IMG/VR virus record: IMGVR_UViG_3300046474_000142
Strand: one strand, 5' to 3'
DNA length: 64,000 nucleotides
Source of the DNA: a virus
Taxonomy: Duplodnaviria > Heunggongvirae > Uroviricota > Caudoviricetes
How positions within the stretch are numbered: position 1 is the first letter of the stretch; every line of letters starts with the position of its first letter. Under the pieces are notes generated by a model, which was not told the DNA's origin, ran no database searches, and saw only the letters and a list, made by a program, of their open reading frames with translations. Shown piece after piece: positions 1 to 64,000 of the stretch. The position numbers and the translations under genes were made by a program.

Positions 1-57
1 CAAAGAGGGAACAGGAGTGCAACTGTATCATGCCATCCTGTCCCGCACAACGCTCGA

Positions 58-1032
58 TTATTTCTTAGCCGGTGCGGATTTGCTGGCCGTCTTCGCAGGA
101 GCCTTCTGCGGCCCCTTAGAGCCGTTTCCGTTCTTGGCTGGCGCTTGGGTAGCAGCGGCAGGAGCCGAAGGCGTAGGAGCCGTTTCCGGGGCTTTGGTAG
201 CGGTGTCGTGCAGCGCTTGTGCAGCCTGTTGCAGCGGGTCAGCGGTTACGGCAGTGAGTGCTGCCAGCATTTCCTTGCGCTTGCGCAGTTCTTCCGCCGC
301 CTCAGCGTCCAGCGCCTTTTCGAACTCCACGGTCAGCTCCTTGATGGCAGCTTTCGTTGCTTCGAAATCCGTGGTAGTCTTCTGTGCTTCGGCATTCATG
401 TCCACGATCTTCTGGTTCAGATCAATGGAGCGCTGGTTGAGTTCCTGAATACGGCGGAACAGGGAAGCACTAGCCGTCTCGTTAGCAACGGGATGCACGA
501 TGGCAGCTGGCAGGGCAGCAGGGGTTTCACCCGGCTGTGGCAGGTCGCCGGACGGACCTTGCGGGAGCGGCTGAGCGTCCAACGGCTTCGCACTAGTCTT
601 GCGGGAGGCAGCAGGGGGCGGATTGATGTCTTTGATCTGAGCCGATGCACTGTTAGAAGCTGCCAGCATGTTTGGAAGCGGGCGGCTGTTGCGGGGCATA
701 CGGTGTGTAATGCGAACTTGCTGGTCTTGCTTACCAGTCGCTTGCTTGTAGCGCTCCATCAGTACCCGCTCGTCTTCAGCCGACAGCGGGGAGGTCATCT
801 TGTAGTAGTCCAGCGGCATCACTTGCGGGTTGCCCTTCCCATTCCAGACTTGAATCTTGTCGCCTTGAATGGTGTCGCGGAGGAAGACGACAGGTTGTTG
901 GTCGCGTGCATCGAAACGGCAGAGGATGTCGATCATTTGAAGCTCCATATAGATAGGTTGGTAAGACACAAAGTTTAACGTCCTGCCCTTAGTGGGCCGT
1001 CCTTTGTTGCGTGGACAGATCGAACTGTACAC
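58..1032 (-). CDS. Hypothetical protein with a coiled-coil middle and an Ala/Lys/Pro-rich histone-H1-like C-terminal tail. It is transcribed divergently from the early genes and is a possible regulator or DNA-binding protein.
   Basis: Complete 324-aa ORF. The C-terminus (APAKNGNGSKGPQKAPAKTASKSAPAKK) is a low-complexity basic tail. No convincing RBS at either candidate ATG, so the start is uncertain. Confidence 0.45.
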   Translation of the reverse strand: MYSSICPRNKGRPTKGRTLNFVSYQPIYMELQMIDILCRFDARDQQPVVFLRDTIQGDKIQVWNGKGNPQVMPLDYYKMTSPLSAEDERVLMERYKQATGKQDQQVRITHRMPRNSRPLPNMLAASNSASAQIKDINPPPAASRKTSAKPLDAQPLPQGPSGDLPQPGETPAALPAAIVHPVANETASASLFRRIQELNQRSIDLNQKIVDMNAEAQKTTTDFEATKAAIKELTVEFEKALDAEAAEELRKRKEMLAALTAVTADPLQQAAQALHDTATKAPETAPTPSAPAAATQAPAKNGNGSKGPQKAPAKTASKSAPAKK

Positions 1033-1716
1033 CTGTTACAGAAGATTTCAAGGGGTTATCTCAATCGTGCGCAGGGTTTTCTGAAAGCTAATAGCTAACT
1101 TCGTTGCAACGATACAACGAAACACAAACAAATCTCTCACATCTTCACAAGTAACACTTCCTTCGTTCTATTAATCCTACACAACGTAGGAGCGGTCTTA
1201 CAAATCAACGGGTTACGTAGGATAGTAGGTAGCACTACCAACGTACTTACGTTTCACTTTTGCCAACTGTGTTACGTAACTAGGATGGAACCACTGTATA
1301 AGCGTATATAATTTTCAACCGTGCGCAGAGGGAATGCTGTAGAATGGGAAGTGGGTGGTAGTTCACCCGTTCTCCAATACCGGGGATTTTGATTAAAACT
1401 TATGCAACTTTAGGAGGAACTGTAAGGTTTCGTAGCTGCTGCATTGCCTGAAACCAAGAAAATCATACTTACCGTAGTATAAAGACAACAATACCTACAA
1501 CATTTCTTTTGAGCAACAGCCAAAGGGAGGGGGAGTTGCTTTCCTGAAACATTTGATGGTACAGGAGCAACTTTTAGGGTGCTGTTGAGGTAGGAAAGGC
1601 TACCTATATATAAGAAAGAATAGAAAATTCCCCAGTCCTGTCTGAAAATCTGACTTTTGATTTTCCAAACCTATTTTGAGAAAATGTCTGGGACGAAAAT
1701 AAGTAGCACTACCTAC

Positions 1717-1744
1717 TTGACACGGAAAAATTTTCGCGTAAAAT
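1717..1744 (+). promoter_or_regulatory. sigma70-type promoter (TTGACA-16-TAAAAT) upstream of the first early gene
   Basis: TTGACA at 1717-1722 and TAAAAT at 1739-1744. It is preceded by the GTAGCACTAC motif and lies 50 nt upstream of ATG 1794. Confidence 0.5.
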
Positions 1745-1793
1745 TCGAATCCTCAACCAACCGGCCCGACAGGGCAAACAAAAGGAGAACACC

Positions 1794-2489
1794 ATGAACA
1801 AACAATTCACCGCCGCTGAAATCGTCCGCAAAGCCCTGACCATCCTGTGGGATGGCGTAGGCTCCATCGGAGGTAAGGAGCACTTCGCATGTTTCTGCGT
1901 TACCGAGGCAATGTGCAAGCTGGCTGACCTCTCGTGGTGTGATGCCCGTCAAAGCGATTCCGTGAAGCCGATCCACGCTCGCATTATCCAGTACATCGAC
2001 GGCTACGACACCGTGGGAGAGTACTTCAACGAGAAGCTGGGAAAGGGTTTCGTTCCGGCAGGGGAAGCCCAAGCCTTCCGTAAGAAGATGCTGGAAGAAA
2101 TTCTGGCGGAATACGAGAGCGAAGAGATGATCGCTTCGATGAAGAAGAGCGACATCCTGAAGGAAGCGAAGGAGTACTTGGCAAAAGATAGCGACCACTA
2201 CATGCAACCGCGTATCACGATGTACATTTGCCACAGCGTCAGCCGTGCTATCACCGACCGCATGAATGCGAACCCGACAAAGACAGCGTATCAAAAGGCG
2301 CTGGACCGGATGGAATACAGTCTGCGTAACGCCATCGTCACCCGCCTCGGCGCCGGCACCTTCACCGGGGCAATTAGCAACCTGCTCGGAGACGATTTCG
2401 CAGAATCGCTCACTACCGAACAGATTCAGACCTACCGCCACAACTGGCTCGACTCGCTGACCCGTGAGTACCAGCGGGAAGGTCTGTAA
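1794..2489 (+). CDS. hypothetical early protein
   Basis: 231-aa ORF. The RBS is aaaaggagaacacc immediately before ATG 1794. Confidence 0.6.
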   Translation: MNKQFTAAEIVRKALTILWDGVGSIGGKEHFACFCVTEAMCKLADLSWCDARQSDSVKPIHARIIQYIDGYDTVGEYFNEKLGKGFVPAGEAQAFRKKMLEEILAEYESEEMIASMKKSDILKEAKEYLAKDSDHYMQPRITMYICHSVSRAITDRMNANPTKTAYQKALDRMEYSLRNAIVTRLGAGTFTGAISNLLGDDFAESLTTEQIQTYRHNWLDSLTREYQREGL

Positions 2490-2779
2490 TGAGCTACGAA
2501 CCACAATTCATCGTCGGGAAGACTTATCTGACGAAAGAAGGGAAGCGTGTCAAGATCATCGCTGAGAACCGTAGGCGTGGCTACGAGTGTGTGCAGGGTG
2601 ACGATGGCGTTACCCGTGTGGACGAGATGATTTGCACTCCGGGCGTGTACGAAATCACGGAAGGTTCAGAACTGGGCTGGCGCTACGACAGGGAGGGAGA
2701 TGTTGGCCGTTGCACCGGATCGCCTCACGACTTTTCTGACCCGGCCAACCTCGTACCGGGCAGTGAACAACCAAACTAA
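2489..2779 (+). CDS. hypothetical protein
   Basis: 96-aa ORF. Its start overlaps the upstream stop (TAATGA), suggesting translational coupling. Confidence 0.5.
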   Translation: MSYEPQFIVGKTYLTKEGKRVKIIAENRRRGYECVQGDDGVTRVDEMICTPGVYEITEGSELGWRYDREGDVGRCTGSPHDFSDPANLVPGSEQPN

Positions 2780-2791
2780 CGCTACCTAAAG

Positions 2792-2820
2792 TTGACAGCA
2801 ACACGTAATGGTGGTATGAT
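2792..2820 (+). promoter_or_regulatory. sigma70-type promoter TTGACA-17-TATGAT
   Basis: Exact -35 hexamer with a 17-nt spacer and a TGgTATGAT extended -10, upstream of the 2843 gene. Confidence 0.5.
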
Positions 2821-2842
2821 CTAGCTTTACGCGGAGCAAGCA

Positions 2843-3433
2843 ATGAATTGGAACGATTGGTTTGAATACGACGAAAGTAGTGTTAGCTGCCTACGGTGGA
2901 AGGTTGACCGTTACGCTGGCGGTAGGCAACTCGTTGCTGCCGGAGATGAAGCCGGGACGATAGGTGGGCAGCAGTACTACCGTGTACAGTTGCAGGGGAA
3001 GATTTACACGGTACATCTGATTATCTGGGAACTCCTGAAGGGAGGCGTGCCGGAAAGTTTCGAAGTAGATCACGAGAACCGGGTGAAGACCGACAACAAG
3101 ATTGGAAATCTCAGACTTGTGAGCAAGAGTGTCAACTGCCGGAATCGACGCCTGAGAAGCGATTCAAAGACGAAGCTGAATGGAGTAACGAAACGGGAGC
3201 GGACGCTTCCTTCCGGTTCGTCATTCGTTAGTTGGGTCGGTAGGTACGTCAATAAAGCCGGGGAGCGTTTGAGCAAGGAGTTCTCAACATCGAAGTACGG
3301 ACAGGATGGGGCTAAACAAGCAGCCATCACATTTATTAACCAGTGTAAGCTGGCCGATGATGGCGGCTCCTACACAGATACACACGGAAAGGAACAGCAT
3401 GACGCTTTATCAGATTATTCAGCAGTTGCATAA
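2843..3433 (+). CDS. HNH-AP2 homing endonuclease (free-standing)
   Basis: N-terminal YDESSxSCLRWK motif; HNH core VDHENRVKTDNKIGNLRLV; C-terminal AP2-like DNA-binding region. It is one of 9 paralogs in this window. Confidence 0.8.
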   Translation: MNWNDWFEYDESSVSCLRWKVDRYAGGRQLVAAGDEAGTIGGQQYYRVQLQGKIYTVHLIIWELLKGGVPESFEVDHENRVKTDNKIGNLRLVSKSVNCRNRRLRSDSKTKLNGVTKRERTLPSGSSFVSWVGRYVNKAGERLSKEFSTSKYGQDGAKQAAITFINQCKLADDGGSYTDTHGKEQHDALSDYSAVA

Positions 3434-4754
3434 CGCTAACGGTACAATCGAGAAGCAGGCAATTTTTGATGCGAACAAAGGCAACGCACTACTGAAAGAG
3501 TATGTCCGGGTGACGCTCGACCCCGGCATCAATTACTACCAGAAGAAGATTCCGAAGGCCATCCGCGAGGGCTGGGAAGAGTTCAGTGCAGGCACAATCC
3601 TAGAGCTATACGAGAAACTTGCCAACAGGCGTGTGACCGGGGATTTAGCCAAGGAGTACTTGCAAGCTGTCTACAGTGATGCCGACGCTGAAGCACGGGA
3701 GCTAATAAGCTACATGATCGACCGGAAAATCGGTAAGACCAGTGTTGGCGAAACTATGGCCCTGAAAACTTGGCCGGGGCTATTCTTCACCGTGCCGTAT
3801 CAAAGGTGCTCGCTGCTGGACAAGAAGGCCCGTGAGCGCTTCGGCAAGCTGAAACGCTTCTACGTACAGACCAAGGCTGACGGCTCGTTTGCGTACATCG
3901 TCAAGCGTAAGGATCACACCGTCGATGTCATCACGCGACAAGGTTCGAAGTACCCTCAGTGGTTTGCTGAGATGCTTACGAACGGCATGGAGCCGGGAAC
4001 TGTCGTAGTAGGAGAACTTTTAGTGGGCGAGGCGTTCGAAGGGCCAGAGGATGTGATGCTGGACCGGAAGACTGCAAACGGCATCCTGAATAGCTGCCTG
4101 AAGGACGGGGATGGGCTAGGTACGCATCGTACCGTGCATGTGCAAGCATGGGATATGCTGACACAAGACGAGTTTGAAGCCGGTAAGTCGTCCCGCAACT
4201 ATGAAGACCGGCTGAAAACGATGCAATCATGCCCGTACTTCAGCATGACTCTCAGAATTCAGATCATCTACACCGCTGTTGTGTCGTCGCTGGAAGAAGC
4301 ATTCGCTATCTACCAAGAGCACTTGCAACGTGGTCTGGAAGGTGTCATCATCTCGGACCCGGACGACCTGTGGAAAGATGGAACATCGAAGGGCAAGGTA
4401 AAGCTGAAGATCAAGTTCGAAGTGGAGATGCGTGTCAAGCGTCTGTACGAAGGCGAAGGCAAAGCTGCTGGTATGTTGGGCGGTGTTGAGCTGGAATCGG
4501 AAGACGGCGGAATCGAGAACGACTGTGGCTCCGGCTTCGATGACAAACAGCGTAAGCTGTTCTGGGATCAACCGCACATGCTACTGAACATGGTCGTAAT
4601 GGTGGAAGCCAACGACATCACGACTACCCGTGATGGCAAGAAAAAGCCTGCCTTGTCCTTGCCGATCTTCTGCGAAGTGAGGTATGATAAGGTGGTAGCA
4701 GACACTACCGAGCGTATCTACGCACAACTAGAAGCAGCAAAACAAGGAGGGTAA
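3399..4754 (+). CDS. ATP-dependent DNA ligase
   Basis: KADGSFAYIV (motif I KxDG, adenylation lysine), VVVGELLV (motif III), EGVIISDP (motif IV) and a Lys-rich motif V KGKVKLKIK. The preferred start is ATG 3399 with RBS ggaaaggaa. The longer ORF from 3306 overlaps the upstream HNH gene. Confidence 0.8.
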   Translation: MTLYQIIQQLHNANGTIEKQAIFDANKGNALLKEYVRVTLDPGINYYQKKIPKAIREGWEEFSAGTILELYEKLANRRVTGDLAKEYLQAVYSDADAEARELISYMIDRKIGKTSVGETMALKTWPGLFFTVPYQRCSLLDKKARERFGKLKRFYVQTKADGSFAYIVKRKDHTVDVITRQGSKYPQWFAEMLTNGMEPGTVVVGELLVGEAFEGPEDVMLDRKTANGILNSCLKDGDGLGTHRTVHVQAWDMLTQDEFEAGKSSRNYEDRLKTMQSCPYFSMTLRIQIIYTAVVSSLEEAFAIYQEHLQRGLEGVIISDPDDLWKDGTSKGKVKLKIKFEVEMRVKRLYEGEGKAAGMLGGVELESEDGGIENDCGSGFDDKQRKLFWDQPHMLLNMVVMVEANDITTTRDGKKKPALSLPIFCEVRYDKVVADTTERIYAQLEAAKQGG

Positions 4755-5138
4755 ATGAACATTAACGTAGAAGTAGGTATTAGCCGGACCAGCCGGGACG
4801 AAATCCACATCCGTGTACAGGATAAGACCAGCCGAGCGAAGTTCGTGGATGTCTGCATGACGCCAGCCGACTTCGCTATGGCTCTCACGGGCCTGTACGG
4901 CGTTGAAGCTACCGCTGAAGTGAGGGGCTTGGATGTCGTCGGCAAGACGAAGATCACGGAGGACCGATCCATCGAGTGTCCTCTCAGTACGTATGACAAA
5001 AAGGAGCTGGGAGCGTGGCTGGAAGAACACGGTAAGGAGGAAGGCTGGGAAGTCAACACGTACCTGGGAAGCCAGCGCAGCGTTACGCACCTGAACGGCA
5101 AGACCGTGCTGAACTATTCCGTGACGCGTTACGAATAA
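4755..5138 (+). CDS. hypothetical protein
   Basis: 127-aa ORF with RBS caaggagggtaa before the ATG. Confidence 0.55.
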   Translation: MNINVEVGISRTSRDEIHIRVQDKTSRAKFVDVCMTPADFAMALTGLYGVEATAEVRGLDVVGKTKITEDRSIECPLSTYDKKELGAWLEEHGKEEGWEVNTYLGSQRSVTHLNGKTVLNYSVTRYE

Positions 5139-5145
5139 TCGACAC

Positions 5146-5180
5146 TTGACAAAGAATCGTACGTAGTGTAAGCTACGTAC
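5146..5180 (+). promoter_or_regulatory. Early promoter TTGACA-17-TAAGCT with a TG extension. It is overlapped by a perfect inverted-repeat operator GTACGTAG-tgtaag-CTACGTAC (5159-5180).
   Basis: The same 35-bp promoter/operator sequence is repeated at 10374-10408. A one-arm variant lies at 20556-20584. Confidence 0.6.
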
Positions 5181-5205
5181 TTTCTGAATGATCTAAGGAG
5201 ATGGC

Positions 5206-5712
5206 ATGGAAGATAAGGTTACAGCAAATATGTTGGACGATTTGACCCAAGCCTACCTGAATTCCATGTTCTCGTACGATCCGCTGACAGGACGGCTTAC
5301 TGCGAAGGTGAAGTCAGGAAGGTTTGTTCCTGGTAAAGAAGTCGGGAGCGTGAAAGGCGGCGGCTATAGGCAAGTACGTATATCGGGCAAGACTTACTTA
5401 GTCCATCGTGTCATCTGGTGCATGGTCTACGGAAACTTTCCAGCTAAACGTGTAGATCACAAGGACCGGAACCGATTGAATAACTCCATATCGAACTTGA
5501 GAGTCGTCACAGCGATAGGTAACGCAACAAATCGCAGCGGCAGGGTGGAAAGTAAGACGGGGATAAAAGGCGTGTGCTGGCACTCCCGTGTACAGCGATG
5601 GTACGTCCAGATTAGGAGCGAGGGCAGGGTAGTTTATAGATCGTACTACGACGACCTTAGTGTTGCGGAATCTGTAGCGGTAAGGGAGTATGCAAAGCTG
5701 GGGGTATCTTGA
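5206..5712 (+). CDS. HNH-AP2 homing endonuclease
   Basis: Paralog of 2843. HNH core is VDHKDRNRLNNSISNLRVV; the tail is AP2-like. Confidence 0.8.
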   Translation: MEDKVTANMLDDLTQAYLNSMFSYDPLTGRLTAKVKSGRFVPGKEVGSVKGGGYRQVRISGKTYLVHRVIWCMVYGNFPAKRVDHKDRNRLNNSISNLRVVTAIGNATNRSGRVESKTGIKGVCWHSRVQRWYVQIRSEGRVVYRSYYDDLSVAESVAVREYAKLGVS

Positions 5713-6176
5713 GTATCGTTATAAGGCTGTTGCTTGCTATTTTGGTAGCAGTGCCTATAAAGCTCGGAATCCCTGCCACGGTCCCTCCGGCCCCAGTAGC
5801 TCCGAAATACAGCCAGGACGATTTGTGCCTTGCTTGGGTAATTGACAGCGAGGCACGAGGGGAACCTGCGAAGGGTCAGCGCGCGGTCTATGACGTAGTG
5901 CTCCACAGGATGGAAACCCGTGATATGACAGCCTGCGAAGTGGTGAAAGAATCCGGGCAGTTCAGCGGATTCCACAGGGGTATGCGACTAGTAGCAACGG
6001 AAGAGATGTTGCAAAGGCTGAAGAAAGTCCGTAGAATAGCCCCTGTCGCAAGTAGTGCTACGTTCTTTCATAGTGACTATGTGAAGCCTACGTGGGCTTC
6101 CAAAATGAAGAAGATTTTAACCATCGGTCGGCATACATTTTTTGCCGAACGAAAACACAAGGAGAAGAAACAATGA
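5709..6176 (+). CDS. SleB-type cell wall hydrolase-like protein with an N-terminal hydrophobic (signal or TM) segment
   Basis: WVIDSEARGEP...AVYDVVLHRM...ESGQFSGFH resembles the Hydrolase_2/SleB family. Start is TTG, overlapping the upstream stop. The N-terminus is hydrophobic (LLLAILVAVPI). Confidence 0.45.
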   Translation: MSIVIRLLLAILVAVPIKLGIPATVPPAPVAPKYSQDDLCLAWVIDSEARGEPAKGQRAVYDVVLHRMETRDMTACEVVKESGQFSGFHRGMRLVATEEMLQRLKKVRRIAPVASSATFFHSDYVKPTWASKMKKILTIGRHTFFAERKHKEKKQ

Positions 6177-6490
6177 CTATCGCAAGCGATGCCGGATTCG
6201 TTATCGGCAAACAGTACCAAATCAAAAGTGGGCCCAGCGTTGGCGAAATCGTGACGTTCAAAAAGGATGATGGGACCGACTGCCCCGCGTTCGACTGTAG
6301 CAGAGAATACGACAGCGACGGCTGGTCTTTCATCACGTTGTCTCGCTTAAGGCCAGTGGAAACGACCGGGGCAGCTACGCCCCTGAAGAACTTCATCATC
6401 GACGTTACCGATGTGGAAACCACTGTGCGGGTCGGGAAGCTCCTGAGCGCTGACCAACTCAAGCGCATCATCGAGATTCTGGGGGAATGA
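6173..6490 (+). CDS. hypothetical protein
   Basis: 105-aa ORF with RBS aaggagaagaaaca before ATG 6173. The longer track ORF from 6092 is not preferred. Confidence 0.5.
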   Translation: MTIASDAGFVIGKQYQIKSGPSVGEIVTFKKDDGTDCPAFDCSREYDSDGWSFITLSRLRPVETTGAATPLKNFIIDVTDVETTVRVGKLLSADQLKRIIEILGE

Positions 6491-7596
6491 TGCTGACGAT
6501 TCAAGGCAAATACGGAATCAAGGCTACCATACTAGCTGACAGTATCAGCGAGATGGGCGTCCGATTCCTGACGTACGAAATCGAATACCCGCGCCTGATT
6601 CTGGCGGAATTGAATACGCACAAGATGCTGTCGAAGAACAGCTTCAGTTCCCGTGCTGTACCGTTCAACAAGATGGTGCAGCAGCTCAACGGACGCCCGG
6701 TACGTTTCGGTGCGAACCAAGGCGGGATGCAGGACAAGGGAGAAGACTTCGATGCAATGGTCATCATTCCTGAGTATCTGTACGATGCCTTGGCTCAATA
6801 CCTGTTGCAAGAGCTAGACGGTATGCTAACCGTGGAAGACCTAAAAGAGATTTCGGGAGACGGCACAGCGCAGATGACGGCGTTCGGTGCGTGGAATTTC
6901 CACAGGTTCCTGAGCGTGGGTATCGCCGGAGCGTTGAACGACGCTAAGTACCACAAGCAAGTGTTCAATCGCCTGACCGAAGCACACCAGATGATGAAGA
7001 CCGTCATCTCCGGTACGGAGCTGGAAAACTTCTTCTGGCTGCGTGACCACGGAGCGGCTGACCCATCGCTGCATGAGCTGGCCCGTGTGATGAATGAAGC
7101 TCGTAAGGCTTCCACGCCGGAGCTGCTGAAGGCTGGTGAGTGGCATTTGCCGTATCTGGACTGGTTCCGTGGGGATAAAGAGGAGCAGATGTTCTTCCTG
7201 CCCTCTGAAAACGCTGACGATGTTGGGGATATTACAATCCTGACGTTGGAAGAGGCAATCAAGGTAAGCTGCGCTCGTTGTGCTGCTGTCAGCTACCGTA
7301 ATGAAGGCTACGGGTTGGAAAAGTCGCTGGAAGTATATGACCGTCTGGTGGGTGATGAGAAGAAGCACGCAAGCGCTTTCGAACATTGCGCTACGCCGAT
7401 TCGCAAGCACGGCTACTACCAGAGCAGCATTCGTCCTAGCAAGTACGAGCAGAACCATCCGTGGGTTCCGTACACCTGGGAAGAAGGCATCACCCACGTA
7501 ACCCGTGACGGCAACTTGTGGAGTGGCAACCTGAAGGGCTGGCGACAATACCGGAAGCTGATTCCGGGTGAGAACTACACAGGGAGTGAAAAATGA
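6487..7596 (+). CDS. ThyX-like (flavin-dependent thymidylate synthase family) protein, divergent
   Basis: THKMLSKNSFSSRAV resembles the ThyX RHRxxSxNxxSxRY signature. KKHASAFEHCATPI resembles the second ThyX motif (DSHAQWEIQ). At 369 aa it is longer than typical ThyX, so assignment is tentative. Confidence 0.4.
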   Translation: MMLTIQGKYGIKATILADSISEMGVRFLTYEIEYPRLILAELNTHKMLSKNSFSSRAVPFNKMVQQLNGRPVRFGANQGGMQDKGEDFDAMVIIPEYLYDALAQYLLQELDGMLTVEDLKEISGDGTAQMTAFGAWNFHRFLSVGIAGALNDAKYHKQVFNRLTEAHQMMKTVISGTELENFFWLRDHGAADPSLHELARVMNEARKASTPELLKAGEWHLPYLDWFRGDKEEQMFFLPSENADDVGDITILTLEEAIKVSCARCAAVSYRNEGYGLEKSLEVYDRLVGDEKKHASAFEHCATPIRKHGYYQSSIRPSKYEQNHPWVPYTWEEGITHVTRDGNLWSGNLKGWRQYRKLIPGENYTGSEK

Positions 7597-7967
7597 GCAA
7601 ATTGGACAGCATGAACCTAACGAAAGCTACGTCAGATGTTGTAAGCAATGACATAGATTTCGCAGTGAGACAAACCCGACGACGCCTGCCTACGGAATAC
7701 ACTGCTTACGTTGTTACTAAAGAGGGGCAAGTAGTGGTATGCCCACGACAGGACAGCACTAAAGATGAGTGGTCAGCCCACGTAGGCAGAGTCATCGGGA
7801 TGGTAAAAGTAGACTCCGTTATCTTCTGCGGCGAAGCTTTGAACCAGCAACGTGAAGACATTTACGCCGTAAAGGTGGAGATGGCGGATCGGTACGTAAT
7901 CGGCGTGGCTCCGATGACTAAGAAAGCTATCGGAGCATTCACTTGGACAGAGGTAGTGAAAGGTTGA
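7593..7967 (+). CDS. hypothetical protein
   Basis: 124-aa ORF; its ATGA start overlaps the upstream stop. Confidence 0.5.
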   Translation: MSKLDSMNLTKATSDVVSNDIDFAVRQTRRRLPTEYTAYVVTKEGQVVVCPRQDSTKDEWSAHVGRVIGMVKVDSVIFCGEALNQQREDIYAVKVEMADRYVIGVAPMTKKAIGAFTWTEVVKG

Positions 7968-7968
7968 T

Positions 7969-8085
7969 ATGAACTGGGGGGATTACTTCTACTACGATGA
8001 AAGCTCCCCGCCCTGTCTCCGTCAGGCAGCTATCCAAGATATGAATACAAATGGTGCAGGATACACAGAAAGGCATGGAAAATGA
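7969..8085 (+). pseudogene. Decayed remnant of an HNH-AP2 homing endonuclease gene. An internal deletion fuses the N-terminal 17 aa to the C-terminal 13 aa.
   Basis: 38-codon ORF MNWGDYFYYDESSPPCLRQ...NTNGAGYTERHGK. Its first ~45 nt are near-identical to the start of the intact paralog at 33405. The last codons match the AP2 C-terminus xGAxYTxRHG, and the whole HNH core is missing. Confidence 0.6.
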
Positions 8086-9845
8086 CGGACAACAAGTGGG
8101 GACTCGATCTGAGCTACCCACATTCGTGTCGCTGCCCTAGATGCGCCAGAAACGGCAAAGATACGGCGGGCGACAATCTCAGTATCTACGGCCCCGGACT
8201 TGGAGCGTACTGTCATTCTTGCCAGTGGACGCTACTAAGCGACGAGGAAAAAGCCGCACGCGGCATTGACGAGGAAGAAGAGGATGAAACAGTGAGCACA
8301 AGAGAACCGATCACGGACGAAGAGAACGCTCGTATAAAGCAGTACACTGGTATTAAGTCTAAGGGGTGGCGAGGTATCAAGGACGAAACGAACAAATTTT
8401 TTGGAGTAAGGTATGAATATGATGAAGAAACCGGCGAGCCAGATGCTCAGTACACGCCTACGACTATCGGCGGCAAGCTTGTCGGCTACAAGGTCCGGCG
8501 AATGCCAAAAGACTTCAGCAGTCCCGTTGGAGTTGTTGGTAAAGATTGTGAACTCGCCGGGCAATTCAGGTTCCCCAATGGTGGCCGGGTAGTTTTGATC
8601 GTAGGTGGAGAGGTAGACCAACTCTCCGCTTACCAGATGATTGCTGAGTACCAAGCTACGAAAGGCTATGATGCCATCGCCGTGGTATCTCCGACTGTTG
8701 GTGAGACGGGATGTGCGAAGCAGGTTCAAGCGCAGTATGAATGGTTCGATAAATTTGACCGAATCATCATCGGTATGGATAACGATGCAGCCGGGGAAGC
8801 AGCAACGCACAAGATCGCTAAGGTACTGCCGAAGAACAAGCTGTACGTGGCTAAATGGTCCAAGAAAGACCCGAACGCTATGTTGCAAGCCGGTTTGGAG
8901 AAGCAGTTCGTCAACGACTACTTCCGTTCGAAGCCTTACACGCCGGATGGCATCGTTGGGTCGAGTTCGCTTGCGGACAAGATTCGTGAAGCTGCTGCGC
9001 TGCTGAAGATTCCGCTGCCGAAGTTCATGCACAAGTTGCAGGAGATGATGGCCGGTGGCATCCCGCTGAAGACGATCATCAACCTCGGCTCCGCGTCTGG
9101 CACTGGTAAGAGTACGATCATTGATGAGATGACCTACTTCTGGATTTTCAACAGTCCGTACAAGCCGGGTATCGTGACGCTGGAAAGCGATGCGGGCCAG
9201 TATGGTACGAAGCTGCTGAGCCGACATCTGGGCCGGAAGATCGACCTGATTGCGGACGTTACGGAGAAGTTGGCGTATCTCGACTCCGACTACGTACGTC
9301 AGAAGGAGCACGAGCTGTACTTCAGACCGGATGGTACGGAACGCTTCTATCTTGTCGAAGACCGTGATGGTGGCCTCGATTCGATGAAGGCGAAGATCGA
9401 AGAGCTGATTATCGGCTGTGGTTGCCAGCTCATCATTCTGGACCCGTTGCAGGACATTCTGGATGGTATGTCGAACGAAGACCAAGCTGTCTTCCTGAAG
9501 TGGATGAAGGGGCTTTTGAAGAGCCATGACGTAACGTTCATTAACGTGAATCACGTACGTAAAAGTGGTGGGGGCCAAAAAGCGAATTCAACCGGGGCCG
9601 ACCTGTTCGAAGAGGATATGCAAGGCAGTAGCTCCATCTTCAAATCTGGTGCATGTAACCTGTTGTTCACCCGTAACAAGGAAGCGGAGGATGAAGTGGA
9701 ACGCAACACCACTCGTATGAAGGCCAGTAAGATTCGTTGGACCGGCAAGACCGGCGTAGCAGGTGACTACTACTACAGCAACGAAACGCACACGATGCAC
9801 GATAAATCCGATTGGTTGGAGAAGAATGGTGTTAAAGAGTTCTGA
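8082..9845 (+). CDS. T7 gp4-like DNA primase-helicase
   Basis: N-terminal Cys4 zinc ribbon (CRCPRC...CHSC); TOPRIM motifs (VVLIVGGEVDQ, IIIGMDNDAAGE); helicase Walker A GSASGTGKST and Walker B LIILDPLQD. Confidence 0.85.
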   Translation: MTDNKWGLDLSYPHSCRCPRCARNGKDTAGDNLSIYGPGLGAYCHSCQWTLLSDEEKAARGIDEEEEDETVSTREPITDEENARIKQYTGIKSKGWRGIKDETNKFFGVRYEYDEETGEPDAQYTPTTIGGKLVGYKVRRMPKDFSSPVGVVGKDCELAGQFRFPNGGRVVLIVGGEVDQLSAYQMIAEYQATKGYDAIAVVSPTVGETGCAKQVQAQYEWFDKFDRIIIGMDNDAAGEAATHKIAKVLPKNKLYVAKWSKKDPNAMLQAGLEKQFVNDYFRSKPYTPDGIVGSSSLADKIREAAALLKIPLPKFMHKLQEMMAGGIPLKTIINLGSASGTGKSTIIDEMTYFWIFNSPYKPGIVTLESDAGQYGTKLLSRHLGRKIDLIADVTEKLAYLDSDYVRQKEHELYFRPDGTERFYLVEDRDGGLDSMKAKIEELIIGCGCQLIILDPLQDILDGMSNEDQAVFLKWMKGLLKSHDVTFINVNHVRKSGGGQKANSTGADLFEEDMQGSSSIFKSGACNLLFTRNKEAEDEVERNTTRMKASKIRWTGKTGVAGDYYYSNETHTMHDKSDWLEKNGVKEF

Positions 9846-10377
9846 CCTTTCGGAAGTCTTTCTCTACGACCCGGAGGTTCCGGGTTGTTTGAGATGGAAT
9901 AAAGACATTATGTGTGGGCATAATAGATCGCAAGTCAAAGTCGGCAAGGGAGAAGTAGCAGGAGGGCCGGGTGAGAGGTACTACACCGTACGACACGATT
10001 ACCAAGCATACCTGAGTCACCGTGTCGTATGGGAACTCCACAACGGTCCAATACCTTCGGATATGACTGTAGATCACGAAGACGGCAATGGCTTGAACAA
10101 TCTTATCGGGAATCTGAGGTTGGTAACACAACTTATTAACCGCCGAAACTCTGGTAAGATGTCGAACAATACTTCAGGCTTCACAGGGGTAAGTTACCAA
10201 TCCCGTGAACACGCTTGGAGGGCAAGCTGGAAAGAGGACGGGAAGCAGAAGTCGAAGTCCTTCAGAATCTTCACGTTTGGGGACGACGCATTCAAGCTGG
10301 CCTGCCAACACCGAGCGCAGCAAATCGCAAGACTAAACAGCCAAGGCGCAGGGTATTCCGAACGCCACGGCACTTGA
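9826..10377 (+). CDS. HNH-AP2 homing endonuclease
   Basis: LYDPEVPGCLRWNKD; VDHEDGNGLNNLIGNLRLV; AP2-like tail NSQGAGYSERHG. Start is ATG 9826, inside the 3' end of the primase-helicase gene. Confidence 0.8.
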   Translation: MVLKSSDLSEVFLYDPEVPGCLRWNKDIMCGHNRSQVKVGKGEVAGGPGERYYTVRHDYQAYLSHRVVWELHNGPIPSDMTVDHEDGNGLNNLIGNLRLVTQLINRRNSGKMSNNTSGFTGVSYQSREHAWRASWKEDGKQKSKSFRIFTFGDDAFKLACQHRAQQIARLNSQGAGYSERHGT

Positions 10378-10408
10378 CAGAGGAACGTACGTAGTGTAAG
10401 CTACGTAC
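10374..10408 (+). promoter_or_regulatory. Early promoter with operator, identical to the 5146 copy
   Basis: TTGACA-17-TAAGCT, with GTACGTAG (10387-10394) and CTACGTAC (10401-10408). Confidence 0.6.
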
Positions 10409-10447
10409 TTTCTAACCTCGCCCGAAAGGGCAAACCAAGGAGAAGAT

Positions 10448-11497
10448 ATGACCAAAGCAACTGCAAAAATCACTGACCAATTCAAGAGTACCTACGTGTA
10501 CACGTATGGTATGTCTGACAGTGCTGTGGAAGCTGTGCAGGAAGCGTACTTCCGCATGGGCTTCAGCTACTACGGAAAGCGTACCGCGTGGAAAGGCCCG
10601 CACTCGTACATCCGCGTTGACGAGGATGGGCGTATGTTCCGTGCTTCGGGTACGCACAAGAACCGCCCAGCAGCATACGGTGAACACAAATCAGTCGAAG
10701 TGTTCTACGCCTTCTTGAGTGACAGCGCTGAAGCCGTACGCAGGATCAAACGCGAAGAAAGCAAGGCTTCCAAGAAGCGCCGTGCTCAGCGTAAGTGGGA
10801 TGCTACTGCTACCAAGCGTACCACGGAAGTCTGCCCTGTGCGTCGTGACGTTATCGTATCCGTCCGGTTGAATAACGGTGCTACCTACACCGGGGAAGCC
10901 GGGAAATGGGACTGGGCGACCTCGGACTCCATGAGGTTCGCTGACATCGAAAGCTACAAGGTGCTGTCGAAGAATAAGCATCGTCCGCTGCCGGAAAAAG
11001 GAACGACTCTCTCGCTGGAACAGATGGCGACTGGCATCGCTGAAAGCCTGAACCGCGAAGTAGCCATCCCGGTATCGAGCGCTGAGATTCTGGACGCTTC
11101 GAACAACGTCATCGGCGTCACCAGCGTGACAGAAGTGGCCCCGGTGGGGGATGTCAACAGTGATTCACGAGGCTCCGGCGCTCGCTACAACGCTGGCAAG
11201 CCTGATTTCTCGCTGATTCCGATGGCCTTACTGGAAGGGGAGGCCCGTGTCTGGAACTACGGTGCGAAGAAGTACAAGGCATGGAATTGGATGAAGGGCA
11301 TGGATTGGTCTGTCCCGTTCGCTTGTGCAATGCGCCATATGGCAGCGTGGCAGCGAGGCGAAGACACCGATCCTGAAACCGGCGAGAGCCATCTGGACCA
11401 TGCAATGTGCAACCTGCGTATGCTGCGGTACTACGCGGACTTTTACAAAGAGGGCGACAATCGCCCGAAAGAGTTCTTCGCACCGGAACAGAAATGA
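10448..11497 (+). CDS. hypothetical protein whose C-terminal domain resembles the DUF5664 dATP/dGTP diphosphohydrolase-associated domain
   Basis: C-terminal RYNAGKPDFSLIP...YGAKKYKAWNW...MRHMAAWQRGEDTDPETGESHLDHAMCNL is recalled as the DUF5664 pattern. The N-terminal 230 aa are unassigned. Confidence 0.4.
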   Translation: MTKATAKITDQFKSTYVYTYGMSDSAVEAVQEAYFRMGFSYYGKRTAWKGPHSYIRVDEDGRMFRASGTHKNRPAAYGEHKSVEVFYAFLSDSAEAVRRIKREESKASKKRRAQRKWDATATKRTTEVCPVRRDVIVSVRLNNGATYTGEAGKWDWATSDSMRFADIESYKVLSKNKHRPLPEKGTTLSLEQMATGIAESLNREVAIPVSSAEILDASNNVIGVTSVTEVAPVGDVNSDSRGSGARYNAGKPDFSLIPMALLEGEARVWNYGAKKYKAWNWMKGMDWSVPFACAMRHMAAWQRGEDTDPETGESHLDHAMCNLRMLRYYADFYKEGDNRPKEFFAPEQK

Positions 11498-11742
11498 CCT
11501 GTCTACTGGCGTTCCTTACGAGCTTCTTTAACATTGGACTGCGGAGCTTCCAACAGTTGAACGTTGTTGGCAAGAAGTACTTGTGGATTCTGCCCACGAG
11601 TATGATTATGGCAGCTTGTGAGGCTCTGATCTTGCTGTCGTACGTCCATAACGGATGGGGCTGGATCGTGGCAGCTATCGGCCTTGGTGGAGGGTTGGGC
11701 AGTATAACATCCACGTACCTGCACGGGCGTCTAACCCGGTAG
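11494..11742 (+). CDS. small membrane protein (two predicted TM helices)
   Basis: 82 aa from ATG 11494, overlapping the upstream TGA. Hydrophobic stretches LLAFLTSFF and WIVAAIGLGGGLG. Confidence 0.4.
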   Translation: MTCLLAFLTSFFNIGLRSFQQLNVVGKKYLWILPTSMIMAACEALILLSYVHNGWGWIVAAIGLGGGLGSITSTYLHGRLTR

Positions 11743-11751
11743 TAGTTTATA

Positions 11752-11779
11752 AAAGCCGCCGCTTGGCGGCTTTTATTTT
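11752..11779 (+). terminator. rho-independent terminator
   Basis: Hairpin agccgcc-gctt-ggcggct followed by TTTTATTTT. Confidence 0.7.
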
Positions 11780-11796
11780 AGGTATAAGGAGAAAAC

Positions 11797-12375
11797 ATGG
11801 TCTACGGAGTAGGTGTTTATGAGAGAGGGGAGTTTCCAGCGTACGTATGCGGAAGGCAGACCAAGGAGTACGTCTTGTGGAAGGGAATGCTGGAAAGATG
11901 CTACAGTGATAAACTGCACGCTAGGAAGCCGTCTTACGTTGGATGCTCTGTGTCAGAAGACTTCAAGTTCTTTCAAGAGTTCGCCCGCTGGGCTAACCGA
12001 CAGGTTATTTTCGGGGAGGTAGGAGTGCATCTGGACAAAGACTTGCTGGTTAAAGGGAACAAAGTGTACAGCCCGGAAACTTGTGTACTCGTACCGAAGG
12101 ATGTCAACCTGCTCTTAACTAAGCGTGAAGCGGAGCGCGGGCTTTATCCTATAGGAGTTTCGTTAGATAAGGGGCGAGGCTTATATGCCGCAGAGGTAAG
12201 GTTAAACGGTAAGAAAAAGAACCTCGGAAGGTTCCCTACGCCGGAAGACGCATTCGCTTCATACAAAACTGCGAAGGAAGCTCAAGTAAGGGCTGTAGCA
12301 GAAAAGTTCAAAGATTCGCTTGACCCAAGGGCATACGTAGCACTACAATCTTACCAAGTCGAACTGACAGACTAA
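11797..12375 (+). CDS. AP2-domain homing-endonuclease-like protein, family 2 (degenerate HNH)
   Basis: N-terminal WKGMLERCYS...YVGCSVSEDF; central HLDKDLLVKGNKVYSPETCVLVP (HNH-like layout); AP2/ERF-like GVSLDKGRGLYAAEVRLNGKKKNLGRFPTPEDAFASYKTA. Paralogs lie at 14039 and 25001. Confidence 0.6.
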   Translation: MVYGVGVYERGEFPAYVCGRQTKEYVLWKGMLERCYSDKLHARKPSYVGCSVSEDFKFFQEFARWANRQVIFGEVGVHLDKDLLVKGNKVYSPETCVLVPKDVNLLLTKREAERGLYPIGVSLDKGRGLYAAEVRLNGKKKNLGRFPTPEDAFASYKTAKEAQVRAVAEKFKDSLDPRAYVALQSYQVELTD

Positions 12376-12389
12376 CCAATGGAGAACAC

Positions 12390-13946
12390 ATGAGTATCAA
12401 AGCAACCGAACAACAACTGAACTGCATCGCCGCTGCGGTTAATCACATGATCGTCAAGATCGAGGCTGGTGCAGGATCGGGCAAGACCAGTACACTGAAA
12501 CTGGTATCTGCGGAGCTGTACGAGCGCTCGCTGTACATGGCCTTCAACAAGGTAACGGCCACTGAGGCAACGGAGAAGTTCCCTTCCCACGTTACCTGCA
12601 AGACAGGCCATAGCATTGCCTACGCCAAGTTTGGCCGTGGCCTGCAAGAGAAGCTGAGCCGTCCGAAGGGTGGCTACGTCAACGTCGCCTTCACCGGCAC
12701 CGAGATTGCCCGGTTCTACAAGATCGGTTGCATCATGGATATGGAGATGGGAACGCTTGCTACCACGGAGAACGCTGTCGGCCTGTTCGTCCGTCAAACG
12801 GTGGAACGCTTCGAACAGTCGGCTGACTCGGAAATCAGCGAGAAGCACCTGCCGAAGTTCGATATGGCGAAGACGCTGGCCGCTGACAAGTCCTCCGGCG
12901 ACTACGTTCTGCGGCTGGCAAAGCGCCTCTGGGAAGATCGTATCAATCCGAAGTCGGCTGTGCTGGCAACGCACGATACCTACCTGAAGCTGTTCCAGCT
13001 CAGCAAGCCGAACCTCGGCTACAAAGTGGTGTATCTGGACGAGGCACAAGATAGCACTCCTTGCGTGCTGGACATCGTGATGCGTCAAGCTGAATTCGGA
13101 GCGAAGATCGTGCTCGTGGGCGACCGCTACCAAGCGATTTACGGCTGGCGTGGTGCTATCAACGCTATGCAACGCGTAGACGGGCATACCGAGTCCCTGA
13201 CGAAGAGCTTCCGCTTCGGTCAAGGTGTTGCAGACGTTGCTACGGCTGTTCTGCAAGGCAAGATGACGCTTACCGGACTGGACCAGCCAACGATCATCGG
13301 CAGGAACGTAGTGGACCGTACGAAGCCGTATATGTACCTGTTCCGTACGAACTCCGGCCTGCTGTACACTGCCGTCTCGATGATCGCCCGTGGCGAGAAC
13401 GTACGTCTGGAAATCGATGTGAAAGACTTCCTGCGTCTACTGGAATCAGCGTTCGCTCTGTCGAAGAACGATATGCGGAACGTCAAGCACGAGAACATCC
13501 TGCCGTACCCGACTTGGAAGGACTACAAGGAAGAGGCCGAGAAGATGACTGGCGAGATGAAACGTATTGTGCGTATCATCGAAGAAGGCGACTACTTCCG
13601 CTTCGTCCGTACGTTGGAAGGGTTCCATAACCCGACAGATGCTCCGGTGGTGCTGACCACGGCTCACAAGGCCAAGGGCCGCGAGCACGATCAAGTGCTG
13701 CTGGCAGACGACTTCCCAAGCCACTATGACGGCGGTGACTGGGTTGGTCTGCCGGAGATGGAACAGAACCTTCTGTACGTAGCTGTGACCCGTGCGATGC
13801 GTGCTTTGGAAACCAACGACTCGGTGAGTGAAGCCATCGATTACTACAACGGCGGCGGTGGAATGTCACAGAGCCAGTTCAAGGATTATCTTCGGCGCGA
13901 GTTCCGAGAAGTCGAAGCTATCATCCACGGCGATGACTACAACTAA
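12390..13946 (+). CDS. UvrD/PcrA-type SF1 DNA helicase
   Basis: Walker A AGAGSGKTS; DEAQD (Walker B/DExx); VLVGDRYQAIYGWRGA (motif III). Confidence 0.75.
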   Translation: MSIKATEQQLNCIAAAVNHMIVKIEAGAGSGKTSTLKLVSAELYERSLYMAFNKVTATEATEKFPSHVTCKTGHSIAYAKFGRGLQEKLSRPKGGYVNVAFTGTEIARFYKIGCIMDMEMGTLATTENAVGLFVRQTVERFEQSADSEISEKHLPKFDMAKTLAADKSSGDYVLRLAKRLWEDRINPKSAVLATHDTYLKLFQLSKPNLGYKVVYLDEAQDSTPCVLDIVMRQAEFGAKIVLVGDRYQAIYGWRGAINAMQRVDGHTESLTKSFRFGQGVADVATAVLQGKMTLTGLDQPTIIGRNVVDRTKPYMYLFRTNSGLLYTAVSMIARGENVRLEIDVKDFLRLLESAFALSKNDMRNVKHENILPYPTWKDYKEEAEKMTGEMKRIVRIIEEGDYFRFVRTLEGFHNPTDAPVVLTTAHKAKGREHDQVLLADDFPSHYDGGDWVGLPEMEQNLLYVAVTRAMRALETNDSVSEAIDYYNGGGGMSQSQFKDYLRREFREVEAIIHGDDYN

Positions 13947-14038
13947 TATGCAAACCCACGAAGAGTGGGTTGCAGCTCGTCGTAAGGACGGGTACACAAA
14001 TGAAGAGATAGCAACCCTACCATTTTAAGGAGAAAAAT

Positions 14039-14620
14039 GTGACAAGGCTCGTACACGGCATAGGCCGATATGATAAAGGTAAGTACAAAGGCTGCATCGA
14101 CTACGTGGCGACGTTTGAGTATGGCGTGTGGACAAGAATGCTTCGCCGGTGTTCTGACCAGCAGTTCCAGAAAGAAAACCCTACGTACACAGGATGCGGA
14201 GTGAGTGAAGAGTTCTTGAACTTTCAAGACTTCGCGGAGTGGGCAAGCAAGCAGAAAGGGTTCCGTTCTGAAGGTTGGCAACTCGATAAAGACCTTTTGC
14301 TAAAAGGTAATAAGGTGTATAGTAGTGCTACATGTGTGTTCCTCCCCGAAGAAATCAACAAGGCACTGCCAAATTCTAAGGCTAGTCGAGGGGTGTACCC
14401 TGTAGGGGTCGAGAAGCACGGGCCGAGTTTTAGGGCTAAAGTCGGCGGGAGCATTAAGCAGGTACGCTACGGTTGCTATTCGACCCCGGAGGCTGCATTT
14501 GAGCGATACCGAGTAGAAAAGAAGCGCTCGCTTTGCGAACTGGCTGAAAAGTACAAATCACAACTGGACAGGAGGGCTTACGAAGCACTACTTAACTATG
14601 ACATTAATATAGGGGACTGA
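14039..14620 (+). CDS. AP2-domain homing-endonuclease-like protein, family 2
   Basis: GTG start 6 nt after aaggag (the in-phase ATG two nt upstream gives ATG-TGA). WTRMLRRCSD...YTGCGVSEEF...LDKDLLLKGNKVYSSATCVFLP plus an AP2-like region. Confidence 0.6.
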   Translation: MTRLVHGIGRYDKGKYKGCIDYVATFEYGVWTRMLRRCSDQQFQKENPTYTGCGVSEEFLNFQDFAEWASKQKGFRSEGWQLDKDLLLKGNKVYSSATCVFLPEEINKALPNSKASRGVYPVGVEKHGPSFRAKVGGSIKQVRYGCYSTPEAAFERYRVEKKRSLCELAEKYKSQLDRRAYEALLNYDINIGD

Positions 14621-14621
14621 T

Positions 14622-17138
14622 ATGGAATTGAGAGTTATTTTCGATACGGAAGCAAAGAACCTGCTGAATTCCGAATCCATCGATTACACAGCCTCCCCCT
14701 ACTGCCTGAAAGACCCTGAGTTCGTACACTGCGTTGGCTTCGTAGACGCTGACTCCGACGACGAATGGATGTTCACCCCTGAGCAAGTGAGACGGGGAGA
14801 GCACATCGATTTCATCATGGAGAACGTTGTCGAGTTGATCGGCCACAATACGATTAGCTACGACCATTTGCTGCTGAAGCTGAACGATGGCTTGAACTAC
14901 TCCATCGGCTGCGAGCTGCTGGGCATCCCTGATACGATTACGTACAAGGGCCGCACCAAGGCAGTCAAGATTACCGATACGCTGGTGATGTCAAAGACGC
15001 TCAACCCTGACCGTCCTCAGCACAGCATTCAGTACTTCGGTAGCGTTCTGGGCCTTGAGAAGATCGACTGGCGGGCTAAGGCTGTAGAGCTGGGACTGGT
15101 ACAACCGAACGATCCGAAGGGTCAAGAGTTCCGCGTCTGGCACCCTGAGATGGGCGTCTACATGATGCGTGACTGCCATGTGAACAAACGGGTATGGAAG
15201 TGGTTGCTGAACGAATGGGGGAGCTGGAAGTGGGATGATGCGTACGAGCTTGAAAAGGCTGTCGCTGAAATCATTACCAGACAGGAGCACCGGGGATTCG
15301 CGTTCAACAAGGTGAAAGCCGTAGAGAATGTTCGCTTCCTTGATGCGAAGATGGAAGAGCTGCGTGCTACGGTGGAACCGCTGATTCCGCCAAAGCCGTT
15401 GACGAAGGGCAAGCTGGCGGACGTTACGCCGGTTGCGAAGCAGTTCAAGATTAACGGCGAGCCGACTACCCACATACTCAACTTCGCCAAGAAGCACGGT
15501 GGAGAGTTCGTGGAAGTGGATGGGAAATGGGTTGCAACGTTGTATGGTAAGGAGTACACTCTACCTATTCCTGCTGAGCCGCTGTTCGACACGGAGCCTG
15601 CCAAGCTGGACGATACGCTGCACATCAAGCAGTGGCTTGTCTCGATGGGCTGGAACGCCAGCCAGTATAAAGAGCGTGACCTTACAGTAGACAGCAAGAA
15701 AAAGAAGCTGACTGCGGAGAAGTTCAAGGAAGCTGTCACGAAGTATGTGGAACAGACTTGGGACAGTCCGTTTAAAACTGACAGGCTTGTAGAGCTGGAG
15801 TATTCAACAAGAGTGAGTAAGGAGTTCGTGTTAAGGAAACTTCTGGCCCACGAGCACATGAAGCGTCCATTGAAGGTTTATACCAATCCGACCTTAACAG
15901 TCGGCATGGAAAAGCAGGTTGATCCAGAGCTGGAGAAGTTGAGTGAAAAGTTCCCCTATGCCCAAGAGATTTCTCACTACTTAACTTACAAACACAGGAG
16001 GAACAGCATTCTTGGAGGCGGAATTGACCCCGATGACGAGGACGATGTTCAGAAGGGCTTCTTATCTGCGAACAGGGTCGAAGTTGACGGCAGGATTCCG
16101 ACTCCCGCTGATACGTGCGGAGCTGCTACGAGCCGGTTTAAGCACCGTCTGGTGGCTAACATCCCACGTGTGTCGTCCATGTATGGGTCCGAGATGCGTG
16201 AGCTGTTCGGTGTAGATGAGTATTTCTACCAGATGGGCTACGACTTCGACTCCCTGGAAGCGAAGGTTGAGGCGCACTACACGTACCGCTATGAAGGTGG
16301 ACCGGAGTACGGTGTTAGTTTGACGGCTGAGAAGCCGAACGACTGCCATACCGTCCTGGCTGCTTACATTTCGACCTTGCTGGGCCGTCCGTTCCCTCGT
16401 GGTACGGCGAAGAACGTGAAGTACGGTTGCTCGTACAACGCTCAGATCGCTCGTGTTGCGAAGACGGTGGGTTGTACCATTGAGGAAGCTACGATCATCT
16501 TCAACGCGTTCTGGGAGAAGGCTTTCCCGCTGAAGCAGTTGAAGGAAGCGATGCAAGCCTACTGGGAGAGCACTGGCGGTAAGAAATTCCTGCTGGGTAT
16601 CGATGGGCGTAAGCTGCCGATCCGTAGCAAGGGTAACGTCATCAACACGGCTTTCCAGTCGTGCGGTGTTATCTGCGCAAAACGAGCGATGGTATTGCAT
16701 GATCGTTACCTGAAGGCTGAAGGACTGTCGGTGGACTACTTTGCTGAGGACTGGAAGGCCAAGATCGAGGCAGGAGAGCACTTCTGCCAGCAACTCATTG
16801 CTTACCACGATGAGGCGCAGAGTGAAGTAACTAAAAGCAGCGTTACGTTCAAGCTGTTCAAGTTCGATGGGCCGTACGAGGTTAAAAACGACAAAGGCGA
16901 GATGGAGCTGTCCGAGTCTGCTAAAGCTGCTAAGAAGGCTTGTGCGGCGTTTAAAGCTGAGCAAACCGATAAGGTATGGTCTGACATCGGACATACGGAT
17001 AAGTGCTTCTACGTGGCTTATAACCGTGCTGGTGAGCTTGCTACGAAAGCTGTCACCGAAGCTGGTAAGTACTACAAGCTGAAGGTGGAGCTGACGGCTG
17101 GCTACATGATCGGAACTAACTGGGCCACCTGCCATTAA
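14622..17138 (+). CDS. family A DNA polymerase (T7 gp5-like) with 3'-5' exonuclease domain
   Basis: Exo I FDTEA near the N-terminus; KNVKYGCSYNAQ (motif B, K...YG); YHDEAQ (motif C HDE). 838 aa. Confidence 0.9.
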   Translation: MELRVIFDTEAKNLLNSESIDYTASPYCLKDPEFVHCVGFVDADSDDEWMFTPEQVRRGEHIDFIMENVVELIGHNTISYDHLLLKLNDGLNYSIGCELLGIPDTITYKGRTKAVKITDTLVMSKTLNPDRPQHSIQYFGSVLGLEKIDWRAKAVELGLVQPNDPKGQEFRVWHPEMGVYMMRDCHVNKRVWKWLLNEWGSWKWDDAYELEKAVAEIITRQEHRGFAFNKVKAVENVRFLDAKMEELRATVEPLIPPKPLTKGKLADVTPVAKQFKINGEPTTHILNFAKKHGGEFVEVDGKWVATLYGKEYTLPIPAEPLFDTEPAKLDDTLHIKQWLVSMGWNASQYKERDLTVDSKKKKLTAEKFKEAVTKYVEQTWDSPFKTDRLVELEYSTRVSKEFVLRKLLAHEHMKRPLKVYTNPTLTVGMEKQVDPELEKLSEKFPYAQEISHYLTYKHRRNSILGGGIDPDDEDDVQKGFLSANRVEVDGRIPTPADTCGAATSRFKHRLVANIPRVSSMYGSEMRELFGVDEYFYQMGYDFDSLEAKVEAHYTYRYEGGPEYGVSLTAEKPNDCHTVLAAYISTLLGRPFPRGTAKNVKYGCSYNAQIARVAKTVGCTIEEATIIFNAFWEKAFPLKQLKEAMQAYWESTGGKKFLLGIDGRKLPIRSKGNVINTAFQSCGVICAKRAMVLHDRYLKAEGLSVDYFAEDWKAKIEAGEHFCQQLIAYHDEAQSEVTKSSVTFKLFKFDGPYEVKNDKGEMELSESAKAAKKACAAFKAEQTDKVWSDIGHTDKCFYVAYNRAGELATKAVTEAGKYYKLKVELTAGYMIGTNWATCH

Positions 17139-17150
17139 CAAGGAGGGAGC

Positions 17151-17306
17151 ATGACACCGTACGACGAAGGCTACACTGCCTACGGAAAAGGGAAGGACTT
17201 CAGCGACAACCCGTACAAACGGGCTACGTGGGAGTGTGAATCATGGTGGGACGGATGGCAGGAAGCCCAGCGTCTCGCCTATTTTGAGAGGACTAGCAAT
17301 GTTTAG
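17151..17306 (+). CDS. Rmf (ribosome modulation factor)-like small protein, copy 1
   Basis: 51 aa. EGYTAYGKGKDFSDNPYKRATWECESWWDGWQEA aligns residue-for-residue with the E. coli Rmf core RGYQAGIAGRSKEMCPYQTLNQRSQWLGGWREA as recalled (GY-A-G-K...PY...W..GW.EA). Below the ORF-track length cutoff. Confidence 0.45.
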   Translation: MTPYDEGYTAYGKGKDFSDNPYKRATWECESWWDGWQEAQRLAYFERTSNV

Positions 17307-17469
17307 CGCAGATGAGTATTACGAAGGTAAGAAAGCCTACAGAGAGGGCTGCGAGTACGACGAGAACCCTTACCAAGAGGGCTCTACCGAGTACGACGAC
17401 TGGCAGGACGGCTGGGACGACGCTCAAGGCGAAGACTGGCAACCTGATTGGTTCGTAAATAGTCGCTAA
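17299..17469 (+). CDS. Rmf-like small protein, copy 2 (tandem paralog)
   Basis: 56 aa from ATG 17299. EGKKAYREGCEYDENPYQEGSTEYDDWQDGWDDA carries the same GY/AY-G-x-PY-x-W-DGW-A pattern, followed by an acidic tail. Confidence 0.45.
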   Translation: MFSADEYYEGKKAYREGCEYDENPYQEGSTEYDDWQDGWDDAQGEDWQPDWFVNSR

Positions 17470-17476
17470 ATAGCTG

Positions 17477-17505
17477 TTGACAGGCGGGATGAGAAGCCTT
17501 ACTAT
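17477..17505 (+). promoter_or_regulatory. sigma70-type promoter TTGACA-17-TACTAT
   Basis: Exact -35 hexamer with a 17-nt spacer, upstream of the small gene at 17538. Confidence 0.5.
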
Positions 17506-17537
17506 CTTACCTGTCGCAACCAACTAAGGAGAAAGAA

Positions 17538-17714
17538 ATGTTCGGAATGCTGAAACACCTGACCCAAGCCGCAGTCGGCGTATTGGTCGAGACACCAATC
17601 GCTGTAGTGGCGGATGTTGTCACCCTCGGCGGTGCTCTGACCGACACCAAGGAGCCTTACACTGAGACCGCAGTGAAGAAGGTTGTCAAAAACGTGCAAG
17701 ATTCGACCAAGTAA
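17538..17714 (+). CDS. small hypothetical protein (58 aa)
   Basis: Strong RBS aaggagaaagaa before ATG 17538. Hydrophobic central segment. Below the ORF-track cutoff. Confidence 0.4.
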   Translation: MFGMLKHLTQAAVGVLVETPIAVVADVVTLGGALTDTKEPYTETAVKKVVKNVQDSTK

Positions 17715-17724
17715 GGAGTACAAC

Positions 17725-17982
17725 ATGGGTCAAGCAAAGAATCGCGGCACTTTCGAACAACGTGTCGAGCAATCGCGGGAGAAGTGGAACCAAAGCATCG
17801 AAGTCCAGCGTCAAGACATCGAACAGATGGACGCTCTGGAAAAGCGCCAACTGGAAGCAATGGGTAACTTCCTGACTACCCGCGTCCTTCCTTCGATGGA
17901 ACGCCAGTATGGTGCGCTGATGCGAATCGACTTCACGAAGATTCCGCTGAAAGCAACGCAAGAACCGAAAGAAACCGCTTGA
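17725..17982 (+). CDS. hypothetical protein (86 aa, coiled-coil-like)
   Basis: RBS taaggagtacaac before ATG 17725. Confidence 0.5.
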   Translation: MGQAKNRGTFEQRVEQSREKWNQSIEVQRQDIEQMDALEKRQLEAMGNFLTTRVLPSMERQYGALMRIDFTKIPLKATQEPKETA

Positions 17983-18007
17983 CAGCGGGTTAAACAAGCA
18001 GTAAAGT
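17979..18007 (+). promoter_or_regulatory. sigma70-type promoter TTGACA-17-TAAAGT, followed by the GTAGCACTAC motif
   Basis: Exact -35 hexamer and 17-nt spacer. The motif lies at 18006-18015. Confidence 0.45.
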
Positions 18008-18042
18008 AGCACTACTTACCAACCACATAGGAGAAACAAATC

Positions 18043-18834
18043 ATGAAGAAACTGTTCGCAATCGCAGCAATCGCCCTGTCCCTGTCGGCCTGCACTCGTA
18101 TCGAAACTGGCGAAGTCGGCCTCCGCGTGAACTTCGACAAGACCGTGGAAGCAACCGAACGTACCGCTGGCTCGTTCAATCAGACCATCGTGGGCGACAT
18201 CATCAAGTTCCCGGTGCGTGAAATCTCGGTGGATGTGCAAGACCTCCGGCCTCTGGCAGCGGACAATAGCACGATGTCCGACTTCGACGTAACGGTGGTG
18301 TACAACATCAACCCGAACAGCGTCTCGGACCTGTACATCAACAAGAGCCATAGCTTCCACGCTACGGCCAACGATGGCACCACGTACCTGATGCACTCGT
18401 ACCTGCAAACGGCGATTCGCAACGCTGTCTACAAGGTGGCCCGTAACTACCAGTCGCTCGCAATGAACGACTCGCGTTCCGAAATCGAAGTGAAGATTCT
18501 GGAACAAGTCAAGGAAACGCTGAAGGGCGAGAAGCTGGACGGTGCGCTGCTGGTGTCGCAAGTGCAAGTCAAAAGCATCGCACCATCGGAAGCCGTTCGT
18601 AACGCAGCGAACCAACTGGTACAAGCGAAAGCGGAACTCGCGGCGAAGGAAGTGGAAGTGAACACTGCGAAGAAGGAAGCAGAGCGTATCGCAGCCCTGA
18701 ACGCCAACTCCGGTGCAATCAGCTACATGAACGCACAAGCGCAAATGAAGATCGCTGAAGGTATCGCTGAAGGCAAGGTGCAAACCATCGTCGTGCCTTA
18801 CGATTTCAAAGGCATCGTCAACGCAGGTAAGTAA
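18043..18834 (+). CDS. SPFH (band-7/stomatin-prohibitin)-domain lipoprotein
   Basis: Signal peptide with lipobox LSLSAC-T. ETGEVGLRVNFDKT and the following region resemble the SPFH/HflC fold. C-terminal coiled coil. Confidence 0.5.
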   Translation: MKKLFAIAAIALSLSACTRIETGEVGLRVNFDKTVEATERTAGSFNQTIVGDIIKFPVREISVDVQDLRPLAADNSTMSDFDVTVVYNINPNSVSDLYINKSHSFHATANDGTTYLMHSYLQTAIRNAVYKVARNYQSLAMNDSRSEIEVKILEQVKETLKGEKLDGALLVSQVQVKSIAPSEAVRNAANQLVQAKAELAAKEVEVNTAKKEAERIAALNANSGAISYMNAQAQMKIAEGIAEGKVQTIVVPYDFKGIVNAGK

Positions 18835-18886
18835 TACAACCAACCAACCAACCGCCCCCGAAAGGGGGCCAACCAAGGAGAGAAGA

Positions 18887-19891
18887 ATGAAGAAACTGTT
18901 TGCTGGTATCATCCTGTCGCTGGCTACCGTAGTGGCCTTCGCAATGCCCCGTCCATCGGACATCGAAAACGCTCTGGCTGCACGGGACTACCAATCAGCC
19001 AAGAGCATGACGCAAGAAGTGCTGCGTGAGCGTCCCGACAGTGCGAAAGCCCACCTGTTCAACGCCTACGTGCTGCTGAAGGCTGACAACGACCGGGGCG
19101 CTGCTGCCGCTGAGCTGAAGACGGCTCGACTGCTGGACACGAACCACAAGGTACAAGACTCGGCCCTGTTCGGACGTACCGTGGCAGAGCTGGAACGGGC
19201 AGTTCCGGTGCAGCGTGTAGCCCCAAAGCCTTCGTACGCCTCTCAGCCAGTCGCCACTACGTACGTGGAAACGGTTGGTGACTCGGCTCTGGTAAAACTG
19301 CTGAAGTTCTTGTTCTGGACTACGATCATCGGCATTATCGTGTACGTGCTCTACAAGCTGCTTACCCGGAAACGTCAGGTAACTTCGTGGATGGATGTTC
19401 CGCACGTTCCGTACACCCCGGATGTACTCCCGGCTGGTGGCAGTCTGCAACCCCGCCCGTATGTGAATCATGGCCGTACCTACGATGCCCCGCCTCATCC
19501 GGTGTATCAACCGGCTTACGTAGCGCCTCAGCCGAGTACGGTGGTAGTGAACAGTGGCAACAACCACGGCAACGATCTGTTGACTGGCATGTTGATTAGC
19601 GATATGATGCATCACGGTAGCCATGACACACACGGCCACTCGCATAGCAATCGTGACACTTACGTGGAACGTGAATATGTTGCACCGGCCCCGGTGTACG
19701 AGGCACCCCGTACTACCGACTACGAGACTAGCCGTTCCTCGTACTCGTCGGGCAGCGATGATGACTGGAAATCCAGCAGCTCGTCGTCCAGCTCTTCCAG
19801 CAGTGACTCGTGGAGTTCGTCGTCCTCGTATGACAGCGGTTCGTCCTCTTCCTACGACAGCGGCAGCAGCGGTGGCGGTGGCTGGGACTGA
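18887..19891 (+). CDS. secreted/membrane protein with a TPR-like N-terminal domain, one TM helix and a Ser-rich low-complexity C-terminus
   Basis: Signal-like N-terminus MKKLFAGIILSLATVVAFA; TM segment LFWTTIIGIIVYVLYKLL; tail SSSSSSSSSSDSWSSSSSYDSGSSSSYDSGSSGGGGWD. Confidence 0.5.
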   Translation: MKKLFAGIILSLATVVAFAMPRPSDIENALAARDYQSAKSMTQEVLRERPDSAKAHLFNAYVLLKADNDRGAAAAELKTARLLDTNHKVQDSALFGRTVAELERAVPVQRVAPKPSYASQPVATTYVETVGDSALVKLLKFLFWTTIIGIIVYVLYKLLTRKRQVTSWMDVPHVPYTPDVLPAGGSLQPRPYVNHGRTYDAPPHPVYQPAYVAPQPSTVVVNSGNNHGNDLLTGMLISDMMHHGSHDTHGHSHSNRDTYVEREYVAPAPVYEAPRTTDYETSRSSYSSGSDDDWKSSSSSSSSSSSDSWSSSSSYDSGSSSSYDSGSSGGGGWD

Positions 19892-20268
19892 TGACCCGGA
19901 CTAAGCCTACGAAGGAAATGCGCAAAGCTACCAAGCCAGCTAAAGCCAAGGATTATCGACGCCTTGTGACAGCAGCTAGCGAGGTAGTGGTGCGTACCAG
20001 AAACGGTAGCCAGTCAAATCAAGGCCGCTCTGGTGAACCGGAATACATTGTGGTAGAATTGCCGTACTTCGTTAAGTTCCAAAAGGGCTTTCCGAAGGGA
20101 ATACTGGTAGAACGTACTGCTACTACCAACGTCTACCACATCGATGCGGTTAAACTGCTTGACTGGCTCCATGCAAACGGGTATAGTGCCTACAACGCTA
20201 CGGAGCTAGTGCAACGTACGAGAGACTACGAACGGTTGGAATCTTCCATAACCCGGCTGTTCGATTAA
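19891..20268 (+). CDS. hypothetical protein
   Basis: 125 aa; ATGA overlap with the upstream stop. Confidence 0.5.
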   Translation: MTRTKPTKEMRKATKPAKAKDYRRLVTAASEVVVRTRNGSQSNQGRSGEPEYIVVELPYFVKFQKGFPKGILVERTATTNVYHIDAVKLLDWLHANGYSAYNATELVQRTRDYERLESSITRLFD

Positions 20269-20287
20269 ACGACACATAGGAGAGAAT

Positions 20288-20566
20288 ATGAGCGATACCA
20301 AATTTACGAGCGTGCCGGAATACTACAGCCACATCGCCAAGCAGCAAACCAACCGTACCGAGGCGAAGCCGGTTGTCCACTTCTACGCTCTGCCGATGGG
20401 CCTGTCGGAAGTGAAGGAAGGCTACCGCATCCGGGTTGTCCCGTTCGATCATCCGGCTGAGTACCTGAACGGTCAAATCGTCACCACTTCGCCAGTCGTC
20501 AAGGCGAACGAAGACGGCAGCTTCGAAACGCTCAATACCCTCTACGTGCCGAAACTTGACAAGTAA
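20288..20566 (+). CDS. hypothetical protein
   Basis: 92 aa; RBS ataggagagaat. Confidence 0.5.
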   Translation: MSDTKFTSVPEYYSHIAKQQTNRTEAKPVVHFYALPMGLSEVKEGYRIRVVPFDHPAEYLNGQIVTTSPVVKANEDGSFETLNTLYVPKLDK

Positions 20567-20584
20567 CGCTACGTAGTGTAAGAT
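20556..20584 (+). promoter_or_regulatory. Promoter TTGACA-17-TAAGAT with a single operator half-site CTACGTAG
   Basis: Same architecture as the 5146 and 10374 promoters, but the right operator arm is degenerate (ATACGATT). Confidence 0.5.
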
Positions 20585-20637
20585 ACGATTCTCTGGAAAC
20601 AGAACGCAACCAACCAATCACATTTAGGAGAAATAAA

Positions 20638-21249
20638 ATGGAAATGTCCCTGCACCGCATCATCGCTGAAATCAAAGCAACCGAGAACAAGCTGCAAGTC
20701 CTGAACGGCACTTCGTTCGTGTTCACCGTGCCAGTCGATCAAACGGCTGAAACTACCGAAGGCAAGAAGCTGTCCCAGTCGAACTTCGATAGCGTGGCAG
20801 CACTGCTTACCAAGCTGGCTGTCCTGAAGGCAGCACGAAACAAGGCAAACGCCACTACCAACGTTACCATCGCTGGCAAGACCATGACCATCGATGAAGC
20901 GCTGGCGAAGAAAGCAGCCAACATCTACCAGCTCAACTTCCTGAACACCCTGCGTGCTCAGATGAACGCCGGTAAGATCAAGGTCGATCAAGTGCAAGCT
21001 CAGATCGAATCGAAGATCGCTCAGCAAGTGACTGCTGCTTCCGGTGGTACGAAGAAAGCAACCGACGACGAAATCAACGTCTTCCGCACGATGGCTGAGC
21101 GCAACACCAAGCTGGCTGTGGTCGCCTTCGACGGTATGAAAGAAAAGGTCGAAGCGATGGCCCGCGATCTGGAACAGTTCACTACTGAAGTGGACTACAC
21201 CCTGTCGGAAGCAAACGCTATCACGAAAGTGGAAGTCGTTCTGTCGTAA
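20638..21249 (+). CDS. hypothetical protein (alpha-helical, coiled-coil)
   Basis: 203 aa; RBS ttaggagaaataaa. Confidence 0.55.
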   Translation: MEMSLHRIIAEIKATENKLQVLNGTSFVFTVPVDQTAETTEGKKLSQSNFDSVAALLTKLAVLKAARNKANATTNVTIAGKTMTIDEALAKKAANIYQLNFLNTLRAQMNAGKIKVDQVQAQIESKIAQQVTAASGGTKKATDDEINVFRTMAERNTKLAVVAFDGMKEKVEAMARDLEQFTTEVDYTLSEANAITKVEVVLS

Positions 21250-21667
21250 GAAGTGGTACGGAGTGCTGGTTATCCAGCCTCCATTTAATAGCAGATGTAC
21301 GTAGCAAAACAAAAATCTATCTCGTCTCTGGCCCCTAGACGGAAACTGGGGCCAACCAATTGCTAATGGAAGCTATTCGAATTTTTCTCGAAAACAGATC
21401 GCTGGGGGTCGCCGGAGTGCGACGTACCAGCCAAGTGTTGTAGATTAAAACTTGGTGCTGAAAGGTGAAAGGTTATGCTGGTGGCAGTCACAAAAGGACG
21501 GCCAGCGCTGAAAGCTCAAGACGTAAAAGATTGAAAGCCCGTGTGGCTTTGTAGCTAAACGCTTCTTCAATCTTCCACAAAAAGTTTTGATAGCCAAGGA
21601 TGGAGCTTTATGTTTGATAGGAAGGTGCTACGTATCGTCTGCTACTAAATGGGGAATCCCATTATCC

Positions 21668-21742
21668 GGGTCGTTAGCTCAGCGGATTCAGAGCAGCGGT
21701 GTTCTAGGCCGCAGTGCGCGGGTTCGAACCCTGCACGACTCA
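21668..21742 (+). tRNA. tRNA-Arg (anticodon UCU); CCA is encoded at 21743-21745
   Basis: Cloverleaf folded by hand. Acceptor GGGTCGT/ACGACTC (one GU pair); D-stem GCTC/GAGC; anticodon stem GCGGT/GCCGC with loop gTTCTAg; T-arm GCGGG-TTCGAAC-CCTGC; discriminator A. Confidence 0.7.
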
Positions 21743-21769
21743 CCACAACCATGTTAAGGAGAAAACAAA

Positions 21770-21927
21770 TGCAACGCAAAGAATTTATGTCCGCAGCTCA
21801 GACCCGCGCCATCGGCAACGCCCCTCGTACCCACGAGAACTGCATCCGTCTGCTGAAGGAAGCAAAGCTGGCCCCAGTGGCCCGTCCGGGTAAGACTGCT
21901 AAGGACGCTGCCCGCAAGGCTCGTTAA
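21770..21927 (+). CDS. small basic protein (52 aa)
   Basis: ATG 21770 after aggagaaaacaa. The longer track ORF from 21649 would run through the tRNA, so the short form is preferred. Confidence 0.4.
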
Positions 21928-22508
21928 TGGCTGCTAGACTCATCGAAGTCCAGTGGACCGAACACTTCTACTACGACGAGTCTAGTCCTACGTGCCTGAG
22001 ATGGAATCGGGACGTGTTCAGGGGTCGGCACCCGTACAAATTCAAGACGAAGGGTGATGTAGCAGGTAACACAGGTAAAGGCAACTGCTTCATATGGCTG
22101 TACGGTGTCCCCTACCTAGCTCACAGAGTTATATGGGAGATGCATAACGGGTCAATAACCGACTCAGAGCTTGTGATAGACCATATCGACGGGAATGGGA
22201 AGAACAACGTCATATCGAATTTGAGGCTAGTCACTAACAAAGTTAATGCTCAAAACAGTAAGTTACATGCTCACAATTCATCTGGAACTTGTGGTGTTTC
22301 TTACCGAGAGTTGGAGAACGAGCATGGAACTACGTACTACTACTGGGTAGCTAACTGGAAGGAAAATGGAAAGTACAAGCGAAGGTCGTTTTCTATTCTG
22401 AAGTACGGCGACGATTTAGCTAGAACTTTGGCTGAAAAAGCAAGGGCTGAAGCAATAGCTAGAATGAACGCTTGCGGCGAGAGCTACACTGTAAGGCATG
22501 GATTATAG
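21927..22508 (+). CDS. HNH-AP2 homing endonuclease
   Basis: FYYDESSPTCLRWNRD; IDHIDGNGKNNVISNLRLV; AP2-like tail NACGESYTVRHG. Confidence 0.8.
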   Translation: MAARLIEVQWTEHFYYDESSPTCLRWNRDVFRGRHPYKFKTKGDVAGNTGKGNCFIWLYGVPYLAHRVIWEMHNGSITDSELVIDHIDGNGKNNVISNLRLVTNKVNAQNSKLHAHNSSGTCGVSYRELENEHGTTYYYWVANWKENGKYKRRSFSILKYGDDLARTLAEKARAEAIARMNACGESYTVRHGL

Positions 22509-22594
22509 GGACGAAACAGCCGTAAACGTCCGAAAATAAAATGGCACTATTGCGTATGACCGAAAGGCTACGAACTCTCTACAAAGGAAACAAA

Positions 22595-23578
22595 ATGGCA
22601 TTCAAATCGAAGAAAAGTGGTGGCGGCAACGGTGGTAATTTCGAACCGCGTATCTTCCCTACACCGTTCAAGGGTAGCGAAAAAGGTGTGAGCCTCGTCC
22701 GTCCAGCACGCGTATCGATGCTTGTTGATCTGGGCGAACAGAACCGGAAAGACATTTACAAGAACGCAAAAGGCGATCTGGTGAATGAAGATACCCCCGG
22801 CGCAATCGCTACTCCGCAGGGTCCAAAAGACCAAGTGGCCGTGTTCGTTGATCTGGTGGCGAACATCGTAGACTACGGTGGCGAAATCGGTAAGCAGCCG
22901 TACCGATTCATGTTGAACAAGAACTTCAAAGGCGAAGTCGAAGGTATCAACTTCGGCCAGATGCCTCCGAAAGATGCCAACGGCAAGCTTCTGGAAGGTA
23001 AGCCGTGGACGTTCCACCCGCAGAACATGCTGACGAAACTCGGCAAGGCTTGCGGCATTGCAGACTTCGGCGTGGGCGACAATGACGACCTTGAACAACT
23101 GCTGGATAAGCCACTTAACATCACTATCGAAGTTAAGGAAGTCAACTCCGGTAAGAAGGATAAGGACGGCAACGACATCATCTACAAGAACGTGAGCAAC
23201 AAGGGTCTGTCGCCATTGGCCCCTGTGGACACGGGTGAAGCAGATGAAGACGGCAATCCAATCGAAGCCCTGCCGGAAGTTCGTCCGCTGAAGGTAGAAG
23301 CCAAGTGCATTACCTTCGACAACGTTACCAAGGACGACATCAAGTGGATTCGTCGTGACCTCGTGAAGAAAATCAAGCTGGCTAACAACTACGCTGGTTC
23401 GAACATGCAGAAAGCAATCGAAGCCTACGAGGCTGAGGCTGAGACTGGCACTGCTTCGAACGATGGTGACGACGCCCCGGCTGAGAAGCCAAAAGCGGCT
23501 CCGAAGGCAGCTCCAAAAGCTCCTAAGAAGCCAGTTGCGCCAAACTTCGCGGACATGGATGACGACATCCCGTTCTAA
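22595..23578 (+). CDS. SSB-like protein ending in the bacterial-SSB-type acidic tail DMDDDIPF
   Basis: The C-terminal hexapeptide DDDIPF is identical to the E. coli SSB protein-interaction tip. Gly-rich N-terminus. The internal domain is not assignable by eye. Start is ATG 22595 after aaaggaaacaaa. Confidence 0.5.
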   Translation: MAFKSKKSGGGNGGNFEPRIFPTPFKGSEKGVSLVRPARVSMLVDLGEQNRKDIYKNAKGDLVNEDTPGAIATPQGPKDQVAVFVDLVANIVDYGGEIGKQPYRFMLNKNFKGEVEGINFGQMPPKDANGKLLEGKPWTFHPQNMLTKLGKACGIADFGVGDNDDLEQLLDKPLNITIEVKEVNSGKKDKDGNDIIYKNVSNKGLSPLAPVDTGEADEDGNPIEALPEVRPLKVEAKCITFDNVTKDDIKWIRRDLVKKIKLANNYAGSNMQKAIEAYEAEAETGTASNDGDDAPAEKPKAAPKAAPKAPKKPVAPNFADMDDDIPF

Positions 23579-23602
23579 CAGCTAAGAAGTACTAGCTAAC
23601 TC

Positions 23603-23637
23603 GCCCCGCTATCCGAAAGGGTAGTGGGGTTTTTCTT
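23603..23637 (+). terminator. rho-independent terminator
   Basis: 11-bp hairpin ccccgctatcc-gaaa-gggtagtgggg followed by TTTTTCTTT. Confidence 0.7.
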
Positions 23638-23649
23638 TAGGAGAAACGA

Positions 23650-23847
23650 ATGACAGAGCAAAAAGTAAGAGAAGCGTTGGAAGAAGGTAAGGCTGCTTAC
23701 TACCACGTTTGGATATTTACATCCGGCTGGATGAATTGTGGGGAGGGTTGCTGCGACGACTCAAACGATGACGTTGACCACGCGATGAGCCGTATCGAGA
23801 ACTTCTGCAACGGGAAATGGGAAGAGGTAACAATTGATGAAGACTGA
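23650..23847 (+). CDS. hypothetical Cys-rich small protein
   Basis: 65 aa; RBS taggagaaacga. Confidence 0.45.
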   Translation: MTEQKVREALEEGKAAYYHVWIFTSGWMNCGEGCCDDSNDDVDHAMSRIENFCNGKWEEVTIDED

Positions 23848-24826
23848 CAAACCTGACCTAGTGTGTATCGATGGGGACATCTTGGCCTACCGAGCATCAG
23901 CAGCAAACGAGAAACGCTTCGTAAAATGCGTACACAAAGAGACAGCGGAGGAAGTAGAGTTTGATACTCTTACCAAGTTCCGCGAATGGGCTGGCGACAC
24001 GAAGGACGATTACGAAATCACGCCGGGGCAGAAGTCAGGACCGTTGGAGAACGCTTTCCACATCCTGAACCACATGATCCAGAACATCACGAAGGCGTGC
24101 TCGGCCACGAGCTACCACATCGTAGTGAGCGGAGACGACAATTTCCGCCTCGATCTGCCACTACCTACCCGGTACAAGGACTCTCGCAAGGACACTGCCA
24201 AGCCACTGCAACTGAAGGACTGTAAGAACTACCTCATCAATTCGCACGCTGCTGAAACCAGTGTCGGAGTAGAAGCGGATGATGTACTTGTTGCCTACAT
24301 GACTGCCGGAAATACGCAAGCTTCGATTGATAAGGATTCGAACCACGGACCCGGCTGGCTGTACAACTGGGACAACATGACGGAGCCTGAGTACATTAGC
24401 GGGTTCGGGGCATTGACGTTGATCGAAAAAGAGACAGCAAGGAAGACCGCAGCAGGGAAGCCGATCTTCACCAAGGACATCAAAGGTAAGGGGCGAGTAT
24501 TCCTGTACTACCAGATGGTGTTCGGGGACCCTGTAGACGCGTACAAGCCCTGTGAGCTTGCCAAAGTGAAGTTCGGGGAGATTGGTGCGTACGAACTGTT
24601 GAAGGGCTGTAAGACCGATAAGGAGGCTCTGGAAGCAGTTGCCAAGCAGTATCAAATCTGGTATCCTGAGCCTGTTACGTACCGTGATTGGAACGGAGTG
24701 CTACATACGAAGAGCTGGCTGGAAATTTGGCAGATGTATGCGGACTGCGCATTCATGAGACGCTGGGACGGGGATCGCTTCGATGTGAAGAAAGTATTAA
24801 CTAAACTGGGAGTAAGCAATGACTGA
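23837..24826 (+). CDS. 5'-3' exonuclease / flap endonuclease (FEN, T7 gp6/T5 D15-like)
   Basis: N-terminal LVCIDGDILAYRA matches the FEN LxVDGxxLAxRA motif. VEADDVLVAY matches the EADDVIA motif. Confidence 0.6.
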   Translation: MKTDKPDLVCIDGDILAYRASAANEKRFVKCVHKETAEEVEFDTLTKFREWAGDTKDDYEITPGQKSGPLENAFHILNHMIQNITKACSATSYHIVVSGDDNFRLDLPLPTRYKDSRKDTAKPLQLKDCKNYLINSHAAETSVGVEADDVLVAYMTAGNTQASIDKDSNHGPGWLYNWDNMTEPEYISGFGALTLIEKETARKTAAGKPIFTKDIKGKGRVFLYYQMVFGDPVDAYKPCELAKVKFGEIGAYELLKGCKTDKEALEAVAKQYQIWYPEPVTYRDWNGVLHTKSWLEIWQMYADCAFMRRWDGDRFDVKKVLTKLGVSND

Positions 24827-25004
24827 TTTCTACAAAGAGCTGGGTAGCAAGTACACCGAGTTCACCATCACACACGCCATCGCAGCAGCGAAGGAATCCG
24901 CTGCAAAGCACAAGCCTCAGTACTACACCGGGGACGATTTTGAGCCTCATCTGTGGGTCGTGGAAGCGATCTGCTGGGCGTTGAAAATCGGCGGCATCGA
25001 ATGA
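24819..25004 (+). CDS. hypothetical small protein
   Basis: 61 aa, between coupled genes. Confidence 0.35.
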   Translation: MTDFYKELGSKYTEFTITHAIAAAKESAAKHKPQYYTGDDFEPHLWVVEAICWALKIGGIE

Positions 25005-25588
25005 CACGTAAAGTCGAAGGGGTCGGTGTGTACCACCCCGGCGATTACGTCAGCGTAGTTCCGGGGACTGGGATGCATACGCCTGAATATAGGGTGTGGC
25101 GTGATATGCTGAAGCGCACTCACAACAAGACGCACCAAGCAAGGTTCCCTGCGTACGCCGGATCGTCGGTGTGCGGAGAGTGGCTTGACTTCCAGACGTT
25201 TGCGAAGTGGCTGCACGACAACGGCTTCACACCTGATAAGAGGTTGGATAAAGACATTTTAGGTAAGGGAGCCAAGCACTACTCTCCTGCAACTTGCTGT
25301 CTTGTCCCGCCTAAGATCAACAGCGTCATAGTAGGAAAGCACGGAATGTATGCAGCGGGAGTTGGAAAACGCAAGGACAGGAATGGTCCGAAAGTTTATA
25401 CCGCGAAGTGCAGGGACGTTGATGGTGTTCGGAGGTTCTTAGGTACGTTTGAGACAGAGGAACAGGCAGCTAAGGCATACTTGTTTGCCAAGGTGATAGC
25501 GGTACGCCAAGCATCGTGGAGGGCGTTCGATGCCGGGGAAATTACGGAGCCGGTCTTAATGGCACTACTCGATTGGAGGCCAACATGA
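25001..25588 (+). CDS. AP2-domain homing-endonuclease-like protein, family 2
   Basis: Start ATG 25001 (ATGA overlap). WRDMLKRTHN...YAGSSVCGEW...LDKDILGKGAKHYSPATCCLVP plus an AP2-like region. Confidence 0.6.
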   Translation: MTRKVEGVGVYHPGDYVSVVPGTGMHTPEYRVWRDMLKRTHNKTHQARFPAYAGSSVCGEWLDFQTFAKWLHDNGFTPDKRLDKDILGKGAKHYSPATCCLVPPKINSVIVGKHGMYAAGVGKRKDRNGPKVYTAKCRDVDGVRRFLGTFETEEQAAKAYLFAKVIAVRQASWRAFDAGEITEPVLMALLDWRPT

Positions 25589-26130
25589 AGAAAGATACAG
25601 CACCTAAGACCCGCTGTAGCGGAACCATGACGGAGGCACAATATTTGGCATGGGTTCGCTCGTCACTCCGAAGTCGCTGGCTTCGGTGGCAACCCCGTAA
25701 CGACTGCCTGAAGGCTGCTAGACGCCCCTACAAAGGCCCGAACAAGCGTCAGCTCTGGGAGTACCAGTGCGCAATCTGTACGGAGTGGTTCATATCGAAG
25801 GAGATGGAAGTTGACCACTACCCACACGATGCAGGCTCGATCCTGTCGGTAGAGGACATCGGCCCGTTCGTAGGGAGGCTCTATTGCGAAGTGGACAACC
25901 TCCGGGCTGTATGCAAGACTTGCCACAAGATTCACACGTATTCCCAGAGTGAAGGGATGACGTTCGAAGAGGCGAGAGCAGCTAAGCAAGTTCTTGAAAT
26001 CACGAAGAAACCTGTGAAACAAGTCCTTGCGTTTCTTATGCAGTACGGATATACTGGTGCTTCTGTAAGTAACGCTACTAAGCGTAAGGAGCTGGTAACA
26101 ACAATCTTGAAAGGAGAATCAAATGTTTAA
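25585..26130 (+). CDS. HNH endonuclease (zinc-finger type)
   Basis: CAICTEWF...EVDHYPHD...CKTCHKIH. Start ATG 25585 overlaps the upstream TGA. Confidence 0.7.
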   Translation: MKKDTAPKTRCSGTMTEAQYLAWVRSSLRSRWLRWQPRNDCLKAARRPYKGPNKRQLWEYQCAICTEWFISKEMEVDHYPHDAGSILSVEDIGPFVGRLYCEVDNLRAVCKTCHKIHTYSQSEGMTFEEARAAKQVLEITKKPVKQVLAFLMQYGYTGASVSNATKRKELVTTILKGESNV

Positions 26131-26329
26131 ACGCGTCGATGAGCAGGAACCGCGAGTCCAGATCGATGGCTTCAGCTACATGAATACCAACGGCTCACTG
26201 GAGTATGTTCACTGTGGTACAGGGATCATTGAAGTTGAAGACTCATCCGGTGGTAAAGCAGTTATCTGGAGGGAAGATGTCCCGAAGCTGATCCTCGCAC
26301 TACAAGCTGCCTACGACCATAAGGGCTAA
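26123..26329 (+). CDS. hypothetical small protein
   Basis: 68-aa ORF overlapping the 3' end of the HNH gene. Confidence 0.4.
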   Translation: MFKRVDEQEPRVQIDGFSYMNTNGSLEYVHCGTGIIEVEDSSGGKAVIWREDVPKLILALQAAYDHKG

Positions 26330-26330
26330 C

Positions 26331-27170
26331 ATGAGCAACACTATTGACTGGACCGTGCTGGCTGTGAAGTTGGACGAAGCAGGGTCGAGCTGGCGAGAAA
26401 TCGCGGATATGCTGAAGAAGCCGAAGAGCACCGTCAGTGACTTCCTCCGGGGCTATCATGCTCAGAAGGCAATCGCAGAGGGTAACGATGGCTACGACAA
26501 CACCCGCATCCTCTTCATCTCGGACTTGCACGTACCCTACCATCATAAGAATGCTTTGCCGTTCTTGGAGGGGCTGAAGAAGAAGTACAATCCGACACGG
26601 GTTATCTGCCTTGGCGATGAACTGGATCATCACGCGATGTCGTTCCACGACAGCGACCCTGACCTGCCATCTGCCGGTGACGAGCTTCGCCGTGCTCTAC
26701 CTGTCATCAAGGAACTTGAGAAGATGTTCCCAGTGATGGACTTGATTGACTCTAATCACGGAAGCATGGCTTTCCGCAAGGCGAAGCACCACGGGATTTC
26801 GAAGCACTACATTCGTAGCTACAACGAAGTTCTTGAGGTTGGAAACGGTTGGAAGTGGTATAATGACCTTGTGCTAGATATGAGTGAGTGGGGCAAACCT
26901 GATGTGTACGTGCATCACGGTAAGACGAAGAAGGCCGTAGCAACGAGCCGTGCGATGTCGATGTCCCATGTATCGGGCCATTACCATGAAAGCTACGGGG
27001 TGGAGTTTTGGAGTAACCCAAAAGGCTTGTACTTCGGAATGAATTCGGGCTGCTTGATCGATGATAAGCAGTTAGCATTCGCGTACAATAAGGTGTTCCC
27101 ACACCGCCCCATCATCGGAACTACGCTTATTATCAACGGTAATCCGGTGCTAGAGGTAATGGAACTGTGA
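26331..27170 (+). CDS. calcineurin-like metallophosphoesterase with an N-terminal HTH-like segment
   Basis: ILFISDLHVPYHH (motif I); VICLGDELDHH (GDxxD); DSNHG (GNH). The N-terminal WREIADMLKKPKSTVSDFLRG is HTH-like. Confidence 0.65.
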   Translation: MSNTIDWTVLAVKLDEAGSSWREIADMLKKPKSTVSDFLRGYHAQKAIAEGNDGYDNTRILFISDLHVPYHHKNALPFLEGLKKKYNPTRVICLGDELDHHAMSFHDSDPDLPSAGDELRRALPVIKELEKMFPVMDLIDSNHGSMAFRKAKHHGISKHYIRSYNEVLEVGNGWKWYNDLVLDMSEWGKPDVYVHHGKTKKAVATSRAMSMSHVSGHYHESYGVEFWSNPKGLYFGMNSGCLIDDKQLAFAYNKVFPHRPIIGTTLIINGNPVLEVMEL

Positions 27171-27736
27171 CCAACTGGGCTGACTTGTTCTACTACGACG
27201 AGACTAGCCCTAGCTGCCTGAGATGGAAAGTAGAGAGAACCTGCGGGAAAGGGAGGGTGCATGTCCTTGCTGGCGACCCTGCTGGTTCTCCTACAGCGAA
27301 CGGATATTGGCAAGTTGAAGTAGGTGACACTGGCTACCTGTGCCATAGGATTGTTCTGGAACTATTTGGCAACGTTGTAGATGGTCTGTTCGTAGATCAC
27401 ATCGACCACGACAGGTTCAATAACCGGATCGGGAACTTGAGGGCAGTTAGCCGCAGCCTTAACAACAGGAACTCATTGGGGCGTTGTGACAACACTAGTG
27501 GTGTGGTGGGCGTGTCTCGGCACGTTATCAAAGATAAGTACCACTACTGGACAGCCGAGTACTCGACGCTAGAAGGGAAATCTGTTAAGATGAGCTTTTC
27601 GGTGAACAAACTTGGAGAGCAACATGCATTCGATCTTGCTTGTAAAGCTAGGAAGGAAGCAGTAGATAAACTAAATGCCGAGGGAGCCGGGTACACCCCG
27701 GACCACGGACAACCTAAAGGAGAAACAAATGAGTGA
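27167..27736 (+). CDS. HNH-AP2 homing endonuclease
   Basis: GTG start overlapping the upstream TGA. FYYDETSPSCLRWK; VDHIDHDRFNNRIGNLRAV; AP2-like tail NAEGAGYTPDHG. Confidence 0.8.
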   Translation: MTNWADLFYYDETSPSCLRWKVERTCGKGRVHVLAGDPAGSPTANGYWQVEVGDTGYLCHRIVLELFGNVVDGLFVDHIDHDRFNNRIGNLRAVSRSLNNRNSLGRCDNTSGVVGVSRHVIKDKYHYWTAEYSTLEGKSVKMSFSVNKLGEQHAFDLACKARKEAVDKLNAEGAGYTPDHGQPKGETNE

Positions 27737-27959
27737 CACTATTGACGTACGTAACGCATCCAGCCATCCGCGCTATATCCGGTTTGCTGAGCCTGAACGT
27801 GGAGACACTGGCTACGGTTATCGTTTCGATTTACTGAACGCTAAGGAGGGCTTCGCCTACCTTGACGAAGGGGATAGCGGGGACACCGTGCGCGTTCACA
27901 AAGACGACATCGACAATATGATTGTCGCATTGAATCGTCTGAAAGAACTGCTGAAATGA
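27729..27959 (+). CDS. hypothetical protein
   Basis: 76 aa from ATG 27729 after aaaggagaaacaa. Confidence 0.45.
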   Translation: MSDTIDVRNASSHPRYIRFAEPERGDTGYGYRFDLLNAKEGFAYLDEGDSGDTVRVHKDDIDNMIVALNRLKELLK

Positions 27960-28246
27960 GCAAGCTGACGTTCGTAGAGGTTCCAATCCATGCATTCGGG
28001 ATTGACTTGGGCCTCACGTTCGTCTGCCTGTCAGACGGGCGACTGTGCTTCGAAAAGAACCCTATGTTCGTTCCTACGTACGACTATTCTAAGGACGGCG
28101 TGACTGCCTGCTTCGATCAAGAAGAGTTCTATATGCTGGAACGTGACGGTCCAATCGAGCGATTCAACTACGGTACGGCGTACCCGTACAAAGAGATGCC
28201 AACCATGCTGAAGTGGTTGGTGCAACAGAATATGCAATTCAACTAA
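27956..28246 (+). CDS. hypothetical protein
   Basis: 96 aa; ATGA overlap. Confidence 0.45.
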   Translation: MSKLTFVEVPIHAFGIDLGLTFVCLSDGRLCFEKNPMFVPTYDYSKDGVTACFDQEEFYMLERDGPIERFNYGTAYPYKEMPTMLKWLVQQNMQFN

Positions 28247-28258
28247 GGAGTAATAGCT

Positions 28259-28633
28259 ATGAGTATCAAACACGACATCAACGCAGCAGTAGACGCTTGC
28301 CACGGAGCTTCGACCAACGCTGGCTGGTGGACTGACAAGGAAGGCAACCATCTTACCCTGAACCCGCTGTGCTTCTCCAACAAACTGTGTCTGGTGCATA
28401 GCGAGATTTCGGAAGCAATGGAAGGCGACCGTAAGGGGCTGATGGACGACAAGCTACCACATCGTTCGATGGCTGAAGTCGAGCTGGCAGACGCAGTGAT
28501 CCGTATCTTCGATCTGGCCGGTGCCTACAACATGGACCTGGGCGGTGCAATCGAAGAGAAGATGGCTTTCAATGCTGTCCGTCCAGACCACAAGAAAGAA
28601 GCCCGCGAAGCTGCTGGTGGCAAGACCTACTAA
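28259..28633 (+). CDS. MazG-like nucleoside triphosphate pyrophosphohydrolase
   Basis: LVHSEISEAMEGDRKG ... EVELADAVIRIFDLAGAY matches the MazG/HisE all-alpha NTP-PPase helices (E..E.....EL.D..I.....A). Confidence 0.55.
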   Translation: MSIKHDINAAVDACHGASTNAGWWTDKEGNHLTLNPLCFSNKLCLVHSEISEAMEGDRKGLMDDKLPHRSMAEVELADAVIRIFDLAGAYNMDLGGAIEEKMAFNAVRPDHKKEAREAAGGKTY

Positions 28634-28644
28634 GGAGTGGTGTA

Positions 28645-29292
28645 ATGAAATCAATTAGCGTCACCGACCTGAAAGCGAAGGTTCCAGAGCTGTCCCATCT
28701 GCGCATGATCGACTTTATCAACCCTCAGAATGATGCTCTGATCGCACCGTACCTGAAGGTTCTCGGTTTCGATCTGGACTATCCAATTGAGTACATTCCA
28801 TCGCAGCACAGAAATCTGCAAGGGCAGGTAGTGATCGCTTACCGAATCGTAGGGGAGGTTGACATCAACTCCAACTTCCTAGCCAGTTCGTACGCCACTC
28901 CCGAAGACCGCATCATCGCAGCAGGCTACAAGGATATGAGCCTTGCTAACGAGATGTCCCGTTCGTTGTCAACGAGCAAGGACTTCCAAGGAGCTGTAGA
29001 AGCCTTCCCGCAAGAGCAGGCTAACCCAGATGAGCAGGCGATTCTTGACCAGATCGAAGTGCTGGAAGGACTAATCGACCAAGTGCGGCCAGGGCGCTTC
29101 ACCGAAGGCGGTAGCCTGAAGACGATTGCTGAGTACCATGCTCCCCTGGTGGTTCCGGTTAAGAAGGAACGCCGAAAGCGTAAGGTGACGGCCTTCTCGT
29201 GTGCTTCCGAGGTAGCGGGCGACGATGTGTGCAAGCAGCATTGCGGTGACTCCGACCGATGCTTAGCTAGCACTACTAAGGTTGCAATCTGA
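28645..29292 (+). CDS. hypothetical protein
   Basis: 215 aa; RBS taaggagtggtgta. Confidence 0.5.
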   Translation: MKSISVTDLKAKVPELSHLRMIDFINPQNDALIAPYLKVLGFDLDYPIEYIPSQHRNLQGQVVIAYRIVGEVDINSNFLASSYATPEDRIIAAGYKDMSLANEMSRSLSTSKDFQGAVEAFPQEQANPDEQAILDQIEVLEGLIDQVRPGRFTEGGSLKTIAEYHAPLVVPVKKERRKRKVTAFSCASEVAGDDVCKQHCGDSDRCLASTTKVAI

Positions 29293-29346
29293 CGGCACCT
29301 GTGCTATAATGTCCATCCAACACGGGGCTGCGGCCCCGTTTTCATT
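29283..29346 (+). promoter_or_regulatory. Promoter TTGCAA-16-TgcTATAAT, immediately followed by a GC hairpin plus T-run (terminator/attenuator-like), in the nrdB leader
   Basis: TATAAT at 29305-29310. Hairpin ggggc-tgcg-gcccc at 29324-29337, then GTTTTCATT. nrdB ATG at 29361. Confidence 0.45.
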
Positions 29347-29360
29347 AACAAAGGAGTAGA

Positions 29361-30401
29361 ATGAACATCAAACCAAGAATCATGACTCCTACCGATAGTT
29401 ACGTTATCGTCTACCCGGAGTTCGTAGCACTGGCTGATACCCAGTTCGAAGACTGCCGCTGGACGCATAAGGAAATCGCGGTAGAGAAGGACAAGCAGGA
29501 TATGCTTGTGAATGTCAGCCCGGCAGCTCGCCATGCCATCACTACGGGCCTGAAGCTGTTCACCAGATACGAGATGTTCGCCGGTAACGAGTACTGGATG
29601 GGCCGTGTCATCAAAGCGTTCCCTCGTCCTGAGATTCAGCGTATGGCAGGCGTCTTCGGAGCTTTCGAACTGCAAGTCCACGCCCCGTTCTACAACAAGC
29701 TGAACGGAGTGCTGGGACTGGATACGGACGAGTTCTACACTTCGTACGTCAACGATCCTGTGCTGGACAGCCGTGTGAAGTTCCTCGACCGAGCTGTGGA
29801 TAGCAAGGACGATCTGCTGTCTCTGGCGGTGTTCTCGATGATGGAAGGTGGCGTACTGTTCGCTAACTTCGCTCTATTCAAGTCGTTCCAGAGCAAAGGC
29901 CAGAACTTCATCGGCAACGTGGTGCGTGGTATCGACCAATCCGTTGTGGACGAAGGGCTGCACCAAACTGGCGGTGCTATGATCTTCCGTAAGGCTATCG
30001 AAGAGCTGAAAGAGCTGCTGTCGCCGGAAGCATTCAAGGAGTTGTGGCGTTCGCTGTGCAACCGTATTCGTCGTGCTGCGAAGAAGTTGGCAGAACACGA
30101 ATTCCGCATCTCGGATATGCTGATGGAGCAGGGCGACATTGGTACTGGTATTACTGCCCTGTCGCTGAAGCAGTTCGTCATGAGCCGTATCAATATCTGC
30201 CTGAACGATTTGGGCGTGCCGGTACTGTTCAGCAAGAAGCAAATCGGTGCGAACCCGATTGCGGAGTGGTTCTATGGCGGAATTCAAAAGTATCAACAGA
30301 ACGATTTCTTCGTAGGCAAAGGCAGGGAGTACACTACTACGTGGGATGAGGACAGGTTTATTTGGCGCTTGCCTGAAGGTGTAAGTAATGCTGTGGAATG
30401 A
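29361..30401 (+). CDS. nrdB: ribonucleotide reductase class I small subunit (NrdB/R2)
   Basis: MEGGVLFANFALFKSF and VVRGIDQSVVDEGLHQ match the R2 iron-ligand helices (EG.FF and I.RDE.LH). Confidence 0.7.
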   Translation: MNIKPRIMTPTDSYVIVYPEFVALADTQFEDCRWTHKEIAVEKDKQDMLVNVSPAARHAITTGLKLFTRYEMFAGNEYWMGRVIKAFPRPEIQRMAGVFGAFELQVHAPFYNKLNGVLGLDTDEFYTSYVNDPVLDSRVKFLDRAVDSKDDLLSLAVFSMMEGGVLFANFALFKSFQSKGQNFIGNVVRGIDQSVVDEGLHQTGGAMIFRKAIEELKELLSPEAFKELWRSLCNRIRRAAKKLAEHEFRISDMLMEQGDIGTGITALSLKQFVMSRINICLNDLGVPVLFSKKQIGANPIAEWFYGGIQKYQQNDFFVGKGREYTTTWDEDRFIWRLPEGVSNAVE

Positions 30402-30924
30402 GTACTTCGTGCTCGATGAGGCAGTCCCATCCGGCCTCCGGTGGGCTGTCAACATCTACGATAGCAAGGGCAGGTTGACAAAAGCAAGAGTTGGAGCCGT
30501 TGCAGGAAGTTTAAGCGGACAAGGGCGCTATCAAGTTAAGGTTGCAGGACGTGTGTACCGCTGTCACCGTATCATTTACGAGATGCTTCACGGGCCGTTG
30601 CCTGATTGCATGATGGTAGATCATAAGGACGGAGACTGCACAAACAACGTTCACTCTAACTTGGTGGCGCTCACTGCGGCTGGAAACCAGCAGAATCGCA
30701 GAAAGAGTTCGCGGAACAAGTCTGGCATCACTGGCGTCTACGTCCACAAAATCAAACACTATACGTACGTTAAGGCGTACATCGGCACAGAAGTCGTGGC
30801 GAATATTCCGGCACACAAAATCGGGCTAGAGGCTGCTATGAAAATGGCAGAGAAGGCCCGTGTGGAAGCTGTGAGAATAGCTAACGCTAATGGAGCCAAC
30901 TACACAGAGAGGCATGGTAAATGA
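30388..30924 (+). CDS. HNH-AP2 homing endonuclease inserted between nrdB and nrdA
   Basis: FVLDEAVPSGLRWAVN; VDHKDGDCTNNVHSNLVAL; AP2-like tail NANGANYTERHG. Confidence 0.8.
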   Translation: MLWNEYFVLDEAVPSGLRWAVNIYDSKGRLTKARVGAVAGSLSGQGRYQVKVAGRVYRCHRIIYEMLHGPLPDCMMVDHKDGDCTNNVHSNLVALTAAGNQQNRRKSSRNKSGITGVYVHKIKHYTYVKAYIGTEVVANIPAHKIGLEAAMKMAEKARVEAVRIANANGANYTERHGK

Positions 30925-32666
30925 AAGAAGTAACTAAGTACGAACAACTAAGTGAAGACCGTAAAGCCGGTCAAGCTGCCGGGACCGTGCCGGAATGGAT
31001 GCCTACTGCTGGCTACCAGATGTTCTTGGAGAAGTACCTGTACGAAGCGGAGAACCCGCGTGAACAGTACATGCGTATCGCCAAGACGGCTGCTAAGCAC
31101 GCCCCGCGTACGATGCTTCCGGGCAGCAACGAAGGGCTGATGGTCTACGCAGACATCGAAGGCTACTGGACTGACAAGTTCTTCAACATCATGTGGAAGG
31201 GCTGGATGGCTTGCTCGACTCCGGTGCTGGCGAACATGGGGACTGACCGTGGATGCCCGGTGAGCTGCGCTGGCTCCGAGATGGACAATTCGATCTTCGG
31301 CTTCTACGACAACCTGAAAGAGATGGCCCTGCTGTCGAAGCATGGCTTTGGTACTGCTACCGACCTGTCGGAAGTCCAGCCTCGCGGTTCGAAGATGCGT
31401 AGTGGGGGTCGTGCAAATGGCGTCATGCCGGTGATCGAAGACCACATCCTGATGTCGCGTAAAGTGTCTCAGGGTAGCTCCCGCCGTGGCGCATGGGCCG
31501 CTTACCTGAACGTGATGCATGGCGACTTCTGGGAAGTGATTAACTACCTTGAGAAGCACGATGACGACTTCAACATGGGCTGGATCGTCACTGACGAGTA
31601 CATTGCACTTCTTAACAAGGGTGACAAGGAAGCTCACAAGCGATTCAAGCGCATGATGAAGGTTAAGATGGTGACTGGTAAAGGTTACTTCTTCTTCATC
31701 GACAAGGTGAACCGTAACCGTCCGCAGATGTACAAAGACCTCGGCTTCATGGTCAAGGCTTCGCAACTGTGTACCGAAATCTTCCTGCACAGCGATGCTA
31801 CGAAGTACACCTACACTTGCGTGTTGGCGTGGATGAATGCTTCGAAGTACGATGAGTGGAAAGGTACGGACGCTGTGATGGTCGCTACCGTGTTCCTCGA
31901 TTGCGTTGTGTCGGAGTTCATCATCCAAGCGGAGAAGATTCCGGGTCTAGAAAAGGCTGTGGCGTCTACCAAAGCTGGCCGAGCAATCGGACTGGGCGCT
32001 GGTGGTCTGCACACCTACATGCAAGAGCACATGATGCCGGTGGAGTCTCTGGACGCCTACCTGTTCAACGCCGAGTTCTTCCAGCACCTTAACGAGCAGT
32101 CGTTGGCTGCTTCGAAGTGGCTGGCTGTGGAGCTGGGAGAGCCAGAGTGGTGCAAGGGCTACGGACTGCGCTTTACGCACCGTCTGGCTGTTGCCCCGAC
32201 CAAGAGCACTGCGCTTATCATGGGCGGTATCTCGGAAGGCCGTGGTTTCGATACGGCGATGAGCTTTACCCAGAAGACCTCTGCCGGTGAAGTGGATCGT
32301 GTGAACCCGCCGCTGCTAGCCCTTATCAAACGTAAGGGGCTGGACGTTGACGCCTGCATTAAGGATGTGGTACGTGGCTACGGCTCCGTGCAGCATGTGG
32401 ACTGGCTGACCCCGGAAGAGAAGGAAGTTTTTAAGACCGCCTTCGAAATCGATCAACGTGTTGTCCTGCGTCTGGCTGCTGTTAGCCAGAAGGATGTGGA
32501 CCAAGGCCAGAGCATTAACGTGTACATTGCTAAGGGTACGACCGAAGAACAGATCGCGGAGATTCACCAAGAAGCGTTCTTGAACGAGCTGATCCACAGC
32601 CTGTACTACGTGTACTCAAGCCGTGCTATTGTATCGTCGTCGTCCGAATGCGTGGCCTGCCAGTAA
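30921..32666 (+). CDS. nrdA: ribonucleotide reductase class I large subunit (NrdA/R1), no ATP cone
   Basis: Active-site loop SQLCTEIFL (N/S-x-C-x-E); C-terminal redox cysteine pair ECVACQ; 581 aa. Confidence 0.75.
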   Translation: MKEVTKYEQLSEDRKAGQAAGTVPEWMPTAGYQMFLEKYLYEAENPREQYMRIAKTAAKHAPRTMLPGSNEGLMVYADIEGYWTDKFFNIMWKGWMACSTPVLANMGTDRGCPVSCAGSEMDNSIFGFYDNLKEMALLSKHGFGTATDLSEVQPRGSKMRSGGRANGVMPVIEDHILMSRKVSQGSSRRGAWAAYLNVMHGDFWEVINYLEKHDDDFNMGWIVTDEYIALLNKGDKEAHKRFKRMMKVKMVTGKGYFFFIDKVNRNRPQMYKDLGFMVKASQLCTEIFLHSDATKYTYTCVLAWMNASKYDEWKGTDAVMVATVFLDCVVSEFIIQAEKIPGLEKAVASTKAGRAIGLGAGGLHTYMQEHMMPVESLDAYLFNAEFFQHLNEQSLAASKWLAVELGEPEWCKGYGLRFTHRLAVAPTKSTALIMGGISEGRGFDTAMSFTQKTSAGEVDRVNPPLLALIKRKGLDVDACIKDVVRGYGSVQHVDWLTPEEKEVFKTAFEIDQRVVLRLAAVSQKDVDQGQSINVYIAKGTTEEQIAEIHQEAFLNELIHSLYYVYSSRAIVSSSSECVACQ

Positions 32667-32673
32667 CAAGTAG

Positions 32674-32702
32674 TTGACAGCAACCGTAAGAAGGGTTACT
32701 AT
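32674..32702 (+). promoter_or_regulatory. sigma70-type promoter TTGACA-17-TACTAT
   Basis: Exact -35 hexamer with a 17-nt spacer, upstream of the 32740 gene. Confidence 0.5.
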
Positions 32703-32739
32703 GTAGCCTTTCTTACCTAACTAACCAAAGGAGAATTGA

Positions 32740-33171
32740 ATGAGCAATACCAAACAAGCAACGGCTGGCGATCTGGTGAAGTACCTCGACGGGTTGCGGG
32801 GTGGTGGTGTCACTCCGGGTAAGATTTACCCGATCACGGGCAACAACAGCTACGGCGGTAGCACGGGCGCTCTCTTTGTCGATGACAAGGGAAGTGAGCG
32901 TGCGTTCTACGACCCGACCATGTACGAAGTGCTGGGTAAGCTGGATGACTACGAGCTGGTTCCGATTGCCCCGCTGAAAGACATCCAAGGCAACAATGTC
33001 CGTGCAGGCGATACCATTGCTTACGCGTTCGCTGGGGCATCCAGCCGCCATCTCGGCCTGTTCGAAGTGCAGTCCATCAACGGGCCTGCCGCCCTGTGCC
33101 GTTCCAAGTCGGACGGTGCTGTCGTCAACCTGGGCGTGTTCGAAGAACGTGCCATCAAAATCAAGGAGTAA
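32740..33171 (+). CDS. hypothetical protein
   Basis: 143 aa; RBS aaggagaattga. Confidence 0.5.
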   Translation: MSNTKQATAGDLVKYLDGLRGGGVTPGKIYPITGNNSYGGSTGALFVDDKGSERAFYDPTMYEVLGKLDDYELVPIAPLKDIQGNNVRAGDTIAYAFAGASSRHLGLFEVQSINGPAALCRSKSDGAVVNLGVFEERAIKIKE

Positions 33172-33174
33172 GGA

Positions 33175-33402
33175 ATGTACGAAATTTTTAGCATGGAAGG
33201 TTGCGCTAAGTGCGTAGACGCTGCCAAGCTTCTGACCGCTAAGGGTCTGGAATTCAAAGTGACCAAGATTGACGAGGATGCTAATGCAGCAGCGTTCATC
33301 CGCCGTGAACAGCATCGCTCGATGCCGCAGATTTACAAGGACGGCGTGCTCATCCCCGGTGGCTTTGCAGGATTGCAAGCGTACTTCGCAAAGCAGGAGT
33401 GA
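33175..33402 (+). CDS. glutaredoxin (NrdH/Grx-like redoxin for the RNR)
   Basis: CAKC active site near the N-terminus. MPQIYKDGVLIPGGFAG matches the Grx glutathione-site motif (P.IF..G..IGG). Confidence 0.7.
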   Translation: MYEIFSMEGCAKCVDAAKLLTAKGLEFKVTKIDEDANAAAFIRREQHRSMPQIYKDGVLIPGGFAGLQAYFAKQE

Positions 33403-33950
33403 CCGTGAACTGGGGAGATTACTTCTACTACGACGAAAGCTCCCCGTCCTGTCTCCGCTGGAAGGTTGACAGGCCGCGTGGAAGCGGTTCTGACTTACTT
33501 GTGCAAGCCGGAGATGCCGCTGGCGGATTAGCAGGTAACGTGTACTATCGTGTCCGCTTAGACGGCACAAAGTACATGGTGCATCAAATAATCTGGGAGA
33601 TGGGAAATGGCCCTATCCCGGCTGGGTACGAAATCGACCACGAGAACGGTGACAAGGCTTGCAACCGCATTGGAAATCTTCGGTGCGTGACAAAAACTGT
33701 GAACCAGCATAACAGATCGAAGCCGGTAACAAACACTAGCGGAGTAACAGGCGTCAGCTTGACTACGAAGCGTTCAAAAGATTACTGGCGTGCTTCGTGG
33801 AGGGAAGATGGGAAGCTGCGCAACAAGTGCTACAGTGTCGAAGAGTTCGGAAGCGATGAAGCGTTCCAACTTGCCTGCAACTGGCGTGCAGAGATGATTA
33901 AAAGGCTGAACGAAGTTGGGGCTCAGTACACGACTCGCCACGGAACGTAA
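33399..33950 (+). CDS. HNH-AP2 homing endonuclease (start is GTG 33399 or 33405)
   Basis: NWGDYFYYDESSPSCLRWKVD; IDHENGDKACNRIGNLRCV; AP2-like tail NEVGAQYTTRHG. Its 5' end is near-identical in DNA to the remnant at 7969. Confidence 0.8.
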   Translation: MTVNWGDYFYYDESSPSCLRWKVDRPRGSGSDLLVQAGDAAGGLAGNVYYRVRLDGTKYMVHQIIWEMGNGPIPAGYEIDHENGDKACNRIGNLRCVTKTVNQHNRSKPVTNTSGVTGVSLTTKRSKDYWRASWREDGKLRNKCYSVEEFGSDEAFQLACNWRAEMIKRLNEVGAQYTTRHGT

Positions 33951-34097
33951 GAAGCACTACTTGACAGGGCTGCGATGCTACGGCGTCATGGCCCTTTTCT
34001 TTTTGGGATACCTACTACACGGACTACTAGCGTTCATTACATTAGTGTTCGGAACGTTTGTAGTGGCAGTAGAACACATGATTTGGTGGAGGAATAA

Positions 34098-34694
34098 ATG
34101 ACAATAGATTTAACGGGTAAGCGCAAGGCGGCACCAACCGTTGCAGCAATACATAACTACTGGAACTCTAGGATTAAGGGGCAAGACGCTGAGCACTGGG
34201 CGAACACTCTAGGAGACTTGAGCTTTGAAGTCATCCTAGAAGATAACGGCAAATCTTGCTACGCGTGCGGAAAGCCCTGTACCCCTCAGCGTTGCCACAT
34301 TATCGCTCACCAGTTTGGCGGGAGCGTAGACCCCTCAAACTTGTTCTTGATGTGCCATGAATGCCACGCCGAGAACCCGGACGGGCTGCATGAGTCGGTT
34401 TTCTTTAACTACGTAAGGAACAGAGAATTCTACGTAACGAAGCAAGCGAAGGATATGACTCGCCACTTTACGGCCTTAATCAGTTCCCACCCGGAGGGGA
34501 AGCGTGTGCAGTCTGAAATTGAAAACAACCCCGGTGTGTGCTCAGCCGTGGTAGAGTTCTTCAAGCAAGATGCGGAAGGTCGGAAGCAACTCGGCATCGG
34601 AGTCGGCAATAAAGTCACATCCGCAACATGGGCCGGGGCGCTGTTTATGAAGCTGGTAGAACTTTCAAATAAGGAGTTAGTATGTGTAAGTTAA
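34098..34694 (+). CDS. HNH endonuclease
   Basis: CYACGKPC...RCHIIAHQFGG...NLFLMCHECHAENPDG. Confidence 0.7.
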   Translation: MTIDLTGKRKAAPTVAAIHNYWNSRIKGQDAEHWANTLGDLSFEVILEDNGKSCYACGKPCTPQRCHIIAHQFGGSVDPSNLFLMCHECHAENPDGLHESVFFNYVRNREFYVTKQAKDMTRHFTALISSHPEGKRVQSEIENNPGVCSAVVEFFKQDAEGRKQLGIGVGNKVTSATWAGALFMKLVELSNKELVCVS

Positions 34695-35161
34695 TCATCG
34701 CAGGAAGTCGTAGCATCAAAGATTACGCAGTAACACGGGCTGCGATAATCGAATCCGGCCTCTGGGCGAAGTACGGTAAGAAGATTCACGTTATCTCCGG
34801 CGAAGCCGAAGGCCCGGACAAGCACGGTGAAATCTTCGCTGAGAAGGCCGGTCTGAAGCTGTCCAAGAAGCCCGCTAAATGGGGCAACATCAAGGCTCCG
34901 GGCGCAGTGGTACGCCACAACAGCCGAGGCGCTTACAACGCTCTGGCGGGCCATTGGCGCAATCAGGAGATGGCAGACATCGCTGATGCCGTTCTGGTGG
35001 TCTGGGACGGTAAGAGTACGGGTTCGCTCGATATGCTGCACCGTATGCTGGCAATGGAGAAGCCTTGCTACCTGTACCCGCTGCGTATCTCGGCTGATCT
35101 GCTGGCATCGCTGGAAGAGAAGGGTTGCATCATCTTGTACCCGAACAGCTACACCGAATAA
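34682..35161 (+). CDS. DprA/Smf-like SLOG-superfamily Rossmann-fold protein (short, DUF2493-like)
   Basis: LIIAGSRS..DYA...IHVISGEAEGPDKHGE...ADAVLVVWDGKSTGSLDML parallels the DprA Rossmann core (VGSR...SG.A.G.D...H ... vlVvE....SGsl.T). Confidence 0.45.
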   Translation: MCKLIIAGSRSIKDYAVTRAAIIESGLWAKYGKKIHVISGEAEGPDKHGEIFAEKAGLKLSKKPAKWGNIKAPGAVVRHNSRGAYNALAGHWRNQEMADIADAVLVVWDGKSTGSLDMLHRMLAMEKPCYLYPLRISADLLASLEEKGCIILYPNSYTE

Positions 35162-35162
35162 A

Positions 35163-35339
35163 ATGCTTGACCCAGACGAAATTAGTGAACTACAATACGA
35201 AGTATGCAGCGGACGTAAGAACCACTACCAACGCTGCCAGTGTGATGTAGAATTCGGGACTTGCCCCGGTGTTAAATACTGTCCGAACTCGGACCAAACC
35301 TGCCCTGAAGGGCAAACCCAAGGAGAAGAAAATGAGTAA
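35163..35339 (+). CDS. small Cys-rich protein (7 Cys in 58 aa), possibly Zn-binding
   Basis: ATG directly after the upstream TAA with no obvious RBS. CSGRKNHYQRCQCDVEFGTCPGVKYCPNSDQTCPEG. Overlaps the next gene by 8 nt. Confidence 0.3.
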   Translation: MLDPDEISELQYEVCSGRKNHYQRCQCDVEFGTCPGVKYCPNSDQTCPEGQTQGEENE

Positions 35340-35772
35340 CGCTATCATCGTAGCAAATCTGGAAGCTCTGCTGGCTGCTGTTGAAGCCCAACCGGAAACC
35401 CTGTTCGACCTGAGCTTCTTCCGTAACGAAACCGAGTGCGGTTCGAACTTCTGCGCGGTCGGCCTCGCCTGCACCATGCCGGAGTTTCAGGCGATGGGCT
35501 TTAATCTGAGGGCCACTGCTAACGACTACAGCCGAGATGGTTTCTCGTATCGCGCCGAAATCAACGGGGCGTTGGCAATGTGGAACAACCGCACCGACTT
35601 CGCTTTCGGAACTGACTCGTACCAGCGCTGTTTCGAACCCGCGAACGAAGGTAGTCTCGATAACGAGCTTGGCTACGAGTTCGACCGGGACACTGACACC
35701 GCAAACATGACCGACAAAGAGCTGGCTGTGGCCCGTCTGAAGAAGCAAATCGCAATCCTGAAAGGAGAATAA
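35332..35772 (+). CDS. hypothetical protein
   Basis: 146 aa from ATG 35332 after the strong RBS aaggagaagaaa. Confidence 0.5.
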   Translation: MSNAIIVANLEALLAAVEAQPETLFDLSFFRNETECGSNFCAVGLACTMPEFQAMGFNLRATANDYSRDGFSYRAEINGALAMWNNRTDFAFGTDSYQRCFEPANEGSLDNELGYEFDRDTDTANMTDKELAVARLKKQIAILKGE

Positions 35773-35774
35773 GA

Positions 35775-35969
35775 ATGAGTCGTAACCAACGTGAAGGCCG
35801 TTTCATCCCCGGCTGGTGCTACAACCCTAGCTACCATTCCCAACGTGACAAGGATGGCAATCTGGTCCAGAAGATTCGTGCTGGCAAGCACTTCGATCTG
35901 AAGGTCATGTACAACAAGCAGATGGGGAAGACCTACTTCCGCGTCTACCGTGAAGGGGCATTTGAATGA
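35775..35969 (+). CDS. hypothetical small protein
   Basis: 64 aa; RBS aaaggagaataaga. Confidence 0.45.
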   Translation: MSRNQREGRFIPGWCYNPSYHSQRDKDGNLVQKIRAGKHFDLKVMYNKQMGKTYFRVYREGAFE

Positions 35970-36781
35970 GCGTTAGTATCGTAGGCTGCGAGTTTGGCCA
36001 TACCAAGACTACCTTCCCCGGTGGCGAGAGCTGTATCCGAGTAGCGCTTGGAACCTTCTTCGATGAAGAGTTGACCCTGCAACTAGATTTCGAATCGAAC
36101 GGCGACCTGATCGATCTGGCCTTGTTGGCTGATGCGCTCCGCCGTGAGCATCGTGGCGTTAAGCTCAACCTGTTTATGCCTTACGTACCATACGCTCGGC
36201 AGGACCGTGTGTGCAACCCCGGCGAGAGCCTGTCGATTAGAGTAGTGGCTGACTTCATCAACTCGCTGAAGTTCCATATGGTCGTTGTCGCGGACCCGCA
36301 CTCGGACGTTACCACGGCCCTGCTAGATAACGTGGTAGCTTACGCACAAGACTTCGGTGTTGACCGTGTGGCTCGCCGTGTCGGTGCAGATAACACTATC
36401 ATCGTTGCTCCCGATGCCGGGGCTTCGAAGAAGGCCAGCAAGTTCGCTAGGGCAGGCGGGTTCTCCGGTCTGATCCAAGCGGAGAAGGTGCGTGACCTTC
36501 TTACCGGCAAGATTCTGGAAACCCGTGTCCCCGACATCCTCGTGGGTGATATGGACTTCCTGATCGTAGACGACATCTGCGATGGTGGCCGTACATTCAC
36601 CGAGTTGGCAAAGGTGCTGCGCACAAAAACCACTGGCAAGATCATGCTGTACGTAACACACGGTATCTTCAGTGCTGGTGAAAAAGTATTTGACGGACTG
36701 ATCGATGATGTGTACACTGCTAATCCTGTCGGGGCAACTGGCAAAGCAGCAGTAGCAAGTGGCCGCGTCAAGGTACTGTAA
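35966..36781 (+). CDS. Ribose-phosphate pyrophosphokinase (Prs) homolog. It is a candidate Adps-like enzyme of a NARP1-type NAD+ reconstitution pathway.
   Basis: PYVPYARQDR (Prs signature YxRQDR). FLIVDDICDGGRTF (PRPP-binding loop of type I phosphoribosyltransferases). Confidence 0.7.
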   Translation: MSVSIVGCEFGHTKTTFPGGESCIRVALGTFFDEELTLQLDFESNGDLIDLALLADALRREHRGVKLNLFMPYVPYARQDRVCNPGESLSIRVVADFINSLKFHMVVVADPHSDVTTALLDNVVAYAQDFGVDRVARRVGADNTIIVAPDAGASKKASKFARAGGFSGLIQAEKVRDLLTGKILETRVPDILVGDMDFLIVDDICDGGRTFTELAKVLRTKTTGKIMLYVTHGIFSAGEKVFDGLIDDVYTANPVGATGKAAVASGRVKVL

Positions 36782-36832
36782 TACCCAAGGCGCTTCGTAA
36801 GGAGCGCTACCAACTAACCAAGGAGAATTGAA

Positions 36833-37051
36833 ATGGCTAAGCAACAACATGCAATCGGAACTCGCGTCGTGTTCTTTAACGGCTATGAGTTGGAAGACAT
36901 CACTACGGGTCGCATCTACACCATCGAAGGTGTCGATGAGCTAGGTGACGAGTACTTCATTGACGACGCAGGAGAACGCGACTTCGCAGCCGCTACTGGC
37001 AATGGTACTCCCGGCGAAGGTGATGGTGTGTACGTTGTAATCGTGGACTAA
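36833..37051 (+). CDS. hypothetical small protein
   Basis: 72 aa; RBS aaggagaattgaa. Confidence 0.45.
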   Translation: MAKQQHAIGTRVVFFNGYELEDITTGRIYTIEGVDELGDEYFIDDAGERDFAAATGNGTPGEGDGVYVVIVD

Positions 37052-37052
37052 A

Positions 37053-37631
37053 ATGGACTGGAACGATTACTTCGTATATGACGAGTCGAGTCCAAGCTGC
37101 CTTCGGTGGAGAGTTTCACGAAAGGGTAGTGGCAAGGGCAAGCCGAAGCTGCCGAATGACGTAGCTGGCGAAGTGTATGAAGGCGTTCCATACTACCAAG
37201 TAGCAGTGGCAGGTAAGAAGTGCTACGTACACAGGATCGTCTGGGAGATGCACAACGGCCCAGCCGGAGACTCAGAAATCGACCATGAAAATCTGAACAA
37301 GACGGATAATAGGGCAGGGAACCTTCGCCGGATTACACATGCCAGAAACATGCGAAATTGCAAGATGCAGCACAACAATTCTAGCGGCGTAACCGGCGTA
37401 GACTTCGATCCTGTAAAGAATCGTTGGCGTGCAAAATGGAAGGCGCTTGACGGGGCGCACAAGGGCCGAAGTTTCAGTGTCATAAAGTACGGAGAGGCAG
37501 CTTTCGATCTTGCGGTAAAAGCACGGGCAGATGCCATCTCAAAACTAAACCAATCCGGGGCAGACTACACAGTGAGCCACGGAGCTACCAAAGGAGAATT
37601 ACATGAAATGCAAACCACACCTGACGCTTGA
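37053..37631 (+). CDS. HNH-AP2 homing endonuclease inserted between the Prs-like and NAMPT-like genes
   Basis: FVYDESSPSCLRWRVS; IDHENLNKTDNRAGNLRRI; AP2-like tail NQSGADYTVSHG. Confidence 0.8.
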   Translation: MDWNDYFVYDESSPSCLRWRVSRKGSGKGKPKLPNDVAGEVYEGVPYYQVAVAGKKCYVHRIVWEMHNGPAGDSEIDHENLNKTDNRAGNLRRITHARNMRNCKMQHNNSSGVTGVDFDPVKNRWRAKWKALDGAHKGRSFSVIKYGEAAFDLAVKARADAISKLNQSGADYTVSHGATKGELHEMQTTPDA

Positions 37632-39300
37632 TAGTTACAAGCTCGATCATATTTCGCAGTACCCGGCTGGCACCCAGTACGTGTACTCCAACCTGACGGC
37701 CCGTTCCGCAGCTCACGCTAACATGGGCAAGCTGTTCGACAACAAGGTTGTGTTCGTCGGACTGTCGGGCTTCATTCAAGAGTTCCTGATCGAAGCATGG
37801 AACGAACACTTCTTCGCTCGTCCGAAGGCTGAAGTCGTGGCTGAGTACAAGCGCCGCTGCGACAACTTCCTGGGACCGGACGCCGTACGTACCGATCACA
37901 TCGCAGCACTGCACGACCTGGGCTACCTGCCGATCATGATTAAGGCGCTGCCGGAAGGCTCCCGCGTAGACATCAAAGTTCCGTTCCTGACGATCCGCAA
38001 CACCCTGCCGCAGTTCTACTGGCTGACGAATTATCTGGAAACCGTTCTTTCGGACGAACTGTGGCAGCAATGCACCATCGCTACCATCACGTACGAATAC
38101 CGCCGTATCCTGAACAAGTATGTCGAGCTGACCGGCTCCGATCTGGCCTTCGCTGATTGGCAGATTCACGACTTCTCGATGCGCGGCATGTGCGGCTGGC
38201 ACGGTGCAGCCAAAGGCGGTGCGGCCCACCTGTTCGTTTCCCGTGGCACCGATACGCTTCCGGCTATCGACTATCTGGAACAGTACTACGGTGCAGATGT
38301 GACGAAGGAACTGGTTGCTGGCTCCGTCCCGGCTACCGAGCACAGCGTCATGTGCATGGGCGGCAATGCTGAACTGGAAGCGCCTAAGTACGCCAGCTTC
38401 ACCGATGGGAACGGCAACAACATCCGAATCGAACTGGGCAGCGATGAACTCGCTACGTTCCACCGTTTGATCGCGGAAGTGTACCCTGGCGGCATCGTGT
38501 CCATCGTGTCGGACACCTGGGACTTCTGGCGCGTCATCACGGAGTACGCCCGTACGTTGAAGGAAGTGATTCTGGCGCGTAAGCCAAACGCCCTGGGCCA
38601 AGCCAAGGTAGTGTTCCGTCCTGACTCCGGCGATCCGGTGCAGATCATCACGGGCTTGCGCGCCATCGCCTTAGAAGATTTGGACGAAGACAACTACTTC
38701 AAGTACGATGTTGTCATCAAAGATGGCAAGTACTACGAGTTCGACCAAGACTTCTGTGGCGATTCCTGCAACTGCTTCATGGATACCAAACTAGGCCGTG
38801 AAGTGCCGGAGCACGAAGTCAAAGGTGCTGTCGAATGTCTGTACGACATCTTCGGCGGCGACATCACGGCCAAGGGCTACCGTACCCTGAACCAACGTGT
38901 CGGCCTGATCTACGGTGACAGCATTACGCTACAACGCTGCGAAGAAATCCTGCAACGCCTCATGGCGAAGGGCTTCAGTGCTGGTAACATCGTGTTCGGT
39001 GTTGGCTCGTACACCTACCAGTACATGACCCGCGACACGTTCGGCATGGCAGTGAAGGCTACGTTCGGCGTGGTGAACGGCGAAGAGCGCAACATCCAGA
39101 AAGACCCGAAGACTGGCGACGGCATGAAGAAGTCGGCCACTGGCCTGCTGCGTATCGAGAAGGAAGGCGACAAGTTCGTCCTGTACGACAAGCAATCGAT
39201 CTACGACGAAACCTGCGGTGAGCTGGAAGTCGTCTTCGTGGATGGTAAGCAGTACAACGCTCCTACGTTCGCACAGATCGTAGAGCGCCTGAAACAATAA
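37603..39300 (+). CDS. Nicotinamide phosphoribosyltransferase (NAMPT/NadV) family protein. It is a candidate Namat-like partner of the Prs homolog.
   Basis: TLDSYKLDHISQYP...QYVYSNLTAR; IKALPEGSRVDIKVPFLTIRNT...QFYWLTNYLETVL; IHDFSMRGM; VPATEHSVM. These align with human and bacterial NAMPT motifs (TDSYKVTHYKQYP, HDFGYRG, PAAEHST). Confidence 0.8.
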   Translation: MKCKPHLTLDSYKLDHISQYPAGTQYVYSNLTARSAAHANMGKLFDNKVVFVGLSGFIQEFLIEAWNEHFFARPKAEVVAEYKRRCDNFLGPDAVRTDHIAALHDLGYLPIMIKALPEGSRVDIKVPFLTIRNTLPQFYWLTNYLETVLSDELWQQCTIATITYEYRRILNKYVELTGSDLAFADWQIHDFSMRGMCGWHGAAKGGAAHLFVSRGTDTLPAIDYLEQYYGADVTKELVAGSVPATEHSVMCMGGNAELEAPKYASFTDGNGNNIRIELGSDELATFHRLIAEVYPGGIVSIVSDTWDFWRVITEYARTLKEVILARKPNALGQAKVVFRPDSGDPVQIITGLRAIALEDLDEDNYFKYDVVIKDGKYYEFDQDFCGDSCNCFMDTKLGREVPEHEVKGAVECLYDIFGGDITAKGYRTLNQRVGLIYGDSITLQRCEEILQRLMAKGFSAGNIVFGVGSYTYQYMTRDTFGMAVKATFGVVNGEERNIQKDPKTGDGMKKSATGLLRIEKEGDKFVLYDKQSIYDETCGELEVVFVDGKQYNAPTFAQIVERLKQ

Positions 39301-39326
39301 CGCCTACGGCGTAAGAAAGAAGCACT

Positions 39327-39584
39327 ATGACACTAGACATCTTCGGTAATCCGCTTTATACTGGTGATGTTGTCGTGTTCGCAGATGGAGATGGGCATGG
39401 CAGCGCACTGCTGGAAGTGTACGAAGTAGAGGAAGTTATTGGCAACAACACCGTGAGGGCTTCCCTGCTCTCCGGTGAATACGCTGGTAACGAGTTCTAC
39501 CTTCAGCACACCGACAAGCGCTGCTCCCTGATCCGTAACGTGTACAAGACCGCAGAACTGAACCGTAGTACCACTATCAACTAA
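39327..39584 (+). CDS. hypothetical small protein
   Basis: 85 aa; weak RBS. Confidence 0.4.
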   Translation: MTLDIFGNPLYTGDVVVFADGDGHGSALLEVYEVEEVIGNNTVRASLLSGEYAGNEFYLQHTDKRCSLIRNVYKTAELNRSTTIN

Positions 39585-39598
39585 CTAAGGAGAAAACA

Positions 39599-41008
39599 AT
39601 GCAAGCATTCGCACAACAAAACGGCCAACAAAAGACCTACATCGTCCTGCTGGACGACGAATCGGGTTCGATGGTATCCCTGCGTACCGCAGCTACCAAG
39701 GACCACAACACTACCGTCACTGGTATCAAGGATTCTGCTACCAAGTACCAGCAAGATACCATCGTGTCTAACTTCGGTTTCGGCTCCGGTGAAGTCCGCC
39801 GCTACGTGGTGAACTCCAACCCGCACGTTCTGGCTCCGAAGACTTCGTGGGTCGCATCGGGTGGCACTCCGGGCCGTAAGGCAATCAGGGAAGCAATCGA
39901 GCTGCTGAAGACGATGCCGGACTACAACAGCCCGAACGTAGCGTTTGCTATCTTCACTACCACTGACGGCGAATTCGACGGCGACTACTGGGACAACAAC
40001 CCGACCACCAAGGAAGCGGAGCTGGCCCACGAAATCGCAGAGCTGACCCGCACTGGCCGCTGGACCTTCGTGTTCCGTGTCCCGAAAGGTGGCCGTAAGC
40101 ATCTCGCTGGCCTGCGCATCCCGGCTGGCAACGTGCAAGAATGGGAAACTACTGCTGCTGGCATGGCTGCTTCGACCGTCCAGACCACGCAAGCGTTCGA
40201 TACGTTCTTCGCTACCCGTGCTACCGGCAAGACCAGCTCGACCGTGTTCTATGCTGACGCAACCAACGTCGATACGTCGAAGCTGGTGGACATTTCGAAG
40301 CGCACTTCGCTGTACGTGGTGGAAGATTATGAAAACGGTATCCAGATTCGTGACTTCATCCTGAAGCGCCGTCAGCGTTACCTGAAAGGCTCAGCTTTCT
40401 ATCAACTGTCGAAGACCGAGAAGCGTGTCGGCCCGAACAAGATGCTGGCTATCCGTGACCGCACTACCGGCGTAGTGTACGCTGGCAAAGAAGCACGTAC
40501 CATGCTGGGCCTGTCGTCGGTGGACAACATCACGCTGCATCCGGGCAACCATGGAAACTACGACATCTTCGTTCAGTCGGAGTCGGTGAACCGCAAACTG
40601 GTCAAAGGCTACGGTGTAATCTACTGGGAAGAAATCGGCGTACCGTTCACTCAGGAAGAAATCGACCGCTTTACCGGCGTGAAGCCTGCTGCTCCGGTGG
40701 CTCCGGCCAAACCGGCTGTGGTGCAACTGCCTGCTGTTCCGGTTAGCACTCGTCCGACTCCTTCGCCGCTGAAGCCGACTCCGAAGACTGTTCCGGCTCC
40801 GGTTACTCAAGTGGCGGTCGGCCTGAAGCCTGTAGCGTTCCCGGCTGTCAATGGTCGTGTGCGTTACCACTTGCCAACTGCTGACGCACTGTTCTACTCG
40901 ACCCGTGATGTCGCTCGTGAAGTGGCTCAATCACTGCCGGGTAAGAAGCAGTACGATGCCGGTCCTACCGCTCCGTACGGTCGTCGTTTCTTCGTCGCAG
41001 CGGCGTAA
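39599..41008 (+). CDS. von Willebrand factor A (VWA) domain protein with a Pro-rich linker
   Basis: MIDAS motif YIVLLDDESGSM (DxSGS). Pro/Ala/Val-rich segment KPAAPVAPAKPAVVQLPAVPVSTRPTPSPLKPTPKTVPAPV. Confidence 0.5.
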   Translation: MQAFAQQNGQQKTYIVLLDDESGSMVSLRTAATKDHNTTVTGIKDSATKYQQDTIVSNFGFGSGEVRRYVVNSNPHVLAPKTSWVASGGTPGRKAIREAIELLKTMPDYNSPNVAFAIFTTTDGEFDGDYWDNNPTTKEAELAHEIAELTRTGRWTFVFRVPKGGRKHLAGLRIPAGNVQEWETTAAGMAASTVQTTQAFDTFFATRATGKTSSTVFYADATNVDTSKLVDISKRTSLYVVEDYENGIQIRDFILKRRQRYLKGSAFYQLSKTEKRVGPNKMLAIRDRTTGVVYAGKEARTMLGLSSVDNITLHPGNHGNYDIFVQSESVNRKLVKGYGVIYWEEIGVPFTQEEIDRFTGVKPAAPVAPAKPAVVQLPAVPVSTRPTPSPLKPTPKTVPAPVTQVAVGLKPVAFPAVNGRVRYHLPTADALFYSTRDVAREVAQSLPGKKQYDAGPTAPYGRRFFVAAA

Positions 41009-41025
41009 TTAACGCTTGACAGGGT

Positions 41026-41102
41026 GGATAGGTAGCACTACAATGTTACTTATCCACTGAAACTTGCAAATCGTCCTAGCATATGTTATACTACTATCTT
41101 TA
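41026..41102 (+). promoter_or_regulatory. Tandem sigma70-type promoters: TTGACA-17-TACAAT (41026-41054) and TTGCAA-17-TATACT (41074-41102)
   Basis: Both have exact 17-nt spacers. The first contains the GTAGCACTAC motif and a GTGGATA/TATCCAC inverted repeat. Confidence 0.5.
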
Positions 41103-41114
41103 AGGAGGTAGTAG

Positions 41115-41684
41115 ATGAACGAGATTTTTGAGTACGATGAAACAAGCCCTTCGGGGCTGAGATGGAAGGTTGACAGGTACACAGGCCACTCCAAGACACG
41201 AAAGCACATTTCCGCTGGGGACGTAGCTGGACATTGGAGCAAGGCAGGTTACTGGACTGTCAACGTCAACAACAGAGCCTACTACGTACACCGTGTTATC
41301 ATGGAACTACACGGTTGCGATATAGATGGACTTGAGGTTGACCATCGTGACAAGAACAGGTCGAATAACAGGTTAAGTAATCTGCGTGTCGTACCTAGAG
41401 TATTCAACTCTCGGAACATAACTATGAGGGACGATAACTCAAGCGGAGTTACTGGCGTTGTATGGCAGGAATCGAAGTATAGTACAGTTGCTACCTCTTG
41501 CTGGCAAGAGGCCGGAAGACAACGCCGCAAAAGTTTTTCAGTAGGCAAGTATGGGCTGCTAGGGGCGTTTGCCAAGGCAGTCCAGTTTAGAAAAGAAACC
41601 ATCCAGAGGCTAAACACCGAAGGATACGATTATACGGAAGGGCACGGAAATGACGCTACGAATCGAGAGCGGGGATTTGTTTAA
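41115..41684 (+). CDS. HNH-AP2 homing endonuclease
   Basis: FEYDETSPSGLRWKVD; VDHRDKNRSNNRLSNLRVV; AP2-like tail NTEGYDYTEGHG. Confidence 0.8.
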   Translation: MNEIFEYDETSPSGLRWKVDRYTGHSKTRKHISAGDVAGHWSKAGYWTVNVNNRAYYVHRVIMELHGCDIDGLEVDHRDKNRSNNRLSNLRVVPRVFNSRNITMRDDNSSGVTGVVWQESKYSTVATSCWQEAGRQRRKSFSVGKYGLLGAFAKAVQFRKETIQRLNTEGYDYTEGHGNDATNRERGFV

Positions 41685-42108
41685 CGCCGCAATGGGGAAG
41701 CGAGTTCTAATCGCACACGGATGCAACAGGCAGGGGAAGATGGCGTCTGGTTTTGCAGGGATCATCAAGAAGTTGTACCCGTTCTGTTATACTGCCTACA
41801 TGCAAGAGCACAACGATTTCGGTCTGGTAGGCGGGGACGTAGTGTTCGCTACGTCTGAAGATAGTAAGGTAGTGGTAGCTAACTGCATTACACAAGATTT
41901 CTATGGACGGGATGGGAAAAAGTACGTAGAATACGACTGGGTTGTTGATGCAATGTCGAAAGTCGCTACCTACGCTAAGCAAGCTAACGCTCCCGTCATC
42001 TTCCCGTTCATTGGCGGTGGCTTGGCGGGCGGTGATCGTAAGCGTCTGGCTGCGATCTTCGAAGCCGTCTTCCACGATGTTGACGCAACGCTGTATATTC
42101 AAGACTAA
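41650..42108 (+). CDS. macro-domain (ADP-ribose binding/processing) protein
   Basis: GDLFNAAMGKRVLIAHGCNRQGKMASGFAGII ... GDVVFATSE..KVVVANCI ... PVIFPFIGGGLAGGD aligns with the macro-domain blocks (GDIT..AIVNAAN..GGGV.GAI, G.A.iT.a, iAFPaIStGvyG). Confidence 0.55.
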   Translation: MTLRIESGDLFNAAMGKRVLIAHGCNRQGKMASGFAGIIKKLYPFCYTAYMQEHNDFGLVGGDVVFATSEDSKVVVANCITQDFYGRDGKKYVEYDWVVDAMSKVATYAKQANAPVIFPFIGGGLAGGDRKRLAAIFEAVFHDVDATLYIQD

Positions 42109-42124
42109 CTGAAAGGAGATGTAA

Positions 42125-42304
42125 ATGAAAGCTGCTCGTGACTTACTGATTCTGGTTGTTACGTTCCTGCTGGGCGCTCTGTGCCTGAATGGATACGTCC
42201 ACAACCTGTACCTGATGGCTGCAAGCGATGTGTCCCTGATGACCATCTTCCGTGCAATCGGTGCGATTTTGTTCCCGCTGGGCATCCTGCTCGGCCTGAT
42301 TTAA
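42125..42304 (+). CDS. small two-TM membrane protein (59 aa)
   Basis: RBS aaaggagatgtaa before ATG 42125. LLILVVTFLLGALCL and IGAILFPLGILLGLI. Below the ORF-track cutoff. Confidence 0.4.
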   Translation: MKAARDLLILVVTFLLGALCLNGYVHNLYLMAASDVSLMTIFRAIGAILFPLGILLGLI

Positions 42305-42355
42305 GTAGCACACGCTACGCATGTAGCAACCCACCACAACTAAAAGGAGAATCAA

Positions 42356-42625
42356 ATGTACCAATACGTCCGTACCTACATCCGCAGCATCCCTCTCGTC
42401 CGTCGCATCTTCAAGATCAAAGACGAAATCCGTGGCGTCGGCCATGTGCTGTCTGCGTTCAACGCTGCTGTCGCTGATCTGGAAGCAGTCGCTGTCCAGC
42501 ACGCAGGCTTCGCTGTGGCCCATGCCCGTGAAATCGAACAGCGCATCGCTGCCAAGGCTGCTGCTGAAGCCGAGTCTCTGAAGGCTACCAACATCGCTGC
42601 CAAAATGAAAGGCATCTTCCAATGA
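42356..42625 (+). CDS. hypothetical protein
   Basis: 89 aa; RBS aaaaggagaatcaa. Confidence 0.45.
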   Translation: MYQYVRTYIRSIPLVRRIFKIKDEIRGVGHVLSAFNAAVADLEAVAVQHAGFAVAHAREIEQRIAAKAAAEAESLKATNIAAKMKGIFQ

Positions 42626-42855
42626 GGATCGATGCAGCCAAGCCAGTATTCAGTCCACTAACTATCACGCTGGAATCGGAGCAAGAGCTTCGAGCTATGA
42701 CTGCATTCTTCGGGAATCTCCCCGGACTCGTCGCAGATAAAATGGGCTTCCCGTCTGGCCTTAACCGTGTCATGTACGACAGCCTATCCCGCACTTGCCG
42801 TGATCGTGGTGTCACGGAAAGTACTGTCCGCCTTAACATCTCAGCAAAGGAGTAA
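42622..42855 (+). CDS. hypothetical protein
   Basis: 77 aa; ATGA overlap. Confidence 0.4.
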   Translation: MRIDAAKPVFSPLTITLESEQELRAMTAFFGNLPGLVADKMGFPSGLNRVMYDSLSRTCRDRGVTESTVRLNISAKE

Positions 42856-42860
42856 TAAAC

Positions 42861-43262
42861 ATGACCGCACTAATCGAATATTCACGCGAAATCGGCCCTC
42901 TGGTTCGCCAGATCGATACCAAGAAGCAGATTATCAAGGACTTTAAGGAAACCGATGAGACAGCACAAAATCTGGCCCAGTACGTCAAGGACGCTCAGGA
43001 GGCACTGAAGGCGCACGTTGAAAAGGAGAACGATGACATCCTGAAGGAAATCAAGGAGCTGGAAACCGAACTGAAGGAAGCTGTCAAAGCTGCTGCCCGT
43101 TCGACCAAAGGCACCGACCGCGAGTTCACTTCCGGTGAGCTGACCCCGTACTTCAAGGCCCGTAACAAGCCAGTCGAGATGGGCAAGGTCAAGCCGGTGA
43201 AGAAGGTGATCGATAAAGGTGAAACCTTCGAAGAGCTGGAAGACAAGATCGGGAGTGAGTGA
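42861..43262 (+). CDS. hypothetical protein (charged, helical)
   Basis: 133 aa; RBS caaaggagtaataaac. Confidence 0.5.
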   Translation: MTALIEYSREIGPLVRQIDTKKQIIKDFKETDETAQNLAQYVKDAQEALKAHVEKENDDILKEIKELETELKEAVKAAARSTKGTDREFTSGELTPYFKARNKPVEMGKVKPVKKVIDKGETFEELEDKIGSE

Positions 43263-43510
43263 TGAAGTGGGTTCGCCTCGTTGAACGGGGCAATCGGCAA
43301 ATCCTGTTGACTGTCACGCCCGACATCGATAAGGAAGGGTATCTGATCGTAATCGAGACGCACTACTCCGGCAACACCTTCGTGTCGCTGGCTGTGGAAG
43401 GCTTCACTACCATGCAGGAAGCAATCGCTGGGATGAATGCGCTGACGGATGATGAAATCGTTGGCAACATCTCCCACATGCTCGACTACCTCTCAGAAGA
43501 CGGGCAATAA
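43259..43510 (+). CDS. hypothetical protein; last gene of the plus-strand block
   Basis: 83 aa; GTGATGA overlap. Confidence 0.45.
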   Translation: MMKWVRLVERGNRQILLTVTPDIDKEGYLIVIETHYSGNTFVSLAVEGFTTMQEAIAGMNALTDDEIVGNISHMLDYLSEDGQ

Positions 43511-43548
43511 AAAAGGAGGGAGGAACCGCTAGGCTCCTTCCCTCCAAA
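43511..43548 (-). terminator. Terminator at the convergence point. It is strong for the minus-strand late operon (hairpin followed by TTTTTT on the minus strand) and weaker for plus.
   Basis: Hairpin ggagggagg-aaccgctaggct-ccttccctcc flanked by an A6 run on the plus strand. Confidence 0.65.
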
Positions 43549-43574
43549 TACAACACACCTACCACGGTGTTCAA

Positions 43575-44105
43575 TTACTTAGCTGTTGGTGGCGTTGATG
43601 CTGCCAGCAGCTTTGTCTTTTCTACAGACCCGTGAGTCGAGCCGTAGTAATACGAGATAACTCCGGTCCATGCCGTACCCAGTGTACCTAGCATGATATA
43701 CAACACTTCCTTCGTACCAGCCGGGATTTCCCCGAACATCAAACCTGCCAGCACCGAGAAGAAGCCGATTGTGATGGCGTATGCCAAAATCTTTGGTGTA
43801 TTGTCCTTGACTTCAATCTCACGCTTGCGTGCTGAGTCCCGGTCGCTAGCAGCAATTTGCTCCAACGCTTTTACGTTGTCGAACCCGATCTTCTGCATCT
43901 CAATTGCGAACGTTTGATCCGCCGTTTTCATCGCAAGCATCTGTTCAGGCGTAACACCTGCTAGGGCTTGTTTAATGGCCCCTTCAGTCTTATCGGACAG
44001 ACCAAGGGCGTCTGCTACTGCCCCGACCGCTGCGCCTCCTAGCGGGCCTCCTAGGGCCGTTCCCAGCCACGGGGCTACCGTGGCGACAATTGCTTTCCAT
44101 TCCAT
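43575..44105 (-). CDS. holin-like membrane protein
   Basis: 176 aa with a Gly/Ala-rich hydrophobic N-terminus and C-terminal TM segments. It lies immediately downstream of the endolysin. Confidence 0.45.
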   Translation of the reverse strand: MEWKAIVATVAPWLGTALGGPLGGAAVGAVADALGLSDKTEGAIKQALAGVTPEQMLAMKTADQTFAIEMQKIGFDNVKALEQIAASDRDSARKREIEVKDNTPKILAYAITIGFFSVLAGLMFGEIPAGTKEVLYIMLGTLGTAWTGVISYYYGSTHGSVEKTKLLAASTPPTAK

Positions 44106-44106
44106 A

Positions 44107-44664
44107 TCAATCTCCTTTGACTTTGACCCGGTTCAGGAACCATCCGTAGATGAAGCCTTCCTGAGTCGGCTTTGTTTTGCACAGCTCGATATATCGGCCT
44201 CCCTGCATTACATTGAGCATACGGAGCAATACCAGCTCCCCTTCCTTACCGCGCTTCAGCAGGTAGGCTCCCAGTGCGGACAGCGTAGCATTGCCAATCA
44301 GCTTGTCCTCTGGCACATCCTTGTAATCGGCTTCCTGCCTGTTCAACAGGTTCAGGGCTGATTGCAGCACGCCTTCAGCGAACGATACGCCGCAGTTGAC
44401 TCCGGTATCACATAACTCAGCCGCAACTTCTGGCGAGAGCATGGCAACCTTATCGAACTTAGGTTCGAACCAGAAGCGGTTTTTGTAAATCTGAATGGCC
44501 AGCGAACGTGGGAGACTCTTCATATCTCCGTAGTATCCGTTAGCTCTCGCAACCGACTCTGTGATCCCGAAGCAGGTAGCACCGCCTGCGTCTCGACTAT
44601 CATTCACGTAACCACCCTCGGCTACGAGAATGCCGTCAATAATCTTATCAACGACATTATCCAT
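44107..44664 (-). CDS. endolysin, glycoside hydrolase family 108 (N-acetylmuramidase) with a C-terminal peptidoglycan-binding region
   Basis: EGGYVNDSRDAGGATCFGIT matches the GH108 signature EGGYxNDxxDxGGxTxxGIT. Confidence 0.7.
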   Translation of the reverse strand: MDNVVDKIIDGILVAEGGYVNDSRDAGGATCFGITESVARANGYYGDMKSLPRSLAIQIYKNRFWFEPKFDKVAMLSPEVAAELCDTGVNCGVSFAEGVLQSALNLLNRQEADYKDVPEDKLIGNATLSALGAYLLKRGKEGELVLLRMLNVMQGGRYIELCKTKPTQEGFIYGWFLNRVKVKGD

Positions 44665-44676
44665 TTCATTTACTCC

Positions 44677-45027
44677 TTAGTTATCGTTCTTACGCACCAT
44701 CTCGATCATCAGCTTTAGCTGCATCAAAATGTTTGCTTCCGTGGACTTGATCTGGTCCGTTAGACGAGCTGAAAGCTGTTCGATTTCTCGATCATGTTTG
44801 GCTTCCAACTTATTGACCAGCTTTTCGGTATCAGCTTTCGCTTCGCATAGTTCCATGTGCCAGCGGGTTTCCATTTCCTGAACGCGGGATGCGTCAGCTT
44901 TGTCTTTGATTTGTTCCGCATGGTTCTTCGATTCATCGCGGAGTAGCTTCCAGATGATACCTACGACTGCGAAAATAAAAGTGAATAGACCGCTTCCGGC
45001 CCATAGCATTACAGCTTCAGTTGGCAT
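44677..45027 (-). CDS. i-spanin-like protein (N-terminal TM plus periplasmic coiled coil)
   Basis: LWAGSGLFTFIFAVVGIIW followed by a charged helical region. Directly upstream of the endolysin. Confidence 0.4.
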   Translation of the reverse strand: MPTEAVMLWAGSGLFTFIFAVVGIIWKLLRDESKNHAEQIKDKADASRVQEMETRWHMELCEAKADTEKLVNKLEAKHDREIEQLSARLTDQIKSTEANILMQLKLMIEMVRKNDN

Positions 45028-45043
45028 TTAAGTTCCCTTTAGT

Positions 45044-45505
45044 TCATTGATTCGGCTTAATTGCCATGAGCAGGTTTCCGTTAATGTGGCCTGCGTTTTC
45101 TCGGAAGTAGTCCTTCCCTGCTTTGGATAGCGCAGCAGCAGCCAATTCAAAACAGAACCATTTGTCCGGTTCTGTCCAGTCTCGATCCGGTGCGAGTGCT
45201 AGGCCAAAAGCTCCCTTATAATCATATGGCTTTCCGACCTGGGTTCTGGCCCAAGCTAGTCCGGCTTCTGCATCTGGTACGTCATACGTAACTTCCGCTA
45301 CAACCGTCTGTCCTTTGAGGGCCACATCCGCTTTAGTACGGCGGACCCCGTGGATCATGGCAGCTTCAATGAAGAAGTCACCGTCCTTAATCAGACAATG
45401 CGAGGCCGGAGCTACGTGGAAGCGAGTCTTCGGTAGCCCCCACCGGATTAGATACGATCCAGGGTTCCATTCTCGCTTGGTGAAAATGACGGTGATCTGT
45501 CCCAT
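45044..45505 (-). CDS. hypothetical protein (possible Cys/His peptidase fold)
   Basis: 153 aa. Conserved-looking C in WFCFELAAA and H in HCLIKDG and AGHINGN. No family could be assigned by eye. Confidence 0.35.
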   Translation of the reverse strand: MGQITVIFTKREWNPGSYLIRWGLPKTRFHVAPASHCLIKDGDFFIEAAMIHGVRRTKADVALKGQTVVAEVTYDVPDAEAGLAWARTQVGKPYDYKGAFGLALAPDRDWTEPDKWFCFELAAAALSKAGKDYFRENAGHINGNLLMAIKPNQ

Positions 45506-45524
45506 TATTATTCCCTTCGTGTTA

Positions 45525-45923
45525 TTAGAGTGTTGCTGCGTAGACGAACAAATCGTCCAGTCCTTTCGCGTCCAGGCCCAGCACTTGTCCGATCTGAATT
45601 ACCAGTGGACGGTTGCGCTCAAAGTTAAGCGAGTCCTGCCATTCAATCAGAGCCATTCCGCGTTGAGTCGCGTTAGGCAGAGCGTTGATAGCTGGCTCAA
45701 TCTTATCGAGCATTCCCTTGAGTAGCAGCGCTTGACGAGCTTGGCGACGGGTTACGACTTGCGGAACCGGAGGCGGAGGTGGGGTAGCATTATCTTCAAT
45801 TTCAACTATCCCGATGGCATCTCGATTCTCTTTACTAAAGAACCAGCCTACGGGATACTGAACATCAGCGATAACGTGGAAGGTATTAATATCAAATTCC
45901 TCCCCTTTAAGCGTATATTTCAT
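45525..45923 (-). CDS. putative tail fibre assembly/chaperone protein
   Basis: 132-aa protein immediately downstream of the tail-fibre-like gene, with a poly-Pro linker PPPPPVP. The call is by position only. Confidence 0.3.
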   Translation of the reverse strand: MKYTLKGEEFDINTFHVIADVQYPVGWFFSKENRDAIGIVEIEDNATPPPPPVPQVVTRRQARQALLLKGMLDKIEPAINALPNATQRGMALIEWQDSLNFERNRPLVIQIGQVLGLDAKGLDDLFVYAATL

Positions 45924-45931
45924 TTGTATCC

Positions 45932-46996
45932 TTAAAAGAACGAAGCGAAGTTCGCGTTAAGCTTGTAGTACACGAACCCCAAATTGTTACCGTTGTCTAT
46001 GCAAGAGCGCGCAATAAAGTTGGTATGTGTATTAGGCGACAATTGAATGTCTTTTAGTACGCAGTAATCAAAGTAGAACGGCGTTGTGAAGTCGTCGCTT
46101 GCGATGTTAGCTGCACTCGTAGCCGCTGCTGACGTAAATGTTACATAGCTCGCAGCGTTTCCGGCCAGCCTCCAAGTACCTGCCTTGCATGTAGTGAACG
46201 TTGGCATCTTAATTACCGTGCCAGCGTCCGCAGTGAACGAGTAAAACACGTTAGAACCAGATTGAAGGGACAACCCGACAGTACCCGTAGCTGCTACCCA
46301 AATTCTCGTAGTAGCGTCGTTGATGACGACTCCGACAATCTTTGAAGCTGGGGTAGCGTCGTTAAACTTTAGCGTCGTGTTTGCAAAATTGAGCGTTGCA
46401 TAAGTTCTAGTTATTAGCGTGCCACTGCTTCCAGTGAACGTCCAAGTTCCACTGCCGAATATGATGTTTGCTGTATTCGCTGATTGTGTACTGTCAACGA
46501 AGATAGGGCAAGTTACATCGTAGCCTGACGCATTGAAAGTTGGAGAGTTGGTAATAAACACTCTGCCAGAAACGATGAGGTTACTAGATAAGTTTGTAAA
46601 AGTGCTCGATGACTTAGCAATCTCCAATGAATTGATAACGCAACTTCCCGTTTTCAAATAGGAATTGTAGATTCCGCTAATTGTCACGCCATCAACCGCA
46701 GCGAATCCCGAAAGATCGTGCGTACTTACTCCGTCTGTTGGTGCGTACAGTACGAACCTGTCGCTCGCTGGGTTCGCAGCAGCGGCCAATGTCATCTTAG
46801 CTCCGGTACACACCAAGTTAGTTATACCAATGACTCCTGAAATGGAGATTGTTCTTGCCGAACCGGAATTAACGTCAAATACAACAGTGTCATTTGGCGA
46901 AGGAGTACTCCCAGTCGGGCCACCTGATGTGGTTGAGAACTGAGTCGAAGACGACGACCATGTTGTTAGTGTAGGTAGTGCATAGAATGTAGCCAT
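45932..46996 (-). CDS. tail fibre-like protein (Ser/Thr/Gly-rich beta-structure)
   Basis: 354-aa S/T-rich low-complexity sequence in the tail gene block. Confidence 0.4.
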   Translation of the reverse strand: MATFYALPTLTTWSSSSTQFSTTSGGPTGSTPSPNDTVVFDVNSGSARTISISGVIGITNLVCTGAKMTLAAAANPASDRFVLYAPTDGVSTHDLSGFAAVDGVTISGIYNSYLKTGSCVINSLEIAKSSSTFTNLSSNLIVSGRVFITNSPTFNASGYDVTCPIFVDSTQSANTANIIFGSGTWTFTGSSGTLITRTYATLNFANTTLKFNDATPASKIVGVVINDATTRIWVAATGTVGLSLQSGSNVFYSFTADAGTVIKMPTFTTCKAGTWRLAGNAASYVTFTSAAATSAANIASDDFTTPFYFDYCVLKDIQLSPNTHTNFIARSCIDNGNNLGFVYYKLNANFASFF

Positions 46997-47006
46997 CTAC
47001 TGCCCC

Positions 47007-47870
47007 TTACATATTGCTAATACTAGACAACAAATCCCATTTCGCATCAGTAGCGTTATAGATGAAGCCTAGATATGTCCACTTGCCAGCGATAGTTGAG
47101 GAAGGGAATGGTTGTTCAGTGGGTGCTCGATACGCAGCGTTGTAAGCAATTGTCCTAGCAGTTCCGTTATCTTTAATCCTATACATAAGTGATTGCCCGT
47201 TAGTCGGGGTTCCTGTCGGTACGCCAAGGACGATTGGCCCTGCCAACGCGGTAATCTCGTACAAGTCCGTGTTGCTGACTGTAGGAGATGGAGCAGTGTT
47301 AGACACTACTGACACAGTGCGGCGATTGAGCGTTCCGTTACCGCCGATGTCACCTGAGCGTTGGAACAGGAGCATGATCGCATCGCCGTCCACAAACGGG
47401 TTGGTGTGGCTGGCTTGGACTGGCGTGACAAATACGCTTCGGAAGCCACTAAGCTGCGTAACAGACGTTACCCCGAACACTGCCCATCGACTCAGGTCGC
47501 CCTGCTTAACGAGGCGGATTGTACCTTTGATGGTACTGGTAGAATCTCCGAACGAGTTCAGTAGAGCTGTTACGTCTGTACCGCCAACGCTGGCTAGGTC
47601 GAGATACAGCACTGTAGACGCCGATTGCGGGGCAAGGCTGCTAAGCCTCATCTTACCGTTGCCGGGGTCGCCTGCTGCTGTTGTTGTAGCATCCAGAATA
47701 TACGGGATTGCATAAGCACCACCAAAGGCAATGCTGTCCAAGTTAGACGCCAACGCATTAGCGTCGTCAGTCCAACCCGGCAATGCTGTCATCCAAGCGT
47801 CTGTGTTAGCAATGAAGGTGTCCGGGTCATCTGTGCGGCGTGGCGCTACTGGTAGTACACGAATTGTCAT
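47007..47870 (-). CDS. tail protein (putative receptor-binding or baseplate component)
   Basis: 287 aa; called by position between the large tail protein and the tail fibre. Confidence 0.35.
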   Translation of the reverse strand: MTIRVLPVAPRRTDDPDTFIANTDAWMTALPGWTDDANALASNLDSIAFGGAYAIPYILDATTTAAGDPGNGKMRLSSLAPQSASTVLYLDLASVGGTDVTALLNSFGDSTSTIKGTIRLVKQGDLSRWAVFGVTSVTQLSGFRSVFVTPVQASHTNPFVDGDAIMLLFQRSGDIGGNGTLNRRTVSVVSNTAPSPTVSNTDLYEITALAGPIVLGVPTGTPTNGQSLMYRIKDNGTARTIAYNAAYRAPTEQPFPSSTIAGKWTYLGFIYNATDAKWDLLSSISNM

Positions 47871-47898
47871 GTATTGTTTCCTTTTTTAAAATGACCTA

Positions 47899-50310
47899 TC
47901 AGGTCAAACCTTCGATAGAAATTGAGCACGCCGAGAAAGCGTTGTACGCAATACTAATATCGAAGTCCTTGTAGAAGCCGTAAATGATCGTGGAGTTAAA
48001 CTGTGTTCGATCTTTACCTGTATTCGACCCGATATAAACAATCGGTGTTGATCGGTACTGAGCTAGCAAGTTTTGTAGCGCATCAACTTGACCAGTTGGA
48101 ACCTGTACAGTGAAGTCGCCCTTTTTACTGAACGCACGCGGGGTAATGTTATAGTTCCCGAACGCGTCTTTAGTCTTTACCGAGTAGTCAACGATGCCTA
48201 CCTTTGCGCCCCACTCTGTAACGCCAATATCCTTTGACAGCCCGAATACCAAGCCGCCTACCTTAGACGTACCGTTTGATTGAAACGTCACGGTGATGAC
48301 AGAGTTAGTGGACAACCCAAGAGGAATTCCGTCAACTAGACAGTCGGGCATCTGCACGATTGGCTCATACAGGTAAGAGTAGAAGTTCTGCACGCCACTG
48401 TTTGAAACCAAATTGACCTTAGCAGAGTACGTAGTAACGCCAGTGGTAAGGTCCGTGAATGCGATCTTCATATTGTTTGCTGCCATATTAAGGCCAGCAA
48501 TCGAGTCAAGACGCGCACCGGGATTGAACACAACGGTTACATCCCCGGCCTGAGTAGTTTGTGATGTAACGCTATCGTCAAACATATCCCAACGATTGTT
48601 GTAACCTGCGTCCAACCAATACGAAACGTTTGTCACTGGTTGGTTATAGTTGTTAGACGCTGCACATGAAAATGCACCAGCCTGCACGCCGACTGTAACC
48701 GCTGCCCCGCCTTTTGTGAGCGAGATTGAGAACGCATTACCTGACGTAGCTAGAACGTAGTAGATGCTGGTATTCACAACGCCGCTGGGCAGCGTCCCGC
48801 CGAATGATACTGCGGTCCCGATTGCTGGGACGTACACAGTTCCGTCAGCTTTCAACATAGTCAAGGGGAACGTCCCGCCTGCGGACGTAGCAGTTCCAAG
48901 TACGCCGGTAATCGACTCATACACCTTATGCGTCGTAGAATCCATTACCCTGCTACCAGTCACATACATCGCCCCTGAATTCCAAGCTACGTAGTCGTTC
49001 TCTGGAACGTTGGAGTAGATAAGGCCGGTATTACTTGCTGCTGCGCGGCTCGCAATCGAATCCGTAGTTGGAATATACGGAGTTGCCACATCATTTTCTA
49101 CCTGAATGCAGGTAACAAGAACAGAGTCTCCGCTCGTTGTTGACGTATTCATTCCGGGGTAAATGTAGAGTGCAGCACTTGCAGCGGCGGTGAACTTCCT
49201 TGTAATCTTAACTACTGTATCGCTTGTGCCGAGCAAATTCATTACAGCCCAGAGTGACCCGCTAATTTGCGAAATTGTTCCAATGCCTGACAAAATCTCA
49301 CACGTAGAATCAGTTGCCGCTCCCCAGTCCGCACCTGTCAGCAGTCCCACGGAAACGGTAGACGCAGTGTTGGCGCGAAGTGCCAGCGTGGTAACAAGAG
49401 TTTCCCCCGCTGCTATCGTGTTGATAACCGCACTGGAACAACTTTCGTTAGCTCCTGTTGTAGCCTTCGTCACCGAGCAATACGGTACGCCGAGATAGGA
49501 CAGGCCGGTGATGGCTCTTGGACATCCGTCCCATGTAGCTTTAGTTAGGTCGCCGGAGTTGCGGATTCGATTGGTAGCAGCCGGAATCCCTGTAGGCCAA
49601 AAGTTATCGGCTCCACGGACGTATGGCACGGCAGCACCCCACGGAACAACAACAGGAGACGTTAGCACTGGTCCAAGCTCTACTTCCGGTAGCTTAACGT
49701 CGATGTAGTCACCAACGGAGCTTTCTACCCAGCAGTAAGCTGTGCCTGCTCCTGTCATTGCTGCTCCTACTGGTGTGTCATAACTCTGCCGCGAAATTCG
49801 CGTCCATTTTCCCACCGGGTCGGACAACGAGATTGGTGCGATGGCACTCAAAAACGAGATACCGCCTGTAGCGGGAGCGTCAACGTAAGGTGCGAACCCG
49901 GTAGTTGTTGCGGTGCCGCGTCTTACGAATGCACCAACTGTATATTTATTTCCACGCATTCCGCCGAATGCAATCTTGATCCCTGCGCGATCCCCCACCG
50001 GGCCACTGATTTTCGTAATACGGATGAAGTTTCCCATTACTGGGTCAGACAAGATTTGCGTAGAGGTCTGCCCCGGCACGGACTCGTAAATGGTCCAGTG
50101 GGAGAAGTCATCGTTACTGATTAGGCATTTGACGCCTGCGGCCTCTGCTAGAGCGAACGGCGGCTTTGTCAAATCCGTAGGATCGTACGTAATACGCGGA
50201 AGGTTTGGGCCTACCGTCTGTGGTGCTCCTGTCTTGTCAAAAATCTGTGCCGATCCGTGTCGGAAATACGACCCTGTTTTTGTTACTTTCACTGGGCGAA
50301 TAATTCTCAT
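47899..50310 (-). CDS. large distal tail/baseplate protein
   Basis: 803 aa immediately downstream of the tape measure gene, with its own promoter. Confidence 0.45.
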   Translation of the reverse strand: MRIIRPVKVTKTGSYFRHGSAQIFDKTGAPQTVGPNLPRITYDPTDLTKPPFALAEAAGVKCLISNDDFSHWTIYESVPGQTSTQILSDPVMGNFIRITKISGPVGDRAGIKIAFGGMRGNKYTVGAFVRRGTATTTGFAPYVDAPATGGISFLSAIAPISLSDPVGKWTRISRQSYDTPVGAAMTGAGTAYCWVESSVGDYIDVKLPEVELGPVLTSPVVVPWGAAVPYVRGADNFWPTGIPAATNRIRNSGDLTKATWDGCPRAITGLSYLGVPYCSVTKATTGANESCSSAVINTIAAGETLVTTLALRANTASTVSVGLLTGADWGAATDSTCEILSGIGTISQISGSLWAVMNLLGTSDTVVKITRKFTAAASAALYIYPGMNTSTTSGDSVLVTCIQVENDVATPYIPTTDSIASRAAASNTGLIYSNVPENDYVAWNSGAMYVTGSRVMDSTTHKVYESITGVLGTATSAGGTFPLTMLKADGTVYVPAIGTAVSFGGTLPSGVVNTSIYYVLATSGNAFSISLTKGGAAVTVGVQAGAFSCAASNNYNQPVTNVSYWLDAGYNNRWDMFDDSVTSQTTQAGDVTVVFNPGARLDSIAGLNMAANNMKIAFTDLTTGVTTYSAKVNLVSNSGVQNFYSYLYEPIVQMPDCLVDGIPLGLSTNSVITVTFQSNGTSKVGGLVFGLSKDIGVTEWGAKVGIVDYSVKTKDAFGNYNITPRAFSKKGDFTVQVPTGQVDALQNLLAQYRSTPIVYIGSNTGKDRTQFNSTIIYGFYKDFDISIAYNAFSACSISIEGLT

Positions 50311-50356
50311 TTGTACCCTTTCTAAATTCTGTTAGCACTGTCGTGCTGTATGCGTC

Positions 50357-50385
50357 ATTTTACCATAGGTAGTGCTAGCTGTCAA
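50357..50385 (-). promoter_or_regulatory. minus-strand sigma70-type promoter TTGACA-17-TAAAAT; the spacer contains GTAGCACTAC
   Basis: The plus-strand reverse complement has tgtcaa at 50380-50385 and atttta at 50357-50362. Confidence 0.5.
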
Positions 50386-50403
50386 TAGATGCCACACAAA
50401 AGA

Positions 50404-50430
50404 AAAGCCACACCCCGAAGAGTGTGGCTT
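50404..50430 (-). terminator. minus-strand rho-independent terminator after the tape measure gene
   Basis: Hairpin agccacaccc-cgaag-agtgtggct. On the minus strand it is followed by TTTTCTTTT. Confidence 0.6.
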
Positions 50431-50435
50431 TCGTA

Positions 50436-53400
50436 TTACGTATCGCTACGTACAGGAGGCATACCGTTCTGATTCCAGTCACGAATGACTTTGAACATTT
50501 CGGCTGTCTTCTGGACGTTAGCTACGTCGCCTTGCTGGATTGCGATAATCAGTTCGTCCAACTTAGCATTAGCTTCAGCACTTGACGCACCTTTACTTTC
50601 CGCTTCGTCAGCGTCCTTCAGACGCTTTTCCAGAGCTGCGTTATCTGCCGCTGGGACGATACGTTCGCCCTTGTGTACCATAGCGAGCATATCTTGCGGT
50701 ACGCTGTTTGTACCTACGTCGAACTTTGGAATCGACTTAAATTCCTCGCTATCGTAGAAGTTCTTCGTAACTTCGGCCATTGAAGCGCCTTTGTTAGTCA
50801 GAGCATCAATCCAGAACGACTTACCAGCTTGATCGCTTGCACGGTGTAGGATGTTTCGGTACAGCGATTCAACTGCTGCCGCCACTCCACCACCTGTGTT
50901 GCCAGCCTCTACAGCGGTGTAGTTAGACTTCGCTACATTTGCTGCGGACAAAGCTGAACCGAAGTTAGCCAAGGCCACTGCAACCGTCATTACGCTGTTG
51001 TCAATTCCCTTCAACGCATCCAGTTGGGCTTTCGCCGTATCAAGCTGCGCGTCCAGTTTATCGAGCTGCTTCTGGTAGATGTCTACTTGGCTGTTACCGG
51101 CCTTTTCCAGCGATGACAGGGAAGCGTTTGCTTCAGCCTGAGCACGTTGGTAGTCCAGTAGCGTTCCGTAACCATCGTCAGTCTGGCTTGAAACTGCCTT
51201 GATAGCGTCGTCAAGTCCCGAAACCCCGGAGATGTCACCACCACCATTCACTGTCGAGATAGCTTGGTCGATAACGGCCATTGCTTTCTTGAACGCGTTG
51301 ATTTGCGAGTCTTTAGGAGCCGTAGCTTTTACTGCATCCCCCAAAGTGGTCAGCACATTTTTCAACGCGTCCACATTGGTTTGGATTTTACCCTTCTCAG
51401 CATTGATTGTCGTTTCCAGACGGCTCAGTGCAGTTTCGGCAACACCTAGAGCGTTGTCGTAAATTTCCTTAGCTGCGGCTACTGCATCGTCAGAGAACAT
51501 ATCTGTGATGACTCCTAGCTTCTCCATCGCAGTTTCCAGCGTATCGAATCCGCCTGCCAGTGCTAGCAGCTTACCGACTTTCAATTGATCCCCAGCGTTA
51601 GCTGCGGCCTCGATCCATGTACGCAATTCTTCGCGGCTCTTAGGTATTGCTGCCCCGGCTGCTGCGAACTGTGCAGTCATGTTCTTAGTTTCAATCGCTA
51701 CCTTTTCGGTATCGGTGAAGTACTTATCGTAGAAGCTTCCGAGAGAGGTTGTCAGAGTCTTCAGATCGCCAGCACCTTTCAGTGTGTCGATGCTCAGCCC
51801 CATTCCAAGCCCTACGTCATCCATCTTCTTACGAGCTGCTACCAAGTCTGTGTAAGCCGAAGTGATGTCGCTGATTGACCCAGAGATGTTCTTCATGATG
51901 TCACCAACTCCGCTCGCCCCTTCTTTCATCAGAATGGATTGCTTCGTGATTTCGTACGCTACGTCGCCGGTCTTGTTAGCAATGTCCATGTAGTTCAGTG
52001 CCGACACACCCAGCTTTTGTAGGGCTACGTTTGCCTGCTCGATCCCACTTGCGACACGGATAACCGTCTGTGCGTAGCCTTCTCCGACTTGCTGGAACGC
52101 CTGCATCTGCGGATAGGCTGCTTTAGCAATCGTATCCATCGCTTCCGAAATCACGCTGTTGATCGCCTTTGTCAGCTCATCGCCTTTCAGGTCTTTCAAC
52201 GAGATTTTGGTAGTCTGCAATACCACACCATCAATCGCTTCTCCAACTGCCTTGCCAGTCGTTCCTAGCGATGTAGCTGCCAGTTCCAGACTTGTTTGCA
52301 GGCCGGTGAAGATTTTACCGAATTGGTCGTTAATCTCCGATCCAGCGTCTGAAGTCAGCATGTTGTTGCTGCTGCTCTTAGACAAACCGAACCAGCTCGA
52401 TTTCGTCGTCTTCACGTTTGCGTACTGGTCAACGCCCTGTCCTGCTTGGATGTCGCTAACCTTACCTCCGAACATAAGTCCAGAGTCGGAGATTTCCTGT
52501 GTAGTTTTACCCCACAGCTTGCTTACCGCAGCTCCCAGAAGTGCTCCTGCAATAGCGCCCAGCGGTCCCATAATAGAACCAATCAGCGTCATAGCCGATC
52601 CTGCTGTAAATCCAGCAGCAGCTCCCACCAGCGCACCACCAGCCATCGAACCAGTCTTGCCCAGAGTTCCGGTCTGAACGTTGAAGTTCGATCCGTCCGT
52701 CACCCCGTTCTGCACTGCCAGCTTAGCCAGTCCAGCCATAGACGCTTCGATGTTCCTCAGCGATTGCAGCATTGCCGAAGTAAGCGGTAGCATCATATCC
52801 GAGTTGGATTTCAGAGAGTCCGTCAGCTTCGTGATAGTTTCAGATTTCGCGTCAGCGTCACCCAGAACACTACCAGTACCCTGATGCTTCTGTACGTATT
52901 CCTTGTCCAGCTTAGGGTCCGCACCGTGCGAGCTTGCACCCGACGCTGCCCATCCCAGTCCCGCCAGAACAGCGCCCATCGCCGCAACACCAGCGAATCC
53001 ACCCCATCCTGATTGCCCGAACATATTGGCAGCACCCTCAATCACGTATGCAGCCGTACGTGCGACCGTACGTGCCATTTCAGCGATGTGGAACACTTGC
53101 GCAATACCGTTCAATGCACGGTAGCCTTTCGAGTTTTTATCAAAGAATCCGCTTGCTGCTTGAGCCATGTCCCCGTACTGTTTCATACGGGTTTCGGCGG
53201 AAGCGTTTTCAGTGTTTTGGTATTTAAGCATGGCTTCATTCAGCTTACCAAGCGACTCGCCTGCGGACCCAAACGCGTCCTTCAGGGATGAGGTAATGCT
53301 CTGTCCGACTTCAACAAACTTACTCTTCATCTTGTCGCCAGCGGCCAGGATTGCTTTGTTGGCTTCCTCAACCTTCTTCAGCGCTTCTGGCGACTTGCTC

Positions 53401-56400
53401 GTGTCTGCGTCAGCTTGTAGAACGTCGCGCTTCTTCTTAGCATCTGCCAGGGCAACTTCAAACTTCTTAGCGGCTTCTGCTGCTGCATCCAGTGTGTCTC
53501 CGATGCTTCGTCCGTATGTCGCGTCCCCAAGCCCTTTAAGCGTCGATTCAACTTTAAGGAGCGATGTGTCGAAAGCGATTGAGTCCTCTTTCAGTTTTGC
53601 GGATGCCGTAGTAGCAGCTTGCAAATCCATGAACTGCCACATCAACTTCAGCCACACACCGCCAGAGCGCTCTGCCTCAGCCGTAACCTGATCCAGAATG
53701 ATCTTGCCATCCGAACCCCATTTCAATGCTGCGGCCTCCGAGAACTTACCCTCTTCTTCCAGCGACTTAACGCGCATAGACGTAAGCATTGCTTGGGCTT
53801 CGCGCTCCGCTGTAACACGGTTAGCTACGCGCATCTTCTCAGCTTGAGCAGCGGTTTCGTTAGCACGTTCTGCCTCGGCATTGAATCGCTCAACGTCAGC
53901 GGTTTTGTCTGCCTTACCATCTTTGCCCAAGTGCGCCGCAGCGACTTTAGCTGCTGCAACAGAATCACGAGCTACACGGTTGGCAGTTTCGATTTCCTTG
54001 TCTGCCACTTGATCGATCAATTGTAGGCGTCCCATCTGCCCAGCTTTGAACTGCTCGTTAGCTTCCGCACGGGCGTTTTCAAGCGACTGGTTAGCAGCCT
54101 TGATGTCGGTAGTGTACTTTGCGATTGCCGCAGCGTACGCATCCGCGTCCGATCCTCCCTTACCTGAGAGTTCTCCGTCACCAGTGGAAACGATGCGGTT
54201 CTTCTTAGCCTCTGCGTCGGACCAATCAGCGTTCATTCCTGAAACGTGGTTAAGTGCCTCAACAGCGTTCTTAGCCCTTTCGGTCTGGATCGCTACGTTC
54301 TTCTGTGAGTCGGCGTAGTTACGGGTTGCTGTGACGTAGTGCGATAGATTATCGAACAGTCCGGTCTGGCCGAGGGTGAAGATGCCCTTACGCTTTTCCA
54401 GTGCTGCTTTCTGCCCTTCCTCGTCAAGCGCCATAATGGCTTGTGCTTTAGCCTTTTCACCAGCCGTCAGCTTTTCCCAGTAAATGTTTCGCTCGTCCAG
54501 CAGCTTGTTCAAACCAGCTTTAGCGTCGTCAACGGCTTTCTTGGAAGCTTCCTTGCGCTCACTAGCTTCTTGTGCGCGTTGTGCCGCAGCGTCGGAACCG
54601 TACTTAACGCGGAGGTTGTACAACTCAACCTGCTTTGCAGTTTCCTTCTGTACTTGGGCAACGTAGTCTTCCAGATTACCTTCTGCGTCCTTATTGCTAA
54701 GGGCGCGGTCTTTCTGTTGCTTGTACATCTGCCATGCGAATGTCAGTCCTGCGATAGCAACGGCAATCGGGCCTAGCGCCGCAGTGAACGTTGCGGCTGC
54801 GCCCACTGCTGCACGAATACCACCAGCCATTTCTAGGAACTTCGCGCCTGCAATACCCATCGCTACGTCACGTAGGATCGCAGCGTTATCAAACAGTACC
54901 TTCGTGAAGTCCACCAGAAGGCTAATTACAGTCTTCAGGCCGTTTTTAAACTCGTCTGAAGCGAAGGCGCTTTGCAGCGCTCGTGCGATAGAACCGATCT
55001 GTGGCTGGATGTCTTTGAACACCTGACTAAACGTCGTTTGCAGCGTGTTCTTTACAGCTTTAAATTGGTTCTCAGTAGTCTGCGACATCGCAATAGCAGC
55101 AAGTGCGGCAGTAGCGGCTGACTCCCTGATAGAGTCTTGCAGCTCTACTAGTTTGTTGTGAGTGGCATCGACTTTAGTACCGTATCGCTCGGTATCGTCT
55201 GCTGCTTGGTGCAGCAGCGAAATCAGTGCAGCGCCTTCACGCAAGCCCTGTTGTCCGAACAGTTTCACCATCGCCATATTTCGGGCTTTGGAGTCAAGCG
55301 TACCCATACCGGCGTCTAGCTTCTGGATCACTTCGACCAGTGGCAGCATAAATCCATCTGCATCACGGAAGCTAGTGATGGACAGTTTCATGTCCTTCAG
55401 CGTTTTTGTTACCTTATCCGTTGAAGCCGACAGGTCTTTATACAGGTTCTTCAAGGCTGTACCAGCAGCAGTTCCCTGTATACCAAGGTTAGCTACGGCA
55501 GCAAGACCCACCGCGATGTCCTGCAACGTAGCGCCGTATGTAGTGCCAATAGCAGCAGCGGACTTGAACGCTCCCGAAATACTATCAACGCTTGACATCG
55601 ACGCAGCAGCGGTTTTCACGATAACGTCGGAAATGTGGTCGAAGCTGGCGGCTGAATAGCCCAAGGCCGATCCGACCTGCACAAGCGTCTCTGCTGATTT
55701 CTCGATAGAGACTTCGCCACCGATTGCGAGGTTAAGCGCTGCCTTCACACCGGCCATTGCTTGTGTTGCATTCAGGCCAGCCAGGGTCAGCGTCTTCAAC
55801 GCTTCAGCAACTTCTTGTGGACCGCTCACACCAGTACCAAGGGTATTAATGGTGTCTGACAGTTTAGCCATCTCGGAGGTCGATGCACCACCCAGGACAC
55901 GAATCCCTTCTAGCGTTTGCTCGACATCCTTTCCAACAGTGATAACGCCCTTCAGCGAGGCTCCCAGCGCAATACCTACGGCCATACCAGCTAGGTTGCC
56001 GTACGTGACCCAGAGCGCTCCTAGTGAACCGGAGAGGCCACGAGCTAGTGCGTGACCTTCAGCCATAGCTGCGTTCTGTCCGGTTTGTGCTGCGGAGGCT
56101 GCACGGGTAGCCCTAGCTAGACGTTCCTGTGCCGCGACCAGTGCGTTGATGTCCGCTGTGGCAGCAGCCGATCCGAAGCGTTGTGTTGCGTTACCACCTA
56201 GCGCTCCGTAAGCTTGCGCTTCGCGTGCTGTGCGGATTTGGCTAGCGATGCTTGCGGTCTGGAAGGAAGCGTTCATACGGCGTTGACGCTCGTCGTCGGC
56301 CAATTGCTGTCCAGCCGCAGCTACACGCATTGCGTGCATTTCTACGTCACGCTTTTCTTGGATGGCCTTGATACGGGCAGACTGCTCTTGTGCAGCAGTC

Positions 56401-56990
56401 CATTCTTCCATATCACGCTTTTCCTGAATAGCCTTTTGCTGTGCAGCAGACTTTACCTTTTCCTCGTACAATTCAATATCACGCTTCTCTTGAATTGCTT
56501 TGATCTTGGCAGCTTGGCGGATAGCTTCTTCGTACTCATCAACATCGCGCTTCTCTTGGATAGCCTTAATCTTTGCAGCCTGAGATACCGCTTCTTCCCA
56601 TGCTTCGATGTCACGCTTTTGCTGGATCGCTTTGATCTTCTCGGCTTGAGATACCGCAGCTTGCCATTGCTCAGTATCGCGCCTCTCGTTGATAGCCCTG
56701 ATACGCGCCCCTTCGGCCACGCTCATGTTATAAAGCTCCAAGTCGCGGCGCTGAGCGATAGAGAGAATCTTTCGTGCAGCATCAGTAGCGGTGTTAATTC
56801 CGCTAGTAGCAGCTTGTGCTTGCGCAGAAGCCGTAGAACCCTGAGTCGTAACAATTACGGACCCAAGCTTCTTAACGGCAGCTTCGGCTTTATCCGATGC
56901 CGCAGCTAGTTTATCCAACTGATTTGCAGCAGTTTGGATACCCTTACTTTGTACTTCTACGACAAGCTGGCTAATATCTTGTGTTGCCAT
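50436..56990 (-). CDS. tail tape measure protein (2184 aa) with N-proximal tandem 23-aa repeats
   Basis: Long alpha-helical Ala/Gln/Lys-rich protein with Gly-rich hydrophobic segments mid-protein. It lies downstream of the G/GT chaperone pair. Six repeats of AIQEKRD-x-E-x-x-EEA-x-x-QAAKIK span nt 56327-56765. Confidence 0.8.
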   Translation of the reverse strand: MATQDISQLVVEVQSKGIQTAANQLDKLAAASDKAEAAVKKLGSVIVTTQGSTASAQAQAATSGINTATDAARKILSIAQRRDLELYNMSVAEGARIRAINERRDTEQWQAAVSQAEKIKAIQQKRDIEAWEEAVSQAAKIKAIQEKRDVDEYEEAIRQAAKIKAIQEKRDIELYEEKVKSAAQQKAIQEKRDMEEWTAAQEQSARIKAIQEKRDVEMHAMRVAAAGQQLADDERQRRMNASFQTASIASQIRTAREAQAYGALGGNATQRFGSAAATADINALVAAQERLARATRAASAAQTGQNAAMAEGHALARGLSGSLGALWVTYGNLAGMAVGIALGASLKGVITVGKDVEQTLEGIRVLGGASTSEMAKLSDTINTLGTGVSGPQEVAEALKTLTLAGLNATQAMAGVKAALNLAIGGEVSIEKSAETLVQVGSALGYSAASFDHISDVIVKTAAASMSSVDSISGAFKSAAAIGTTYGATLQDIAVGLAAVANLGIQGTAAGTALKNLYKDLSASTDKVTKTLKDMKLSITSFRDADGFMLPLVEVIQKLDAGMGTLDSKARNMAMVKLFGQQGLREGAALISLLHQAADDTERYGTKVDATHNKLVELQDSIRESAATAALAAIAMSQTTENQFKAVKNTLQTTFSQVFKDIQPQIGSIARALQSAFASDEFKNGLKTVISLLVDFTKVLFDNAAILRDVAMGIAGAKFLEMAGGIRAAVGAAATFTAALGPIAVAIAGLTFAWQMYKQQKDRALSNKDAEGNLEDYVAQVQKETAKQVELYNLRVKYGSDAAAQRAQEASERKEASKKAVDDAKAGLNKLLDERNIYWEKLTAGEKAKAQAIMALDEEGQKAALEKRKGIFTLGQTGLFDNLSHYVTATRNYADSQKNVAIQTERAKNAVEALNHVSGMNADWSDAEAKKNRIVSTGDGELSGKGGSDADAYAAAIAKYTTDIKAANQSLENARAEANEQFKAGQMGRLQLIDQVADKEIETANRVARDSVAAAKVAAAHLGKDGKADKTADVERFNAEAERANETAAQAEKMRVANRVTAEREAQAMLTSMRVKSLEEEGKFSEAAALKWGSDGKIILDQVTAEAERSGGVWLKLMWQFMDLQAATTASAKLKEDSIAFDTSLLKVESTLKGLGDATYGRSIGDTLDAAAEAAKKFEVALADAKKKRDVLQADADTSKSPEALKKVEEANKAILAAGDKMKSKFVEVGQSITSSLKDAFGSAGESLGKLNEAMLKYQNTENASAETRMKQYGDMAQAASGFFDKNSKGYRALNGIAQVFHIAEMARTVARTAAYVIEGAANMFGQSGWGGFAGVAAMGAVLAGLGWAASGASSHGADPKLDKEYVQKHQGTGSVLGDADAKSETITKLTDSLKSNSDMMLPLTSAMLQSLRNIEASMAGLAKLAVQNGVTDGSNFNVQTGTLGKTGSMAGGALVGAAAGFTAGSAMTLIGSIMGPLGAIAGALLGAAVSKLWGKTTQEISDSGLMFGGKVSDIQAGQGVDQYANVKTTKSSWFGLSKSSSNNMLTSDAGSEINDQFGKIFTGLQTSLELAATSLGTTGKAVGEAIDGVVLQTTKISLKDLKGDELTKAINSVISEAMDTIAKAAYPQMQAFQQVGEGYAQTVIRVASGIEQANVALQKLGVSALNYMDIANKTGDVAYEITKQSILMKEGASGVGDIMKNISGSISDITSAYTDLVAARKKMDDVGLGMGLSIDTLKGAGDLKTLTTSLGSFYDKYFTDTEKVAIETKNMTAQFAAAGAAIPKSREELRTWIEAAANAGDQLKVGKLLALAGGFDTLETAMEKLGVITDMFSDDAVAAAKEIYDNALGVAETALSRLETTINAEKGKIQTNVDALKNVLTTLGDAVKATAPKDSQINAFKKAMAVIDQAISTVNGGGDISGVSGLDDAIKAVSSQTDDGYGTLLDYQRAQAEANASLSSLEKAGNSQVDIYQKQLDKLDAQLDTAKAQLDALKGIDNSVMTVAVALANFGSALSAANVAKSNYTAVEAGNTGGGVAAAVESLYRNILHRASDQAGKSFWIDALTNKGASMAEVTKNFYDSEEFKSIPKFDVGTNSVPQDMLAMVHKGERIVPAADNAALEKRLKDADEAESKGASSAEANAKLDELIIAIQQGDVANVQKTAEMFKVIRDWNQNGMPPVRSDT

Positions 56991-57022
56991 TCTCGTTCCT
57001 TATAAAACGGCCCGTGGGCCTA

Positions 57023-57454
57023 TCAATCTCTCTTCTTAGCCGCCATCAAACCAGCGAAGATATTCCCCACTTTCTCTGCGACCATTTCTCGTTCCACTTC
57101 ATCCGGTTTGTGCTTAGTCACTTCCGGTACATACGGAGGCTTTGTACCTTTCTTTGTTGCTCCTGACATCTCAGCAGCGTATGCCCTACTCAACTGCCAT
57201 ACGGCACGGTATTCTTTTGGACTGAGGATGCCAGTAAAATCATTGCATCTAGCCCACGCCTCAATTTCCTGCCACGACAATCCGACCAATCCCATTCCTG
57301 TAGCACTCGCTACACCGGCAGAATGCAAAAGAGCCACGAGATACCCCGCTGCTTCCGAAATTTCGGGCATTGGAATCTCTCGTAGCTCTTGTATAGATAC
57401 GTTCGGAGTGTCGGGGATCGAGCCATCATCGTCCCCGGAGTCGTCCAGCGGCAA
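57023..57454 (-). CDS. T-like extension of the tail assembly chaperone, expressed as a G-T fusion by -1 frameshift
   Basis: This frame is open with no stops from inside the G gene (about 57598) down to 57023. The canonical slippery heptamer A_AAT_TTC (plus coords 57574-57580, minus strand) lies 3 codons before the G stop. Confidence 0.5.
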   Translation of the reverse strand: MPLDDSGDDDGSIPDTPNVSIQELREIPMPEISEAAGYLVALLHSAGVASATGMGLVGLSWQEIEAWARCNDFTGILSPKEYRAVWQLSRAYAAEMSGATKKGTKPPYVPEVTKHKPDEVEREMVAEKVGNIFAGLMAAKKRD

Positions 57455-57567
57455 GTCATCGCCGTTAGCTAGCCGCCTTATTTGCTCCGCACGGCTAAGC
57501 TTCTGTCCATCTTCAGTAGCGTTGTAATACGCCTCTTGTCGGACGTAAAGCTCAGCCTCATCGACTA

Positions 57568-57978
57568 TTACTTGAAATTTGTAACGTCGCCAAGAGCCTC
57601 GTCAATCTGCGACTTGATGAACGAAACGGTATCATCGGCCAGCATTGCACGGAACTGTGCGTCAGTCTTAACCGGCTCACCGTCATACGACAGGTTTTCC
57701 GAGTCAAGGCAGCAAGCTACCAGTAGTTCGATACCTTCTGCTTTCTGTTCTTCAGCGTTCAGTTGCTTCTTGCCGCGCTTGATGCCACGGTTAATCATGG
57801 CGTTCACGGCGAGACGGTACTCACGCGATCCGGTCGATGCCAGGGTAACGGTGACGGGGTTCTTGCCCTTTGCGTCCAGCTCGCCCTTGTCGTTCACGAA
57901 CAGCAGTTCGTCGGTGAACGGGTTCTTCAGGTGAAGAACGGTAGATTCTTTGATTGCTAGTGCTTTTACGTCAAACAT
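57568..57978 (-). CDS. tail assembly chaperone (lambda gpG-like)
   Basis: 136-aa acidic protein immediately upstream of the tape measure gene, ending with the slippery site. Confidence 0.5.
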   Translation of the reverse strand: MFDVKALAIKESTVLHLKNPFTDELLFVNDKGELDAKGKNPVTVTLASTGSREYRLAVNAMINRGIKRGKKQLNAEEQKAEGIELLVACCLDSENLSYDGEPVKTDAQFRAMLADDTVSFIKSQIDEALGDVTNFK

Positions 57979-58147
57979 GGTATATTCCTTTATGTGGTAG
58001 GTTGCGGCATATTTTTGCCTAAGTAATGCTACTAACGTAGCTCTCTGCGTTTGTACCGTGATTGTACACTACGTACAACATCTTGTCAAGTTTTGCTTGC
58101 ACTACGTAGAAAGCTATGGTAGAAGCCCCGCCGAAGCGGGACGTTCA

Positions 58148-58609
58148 TTAGGCTACGAGGCCGGTAGCAACGATGTCGTTGTCAATTTCGATGTCCACGC
58201 TTGCGCCTGTAATCTGGTCAACAGAGCCGACTTCAAGCTGGAAGCCCATAACCTGTCCAGTGAAGTAGTAAGTGCTACCACTCTGGGTTACGACTTTGAA
58301 GGTGTACGAGTTGTCCGAGTCCGCAGCGGCCTTCAGTGCGACTTGGCCCGGATCGGTAACGTTCGAACCCATCTTCAGGCTCAGCGTACCGTTGTTGTAC
58401 GAACCCTTACGCTTCACGACTTTACGGTCGCCCAGCGGAGTGAAAGTCACTAGGTTGTACTTTTTACCGAACGATCCCAGATCAGTCAGTTCGCCTACCG
58501 GCTGGAAGCCAGTAACAGCACCGTAACCTGCTACGTCATAAGTTGCAGGAGCAGAAGCCGAAACGCTCAGGACTGTACCAGCGCTGGTACGTACTTTAGA
58601 AATTGCCAT
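58148..58609 (-). CDS. major tail (tube) protein
   Basis: 153-aa beta-rich protein upstream of the chaperone pair. Strong RBS. Confidence 0.45.
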   Translation of the reverse strand: MAISKVRTSAGTVLSVSASAPATYDVAGYGAVTGFQPVGELTDLGSFGKKYNLVTFTPLGDRKVVKRKGSYNNGTLSLKMGSNVTDPGQVALKAAADSDNSYTFKVVTQSGSTYYFTGQVMGFQLEVGSVDQITGASVDIEIDNDIVATGLVA

Positions 58610-58634
58610 TGTAGTATTCCTTTATAGAGGTTGA

Positions 58635-58994
58635 TTAGTTGCTCAGGACGGTAGCGATCAGTGCGGCCCCGCCAGAGATTGTTACTGCGCCTTGTAGGTA
58701 CAGGGAAAGGTCATCTAGCGAGACTTCGATAGTAGTGTTCGCTGGGACAGTTCCAAGGTTCTTACCAGCGGAAGGCGTGATTGTGGTTCCGCCAGTTCCG
58801 GGGATCATGTACAAAGCCGGAGCGCCAGCACCGACGATAGTAACGGGGCCAATTGGTGCGCCAGAGTTATTCGCTAGGTAGAGCTGCTGGTTTGCACCCG
58901 GCGTGTACGCCAAAGTGTCCGGGCCTGCTGTAAGAGTGGTACGTTGTAGGGTTGTAACGCCCACGGTGTTTGGAGTAATAGCAATTACGGCCAT
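58635..58994 (-). CDS. hypothetical tail-associated protein
   Basis: 119 aa, Gly/Thr/Pro-rich. Confidence 0.35.
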   Translation of the reverse strand: MAVIAITPNTVGVTTLQRTTLTAGPDTLAYTPGANQQLYLANNSGAPIGPVTIVGAGAPALYMIPGTGGTTITPSAGKNLGTVPANTTIEVSLDDLSLYLQGAVTISGGAALIATVLSN

Positions 58995-59019
58995 TCGATT
59001 TTCCTTTTAGTTGAGTTGC

Positions 59020-59412
59020 TTACGTTTCGACTCGATAACTCACTCGGACTGGCACACAAACAAACGTGTCAGCCTCGTAGCTACCGCTGGCATTAGGCGG
59101 GGATTCAATACTCACCGTGCCTGTTTTCGGCAAAACAGGGAAAAGGTCTTTCACGCTTTGCGCTAGTGCCTCCACCTGTGCCATTCCTGTATTAACGGGA
59201 GCGAAGCAGTTCACTTGGAACATGCCATACGTTCTTACCCCGCTAGCTGCTAAGTCACGGTTCATACTGTTATCTCCTAGGAAATAAAGCTCTAGGTACG
59301 AACCGGATAGTGGCTTTGTAAATTTGACGTTCTGGAACGCTACTGGGATCGGAGGTACTTGCGCCTTTGCCCAGTCGTTCAGTCGTGTTTCGATTTCCGA
59401 TCTAACTGTCAT
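59020..59412 (-). CDS. putative tail terminator/completion protein
   Basis: 130 aa; position equivalent to lambda gpU. Confidence 0.3.
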   Translation of the reverse strand: MTVRSEIETRLNDWAKAQVPPIPVAFQNVKFTKPLSGSYLELYFLGDNSMNRDLAASGVRTYGMFQVNCFAPVNTGMAQVEALAQSVKDLFPVLPKTGTVSIESPPNASGSYEADTFVCVPVRVSYRVET

Positions 59413-59828
59413 TATGGCCTCTTGTATTTAGGAACCACCTTGATGAACGCCTTAGCGATCATTGCGTATGGTCCTACTCGCCCTGACCATTCCGGCGTAG
59501 GCCATCCATCGTATTCAGCTCGGAAGCCGTACGGCGTCGAGTTCGACAGACTTACCTTACCGTCCTTGCCTACGAAGCCCGTATAGGCCCGCAGGGACGC
59601 GATCTGCGTCAGGCTGGACATTCCCGACTTGCTGGCCGGCGACTCGTTGTAGGCGCTGCTATATGCCTTCCCGGTCCCGGCGTACCAGTTGTTGATTAAG
59701 ATGCCTTTATCTACCGGCGTCCCGTGTACAACCTCTGTGAACAGCTCAGTGGCAATTGCGAGTACTTTATTGCTAACTTCCCTCTTGGCCTTCGTTCCGA
59801 AGTCTCGGACTGATTTGCCAAATCCCAT
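59412..59828 (-). CDS. putative head-tail connector/neck protein
   Basis: 138 aa; position equivalent to lambda gpZ or HK97 gp10-like. Confidence 0.3.
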   Translation of the reverse strand: MGFGKSVRDFGTKAKREVSNKVLAIATELFTEVVHGTPVDKGILINNWYAGTGKAYSSAYNESPASKSGMSSLTQIASLRAYTGFVGKDGKVSLSNSTPYGFRAEYDGWPTPEWSGRVGPYAMIAKAFIKVVPKYKRP

Positions 59829-60208
59829 TACTGCCTCGCGTACACTTCGTACAAATACGATTTAACGCCGGACGGGTTATAGTCCTTCAGTGTGATTGGC
59901 ATCCACTTCTTACCTTCAAAGATGATGTAGTCAACGCCGACTCGCGGAGCTGGTACAGCGTCGTCCGGCTGGATGAAGAATTGCTTATCTCCTGTCTGAA
60001 CCAGTCCTCCGGTTTGCGACATAATGCCGCTTGTCTTTTGGATGTAGTCTTGAGCCAGAATTCGGATGCGGTACTCTGTGACGTTTGGCGTCGTTGTGGA
60101 AGTCGCGGGATCGTATTCACCGTCCCCAGAATCGACCACCAGAGTAGCGTCCCCTCCGTACCGGCTCATCATCATCAATACAGAGCGGATTAGCGGGTCT
60201 TGTGTCAC
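59828..60208 (-). CDS. putative head-tail adaptor
   Basis: 126 aa; position equivalent to lambda gpFII. Confidence 0.3.
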   Translation of the reverse strand: MTQDPLIRSVLMMMSRYGGDATLVVDSGDGEYDPATSTTTPNVTEYRIRILAQDYIQKTSGIMSQTGGLVQTGDKQFFIQPDDAVPAPRVGVDYIIFEGKKWMPITLKDYNPSGVKSYLYEVYARQ

Positions 60209-60660
60209 ATGAACCTCGGCAAAAAGTTACCTGTACCGAATGCTTGCATGTGCATCTGTTCCGACTGCGTGAAGCCTACGTAGTTGTCGTTCCAATCTTT
60301 CTGGAACTGAACAAGAGGCATCTCTACCACTTCCCCGAATTCGTTCTTAATCTGAGCTACGTAAGGCATCGGGCTTAGGTCCATGAAATTAGGATTCTGG
60401 ATCGTCGTCTTAACGAATGCTAGGTAGTTCTGGAACCACTCAGCACCGAACACTTCGATCTGAGCTAGCTTCTGGTGAGTCTGTGCAGTCAGCATCCCAA
60501 GGATGTACGTCGCTACTAGCACGCTGGCCTTTGGTACGCTGTTATTGCAGTCTTTGAGGGCTGACAGATAAACCGAGTCAGGCATCAAAGGTAGATCGGA
60601 ATAGTCACCTACACGTAGGCGCATTTTCCCGATTGGTGTTGTTGGATCAAGAATCGCCAT
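60205..60660 (-). CDS. putative head completion/packaging accessory protein
   Basis: 151 aa; position equivalent to lambda gpFI. Confidence 0.3.
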   Translation of the reverse strand: MAILDPTTPIGKMRLRVGDYSDLPLMPDSVYLSALKDCNNSVPKASVLVATYILGMLTAQTHQKLAQIEVFGAEWFQNYLAFVKTTIQNPNFMDLSPMPYVAQIKNEFGEVVEMPLVQFQKDWNDNYVGFTQSEQMHMQAFGTGNFLPRFM

Positions 60661-60727
60661 TGGTTATCCTTTCTATGTTATCTATGTAGGCTAAGCACCG
60701 GCTCTCACTCAACCCACATAGATAACA

Positions 60728-60748
60728 GACCCCGAAGGGTCTGTCCTT
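60728..60748 (-). terminator. stem-loop (attenuator/terminator) immediately after the major capsid gene
   Basis: Hairpin cagaccc-cgaag-ggtctg between the capsid stop (60761) and the next start (60660). Confidence 0.45.
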
Positions 60749-60760
60749 TACAAGCAGTGA

Positions 60761-61789
60761 TTAGTTGCTTGTGGTAGCTTTCACAACCGTCAGCGGCTTC
60801 AGCAGCGCGTTGATGAAGTTGGATTCGCTAGCGTAGTTGTACGCAGTACCAGCCGGGTCCATCGATTCGAACACGTACAGTTGTTCGCCAGTAGTGTTCA
60901 CCAGATCGAAGCGGTTAGCTGGCGAGAAGTACGTACGGAAGTTGTCAGTACCAGTCGGCAGGAAGTACGCGTCCGATGCAGGGATCAGAACTTGACCAGC
61001 AAGGTTGTCACGCATCTCGATGAAGGTAACGCCCATGTGTTCGAAGGTACGACGCATTCCGATTGCCGAACCATCGCTCGACAGACGACGACGCAGAGGT
61101 TCCTGAGTCGAAGTGTAGTACTGGTACGCCTGCTTGATGTTGTCGTGGGTAATCAGCTTTTGGAAGAAAGCAGTACCGCACAGCGCGATCACGCCGGTAT
61201 AGTTGATGGCACCGGAGTTGTCCTGAATTTTAGCCAGAACTTGTTCCACCATCGAACCGATGTTGGTAGCAGCAGTACCCAGCAGGAAGTCCACAGAGGC
61301 AGGACGAGCTGCGCCGGTCATTTCCTGATACCAGTCTTGTGATACGGTTCCGTTAGGAGCGTACACAGTACCTTGGGTGATTGCTTGCGCACGGGCGACT
61401 TCCAGAGTCCATGCGTGGTTTTGACGGATACGGGCCAGCTTACGAGCACGTACCAGTTCAAGGGTTTCAACGTCTTGCGAACCGTAAGCACGCTTCCCTT
61501 GGATGTCTTGAGGGAAGATCGCGTCTTCCATCGGGAAGTGCGGCACGATGAACGAGTGCAGCTTGCGCTGTGCGTCTTTACCAACGTTGCTACGATCCCC
61601 GCGTACGCGGTCAACGATCAGAGCACCGTCTTTCAGGATTTCTTCGAAGACAACAGTATGTCCGGTAACACCTTCCTCTTGGAAGATACCCAGTTGGCCG
61701 ATTAGACCCCACTGGTTCGGAACGGTATTGACTTCTTGAGTCCAGTCAACGACACCAAATTCGCTGGTGAATGAACGAGTGATAGGCAT
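60761..61789 (-). CDS. major capsid protein, lambda gpE family
   Basis: 342 aa (lambda gpE is 341 aa). It sits in the canonical protease-scaffold-decoration-capsid order. RBS gaaaggaatc. Confidence 0.65.
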   Translation of the reverse strand: MPITRSFTSEFGVVDWTQEVNTVPNQWGLIGQLGIFQEEGVTGHTVVFEEILKDGALIVDRVRGDRSNVGKDAQRKLHSFIVPHFPMEDAIFPQDIQGKRAYGSQDVETLELVRARKLARIRQNHAWTLEVARAQAITQGTVYAPNGTVSQDWYQEMTGAARPASVDFLLGTAATNIGSMVEQVLAKIQDNSGAINYTGVIALCGTAFFQKLITHDNIKQAYQYYTSTQEPLRRRLSSDGSAIGMRRTFEHMGVTFIEMRDNLAGQVLIPASDAYFLPTGTDNFRTYFSPANRFDLVNTTGEQLYVFESMDPAGTAYNYASESNFINALLKPLTVVKATTSN

Positions 61790-61808
61790 TTAAGATTCCT
61801 TTCTTAGA

Positions 61809-62240
61809 TTAGTTGGCAGCTTCGACAAAGATGCCGAGAGCTTTAAGTGCGTCATACGCGCTTTGGACTTTAGCTGCATCGCTAAACGAAGCGTCCAGTT
61901 TCAGTGCAGGGGCAGCGACGATTGCGCGTCCGCGTGCCAGAGTCAGTACTTTTGTGTCGGTAGTGGCTTGCACGTTCACCGGGGCGGTGTACCCAATAGC
62001 GCCGTCGCCTACGAAGATTGCAGCCGGAACTTGCGAACCGTCAGCAGCGCTTTGTACGCAGACTTTGTATTTGCCGGTAGCGGTCACTTTACCCAGCACA
62101 GTACCGAGTGTGTAAGTCTTAGCGGCTGCTTCATTGACAGTCACGACTTCGTTGTGCATCTCAGGCTTGTCTTTGTCGTGGATGTACTTGACAAGTGAGC
62201 TGTAGCGGTCGAATTGGCCTTCAGTTGCGAAAACTGGCAT
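61809..62240 (-). CDS. head decoration protein (lambda gpD-like)
   Basis: 143-aa beta-rich protein between the scaffold and capsid genes. Confidence 0.45.
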   Translation of the reverse strand: MPVFATEGQFDRYSSLVKYIHDKDKPEMHNEVVTVNEAAAKTYTLGTVLGKVTATGKYKVCVQSAADGSQVPAAIFVGDGAIGYTAPVNVQATTDTKVLTLARGRAIVAAPALKLDASFSDAAKVQSAYDALKALGIFVEAAN

Positions 62241-62261
62241 ATCTATTTTCCTTTAGATGGG

Positions 62262-62828
62262 TTATTTAAGTTCATTACGAACGATTGCTTGCAGGTAGTC
62301 GGCAGTCTTACCGCCAATCACTTCCGCATTGAGTTTGGTTTGGTCGGTAGCACCTTCCGCTCCTACTTCTTTGAATGCATCGCTCTTTGCTTCGACTTTG
62401 AATTTCAAACTCATAGCGCTGGCTACCGCATCAAACGCTGCGTCATCCAAAGAAGCTGTAGCAGCTTGGAGGGATGCAGCCTGTTCATCTCCTACGAATT
62501 CAGCCAGCTTCGCAGCACGAGCTGCAACCTTAGCTTCTGCGGCAATCTTTGCTTGCGAAGCTTTGAACTCGACGGCAGCTTCGACTTGAGCGCTGAGTTC
62601 AGCGATCTTCGAATCTTTATCTGCCATTGCAACGGCGTTGATAGCCAGTTGCTCAGTCATCGAAGCGACTGTAGCTTGTAGTGCAGCGAATTGCTCAGCC
62701 AGTTCCGGGGAGACGGTAGAGGCATTCGCGTCAGTTGTAACATCAGTCATTTCGACTCCTTCTGTTTGTGATTCTGCTTGCGCAGGCGCTTGGCTAATGC
62801 CCAGCATACGTTTTAGTACATCTTTCAA
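62262..62828 (-). CDS. scaffolding protein
   Basis: 188-aa Ala-rich coiled-coil (AELSAQVEAAVEFKASQAKIAAEAKVAARAAKLAEF) between the protease and decoration genes. Confidence 0.5.
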   Translation of the reverse strand: MKDVLKRMLGISQAPAQAESQTEGVEMTDVTTDANASTVSPELAEQFAALQATVASMTEQLAINAVAMADKDSKIAELSAQVEAAVEFKASQAKIAAEAKVAARAAKLAEFVGDEQAASLQAATASLDDAAFDAVASAMSLKFKVEAKSDAFKEVGAEGATDQTKLNAEVIGGKTADYLQAIVRNELK

Positions 62829-62838
62829 AGAAAGCTCC

Positions 62839-63663
62839 TTATTTCGTTAGGTACTCAGCAAATGCTTCGTTCGTCATGATCGAGTTAATCAGGCCGAGTT
62901 CCAGAGCTTTATTCGCACGGAACATGGAAGCCTCTGTCGCTTTAATTTCTTCAGTGGACAGTCCGGTGTACTTCGAAACGTGTGCTACGAATTCGCCGTA
63001 CAGTTCATTCACTTGCTCTTGCAAGCCAGCGATAAACTCGTCTCGGAAATTACCGTCAGCATCAAAAGGAATTTTGTTCGCACCGGCTGTTACGAAGGTA
63101 CGTGAGTACCCTGCCTTTTCCATAGCCTTGCTGTCGTTGTACAGAGCAATTAGCACTCCGACGCTTCCGACTTGGCCTTGTGGATGACATACCACTTCGT
63201 CCGACAGTACGCACAAAGCGTAAGCAGCAGAAGCAGCACAGTCTTGGACATAAGAAATCAGGGAGACTTCGTTATCATCAGCCATCTTGCGAATCGCATC
63301 AGCGGTTTGGAAGCAGTTGAATGCTTCACCACCACCGGAGCTAATGTCGAATACAATCTTCTTGCATCCCATTCCAATCAGCTCATCCATTTGATTCAAC
63401 AGACCGGCGTAGCTTGTACCAGTAGCACCGCAGAGCGATTCAACCGGCTTATTAGTCAAGCTGCCGTGGATATTAATTAGGCCGATCTTTCCAACGTTTG
63501 ACGGTTTATCTAGATCGGCGGAAACTGTTTCAACTTGGCTCAGCATCCCAGTGTTGCGAAGCTCAAGGTACGAAGTAATCGCACCAAAAGCTTCGGCAGA
63601 GATGAGATGCGGCCTGTTGAATAGATCGGCTGTCAATCTACGTACAGGTCGCTGCATTGTCAT
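62839..63663 (-). CDS. prohead maturation protease, S49 (SppA/ClpP-fold) family
   Basis: IVFDISSGGGEA and VQDCAASAAYALC match the S49 peptidase serine and oxyanion motifs. Position equivalent to lambda gpC. Confidence 0.7.
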   Translation of the reverse strand: MTMQRPVRRLTADLFNRPHLISAEAFGAITSYLELRNTGMLSQVETVSADLDKPSNVGKIGLINIHGSLTNKPVESLCGATGTSYAGLLNQMDELIGMGCKKIVFDISSGGGEAFNCFQTADAIRKMADDNEVSLISYVQDCAASAAYALCVLSDEVVCHPQGQVGSVGVLIALYNDSKAMEKAGYSRTFVTAGANKIPFDADGNFRDEFIAGLQEQVNELYGEFVAHVSKYTGLSTEEIKATEASMFRANKALELGLINSIMTNEAFAEYLTK

Positions 63664-63666
63664 TTG

Positions 63667-64000
63667 TTATCCTTTATTGTCAGCGTTACGGGTTGACTTG
63701 TCCTCTTTGCTCGACTTGCCACCGATGTCTGCTGTTCCGTCCCCCGACTTGCCCACTGCCATTCCGTCGCCGGATCGGCTGCTTGCACCAGTTAGGTTCT
63801 CTTTATCAACAGGTTCATCGATAGGCTTCTCGTCAATTCCCAGAACGTCGCGTAGCTTGTTAAGGGTAGGACGATCAATCTCCATCAGTCCGACAGATGC
63901 GAATCGTTGGACAGCTTTAGAGAATGCTTCGCTATCAACGTCAGCGATGTCGCCGTATTCGAACGTAGGAGTTCGTTCTGTGCTCCAACCGTTCAGTGCA
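63667..64000 (-). CDS. portal protein, C-terminal part (ORF continues beyond the window edge)
   Basis: The reading frame of the 63667-63885 ORF stays open upstream through 64000 (…ALNGWSTERTPTFEYGDIADVDSEAFSKAVQRFASVGLMEIDRPT…). It lies upstream of the S49 protease, as lambda gpB lies before gpC. Confidence 0.4.
   Translation of the reverse strand, partial: ALNGWSTERTPTFEYGDIADVDSEAFSKAVQRFASVGLMEIDRPTLNKLRDVLGIDEKPIDEPVDKENLTGASSRSGDGMAVGKSGDGTADIGGKSSKEDKSTRNADNKG

Follow-up and report, generated by a model that had tools for sequence, protein, structure and literature searches.

A candidate promoter/stem-loop cassette with a conserved spacer motif in an uncultivated phage lineage

The closest described systems are the promoter-early stem-loops (PeSLs) of the T4-like phages RB49, phi1, PST and nt-1 (Arbiol et al. 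2010, PMC2839356; Comeau et al. 2014, PMC4122927). In RB49 and phi1, PeSLs combine near-consensus TTGACA-N17-TATAAT promoters, placed between the stop codon of the upstream gene and the Shine-Dalgarno sequence of the downstream gene, with stem-loops (G-T pairs included) that mostly occupy the space between the two boxes or extend over the -10; one of them cut lacZ expression about as far as the rrnB T1 terminator, and the elements mark sites of gene shuffling (PMC2839356; PMC4122927). An inverted repeat over the core promoter is also a feature of the lambda OR/OL and the P22 Arc and Mnt operators, in which sequence and spacing are set by a protein dimer. A short hairpin near the -10 is integral to the early promoter region of phage N4, with stems of 5-7 bp and loops of 3 nt, no sigma-70 -35 or -10 boxes, and a requirement for the virion RNA polymerase. 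Finally, a conserved element within a sigma-70 spacer is known from lambdoid phages, whose Q-binding element lies between the -35 and -10 of PR' and is restricted to one late promoter per genome, together with a promoter-proximal pause and a downstream terminator.

The element analyzed here lies in a stretch of viral DNA of 64 kb (hereafter, the window), and it is probably a composite promoter/stem-loop cassette of the PeSL type, in which the role of the hairpin as attenuator or stabiliser is proposed by analogy. It resembles PeSLs in the stem-loop placed over the -10, in the G-T pairs, in the presence of many copies per genome arranged in subfamilies, and in its location at junctions of gene gain and loss. 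The phage, in contrast, is unrelated to T4 (~90 kb, with a family A DNA polymerase and a long tape-measure protein); its stems are rich in GTAG/CTAC, while those of PeSLs are polyG/polyC; no AT-rich tract precedes the -35 of copies 1 and 2; some of its promoters share an invariant 9-nt spacer motif; and the mobile neighbours are HNH homing endonucleases, not ORFans. Moreover, the cassette is known here from its sequence only, whereas terminator activity and mini-circles are PeSL data. Unlike the lambda and P22 operators, the repeat has variable spacing and covarying arms, and it persists where the promoter is lost. Unlike the N4 promoters, the cassette has perfect TTGACA/TAnnnT boxes, no RNA polymerase was found among the scanned window proteins, and the polarity of the G·T pairs is that of the sense strand. 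In contrast to the Q system, at least 4-6 promoters per genome are involved, in replication, nucleotide-metabolism and tail modules, and no Q-like gene was detected in the window. Membership in the known composite class seems the better part of the explanation, with the conserved spacer motif left over.

Predicted host-type promoters sharing a spacer motif

The plus strand of the window carries, between ~1.8 and 43.5 kb, genes for replication and nucleotide metabolism (ligase, primase-helicase, DNA polymerase, ribonucleotide reductase subunits, a thymidylate-synthase-like protein and nicotinamide phosphoribosyl transferase), and the minus strand carries structural genes between 43.5 and 64 kb (major head, major tail and a 2184-aa tape-measure protein). 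The window proteins that were scanned include no phage RNA polymerase, so transcription from host sigma-70 promoters is expected; the Rfam search of the window returned only tRNA. The family A DNA polymerase shared at most 51% identity with those of Aeromonas phages and Pseudomonas PAK_P3-like phages, and a megablast search of isolated phages with positions 4700-11500 gave no match. The 47-nt cassette gave none either in blastn, even at E = 10, and no sequenced isolate carries it. In IMG/VR, ~10 syntenic relatives were found at ~70-77% nucleotide identity, several of them contigs of ~90 kb. A metagenome scan added almost no further relatives, most of its matches being unrelated promoters.

The initial annotation had described a TTGACA-N17-TAAGCT promoter with a perfect 8-bp inverted repeat whose right arm runs into the -10, and this structure was confirmed at 5146-5180 and 10374-10408 (copies 1 and 2, Table 1), as was a one-arm version at 20556-20584. 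In copy 1 the left arm, GTACGTAG, occupies positions 5159-5166 and the right arm, CTACGTAC, positions 5173-5180, the last 2 nt of the -10 being shared with the right arm; each arm holds the palindrome TACGTA, and the -35 lies 8 nt past the stop of a 127-aa ORF (4755-5138). The two 35-bp units had been taken to be identical, but three differences, at 5152, 5155 and 5157, fall within the 5' half of the spacer. Identical blocks are CACTTGACA (5143-5151 = 10371-10379) and the 28-mer CGTACGTAGTGTAAGCTACGTACTTTCT (5158-5185 = 10386-10413). A further member on the minus strand (58089-58061) had been missed in the earlier listing of three copies, and the family is not confined to early genes, because this fourth member sits in the tail module.

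Table 1. Coordinates of predicted promoters, predicted stem-loops and associated genes in the window.
Feature	Coordinates	Strand	Description
Promoter, copy 1	5146..5174	+	-35 TTGACA 5146-5151, 17-nt spacer, -10 TAAGCT 5169-5174
Stem-loop of copy 1	5153..5185	+	inner 9 bp 5159-5167/5172-5180, GUAA loop; outer 4 bp 5153-5156/5182-5185
HNH_3 homing-endonuclease gene downstream of copy 1	5206..5712	+	region differing between relatives
HNH_3-AP2 homing-endonuclease insertion	9846..10373	+	ORF 9763-10377; between primase-helicase stop and promoter copy 2
Promoter, copy 2	10374..10402	+	-35 10374-10379, -10 TAAGCT 10397-10402; unit 10374-10408, layout as copy 1
Stem-loop of copy 2	10380..10419	+	inner 9 bp 10387-10395/10400-10408, plus outer pairs
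Gene served by copy 2	10448..11497	+	349-aa protein, C-terminal dATP/dGTP diphosphohydrolase domain
Family member 3	20556..20584	+	TTGACA-N8-TACGTAGTG-TAAGAT, one-arm version (CTACGTAG); upstream of 203-aa gene 20638-21249
Family member 4	58061..58089	-	TTGACA-N8-TACGTAGTG-TACAAT; tail module, between major tail protein gene and 136-aa gene
Second direct motif copy (TACGTAGTGCA)	58098..58108	-	33 bp upstream of member 4 spacer motif
Hairpin promoter after ribonucleotide reductase large-subunit gene	32674..32716	+	TTGACA-17-TACTAT; 14-bp stem 32686-32699/32703-32716; z -5.3
Hairpin promoter	41016..41058	+	TTGACA-17-TACAAT; 15-bp stem 41023-41037/41044-41058; z -6.9
Weaker hairpin promoter	17477..17515	+	TTGACA-17-TACTAT; z -2.3
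Weaker hairpin promoter	2792..2837	+	TTGACA-17-TATGAT; z -2.3; before HNH gene 2843-3433

Four exact matches to TTGACA-N8-TACGTAGTGTANNNT were found in the 64-kb window against 0.03 expected, and a fifth match had three mismatches. The family promoters are near-consensus sigma-70 promoters by sequence (TTGACA-17-TAAGCT, TAAGAT or TACAAT) and recur at orthologous sites in ~10 related phage genomes. Judged by these features, the family consists of real host-type (sigma-70-like) predicted promoters with a conserved spacer element. The proposal of a regulated promoter family was thus borne out as far as the family and its spacer element are concerned, while its operator part was not supported, in view of arm covariation, variable spacing, a hairpin that outlives the promoter, and unrelated stems elsewhere.

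The inverted repeat taken alone is not informative: the window contains eight distinct perfect 8-bp inverted repeats with a loop of 3-12 nt, against 7.9 ± 3.3 in shuffled sequences, so that a lone repeat of this kind is not beyond chance in 64 kb and comparative evidence decides. The suggested motif search did recover GTACGTAG 19 times in the window, compared with 1.5 in dinucleotide shuffles, but order-2 or order-3 Markov models already predict 5-6 occurrences, because TAC, GTA and CTAC are generally over-used. The excess is mostly composition, and a reading of the 19 occurrences as a genome-wide signal (nick or modification sites) was rejected on the Markov expectation and because the coding-region copies have no common context.

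Each copy had also been placed in front of an endonuclease or accessory gene. This holds for copy 1, which precedes the HNH_3 gene; as regards an endonuclease it does not hold for copy 2, which lies behind the HNH-AP2 gene and before the gene with the diphosphohydrolase domain. The stop codon (TGA) of the HNH_3-AP2 ORF falls inside the TTGACA of copy 2, and in relatives this TGA ends the helicase gene instead. The insertion is absent from three relatives (L176, L177 and L191), another HNH gene occupies the same post-helicase junction in L175, L178 and L189, and the HNH gene at 41115 is missing in L088. Based on these comparisons, the association with homing endonucleases is one of endonuclease genes inserted at these intergenic junctions, and copy 2 is identified as the ancestral post-helicase promoter, orthologous in relatives. 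Copy 1 sits in a region that differs between relatives, and its similarity to copy 2 exceeds that of either copy to its orthologues; copy 1 therefore probably originated by duplication or gene conversion. Apart from a fragment of the phage of the window itself (99% identical), a search for orthologues of copy 1 through the upstream 127-aa ORF recovered just a distant phage of high GC content.

Predicted hairpins over the -10 box

The predicted RNA stem-loops of copies 1 and 2 had dG values of -15.3 kcal/mol (z -4.8) and -16.6 kcal/mol (z -3.6), respectively, and four of the eight pairs in the 8-bp stem are G-C. The layout is intergenic, with the -35 located 8-13 nt past the upstream stop or overlapping it, and with the Shine-Dalgarno sequence ~10-40 nt past the stem in these copies and 4 nt past it in L187. 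Upstream of the -35, copies 1 and 2 have coding sequence (cgacac, acggcac) in place of an AT-rich tract; AAAAC or AAAAT occurs at this position in the tail-module promoter and in some relatives.

Orthologues of the post-helicase promoter were fetched via neighbouring proteins (helicase), so the motif was not a selection criterion, and the hairpin was kept in all the relatives retrieved. Hairpin and promoter core were identical to those of the window in L176, L177 and L191 (same arms, GTAA loop within a 9-bp stem, promoter intact). The arms of the window were also present in L186, with the loop CTTACC and the -10 TACCCT, and in L175, L178 and L189, in which the left arm lies 4 nt nearer the -35, the loop is ATAGCTTACA (10 nt) and the -10 is TACACT. 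In L180 and L187, GTAGGTAG pairs with CTACCT(C/A)C, a double change from C-G to G-C: the partner is CTACCTCC in L180 (loop as in the window, promoter intact) and CTACCTAC in L187 (loop GTTA within a 9-bp stem). In a fold of the alignment, the covarying pair was CG in six cases and GC in two. The promoter of L187 has decayed (TTAACA, 15-nt spacer, TTAGCT), and L179, whose arms differ (12 predicted pairs over 13 positions with one mismatch, loop ATTA), has no -10; in these two relatives the promoter is lost, and stems of 9 and 12 predicted pairs, respectively, are retained. Arm spacing among the orthologues was 4, 6, 6 or 10 nt and the left arm was shifted by 4 nt relative to the -35, a pattern other than the fixed-spacing, fixed-sequence half-sites of a dimer operator. 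In most orthologues GTACGTAG and CTACGTAC were conserved as sequence too, with a single covarying pair.

Hairpins were also found at other promoters of the phage group when the segment from just past the -35 to ~+17 was folded. Among the 13 strong promoters of the window, two had stems of 14 and 15 bp and two further ones were weaker (Table 1). In the orthologues of the promoter at 41016, 7 of the 15 pairs vary, yet pairing is retained throughout, and in two of the seven both bases have changed in a compensatory way (G-C to A-T and T-A to A-T); orthologues of the promoter at 32674, one of them at just 67% protein identity, have other stems at the same position. The post-ligase junction of relatives carries GTAGGAAG...CTTCCTAC around a TAAGAT -10, and unrelated stems of 9-16 bp surround the -10 boxes of other promoters in the group. 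Overall, z was below -2 in 19 of 30 distinct TTGACA-17-TAnnnT promoters and in 2 of 30 coding controls, with median values of -3.2 and +0.5, respectively. The non-canonical pairs in the predicted stems are G·T, which pair on the sense strand only. Of 23 hairpins, 20 are more stable in the sense than in the antisense orientation, with differences of up to 10 kcal/mol; this bias speaks for RNA of the sense strand, or at least for that strand in single-stranded form, rather than for a cruciform or a protein site in duplex DNA. The 64 kb contain four motif promoters and at least six hairpin promoters, preferentially at junctions of gene gain and loss.

Two promoters of the family, at 58089 and 50385, have no -10 hairpin and lie right behind canonical GC-rich terminators with T-runs, which fits a division of labour. 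The promoters at 17979, 20556 and 35167 abut the upstream gene and have no hairpin, that of member 3 (20556) not being significant (z -0.7).

Covariation, variable loop length and strand-specific wobble argue that structure, and not a protein site, has been selected. The genome comparisons thus show a promoter-like anatomy and a selected sense-strand hairpin, which is independent of the promoter and general across the phage group.

A candidate promoter plus RNA stem-loop cassette

In the proposed mechanism, a strong host sigma-70-type promoter would be packed into ~60-70 nt between two genes, with its -35 within ~13 nt of the upstream stop codon and sometimes overlapping it. Its activity is inferred by analogy with the PeSLs of RB49 and phi1. 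The inverted repeat would encode a stem-loop in the sense RNA of transcripts arriving from upstream, and would not be a protein site. Transcription from the promoter itself is expected to start ~7 nt past the -10, at or inside the 3' arm; such transcripts could not form the stem, so that the hairpin would act on read-through RNA only. Its role would most likely be to attenuate or terminate read-through, or to provide a protective 3' structure for the upstream message, an attenuator or stabiliser function suggested by the tested RB49 and phi1 stem-loops. The downstream gene would thereby be insulated and driven by its own promoter, the same DNA restarting transcription.

The tail after the stem has no conserved U-tract (UUUCU, UUCC, UUAU and UAAC among orthologues), and in the window copies the folding predictions place the U residues of the tail in pairs with upstream purines, those that open the spacer, which argues against a canonical intrinsic terminator. 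The left arm of the cassette re-uses the family-wide spacer motif TA(C/G/A)GTAGTG. Since this motif is conserved in hairpin-less promoters too, the hairpin accounts for only part of the element.

On this reading, an inverted repeat that covers a -10 box need not be an operator. Composite cassettes, found described only for T4-like myoviruses, would be extended to an unrelated, uncultivated lineage of ~90 kb, which suggests that they are a general answer to the insulation of transcription units in tight phage genomes and that they mark junctions of mobile-gene (HNH) insertion. For annotation, they would predict promoters and transcript boundaries, and the 9-nt spacer motif offers a starting point in the search for a regulator, or for a contact of RNA polymerase, in these phages.

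The spacer motif and alternative readings

The spacer motif, TA(C/G/A)GTAGTG at -21 to -13, may be an element in its own right, either the site of a putative phage transcription factor or an element that tunes the host RNA polymerase through contact or deformability, and in both cases it would define a class of co-regulated promoters; this is a possible, though not the favoured, reading. It is compatible with the hairpin explanation and concerns the left arm only, the one part of the repeat that could still be a factor-binding site. Besides its exact presence in four promoters of the window, the motif was recovered in a scan of viral contigs for TTGACA-N8-TACGTAGTGTA, which gave 31 loci, 27 of them from ~10 related genomes (32 distinct promoter sequences) and ~4 in unrelated viral contigs. 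These promoters group as orthologues by downstream gene, and their common feature is TACGTAGTG at -21 to -13. The control pattern TAGGTAGTG gave ~22 unrelated single matches, in comparison with which TACGTAGTG is specifically enriched in this phage group. In tail-module promoter orthologues, which were collected independently of the motif, the GTAGTG core was invariant while the 5' half of the spacer varied freely. In the tail-module promoter and its orthologues the motif is repeated in direct orientation 33 bp further upstream, as it is in a second promoter group known from relatives alone, and the motif also occurs in promoters without a significant hairpin (20556, 58089 and related hairpin-less groups in relatives).

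On the other hand, the third position of the motif is C, G or A, even inside one genome, and the motif is lost or shifted where the hairpin compensates (L186 and L175). The downstream TACGTAG 'boxes' of the tail-module promoter were considered as extra operators and rejected, because they pair with each other as the arms of a hairpin in the 5'-UTR, which shows covariation (A-U, G·U and G-C). Scanning 185,579 species genomes for the motif pattern yielded 16 scattered matches, with no bacterial taxon enriched, and nothing relevant was found in the literature on TACGTAGTG. As for a DNA-binding regulator, the statement of the initial annotation that no regulator gene with an obvious HTH is annotated agreed with our scan of the proteins of the 64-kb window (~26 kb of the genome lie outside), in which the sole match was a sub-threshold HTH_23 at the N-terminus of the metallophosphoesterase at 26331 (20.2 bits against a cutoff of 24.6 bits).

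In a stronger form, the spacer box, often repeated 33 bp upstream, would be the site of a phage-encoded transcription factor or RNA polymerase specificity factor that switches a promoter regulon, which we consider unlikely. The direct spacing of 33 bp would set both copies on one helix face around the -35. If this form were true, ~5-10 sigma-70-type promoters per genome would be switched by the factor, across early, nucleotide-metabolism, tRNA and tail genes, and the hairpin of some cassettes would be superimposed on the factor site.

Three related proposals were discarded. A genome-wide switch from TACGTAGTG to TAGGTAGTG in relatives, as expected of a co-evolving factor, was rejected, with at most two matches per related genome, mostly background. 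A hidden stem enclosing the -35, formed by the upstream box and the spacer motif in hairpin-less promoters, was rejected on z values of +1.1 to -1.7. Avoidance of a restriction site as the reason for the change of TACGTA to TAAGTA or TAGGTA was dropped, since TACGTA persists elsewhere in those genomes.

Turning back to the hairpin, its preferred reading as an RNA stem-loop was weighed against a structure at the DNA level. In this case a cruciform, or a hairpin in single-stranded DNA, would be a hotspot for, or the target of, recombination, homing-endonuclease cleavage or replication, with the two copies as recombination substrates. HNH genes do abut hairpin promoters on either side (5206, 9763-10377, 2843 and 41115; also L175, L178 and L189), the post-ligase region differs between relatives, the close similarity of the two window copies suggests gene conversion or duplication, the inverted-repeat element folds as DNA with a dG of -9 kcal/mol (z -5.7), and PeSLs recombine and form mini-circles (PMC2839356). 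Nevertheless, where stems contain G·T pairs the hairpin of the antisense strand is far less stable, which speaks against cruciforms; the stems follow promoter geometry and not endonuclease genes, many hairpin promoters having no adjacent endonuclease; and recombination between the window copies would delete the helicase gene. The DNA-level reading is quite improbable.

Equally improbable is a canonical Rho-independent terminator of the upstream gene that overlaps the next promoter by chance. The stem lies 20 nt past the upstream stop, has half of its eight pairs as G-C and precedes a TTTCT in each of the two window copies, and in a consensus scan the minus strand of the repeat scored as terminator-like; however, the T-run on the plus strand is under the scan threshold, unconserved (TTCC, TTAT, TAAC) and predicted to be base-paired, unlike the GC-rich stem with a conserved U-tract directly behind it that defines such terminators. 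The clear terminators of this phage differ, having a GC-rich stem and a T-run (11749-11780, ~50404-50431 and upstream of 58089).

The least probable reading by our estimate, and a very improbable one, is that GTACGTAG-N6-CTACGTAC is the operator of a dimeric phage repressor or activator occluding the -10: a perfect 8-bp inverted repeat overlapping the -10, with both arms strictly kept in the two window copies and six relatives, would suit it, but a dimeric protein would not tolerate the variable arm spacing and the 4-nt change of register to the -35, the arms covary in L180 and L187, the hairpin outlasts the promoter in L187 and L179, where nothing is left to regulate, the different stems of different promoters, with G·T pairs on the sense strand only, would need many regulators, and no repressor-like gene was found in the window. 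Members 3 and 4 have one arm only, and the right arm, CTACGTAC, was found in a single orthologous group, that of the post-helicase promoters.

Homing-endonuclease-like genes and their surroundings

Free-standing homing-endonuclease-like genes are very abundant in the window, with at least 12 of them within 43 kb (see the table below). In most of them, the N-terminus bears the FYYDESSPSCLRWK motif of HNH_3 enzymes. One of these genes (30388-30924) separates the two ribonucleotide reductase subunit genes. Another, starting at 41115, appears to have its own putative promoter, judging from the sequence TTGCAA-17-TATACT at 41064-41092, which lies downstream of the hairpin-embedded promoter at 41016 and looks weaker than it; neither this gene nor the putative promoter is present in the related phage L088.

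Coordinates of genes and short motif sites in the window
Feature	Coordinates	Strand
Homing-endonuclease-like genes, first set	2843-3433, 5206-5712, 9763-10377, 21927-22508, 27167-27736, 30388-30924, 33399-33950, 37053-37631, 41115-41684	
Homing-endonuclease-like genes, second class	11797-12375, 14039-14620, 24953-25588	
Homing-endonuclease-like gene remnant	7969-8085	
tRNA-Arg (TCT) gene	21668-21745	
TAGCACTAC sites	1230, 1704, 12338, 18007, 41033	+
TAGCACTAC site	50369	-

Among accessory genes, that at 10448-11497 encodes a 349-aa protein with a C-terminal dATP/dGTP diphosphohydrolase (MazZ/DatZ-like) domain, and that at 6487-7596 a 369-aa thymidylate-synthase-like protein. Taken together, these predicted products raise the possibility that nucleotide metabolism is non-canonical or that DNA bases are modified. 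The metallophosphoesterase encoded at 26331-27170 (phrog_221) showed a sub-threshold N-terminal helix-turn-helix (HTH_23, 20.2 bits; residues 14-43), the only HTH-like signal among the 37 unannotated proteins scanned.

Leader hairpins and short motifs at promoters

A small 5'-UTR hairpin, GCCC-GAAA-GGGC, was located at 10420-10431, between the second copy of the TTGACA-17-TAAGCT hairpin promoter and its Shine-Dalgarno sequence. This stem is kept with another loop (GCCC-GTTA-GGGC) in the related phage L191, and a similar hairpin (35300-35314) precedes another gene of the window. The leader of the minus-strand tail-module promoter (58050-58035, minus strand) and its orthologues in L220, L222 and L228 also contain a hairpin, CUACGUAG-AGAG-CUACGUUAG, in which one pair is A-U, G·U or G-C among relatives; the version in the window, ACGCAG...CTACGT, has one mismatch and is weaker.

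A second short motif, TAGCACTAC (reverse complement GTAGTGCTA), was enriched in noncoding DNA, where five of its nine copies were found vs. 0.8 expected. Its sites lie inside or adjoining promoters, at no constant position, and it has the GTAGTG core in common with TA(C/G/A)GTAGTG, the spacer motif of the promoter family.

Noncoding region at the left end and grouped promoters in relatives

The segment 1033-1790 is noncoding and measures approximately 750 bp; it is flanked by a 324-aa ORF that reads leftward (58-1032) and by the first of the rightward genes. Within it are the repeats TACGTAGG and GTAGCACTAC, a promoter-like site that points leftward near 1203, and the rightward promoter at 1717. 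The segment may serve as a control region or replication origin, or may mark a boundary of the early region.

In relatives, several promoters with the spacer motif were grouped within 1-2 kb (L014:4120, L025:4860, L016:1527 and L079:2864), in genome regions that lie outside the window and look like an early region. Downstream of some of these promoters comes a conserved segment, ACGACCGAACGAGCGCAGCGAGTGAGGGAG, ~30 nt long and possibly representing a leader or small RNA. In another relative (L028), a tRNA gene would be driven directly by a motif promoter.

A similar element in unrelated contigs

Five contigs with 41-52% GC (L002, L033, L052, L037 and L064) carry the element TTGACA-N8-TACGTAGTG-TAT(A/G/C)(A/T)T, unrelated to the window's promoter family, with a second box, AACGTAAT(A/G)CGTAGTG, ~20 nt further on. 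In L002 the element lies upstream of a gene whose product, by its N-terminal sequence, resembles an XRE-type HTH protein. In such a setting, this same 9-mer could be a genuine operator.

Follow-up and report, generated by a model that had tools for sequence, protein, structure and literature searches.

A Prs-like and Nampt-like gene pair of an uncultured phage very likely encodes NARP1, a pathway that reconstitutes NAD+

The two enzyme genes described here very likely encode the NARP1 NAD+ reconstitution pathway, which rebuilds NAD+ from the fragments left by NAD-destroying bacterial immunity. They lie within a 64,000-nt stretch of DNA (the window) from an uncultured phage with a ~90 kb genome, which is distantly related to the PAK_P3-like phages and has no close DNA relative in GenBank. 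The reading draws on gene content, clade membership, the conservation of catalytic and specificity residues, synteny and the absence of an intervening endonuclease gene from related phages, and the locus is a sound but unremarkable instance of a two-enzyme system already known. If all enzymatic activities and the anti-defence phenotype are carried over from homologues, NAD-depleting host defences (Thoeris, DSR, SIR2-HerA, SEFIR and similar) would cut NAD+ into ADP-ribose (ADPR) and nicotinamide, and Adps would move the beta,gamma-pyrophosphate of ATP to ADPR, at the 1'' position of its free ribose, yielding ADPR-PP. Namat would then swap the pyrophosphate of ADPR-PP for nicotinamide, forming NAD+ directly, without an NMN intermediate and without NMNAT. 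A macro-domain protein encoded 2.3 kb downstream would most likely dephosphorylate ADPR-1''-phosphate to ADPR and so extend the pathway to NARP1-AP. ADPR-1''-phosphate is the product of RES-type defences.

Four + strand ORFs occupy positions 35966-39300 exactly as reported in the initial annotation, which had proposed the NARP1 reading, and every motif quoted there (YARQDR, DSYK, HDFSMRG and EHSVM) was found. The Prs-like and NAMPT-like identities given to the pair are borne out by Pfam matches and by PHROG matches to phrog_619 (7.8e-80) and phrog_448 (1.5e-192), all far above chance. The accompanying view that Prs/Nampt and Adps/Namat are indistinguishable by sequence no longer holds: structure papers from 2026 supply signatures that allow this decision (PMC12774641, PMC13586617). 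The comparison with Adps/Namat and with housekeeping Prs/NadV, which had been suggested as a check, favours Adps/Namat for both proteins: by clade placement, diagnostic motifs and reciprocal scores, they group with the characterised enzymes. The contrary picture, with both proteins inside canonical Prs and NadV clades and an NMNAT elsewhere, appeared neither in the neighbour-joining (NJ) trees nor in ~82 kb of sequence.

The Adps-like gene (ADP-ribose pyrophosphate synthetase, PRPS fold; 35966-36781, + strand) encodes a 271-aa protein that matches Pribosyltran_N (4.5e-8) and Pribosyl_synth (1.8e-7) in Pfam. It is 42% identical to ICP1 Adps, an enzyme with biochemically proven activity and a published structure (PMC13586617), and phmmer scores it at 141 bits against ICP1 Adps, 193 against pf16 and 72 against E. 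coli Prs. K174 aligns with the catalytic K185 of ICP1 and K162 of SPbetaL1, residues R78, H112, D150, D202, D203 and D206 are retained, the PP loop is of the DDICDGG type (DDICDGGRTF), and both the PRPS N-terminal helix and the C-terminal alpha11-alpha12 are missing. In its catalytic Lys and acceptor residues, as in the remodelling of its PP loop and the loss of alpha11-alpha12, the protein matches the descriptions of Adps. All NCBIfam Prs equivalog models are failed (53-118 bits against cut-offs of 296-536), and ICP1 Adps displays the same below-cut-off pattern. The protein splits from four canonical Prs sequences with 86.6% bootstrap in a small NJ tree; the trees hold 16-17 sequences and are not maximum-likelihood trees. 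The adenine contact Phe92 of ICP1 Adps corresponds to Cys83, and Cys also occupies this position in alia, pf16 and an Acinetobacter protein.

The Namat-like gene (nicotinamide ADP-ribose transferase, Nampt fold; 37603-39300) lies on the same strand, 821 nt away, and its 565-aa product matches NAPRTase (7e-32) and NAMPT_N (2e-7) in Pfam. Its SCH motif, G468 to D478 (GSYTYQYMTRD), agrees with the published Namat consensus GSX-phi-X-phi-X-phi-TRD, in which aromatics occupy positions 3 and 7 (PMC12774641). The catalytic His247 is kept, as are the NAD-contact residues of SPbetaL1 Namat with the exception of Arg40 (A37 here). Positions S192, T245, S440, S469, Y470, Y472 and Y474 show the Namat state, whereas KVP40-type, Xanthomonas and human Nampt carry G/R/A/L/Q/K at these seven sites. 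Among PDB entries, phmmer gives 477 bits for SPbetaL1 Namat (9W5X/9W5W), ~179 for mammalian NAMPT and 168 for Xanthomonas Nampt; reciprocally, the KVP40-like NadV of VH7D reaches 405 with the Xcc and 359 with the human enzyme, compared with 242 with 9W5X. The NJ tree separates VH7D, KP27, Xcc and human from all other sequences, including the window protein, with 100% bootstrap. Judged by its sequence, the protein falls outside the Nampt clade.

The closest established NARP1 systems are those of Bacillus phage SPbetaL1, E. coli phage Bas63 (JohannRWettstein, a Felixounavirus) and Vibrio phage ICP1. The window pair shares with them the two enzyme families on one strand, the lack of an accompanying NMNAT, an Adps with the catalytic Lys, the acceptor residues, a remodelled PP loop and a truncated C-terminus, and a Namat with the catalytic core and the aromatic SCH motif. 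It differs in that identity is limited to 42% with ICP1 Adps and to 42-45% with the Namats of ICP1 and SPbetaL1, Cys replaces the ICP1 Phe92, and two extra ORFs, one of them an endonuclease, separate the genes. In addition, the window Namat has two insertions (at about aa 256-280 and 352-402) that make it a long form, like other Namats from Gram-negative phages, and its selectivity-clamp loop (SCL) has Ala37-His38 at the SPbetaL1 Arg40 position instead of the usual Arg/Lys/Tyr.

The order SLOG … Adps – Namat – 85-aa ORF – vWA gene – macro is kept in eight related phages, in which the orthologues of the pair are 57-82% identical, and Pseudomonas phage TIETA, from a set matching PAK_P3-like phages, has Adps, a small ORF, Namat, a small ORF and macro. 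The 72-aa ORF between the window enzymes (36833-37051, + strand), without a Pfam or NCBIfam match, occupies a variable cargo position; homologues are found there in two related phages (L020, 61%; L021, 35%), and the equally placed 72-aa ORF of TIETA shows no similarity. The following gene (37053-37631, + strand; 192 aa) matches HNH_3 (1.5e-13) and AP2 (1.9e-7), lies in the 821-nt gap and shares the last 29 nt of its 3' end with the start of Namat. The window has five further genes of this kind, with which it shows 39-47% identity, and it is not present at the orthologous Adps-Namat site in any of the eight related phages. The gene is a selfish free-standing endonuclease of homing type, a recent arrival at a variable cargo site between the genes. 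The initial description of the pair as split by an endonuclease thus holds for the operon and not for the ORFs, neither of which is interrupted. An endonuclease between these enzyme genes is not unusual; other phages show independent cases. Both Felixounavirus Si3 (gp040) and Erwinia phage Harbringer_115 have an HNH gene in the same slot, overlapping or abutting the Namat start. Identity to the Si3 protein is 34% over 128 aa, no BLASTP alignment with that of Harbringer_115 was obtained at E <= 0.01, and the HNH subfamilies differ; the three genes are independent insertions.

It could be argued that the pair performs classical salvage, with a Prs-like enzyme that converts ribose-5-phosphate to PRPP, a Nampt-like enzyme that joins this PRPP and nicotinamide into NMN, and an NMNAT, either the host's or an unseen one of the phage, for the last step to NAD+; the function would be NARP2-like or a general boosting of NAD. 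This is unlikely, although nearly all database records annotate both proteins so. The NCBIfam equivalog names the 565-aa protein (529 bits, cut-off 405), but the model does not discriminate because ICP1 Namat passes it as well. The closest homologue, a bacterial chromosomal NadV (53%), belongs to a prs-nadV-nrtR operon historically read as PRPP-dependent nicotinamide salvage, yet derepressed by ADPR (PMC2330246) and itself bearing Adps/Namat signatures. Such NrtR-regulated operons of Acinetobacter and Shewanella (Rodionov et al. 2008) differ from the phage pair in being chromosomal, with an ADPR-responsive repressor and a housekeeping or unknown role; the Acinetobacter NadV, sister to the window protein at 98% bootstrap, carries GSFTYNYLTRD and is accompanied by a Prs paralogue with a DDICDGG loop. 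In vitro, Namat can still make NMN from PRPP (PMC12774641), but SPbetaL1 Adps yielded no product of the PRPP type (bioRxiv 10.1101/2024.02.11.579819). CDGGRT in place of the canonical DTGGT ribose-5-phosphate loop, scores below every housekeeping Prs cut-off, exclusion from the Nampt clade and the missing Nampt-state residues likewise argue against salvage. NARP2 of Vibrio phage KVP40 (Nampt + NMNAT/Nudix) also rebuilds NAD+ from nicotinamide with a Nampt-fold enzyme, but the window protein shares only ~28% identity with NadV of the KVP40 type (VH7D), lies in the other clade and has a Prs-like partner. NMNAT is present in 94% of phages with KVP40-type Nampt (bioRxiv 10.1101/2024.02.11.579819); none was reported in the ~82 of ~90 kb recovered from the phage and near-identical contigs, ~8 kb remaining unseen, and NMNAT-type Pfam domains are absent from the window ORFs, as first noted, and from L002, L003, L017 and L018.

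There is a slim chance that the pair serves mainly NARP1 while the Ala-His clamp relaxes donor selectivity, allowing substantial use of host PRPP too. The variant is kept in all eight related phages, and clamp mutants of SPbetaL1 Namat retain NMN synthesis (PMC12774641); against this, the single SCL mutation R40A cuts the activity of SPbetaL1 by only 1.3-1.7-fold, both aromatics are present in an intact conserved helix motif, His38 could itself stack on the adenine, and NMN would still require NMNAT. That the operon is a decaying or inactive remnant, disrupted by the selfish gene that overlaps the Namat start, is highly improbable: both enzyme ORFs are full length with complete catalytic residues, the Namat ATG has a good Shine-Dalgarno sequence (AAAGGAGAA) before it within the endonuclease ORF, no + strand terminator-like site lies between the genes, Felixounaviruses tolerate the same arrangement, and the orthologues are conserved as described above.

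Beyond the NARP1 pair, the macro-domain gene (41650-42108, + strand), recognised nearby from the outset, has a weak Pfam Macro match and a strong one to phrog_335 'phosphatase' (7e-33). The profile of its group matches the yeast ADPR-1''-P phosphatase Poa1p (6lfu/6lfq; E 1e-11 to 2e-10), and the protein is 35% identical to the macro protein of Vibrio phage K460 (L014), whose gene lies between Adps and Namat. This evidence places the gene in the Poa1p class, with a resemblance to the phosphatase that NARP1-AP operons encode. It is a candidate for, and most likely is, the ADPR-1''-phosphate phosphatase (Adpp) of the extended pathway (bioRxiv 10.64898/2026.01.28.702374); it is probably more than a bystander. 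In Vibrio phage Gary, NARP1-AP is arranged as Adps, Adpp macro phosphatase and Namat, an architecture shared by K460, from which, rather than from Gary, the likeness is drawn. The window gene has the same transcriptional direction and is downstream of Namat in all eight relatives, but it lies 2.35 kb and four genes past Namat, outside the two-gene window that defines NARP1-AP. It was most likely displaced by the vWA-domain gene and a second HNH_3+AP2 endonuclease gene (41115-41684, + strand), a 41% identical paralogue of the first that overlaps the macro start by 35 nt at its 3' end and occurs at this site, among relatives, only in L019 (94%).

The vWA/MIDAS-domain protein (39599-41008, + strand; 469 aa) was modelled with AF2 (pLDDT 82), and Foldseek matches its N-terminal ~200 aa to integrin I-domains (E 3e-7). 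Its position is kept in the eight relatives, whereas in more distant phages it lies among replication genes without NARP1 neighbours; it is probably not part of the pathway. The 85-aa ORF (39327-39584, + strand), without a family match, is 38-87% identical in L019-L026 and directly 3' of Namat in seven of the eight, following the homologue of the 469-aa gene in L026. Upstream, the SLOG/DprA-like gene (34682-35161, + strand), also recognised initially, has weak Pfam matches (DNA_processg_A, YAcAr) and a match to phrog_289 (1e-20). It is 56-79% identical at the same relative position in L019-L022 and L024-L026, the L023 sequence stopping short of this position, and a link to the pathway would be purely hypothetical. 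The stop of a 64-aa ORF (35775-35969, + strand) overlaps the Adps start; its homologues (42-53%) immediately precede Adps in six relatives out of the eight (L019-L022, L024, L025). In a consensus scan, promoter-like sites were not significantly enriched in the region; one such site (TTGACC-18-TACAAT; 35167-35196, + strand), with 10/12 consensus matches, could drive transcription from 35269 through Namat.

Very probably, the Prs-like and NAMPT-like genes of the window form a NARP1 module, the explanation best supported by the analysis. Phage gene pairs annotated as 'Prs' and 'Nampt' correspond to an ADP-ribose pyrophosphate synthetase (Adps), which converts ADPR and ATP into ADPR pyrophosphate (ADPR-PP), and a nicotinamide ADP-ribose transferase, called Namat, that joins ADPR-PP and nicotinamide to yield NAD+; this pathway was named NARP1, and 4.3% of phage genomes carry it (Osterman et al., bioRxiv 10.1101/2024.02.11.579819). 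The same study separated Adps proteins from cellular Prs as a clade of their own and recorded an adjoining Namat for 97% of them. A separate Nampt clade of the KVP40 type, which belongs to the NARP2 pathway, co-occurs with an NMNAT in 94% of cases, and none of the phages surveyed there carries both pathways together.

The four open reading frames (ORFs) proposed between 35966 and 39300 are present, all on the + strand. The Prs-like ORF (35966-36781, 271 aa) matches Pribosyltran_N (4.5e-8) and Pribosyl_synth (1.8e-7) in Pfam and phrog_619, 'ribose-phosphate pyrophosphokinase' (7.8e-80). The NAMPT-like ORF (37603-39300, 565 aa), which starts 821 nt downstream of the former on the same strand, matches NAPRTase (7e-32) and NAMPT_N (2e-7) in Pfam and phrog_448, 'nicotinamide phosphoribosyl transferase' (1.5e-192). 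The homology to PRPP synthetase and NAMPT put forward in the initial annotation is thus backed by both Pfam and PHROGs. Between the two genes lie a small ORF (36833-37051, 72 aa) without Pfam match and an endonuclease ORF (37053-37631, 192 aa) with HNH_3 (1.5e-13) and AP2 (1.9e-7) domains.

The Prs-like protein is predicted to be an Adps. The structure of ICP1 Adps has been solved, and the family is described as having a catalytic lysine (Lys185), a set of acceptor residues and a remodelled PP loop (Cys215-Ser220) and as lacking the C-terminal helices alpha11-alpha12 (PMC13586617). In the window protein, which is 42% identical to ICP1 Adps, K174 aligns with the catalytic K185 in the beta-hairpin of ICP1 Adps, with K162 of SPbetaL1 Adps and with Lys194 of Escherichia coli Prs, and the acceptor residues R78, H112, D150, D202, D203 and D206 correspond to R87, H121, D161, D212, D213 and D216 of ICP1. 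The PP loop reads DDICDGGRTF (C205-T210, CDGGRT), as it does in Felixounavirus Si3, pf16 and Escherichia phage alia, whereas ICP1 Adps has DDICDGAASF (C215-S220, CDGAAS) and E. coli Prs has DDMIDTGGTL, with the DTGGT loop of PRPS. The protein has 271 aa versus the 315 aa of E. coli Prs. It lacks the N-terminal helix of the latter, and the alignment stops about 40 residues short of the E. coli C-terminus; these last ~40 residues correspond to alpha11-alpha12, which are absent as well. Regarding the adenine contacts (F18 and F92 in ICP1), the first is kept as F17 and the second is replaced by C83; this position is also a cysteine in alia, pf16 and the Acinetobacter homologue, and a gap in SPbetaL1. 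Under one phmmer scoring scheme, the protein reaches 193 bits against pf16 gp164, 181 against alia gp231, 141 against ICP1 Adps and 95 against SPbetaL1 Adps, versus 72 against E. coli Prs and 52-81 against other solved Prs. A neighbor-joining (NJ) tree splits four canonical Prs from twelve Adps-like proteins, the window protein included, at 86.6% bootstrap. The protein stays well below the cut-offs of all NCBIfam equivalog models of housekeeping Prs (53-118 bits against 296-536; the best, NF002095, gave 117.9 bits against 296), as does ICP1 Adps, and the broad subfamily model TIGR01251 is the sole Prs model that the window protein passes (123.6 versus 113). Among the PDB sequences searched no Adps chain was found, ICP1 Adps matching ordinary Prs only.

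Namat and Nampt superpose at about 1 Å, and a fold comparison would therefore not discriminate between them. The assignment of the NAMPT-like protein to Namat draws instead on individual residues, scores and phylogeny. Its selectivity helix motif, G468-S-Y-T-Y-Q-Y-M-T-R-D478, matches the Namat consensus perfectly, whereas the same site reads GGGLLQ(Q/K)x(D/T)RD in the KVP40-like NadV of VH7D, KP27, Xanthomonas Nampt and human NAMPT. The NAD+ contacts of the SPbetaL1 Namat structures (9W5X/9W5W; PMC12774641) are kept as D10, Y12, F191, S192, R194, D217, A244, R339, D341, G438, D439, G468, S469, Y470, Y474, T476, R477 and D478, and the catalytic core of SPbetaL1 (D13, Y15, F189, R192, D215, the catalytic His, R306 and D308) is found as D10, Y12, F191, R194, D217, H247, R339 and D341. 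The sole exception among the contacts is SPbetaL1 Arg40, replaced by Ala37 followed by His38. The selectivity-clamp loop has a Namat-like length, and its S-A-(A/G/S)-H sequence is kept in all eight related IMG/VR phages; the stacking residue at the third position of this loop, described as variable, is typically Arg, Lys or Tyr (PMC12774641). The Ala-His variant, conserved in this lineage, is a mildly new detail.

Reciprocal scores agree with the motifs. A phmmer search of the entire PDB with the protein gives 477 bits for SPbetaL1 Namat, compared with ~179 for mammalian NAMPT and 168 for Xanthomonas Nampt, and VH7D NadV shows the opposite pattern (405 with Xanthomonas, 359 with human and 242 with SPbetaL1 Namat). 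Over 500 bootstraps, an NJ tree of 17 sequences splits four Nampt references from all others, including the window protein, with 100% support. Two insertions, at residues ~256-280 and ~352-402, make the protein a long form, and insertions at the same two places occur in other Gram-negative phage proteins of the clade. These include Felixounavirus Si3, which is in the same genus as Bas63 (JohannRWettstein, a Felixounavirus by taxonomy), the phage for which NARP1 is proven in vivo; Escherichia phage alia was rejected as a stand-in for Bas63 because Bas63 is a Felixounavirus, which Si3 fits instead. Separately, the PDB entries 9ke8/9keo, labelled 'nicotinamide phosphoribosyltransferase', group with Firmicute-type Namat, and their clamp motif, GAQTYQRNTRD, has no aromatic residue at positions 3 and 7. 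A further observation concerns phrog_12872 (547 positions), the N-terminal part of which matches the Adps-like protein and the C-terminal part the Namat-like protein, an indication that some phages encode Adps-Namat fusions.

The initial annotation had held that sequence alone cannot separate a Prs/Nampt pair from Adps/Namat. This no longer applies, as the signatures alone now suffice, even at ~42% identity. It had also proposed to compare both proteins with Adps/Namat and with Prs/NadV; in this comparison, both score with Adps/Namat, and its candidate NARP1 module is borne out by clades, motifs and reciprocal scores. A classical Prs/Nampt pair is of low probability and is kept because no ADPR-PP test of Acinetobacter enzymes was found in the literature. 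An Acinetobacter protein is the closest database match to the Namat-like protein, with 53% identity and a sister position at 98% bootstrap; it is encoded on CAKLQF020000015.1, which is labelled 'Acinetobacter phage MD-2021a' and is plainly a bacterial chromosomal contig. Its positions 4099-7316 carry prsA_2, nadV and a third gene annotated as NMNAT/ADP-ribose pyrophosphatase, an identification that was rejected because Pfam recognizes an NrtR winged-helix domain (5e-22) and a Nudix domain. The cluster is the prs-nadV-nrtR operon of Rodionov et al., in which the NrtR repressor is released by ADP-ribose and the dedicated second Prs copy was called unexplained (PMC2330246). The Acinetobacter Prs paralogue carries DDICDGGATF and the NadV carries GSFTYNYLTRD. 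With these Adps and Namat signatures, the closest relatives in cellular genomes resemble NARP1-type modules of bacteria and do not look like counter-examples, which suggests that NrtR-regulated prs-nadV operons are such modules; this activity was shown for a Paenibacillus pair (PMC12774641). The close kinship of the phage enzymes with bacterial ADPR-induced prs-nadV operons is a mildly new detail.

A NARP2 pathway would combine a Nampt with an NMNAT, but the KVP40-type NadV of VH7D is only 28.7% identical to the window protein and falls into the opposite clade. The claim that the window holds no NMNAT gene agrees with Pfam scans of its larger ORFs, which gave no NMNAT-type domain. Pfam matches, on which this check rests, were likewise negative for NMNAT across the window and four overlapping or flanking contigs (L002, L003, L017 and L018), which together cover ~82 of the ~90 kb of the phage. 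Where compared, L002, L003 and L017 share 99.9-100% identity with the window; L018 comes from a related phage, as it diverges after window positions 1-2779, over which its identity is 98.9%. The contrary outcome named in the initial annotation, both proteins inside the Prs and NadV clades together with an NMNAT, was not observed in these ~82 kb, and the trees separate both proteins from those clades. For NARP3, which consists of PnuC and NadR, no such domains are present. The NARP1 pair of the window was correctly recognized: it extends an already known anti-defence system to a phage lineage that is new and uncultured, and leaves the known picture of the pathway unchanged.

The window is phage DNA: its + strand carries a replication and nucleotide-metabolism arm from ~2.5 to 43 kb, with genes for a DNA ligase, a primase-helicase, a UvrD-like helicase, a family A DNA polymerase and a ribonucleotide reductase, and its - strand carries a structural arm at 43-64 kb. 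The 90,135-bp Logan contig SRR26077923_195131, from run SRR26077923, matches positions 27603-49300 with 100% identity. Megablast of the region against GenBank phages returned a 42-nt match only and no close DNA relative, and the DNA polymerase shares 48-51% identity with its counterparts in Aeromonas phages and PAK_P3-like Pseudomonas phages. In the eight ~90 kb IMG/VR relatives (L019-L026), whose Namat proteins are 66-82% identical, the gene order is largely kept as SLOG … o64 – Adps – variable cargo – Namat – o85 – o469 – Macro – o89 – o77 – o133 (ORFs named by length in aa), with the exception of L026, in which o85 follows o469.

The variable cargo bears on the earlier description of the pair as split by a homing endonuclease, of which one part stands: an HNH-AP2 gene does lie between the enzyme genes, but no coding sequence is split. 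This gene fills most of the 821-nt space, starts one base past the stop of the 72-aa ORF and overlaps the NAMPT-like ORF by 29 nt, and its reading frame contains the Shine-Dalgarno sequence (AAAGGAGAA) of that ORF. A homologue between Adps and Namat was found in none of the eight relatives, where the spacer (approximately locus positions 6400-7000) holds one or two unrelated small ORFs or a lipoprotein-like ORF; L025 has an endonuclease of a different, NUMOD4-like type there (6395-6973). Elsewhere, an HNH gene occupies the same spacer in Felixounavirus Si3 and Erwinia phage Harbringer, and six small genes separate Adps and Namat in Aeromonas phage CC2. Pseudomonas phage TIETA likewise has a 72-aa ORF at this place, with no similarity to that of the window.

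Within the window, the endonuclease family comprises six HNH_3/AP2 paralogues, the 37053 endonuclease being 39-47% identical to the other five; with three more HNH- or AP2-type genes, nine such genes are present, mostly with HNH_3 and AP2 domains (5206-5712, 9826-10377, 11797-12375, 21927-22508, 27167-27736, 30388-30924, 33399-33950, 37053-37631 and 41115-41684). BLASTP among seven of the nine together with 5206-5712 gives 30-48% identity, 11797-12375 has a weak AP2 match only, the 9826-10377 gene is also present in the near-identical contig L017, and one endonuclease gene lies between the genes of the small and large ribonucleotide-reductase subunits. Nine endonucleases in 64 kb represent an unusually heavy load of selfish genes. 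Judged by its domains, intergenic place, multiple copies and absence in relatives, the 37053 gene is a putative free-standing homing endonuclease. Since relatives have no homologue at the site and a paralogue family exists in the window, a recent, selfish insertion into a recurrently used landing site is indicated. The Adps-Namat spacer appears to be a hot spot of recurrent insertion, and its repeated use by selfish endonucleases and other cargo is a mildly new detail.

A macro gene and a SLOG/DprA-like gene had been noted nearby, and both are real (41650-42108 and 34682-35161, respectively). Yeast Poa1p is an ADPR-1''-phosphate phosphatase, and a profile of the macro proteins of the window, Vibrio phage K460 and TIETA matches its structures (6lfu/6lfq) over the full length (E 1e-11 to 2e-10), while also matching OARD1-class macro domains. 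The window protein further matches phrog_335, 'phosphatase' (7e-33), and is 35% identical to the macro protein that K460 encodes between Adps and Namat. These matches fit the description given for Adpp, a macro phosphatase that extends NARP1 to NARP1-AP and thereby defeats RES-type defences making ADPR-1''-phosphate; operationally, NARP1-AP was defined by a macro gene at most two genes from the NARP1 pair (bioRxiv 10.64898/2026.01.28.702374). In the window, the macro gene comes fourth downstream of Namat, at a distance of 2349 nt, and lies outside the two-gene limit because other genes intervene: a von Willebrand factor A (vWA) gene throughout the lineage and also an endonuclease gene in L019 and the window itself. 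The order Namat to macro is kept in all eight relatives, and TIETA has the compact arrangement Adps – small ORF – Namat – small ORF – macro. On balance, the macro gene probably encodes an Adpp. In the NARP1 reading, Adps would pyrophosphorylate ADPR freed by NAD-cleaving defences, Namat would couple ADPR-PP to nicotinamide to give NAD+, and the probable Adpp would bring in ADPR-1''-phosphate as an extra input; we infer all of these enzymatic activities from homologues.

The intervening vWA gene (39599-41008) encodes a 469-aa protein with a MIDAS motif (DxSxS … TTDG), and its AlphaFold2 model (pLDDT 82) shows an N-terminal integrin-I-like vWA domain (Foldseek E 3e-7) and a second domain; a linker rich in proline then leads to a small C-terminal domain, which is conserved. 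More than 800 uncharacterised phage proteins make up the family, for which Pfam has no model. In more distant phages, the homologue lies among replication genes with NARP1 genes not nearby; a role as pathway component was accordingly rejected, and the gene is probably unrelated cargo. DprA/SLOG-like genes occur within a few genes of Namat or Nampt in unrelated phages, namely in the window, in pf16 (pf16_161, L005:8025-8612) and in KP27 (KP27_261, L015:1035-1622), and their products could act in accessory processing or sensing of ADPR derivatives. An extended reading would treat the conserved stretch from SLOG (34682) via Adps and Namat to Macro (42108) as a larger ADPR-salvage island, in which accessory enzymes feed several immune-derived ADPR derivatives to NARP1: the macro protein would release ADPR from ADPR-1''-phosphate, the DprA/SLOG-like protein, a new accessory, would degrade or capture cyclic-ADPR-type signals in a RyDEP-like role, and the Ala-His loop would provide an alternative adenine grip. 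This extension is improbable as a whole. A PADLOC search gave negligible matches only.

With NARP1, phages can overcome NAD-depleting defences as an entire class, and the correct recognition of the pathway therefore matters for host-range prediction and for the choice or engineering of therapeutic phages. Detection rules that demand strict adjacency can miss parts of the module, as selfish endonucleases and unrelated cargo insert between its components.

Several other genes of this phage can be mentioned. One protein (10448-11497) has a PF18909 dATP/dGTP diphosphohydrolase N-terminal domain (6.4e-29) and another (6487-7596) a weak Thy1 (ThyX-like) match, a hint of nucleotide-pool editing or a modified base. 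An SPFH/Band 7 gene (18043-18834) followed by a TPR-containing gene (18887-19891) lies in the middle of the replication arm, and a cluster of 13 tRNA genes is located beside the terminase/portal region of the same genome, past position 64000 (L003:324-2950).
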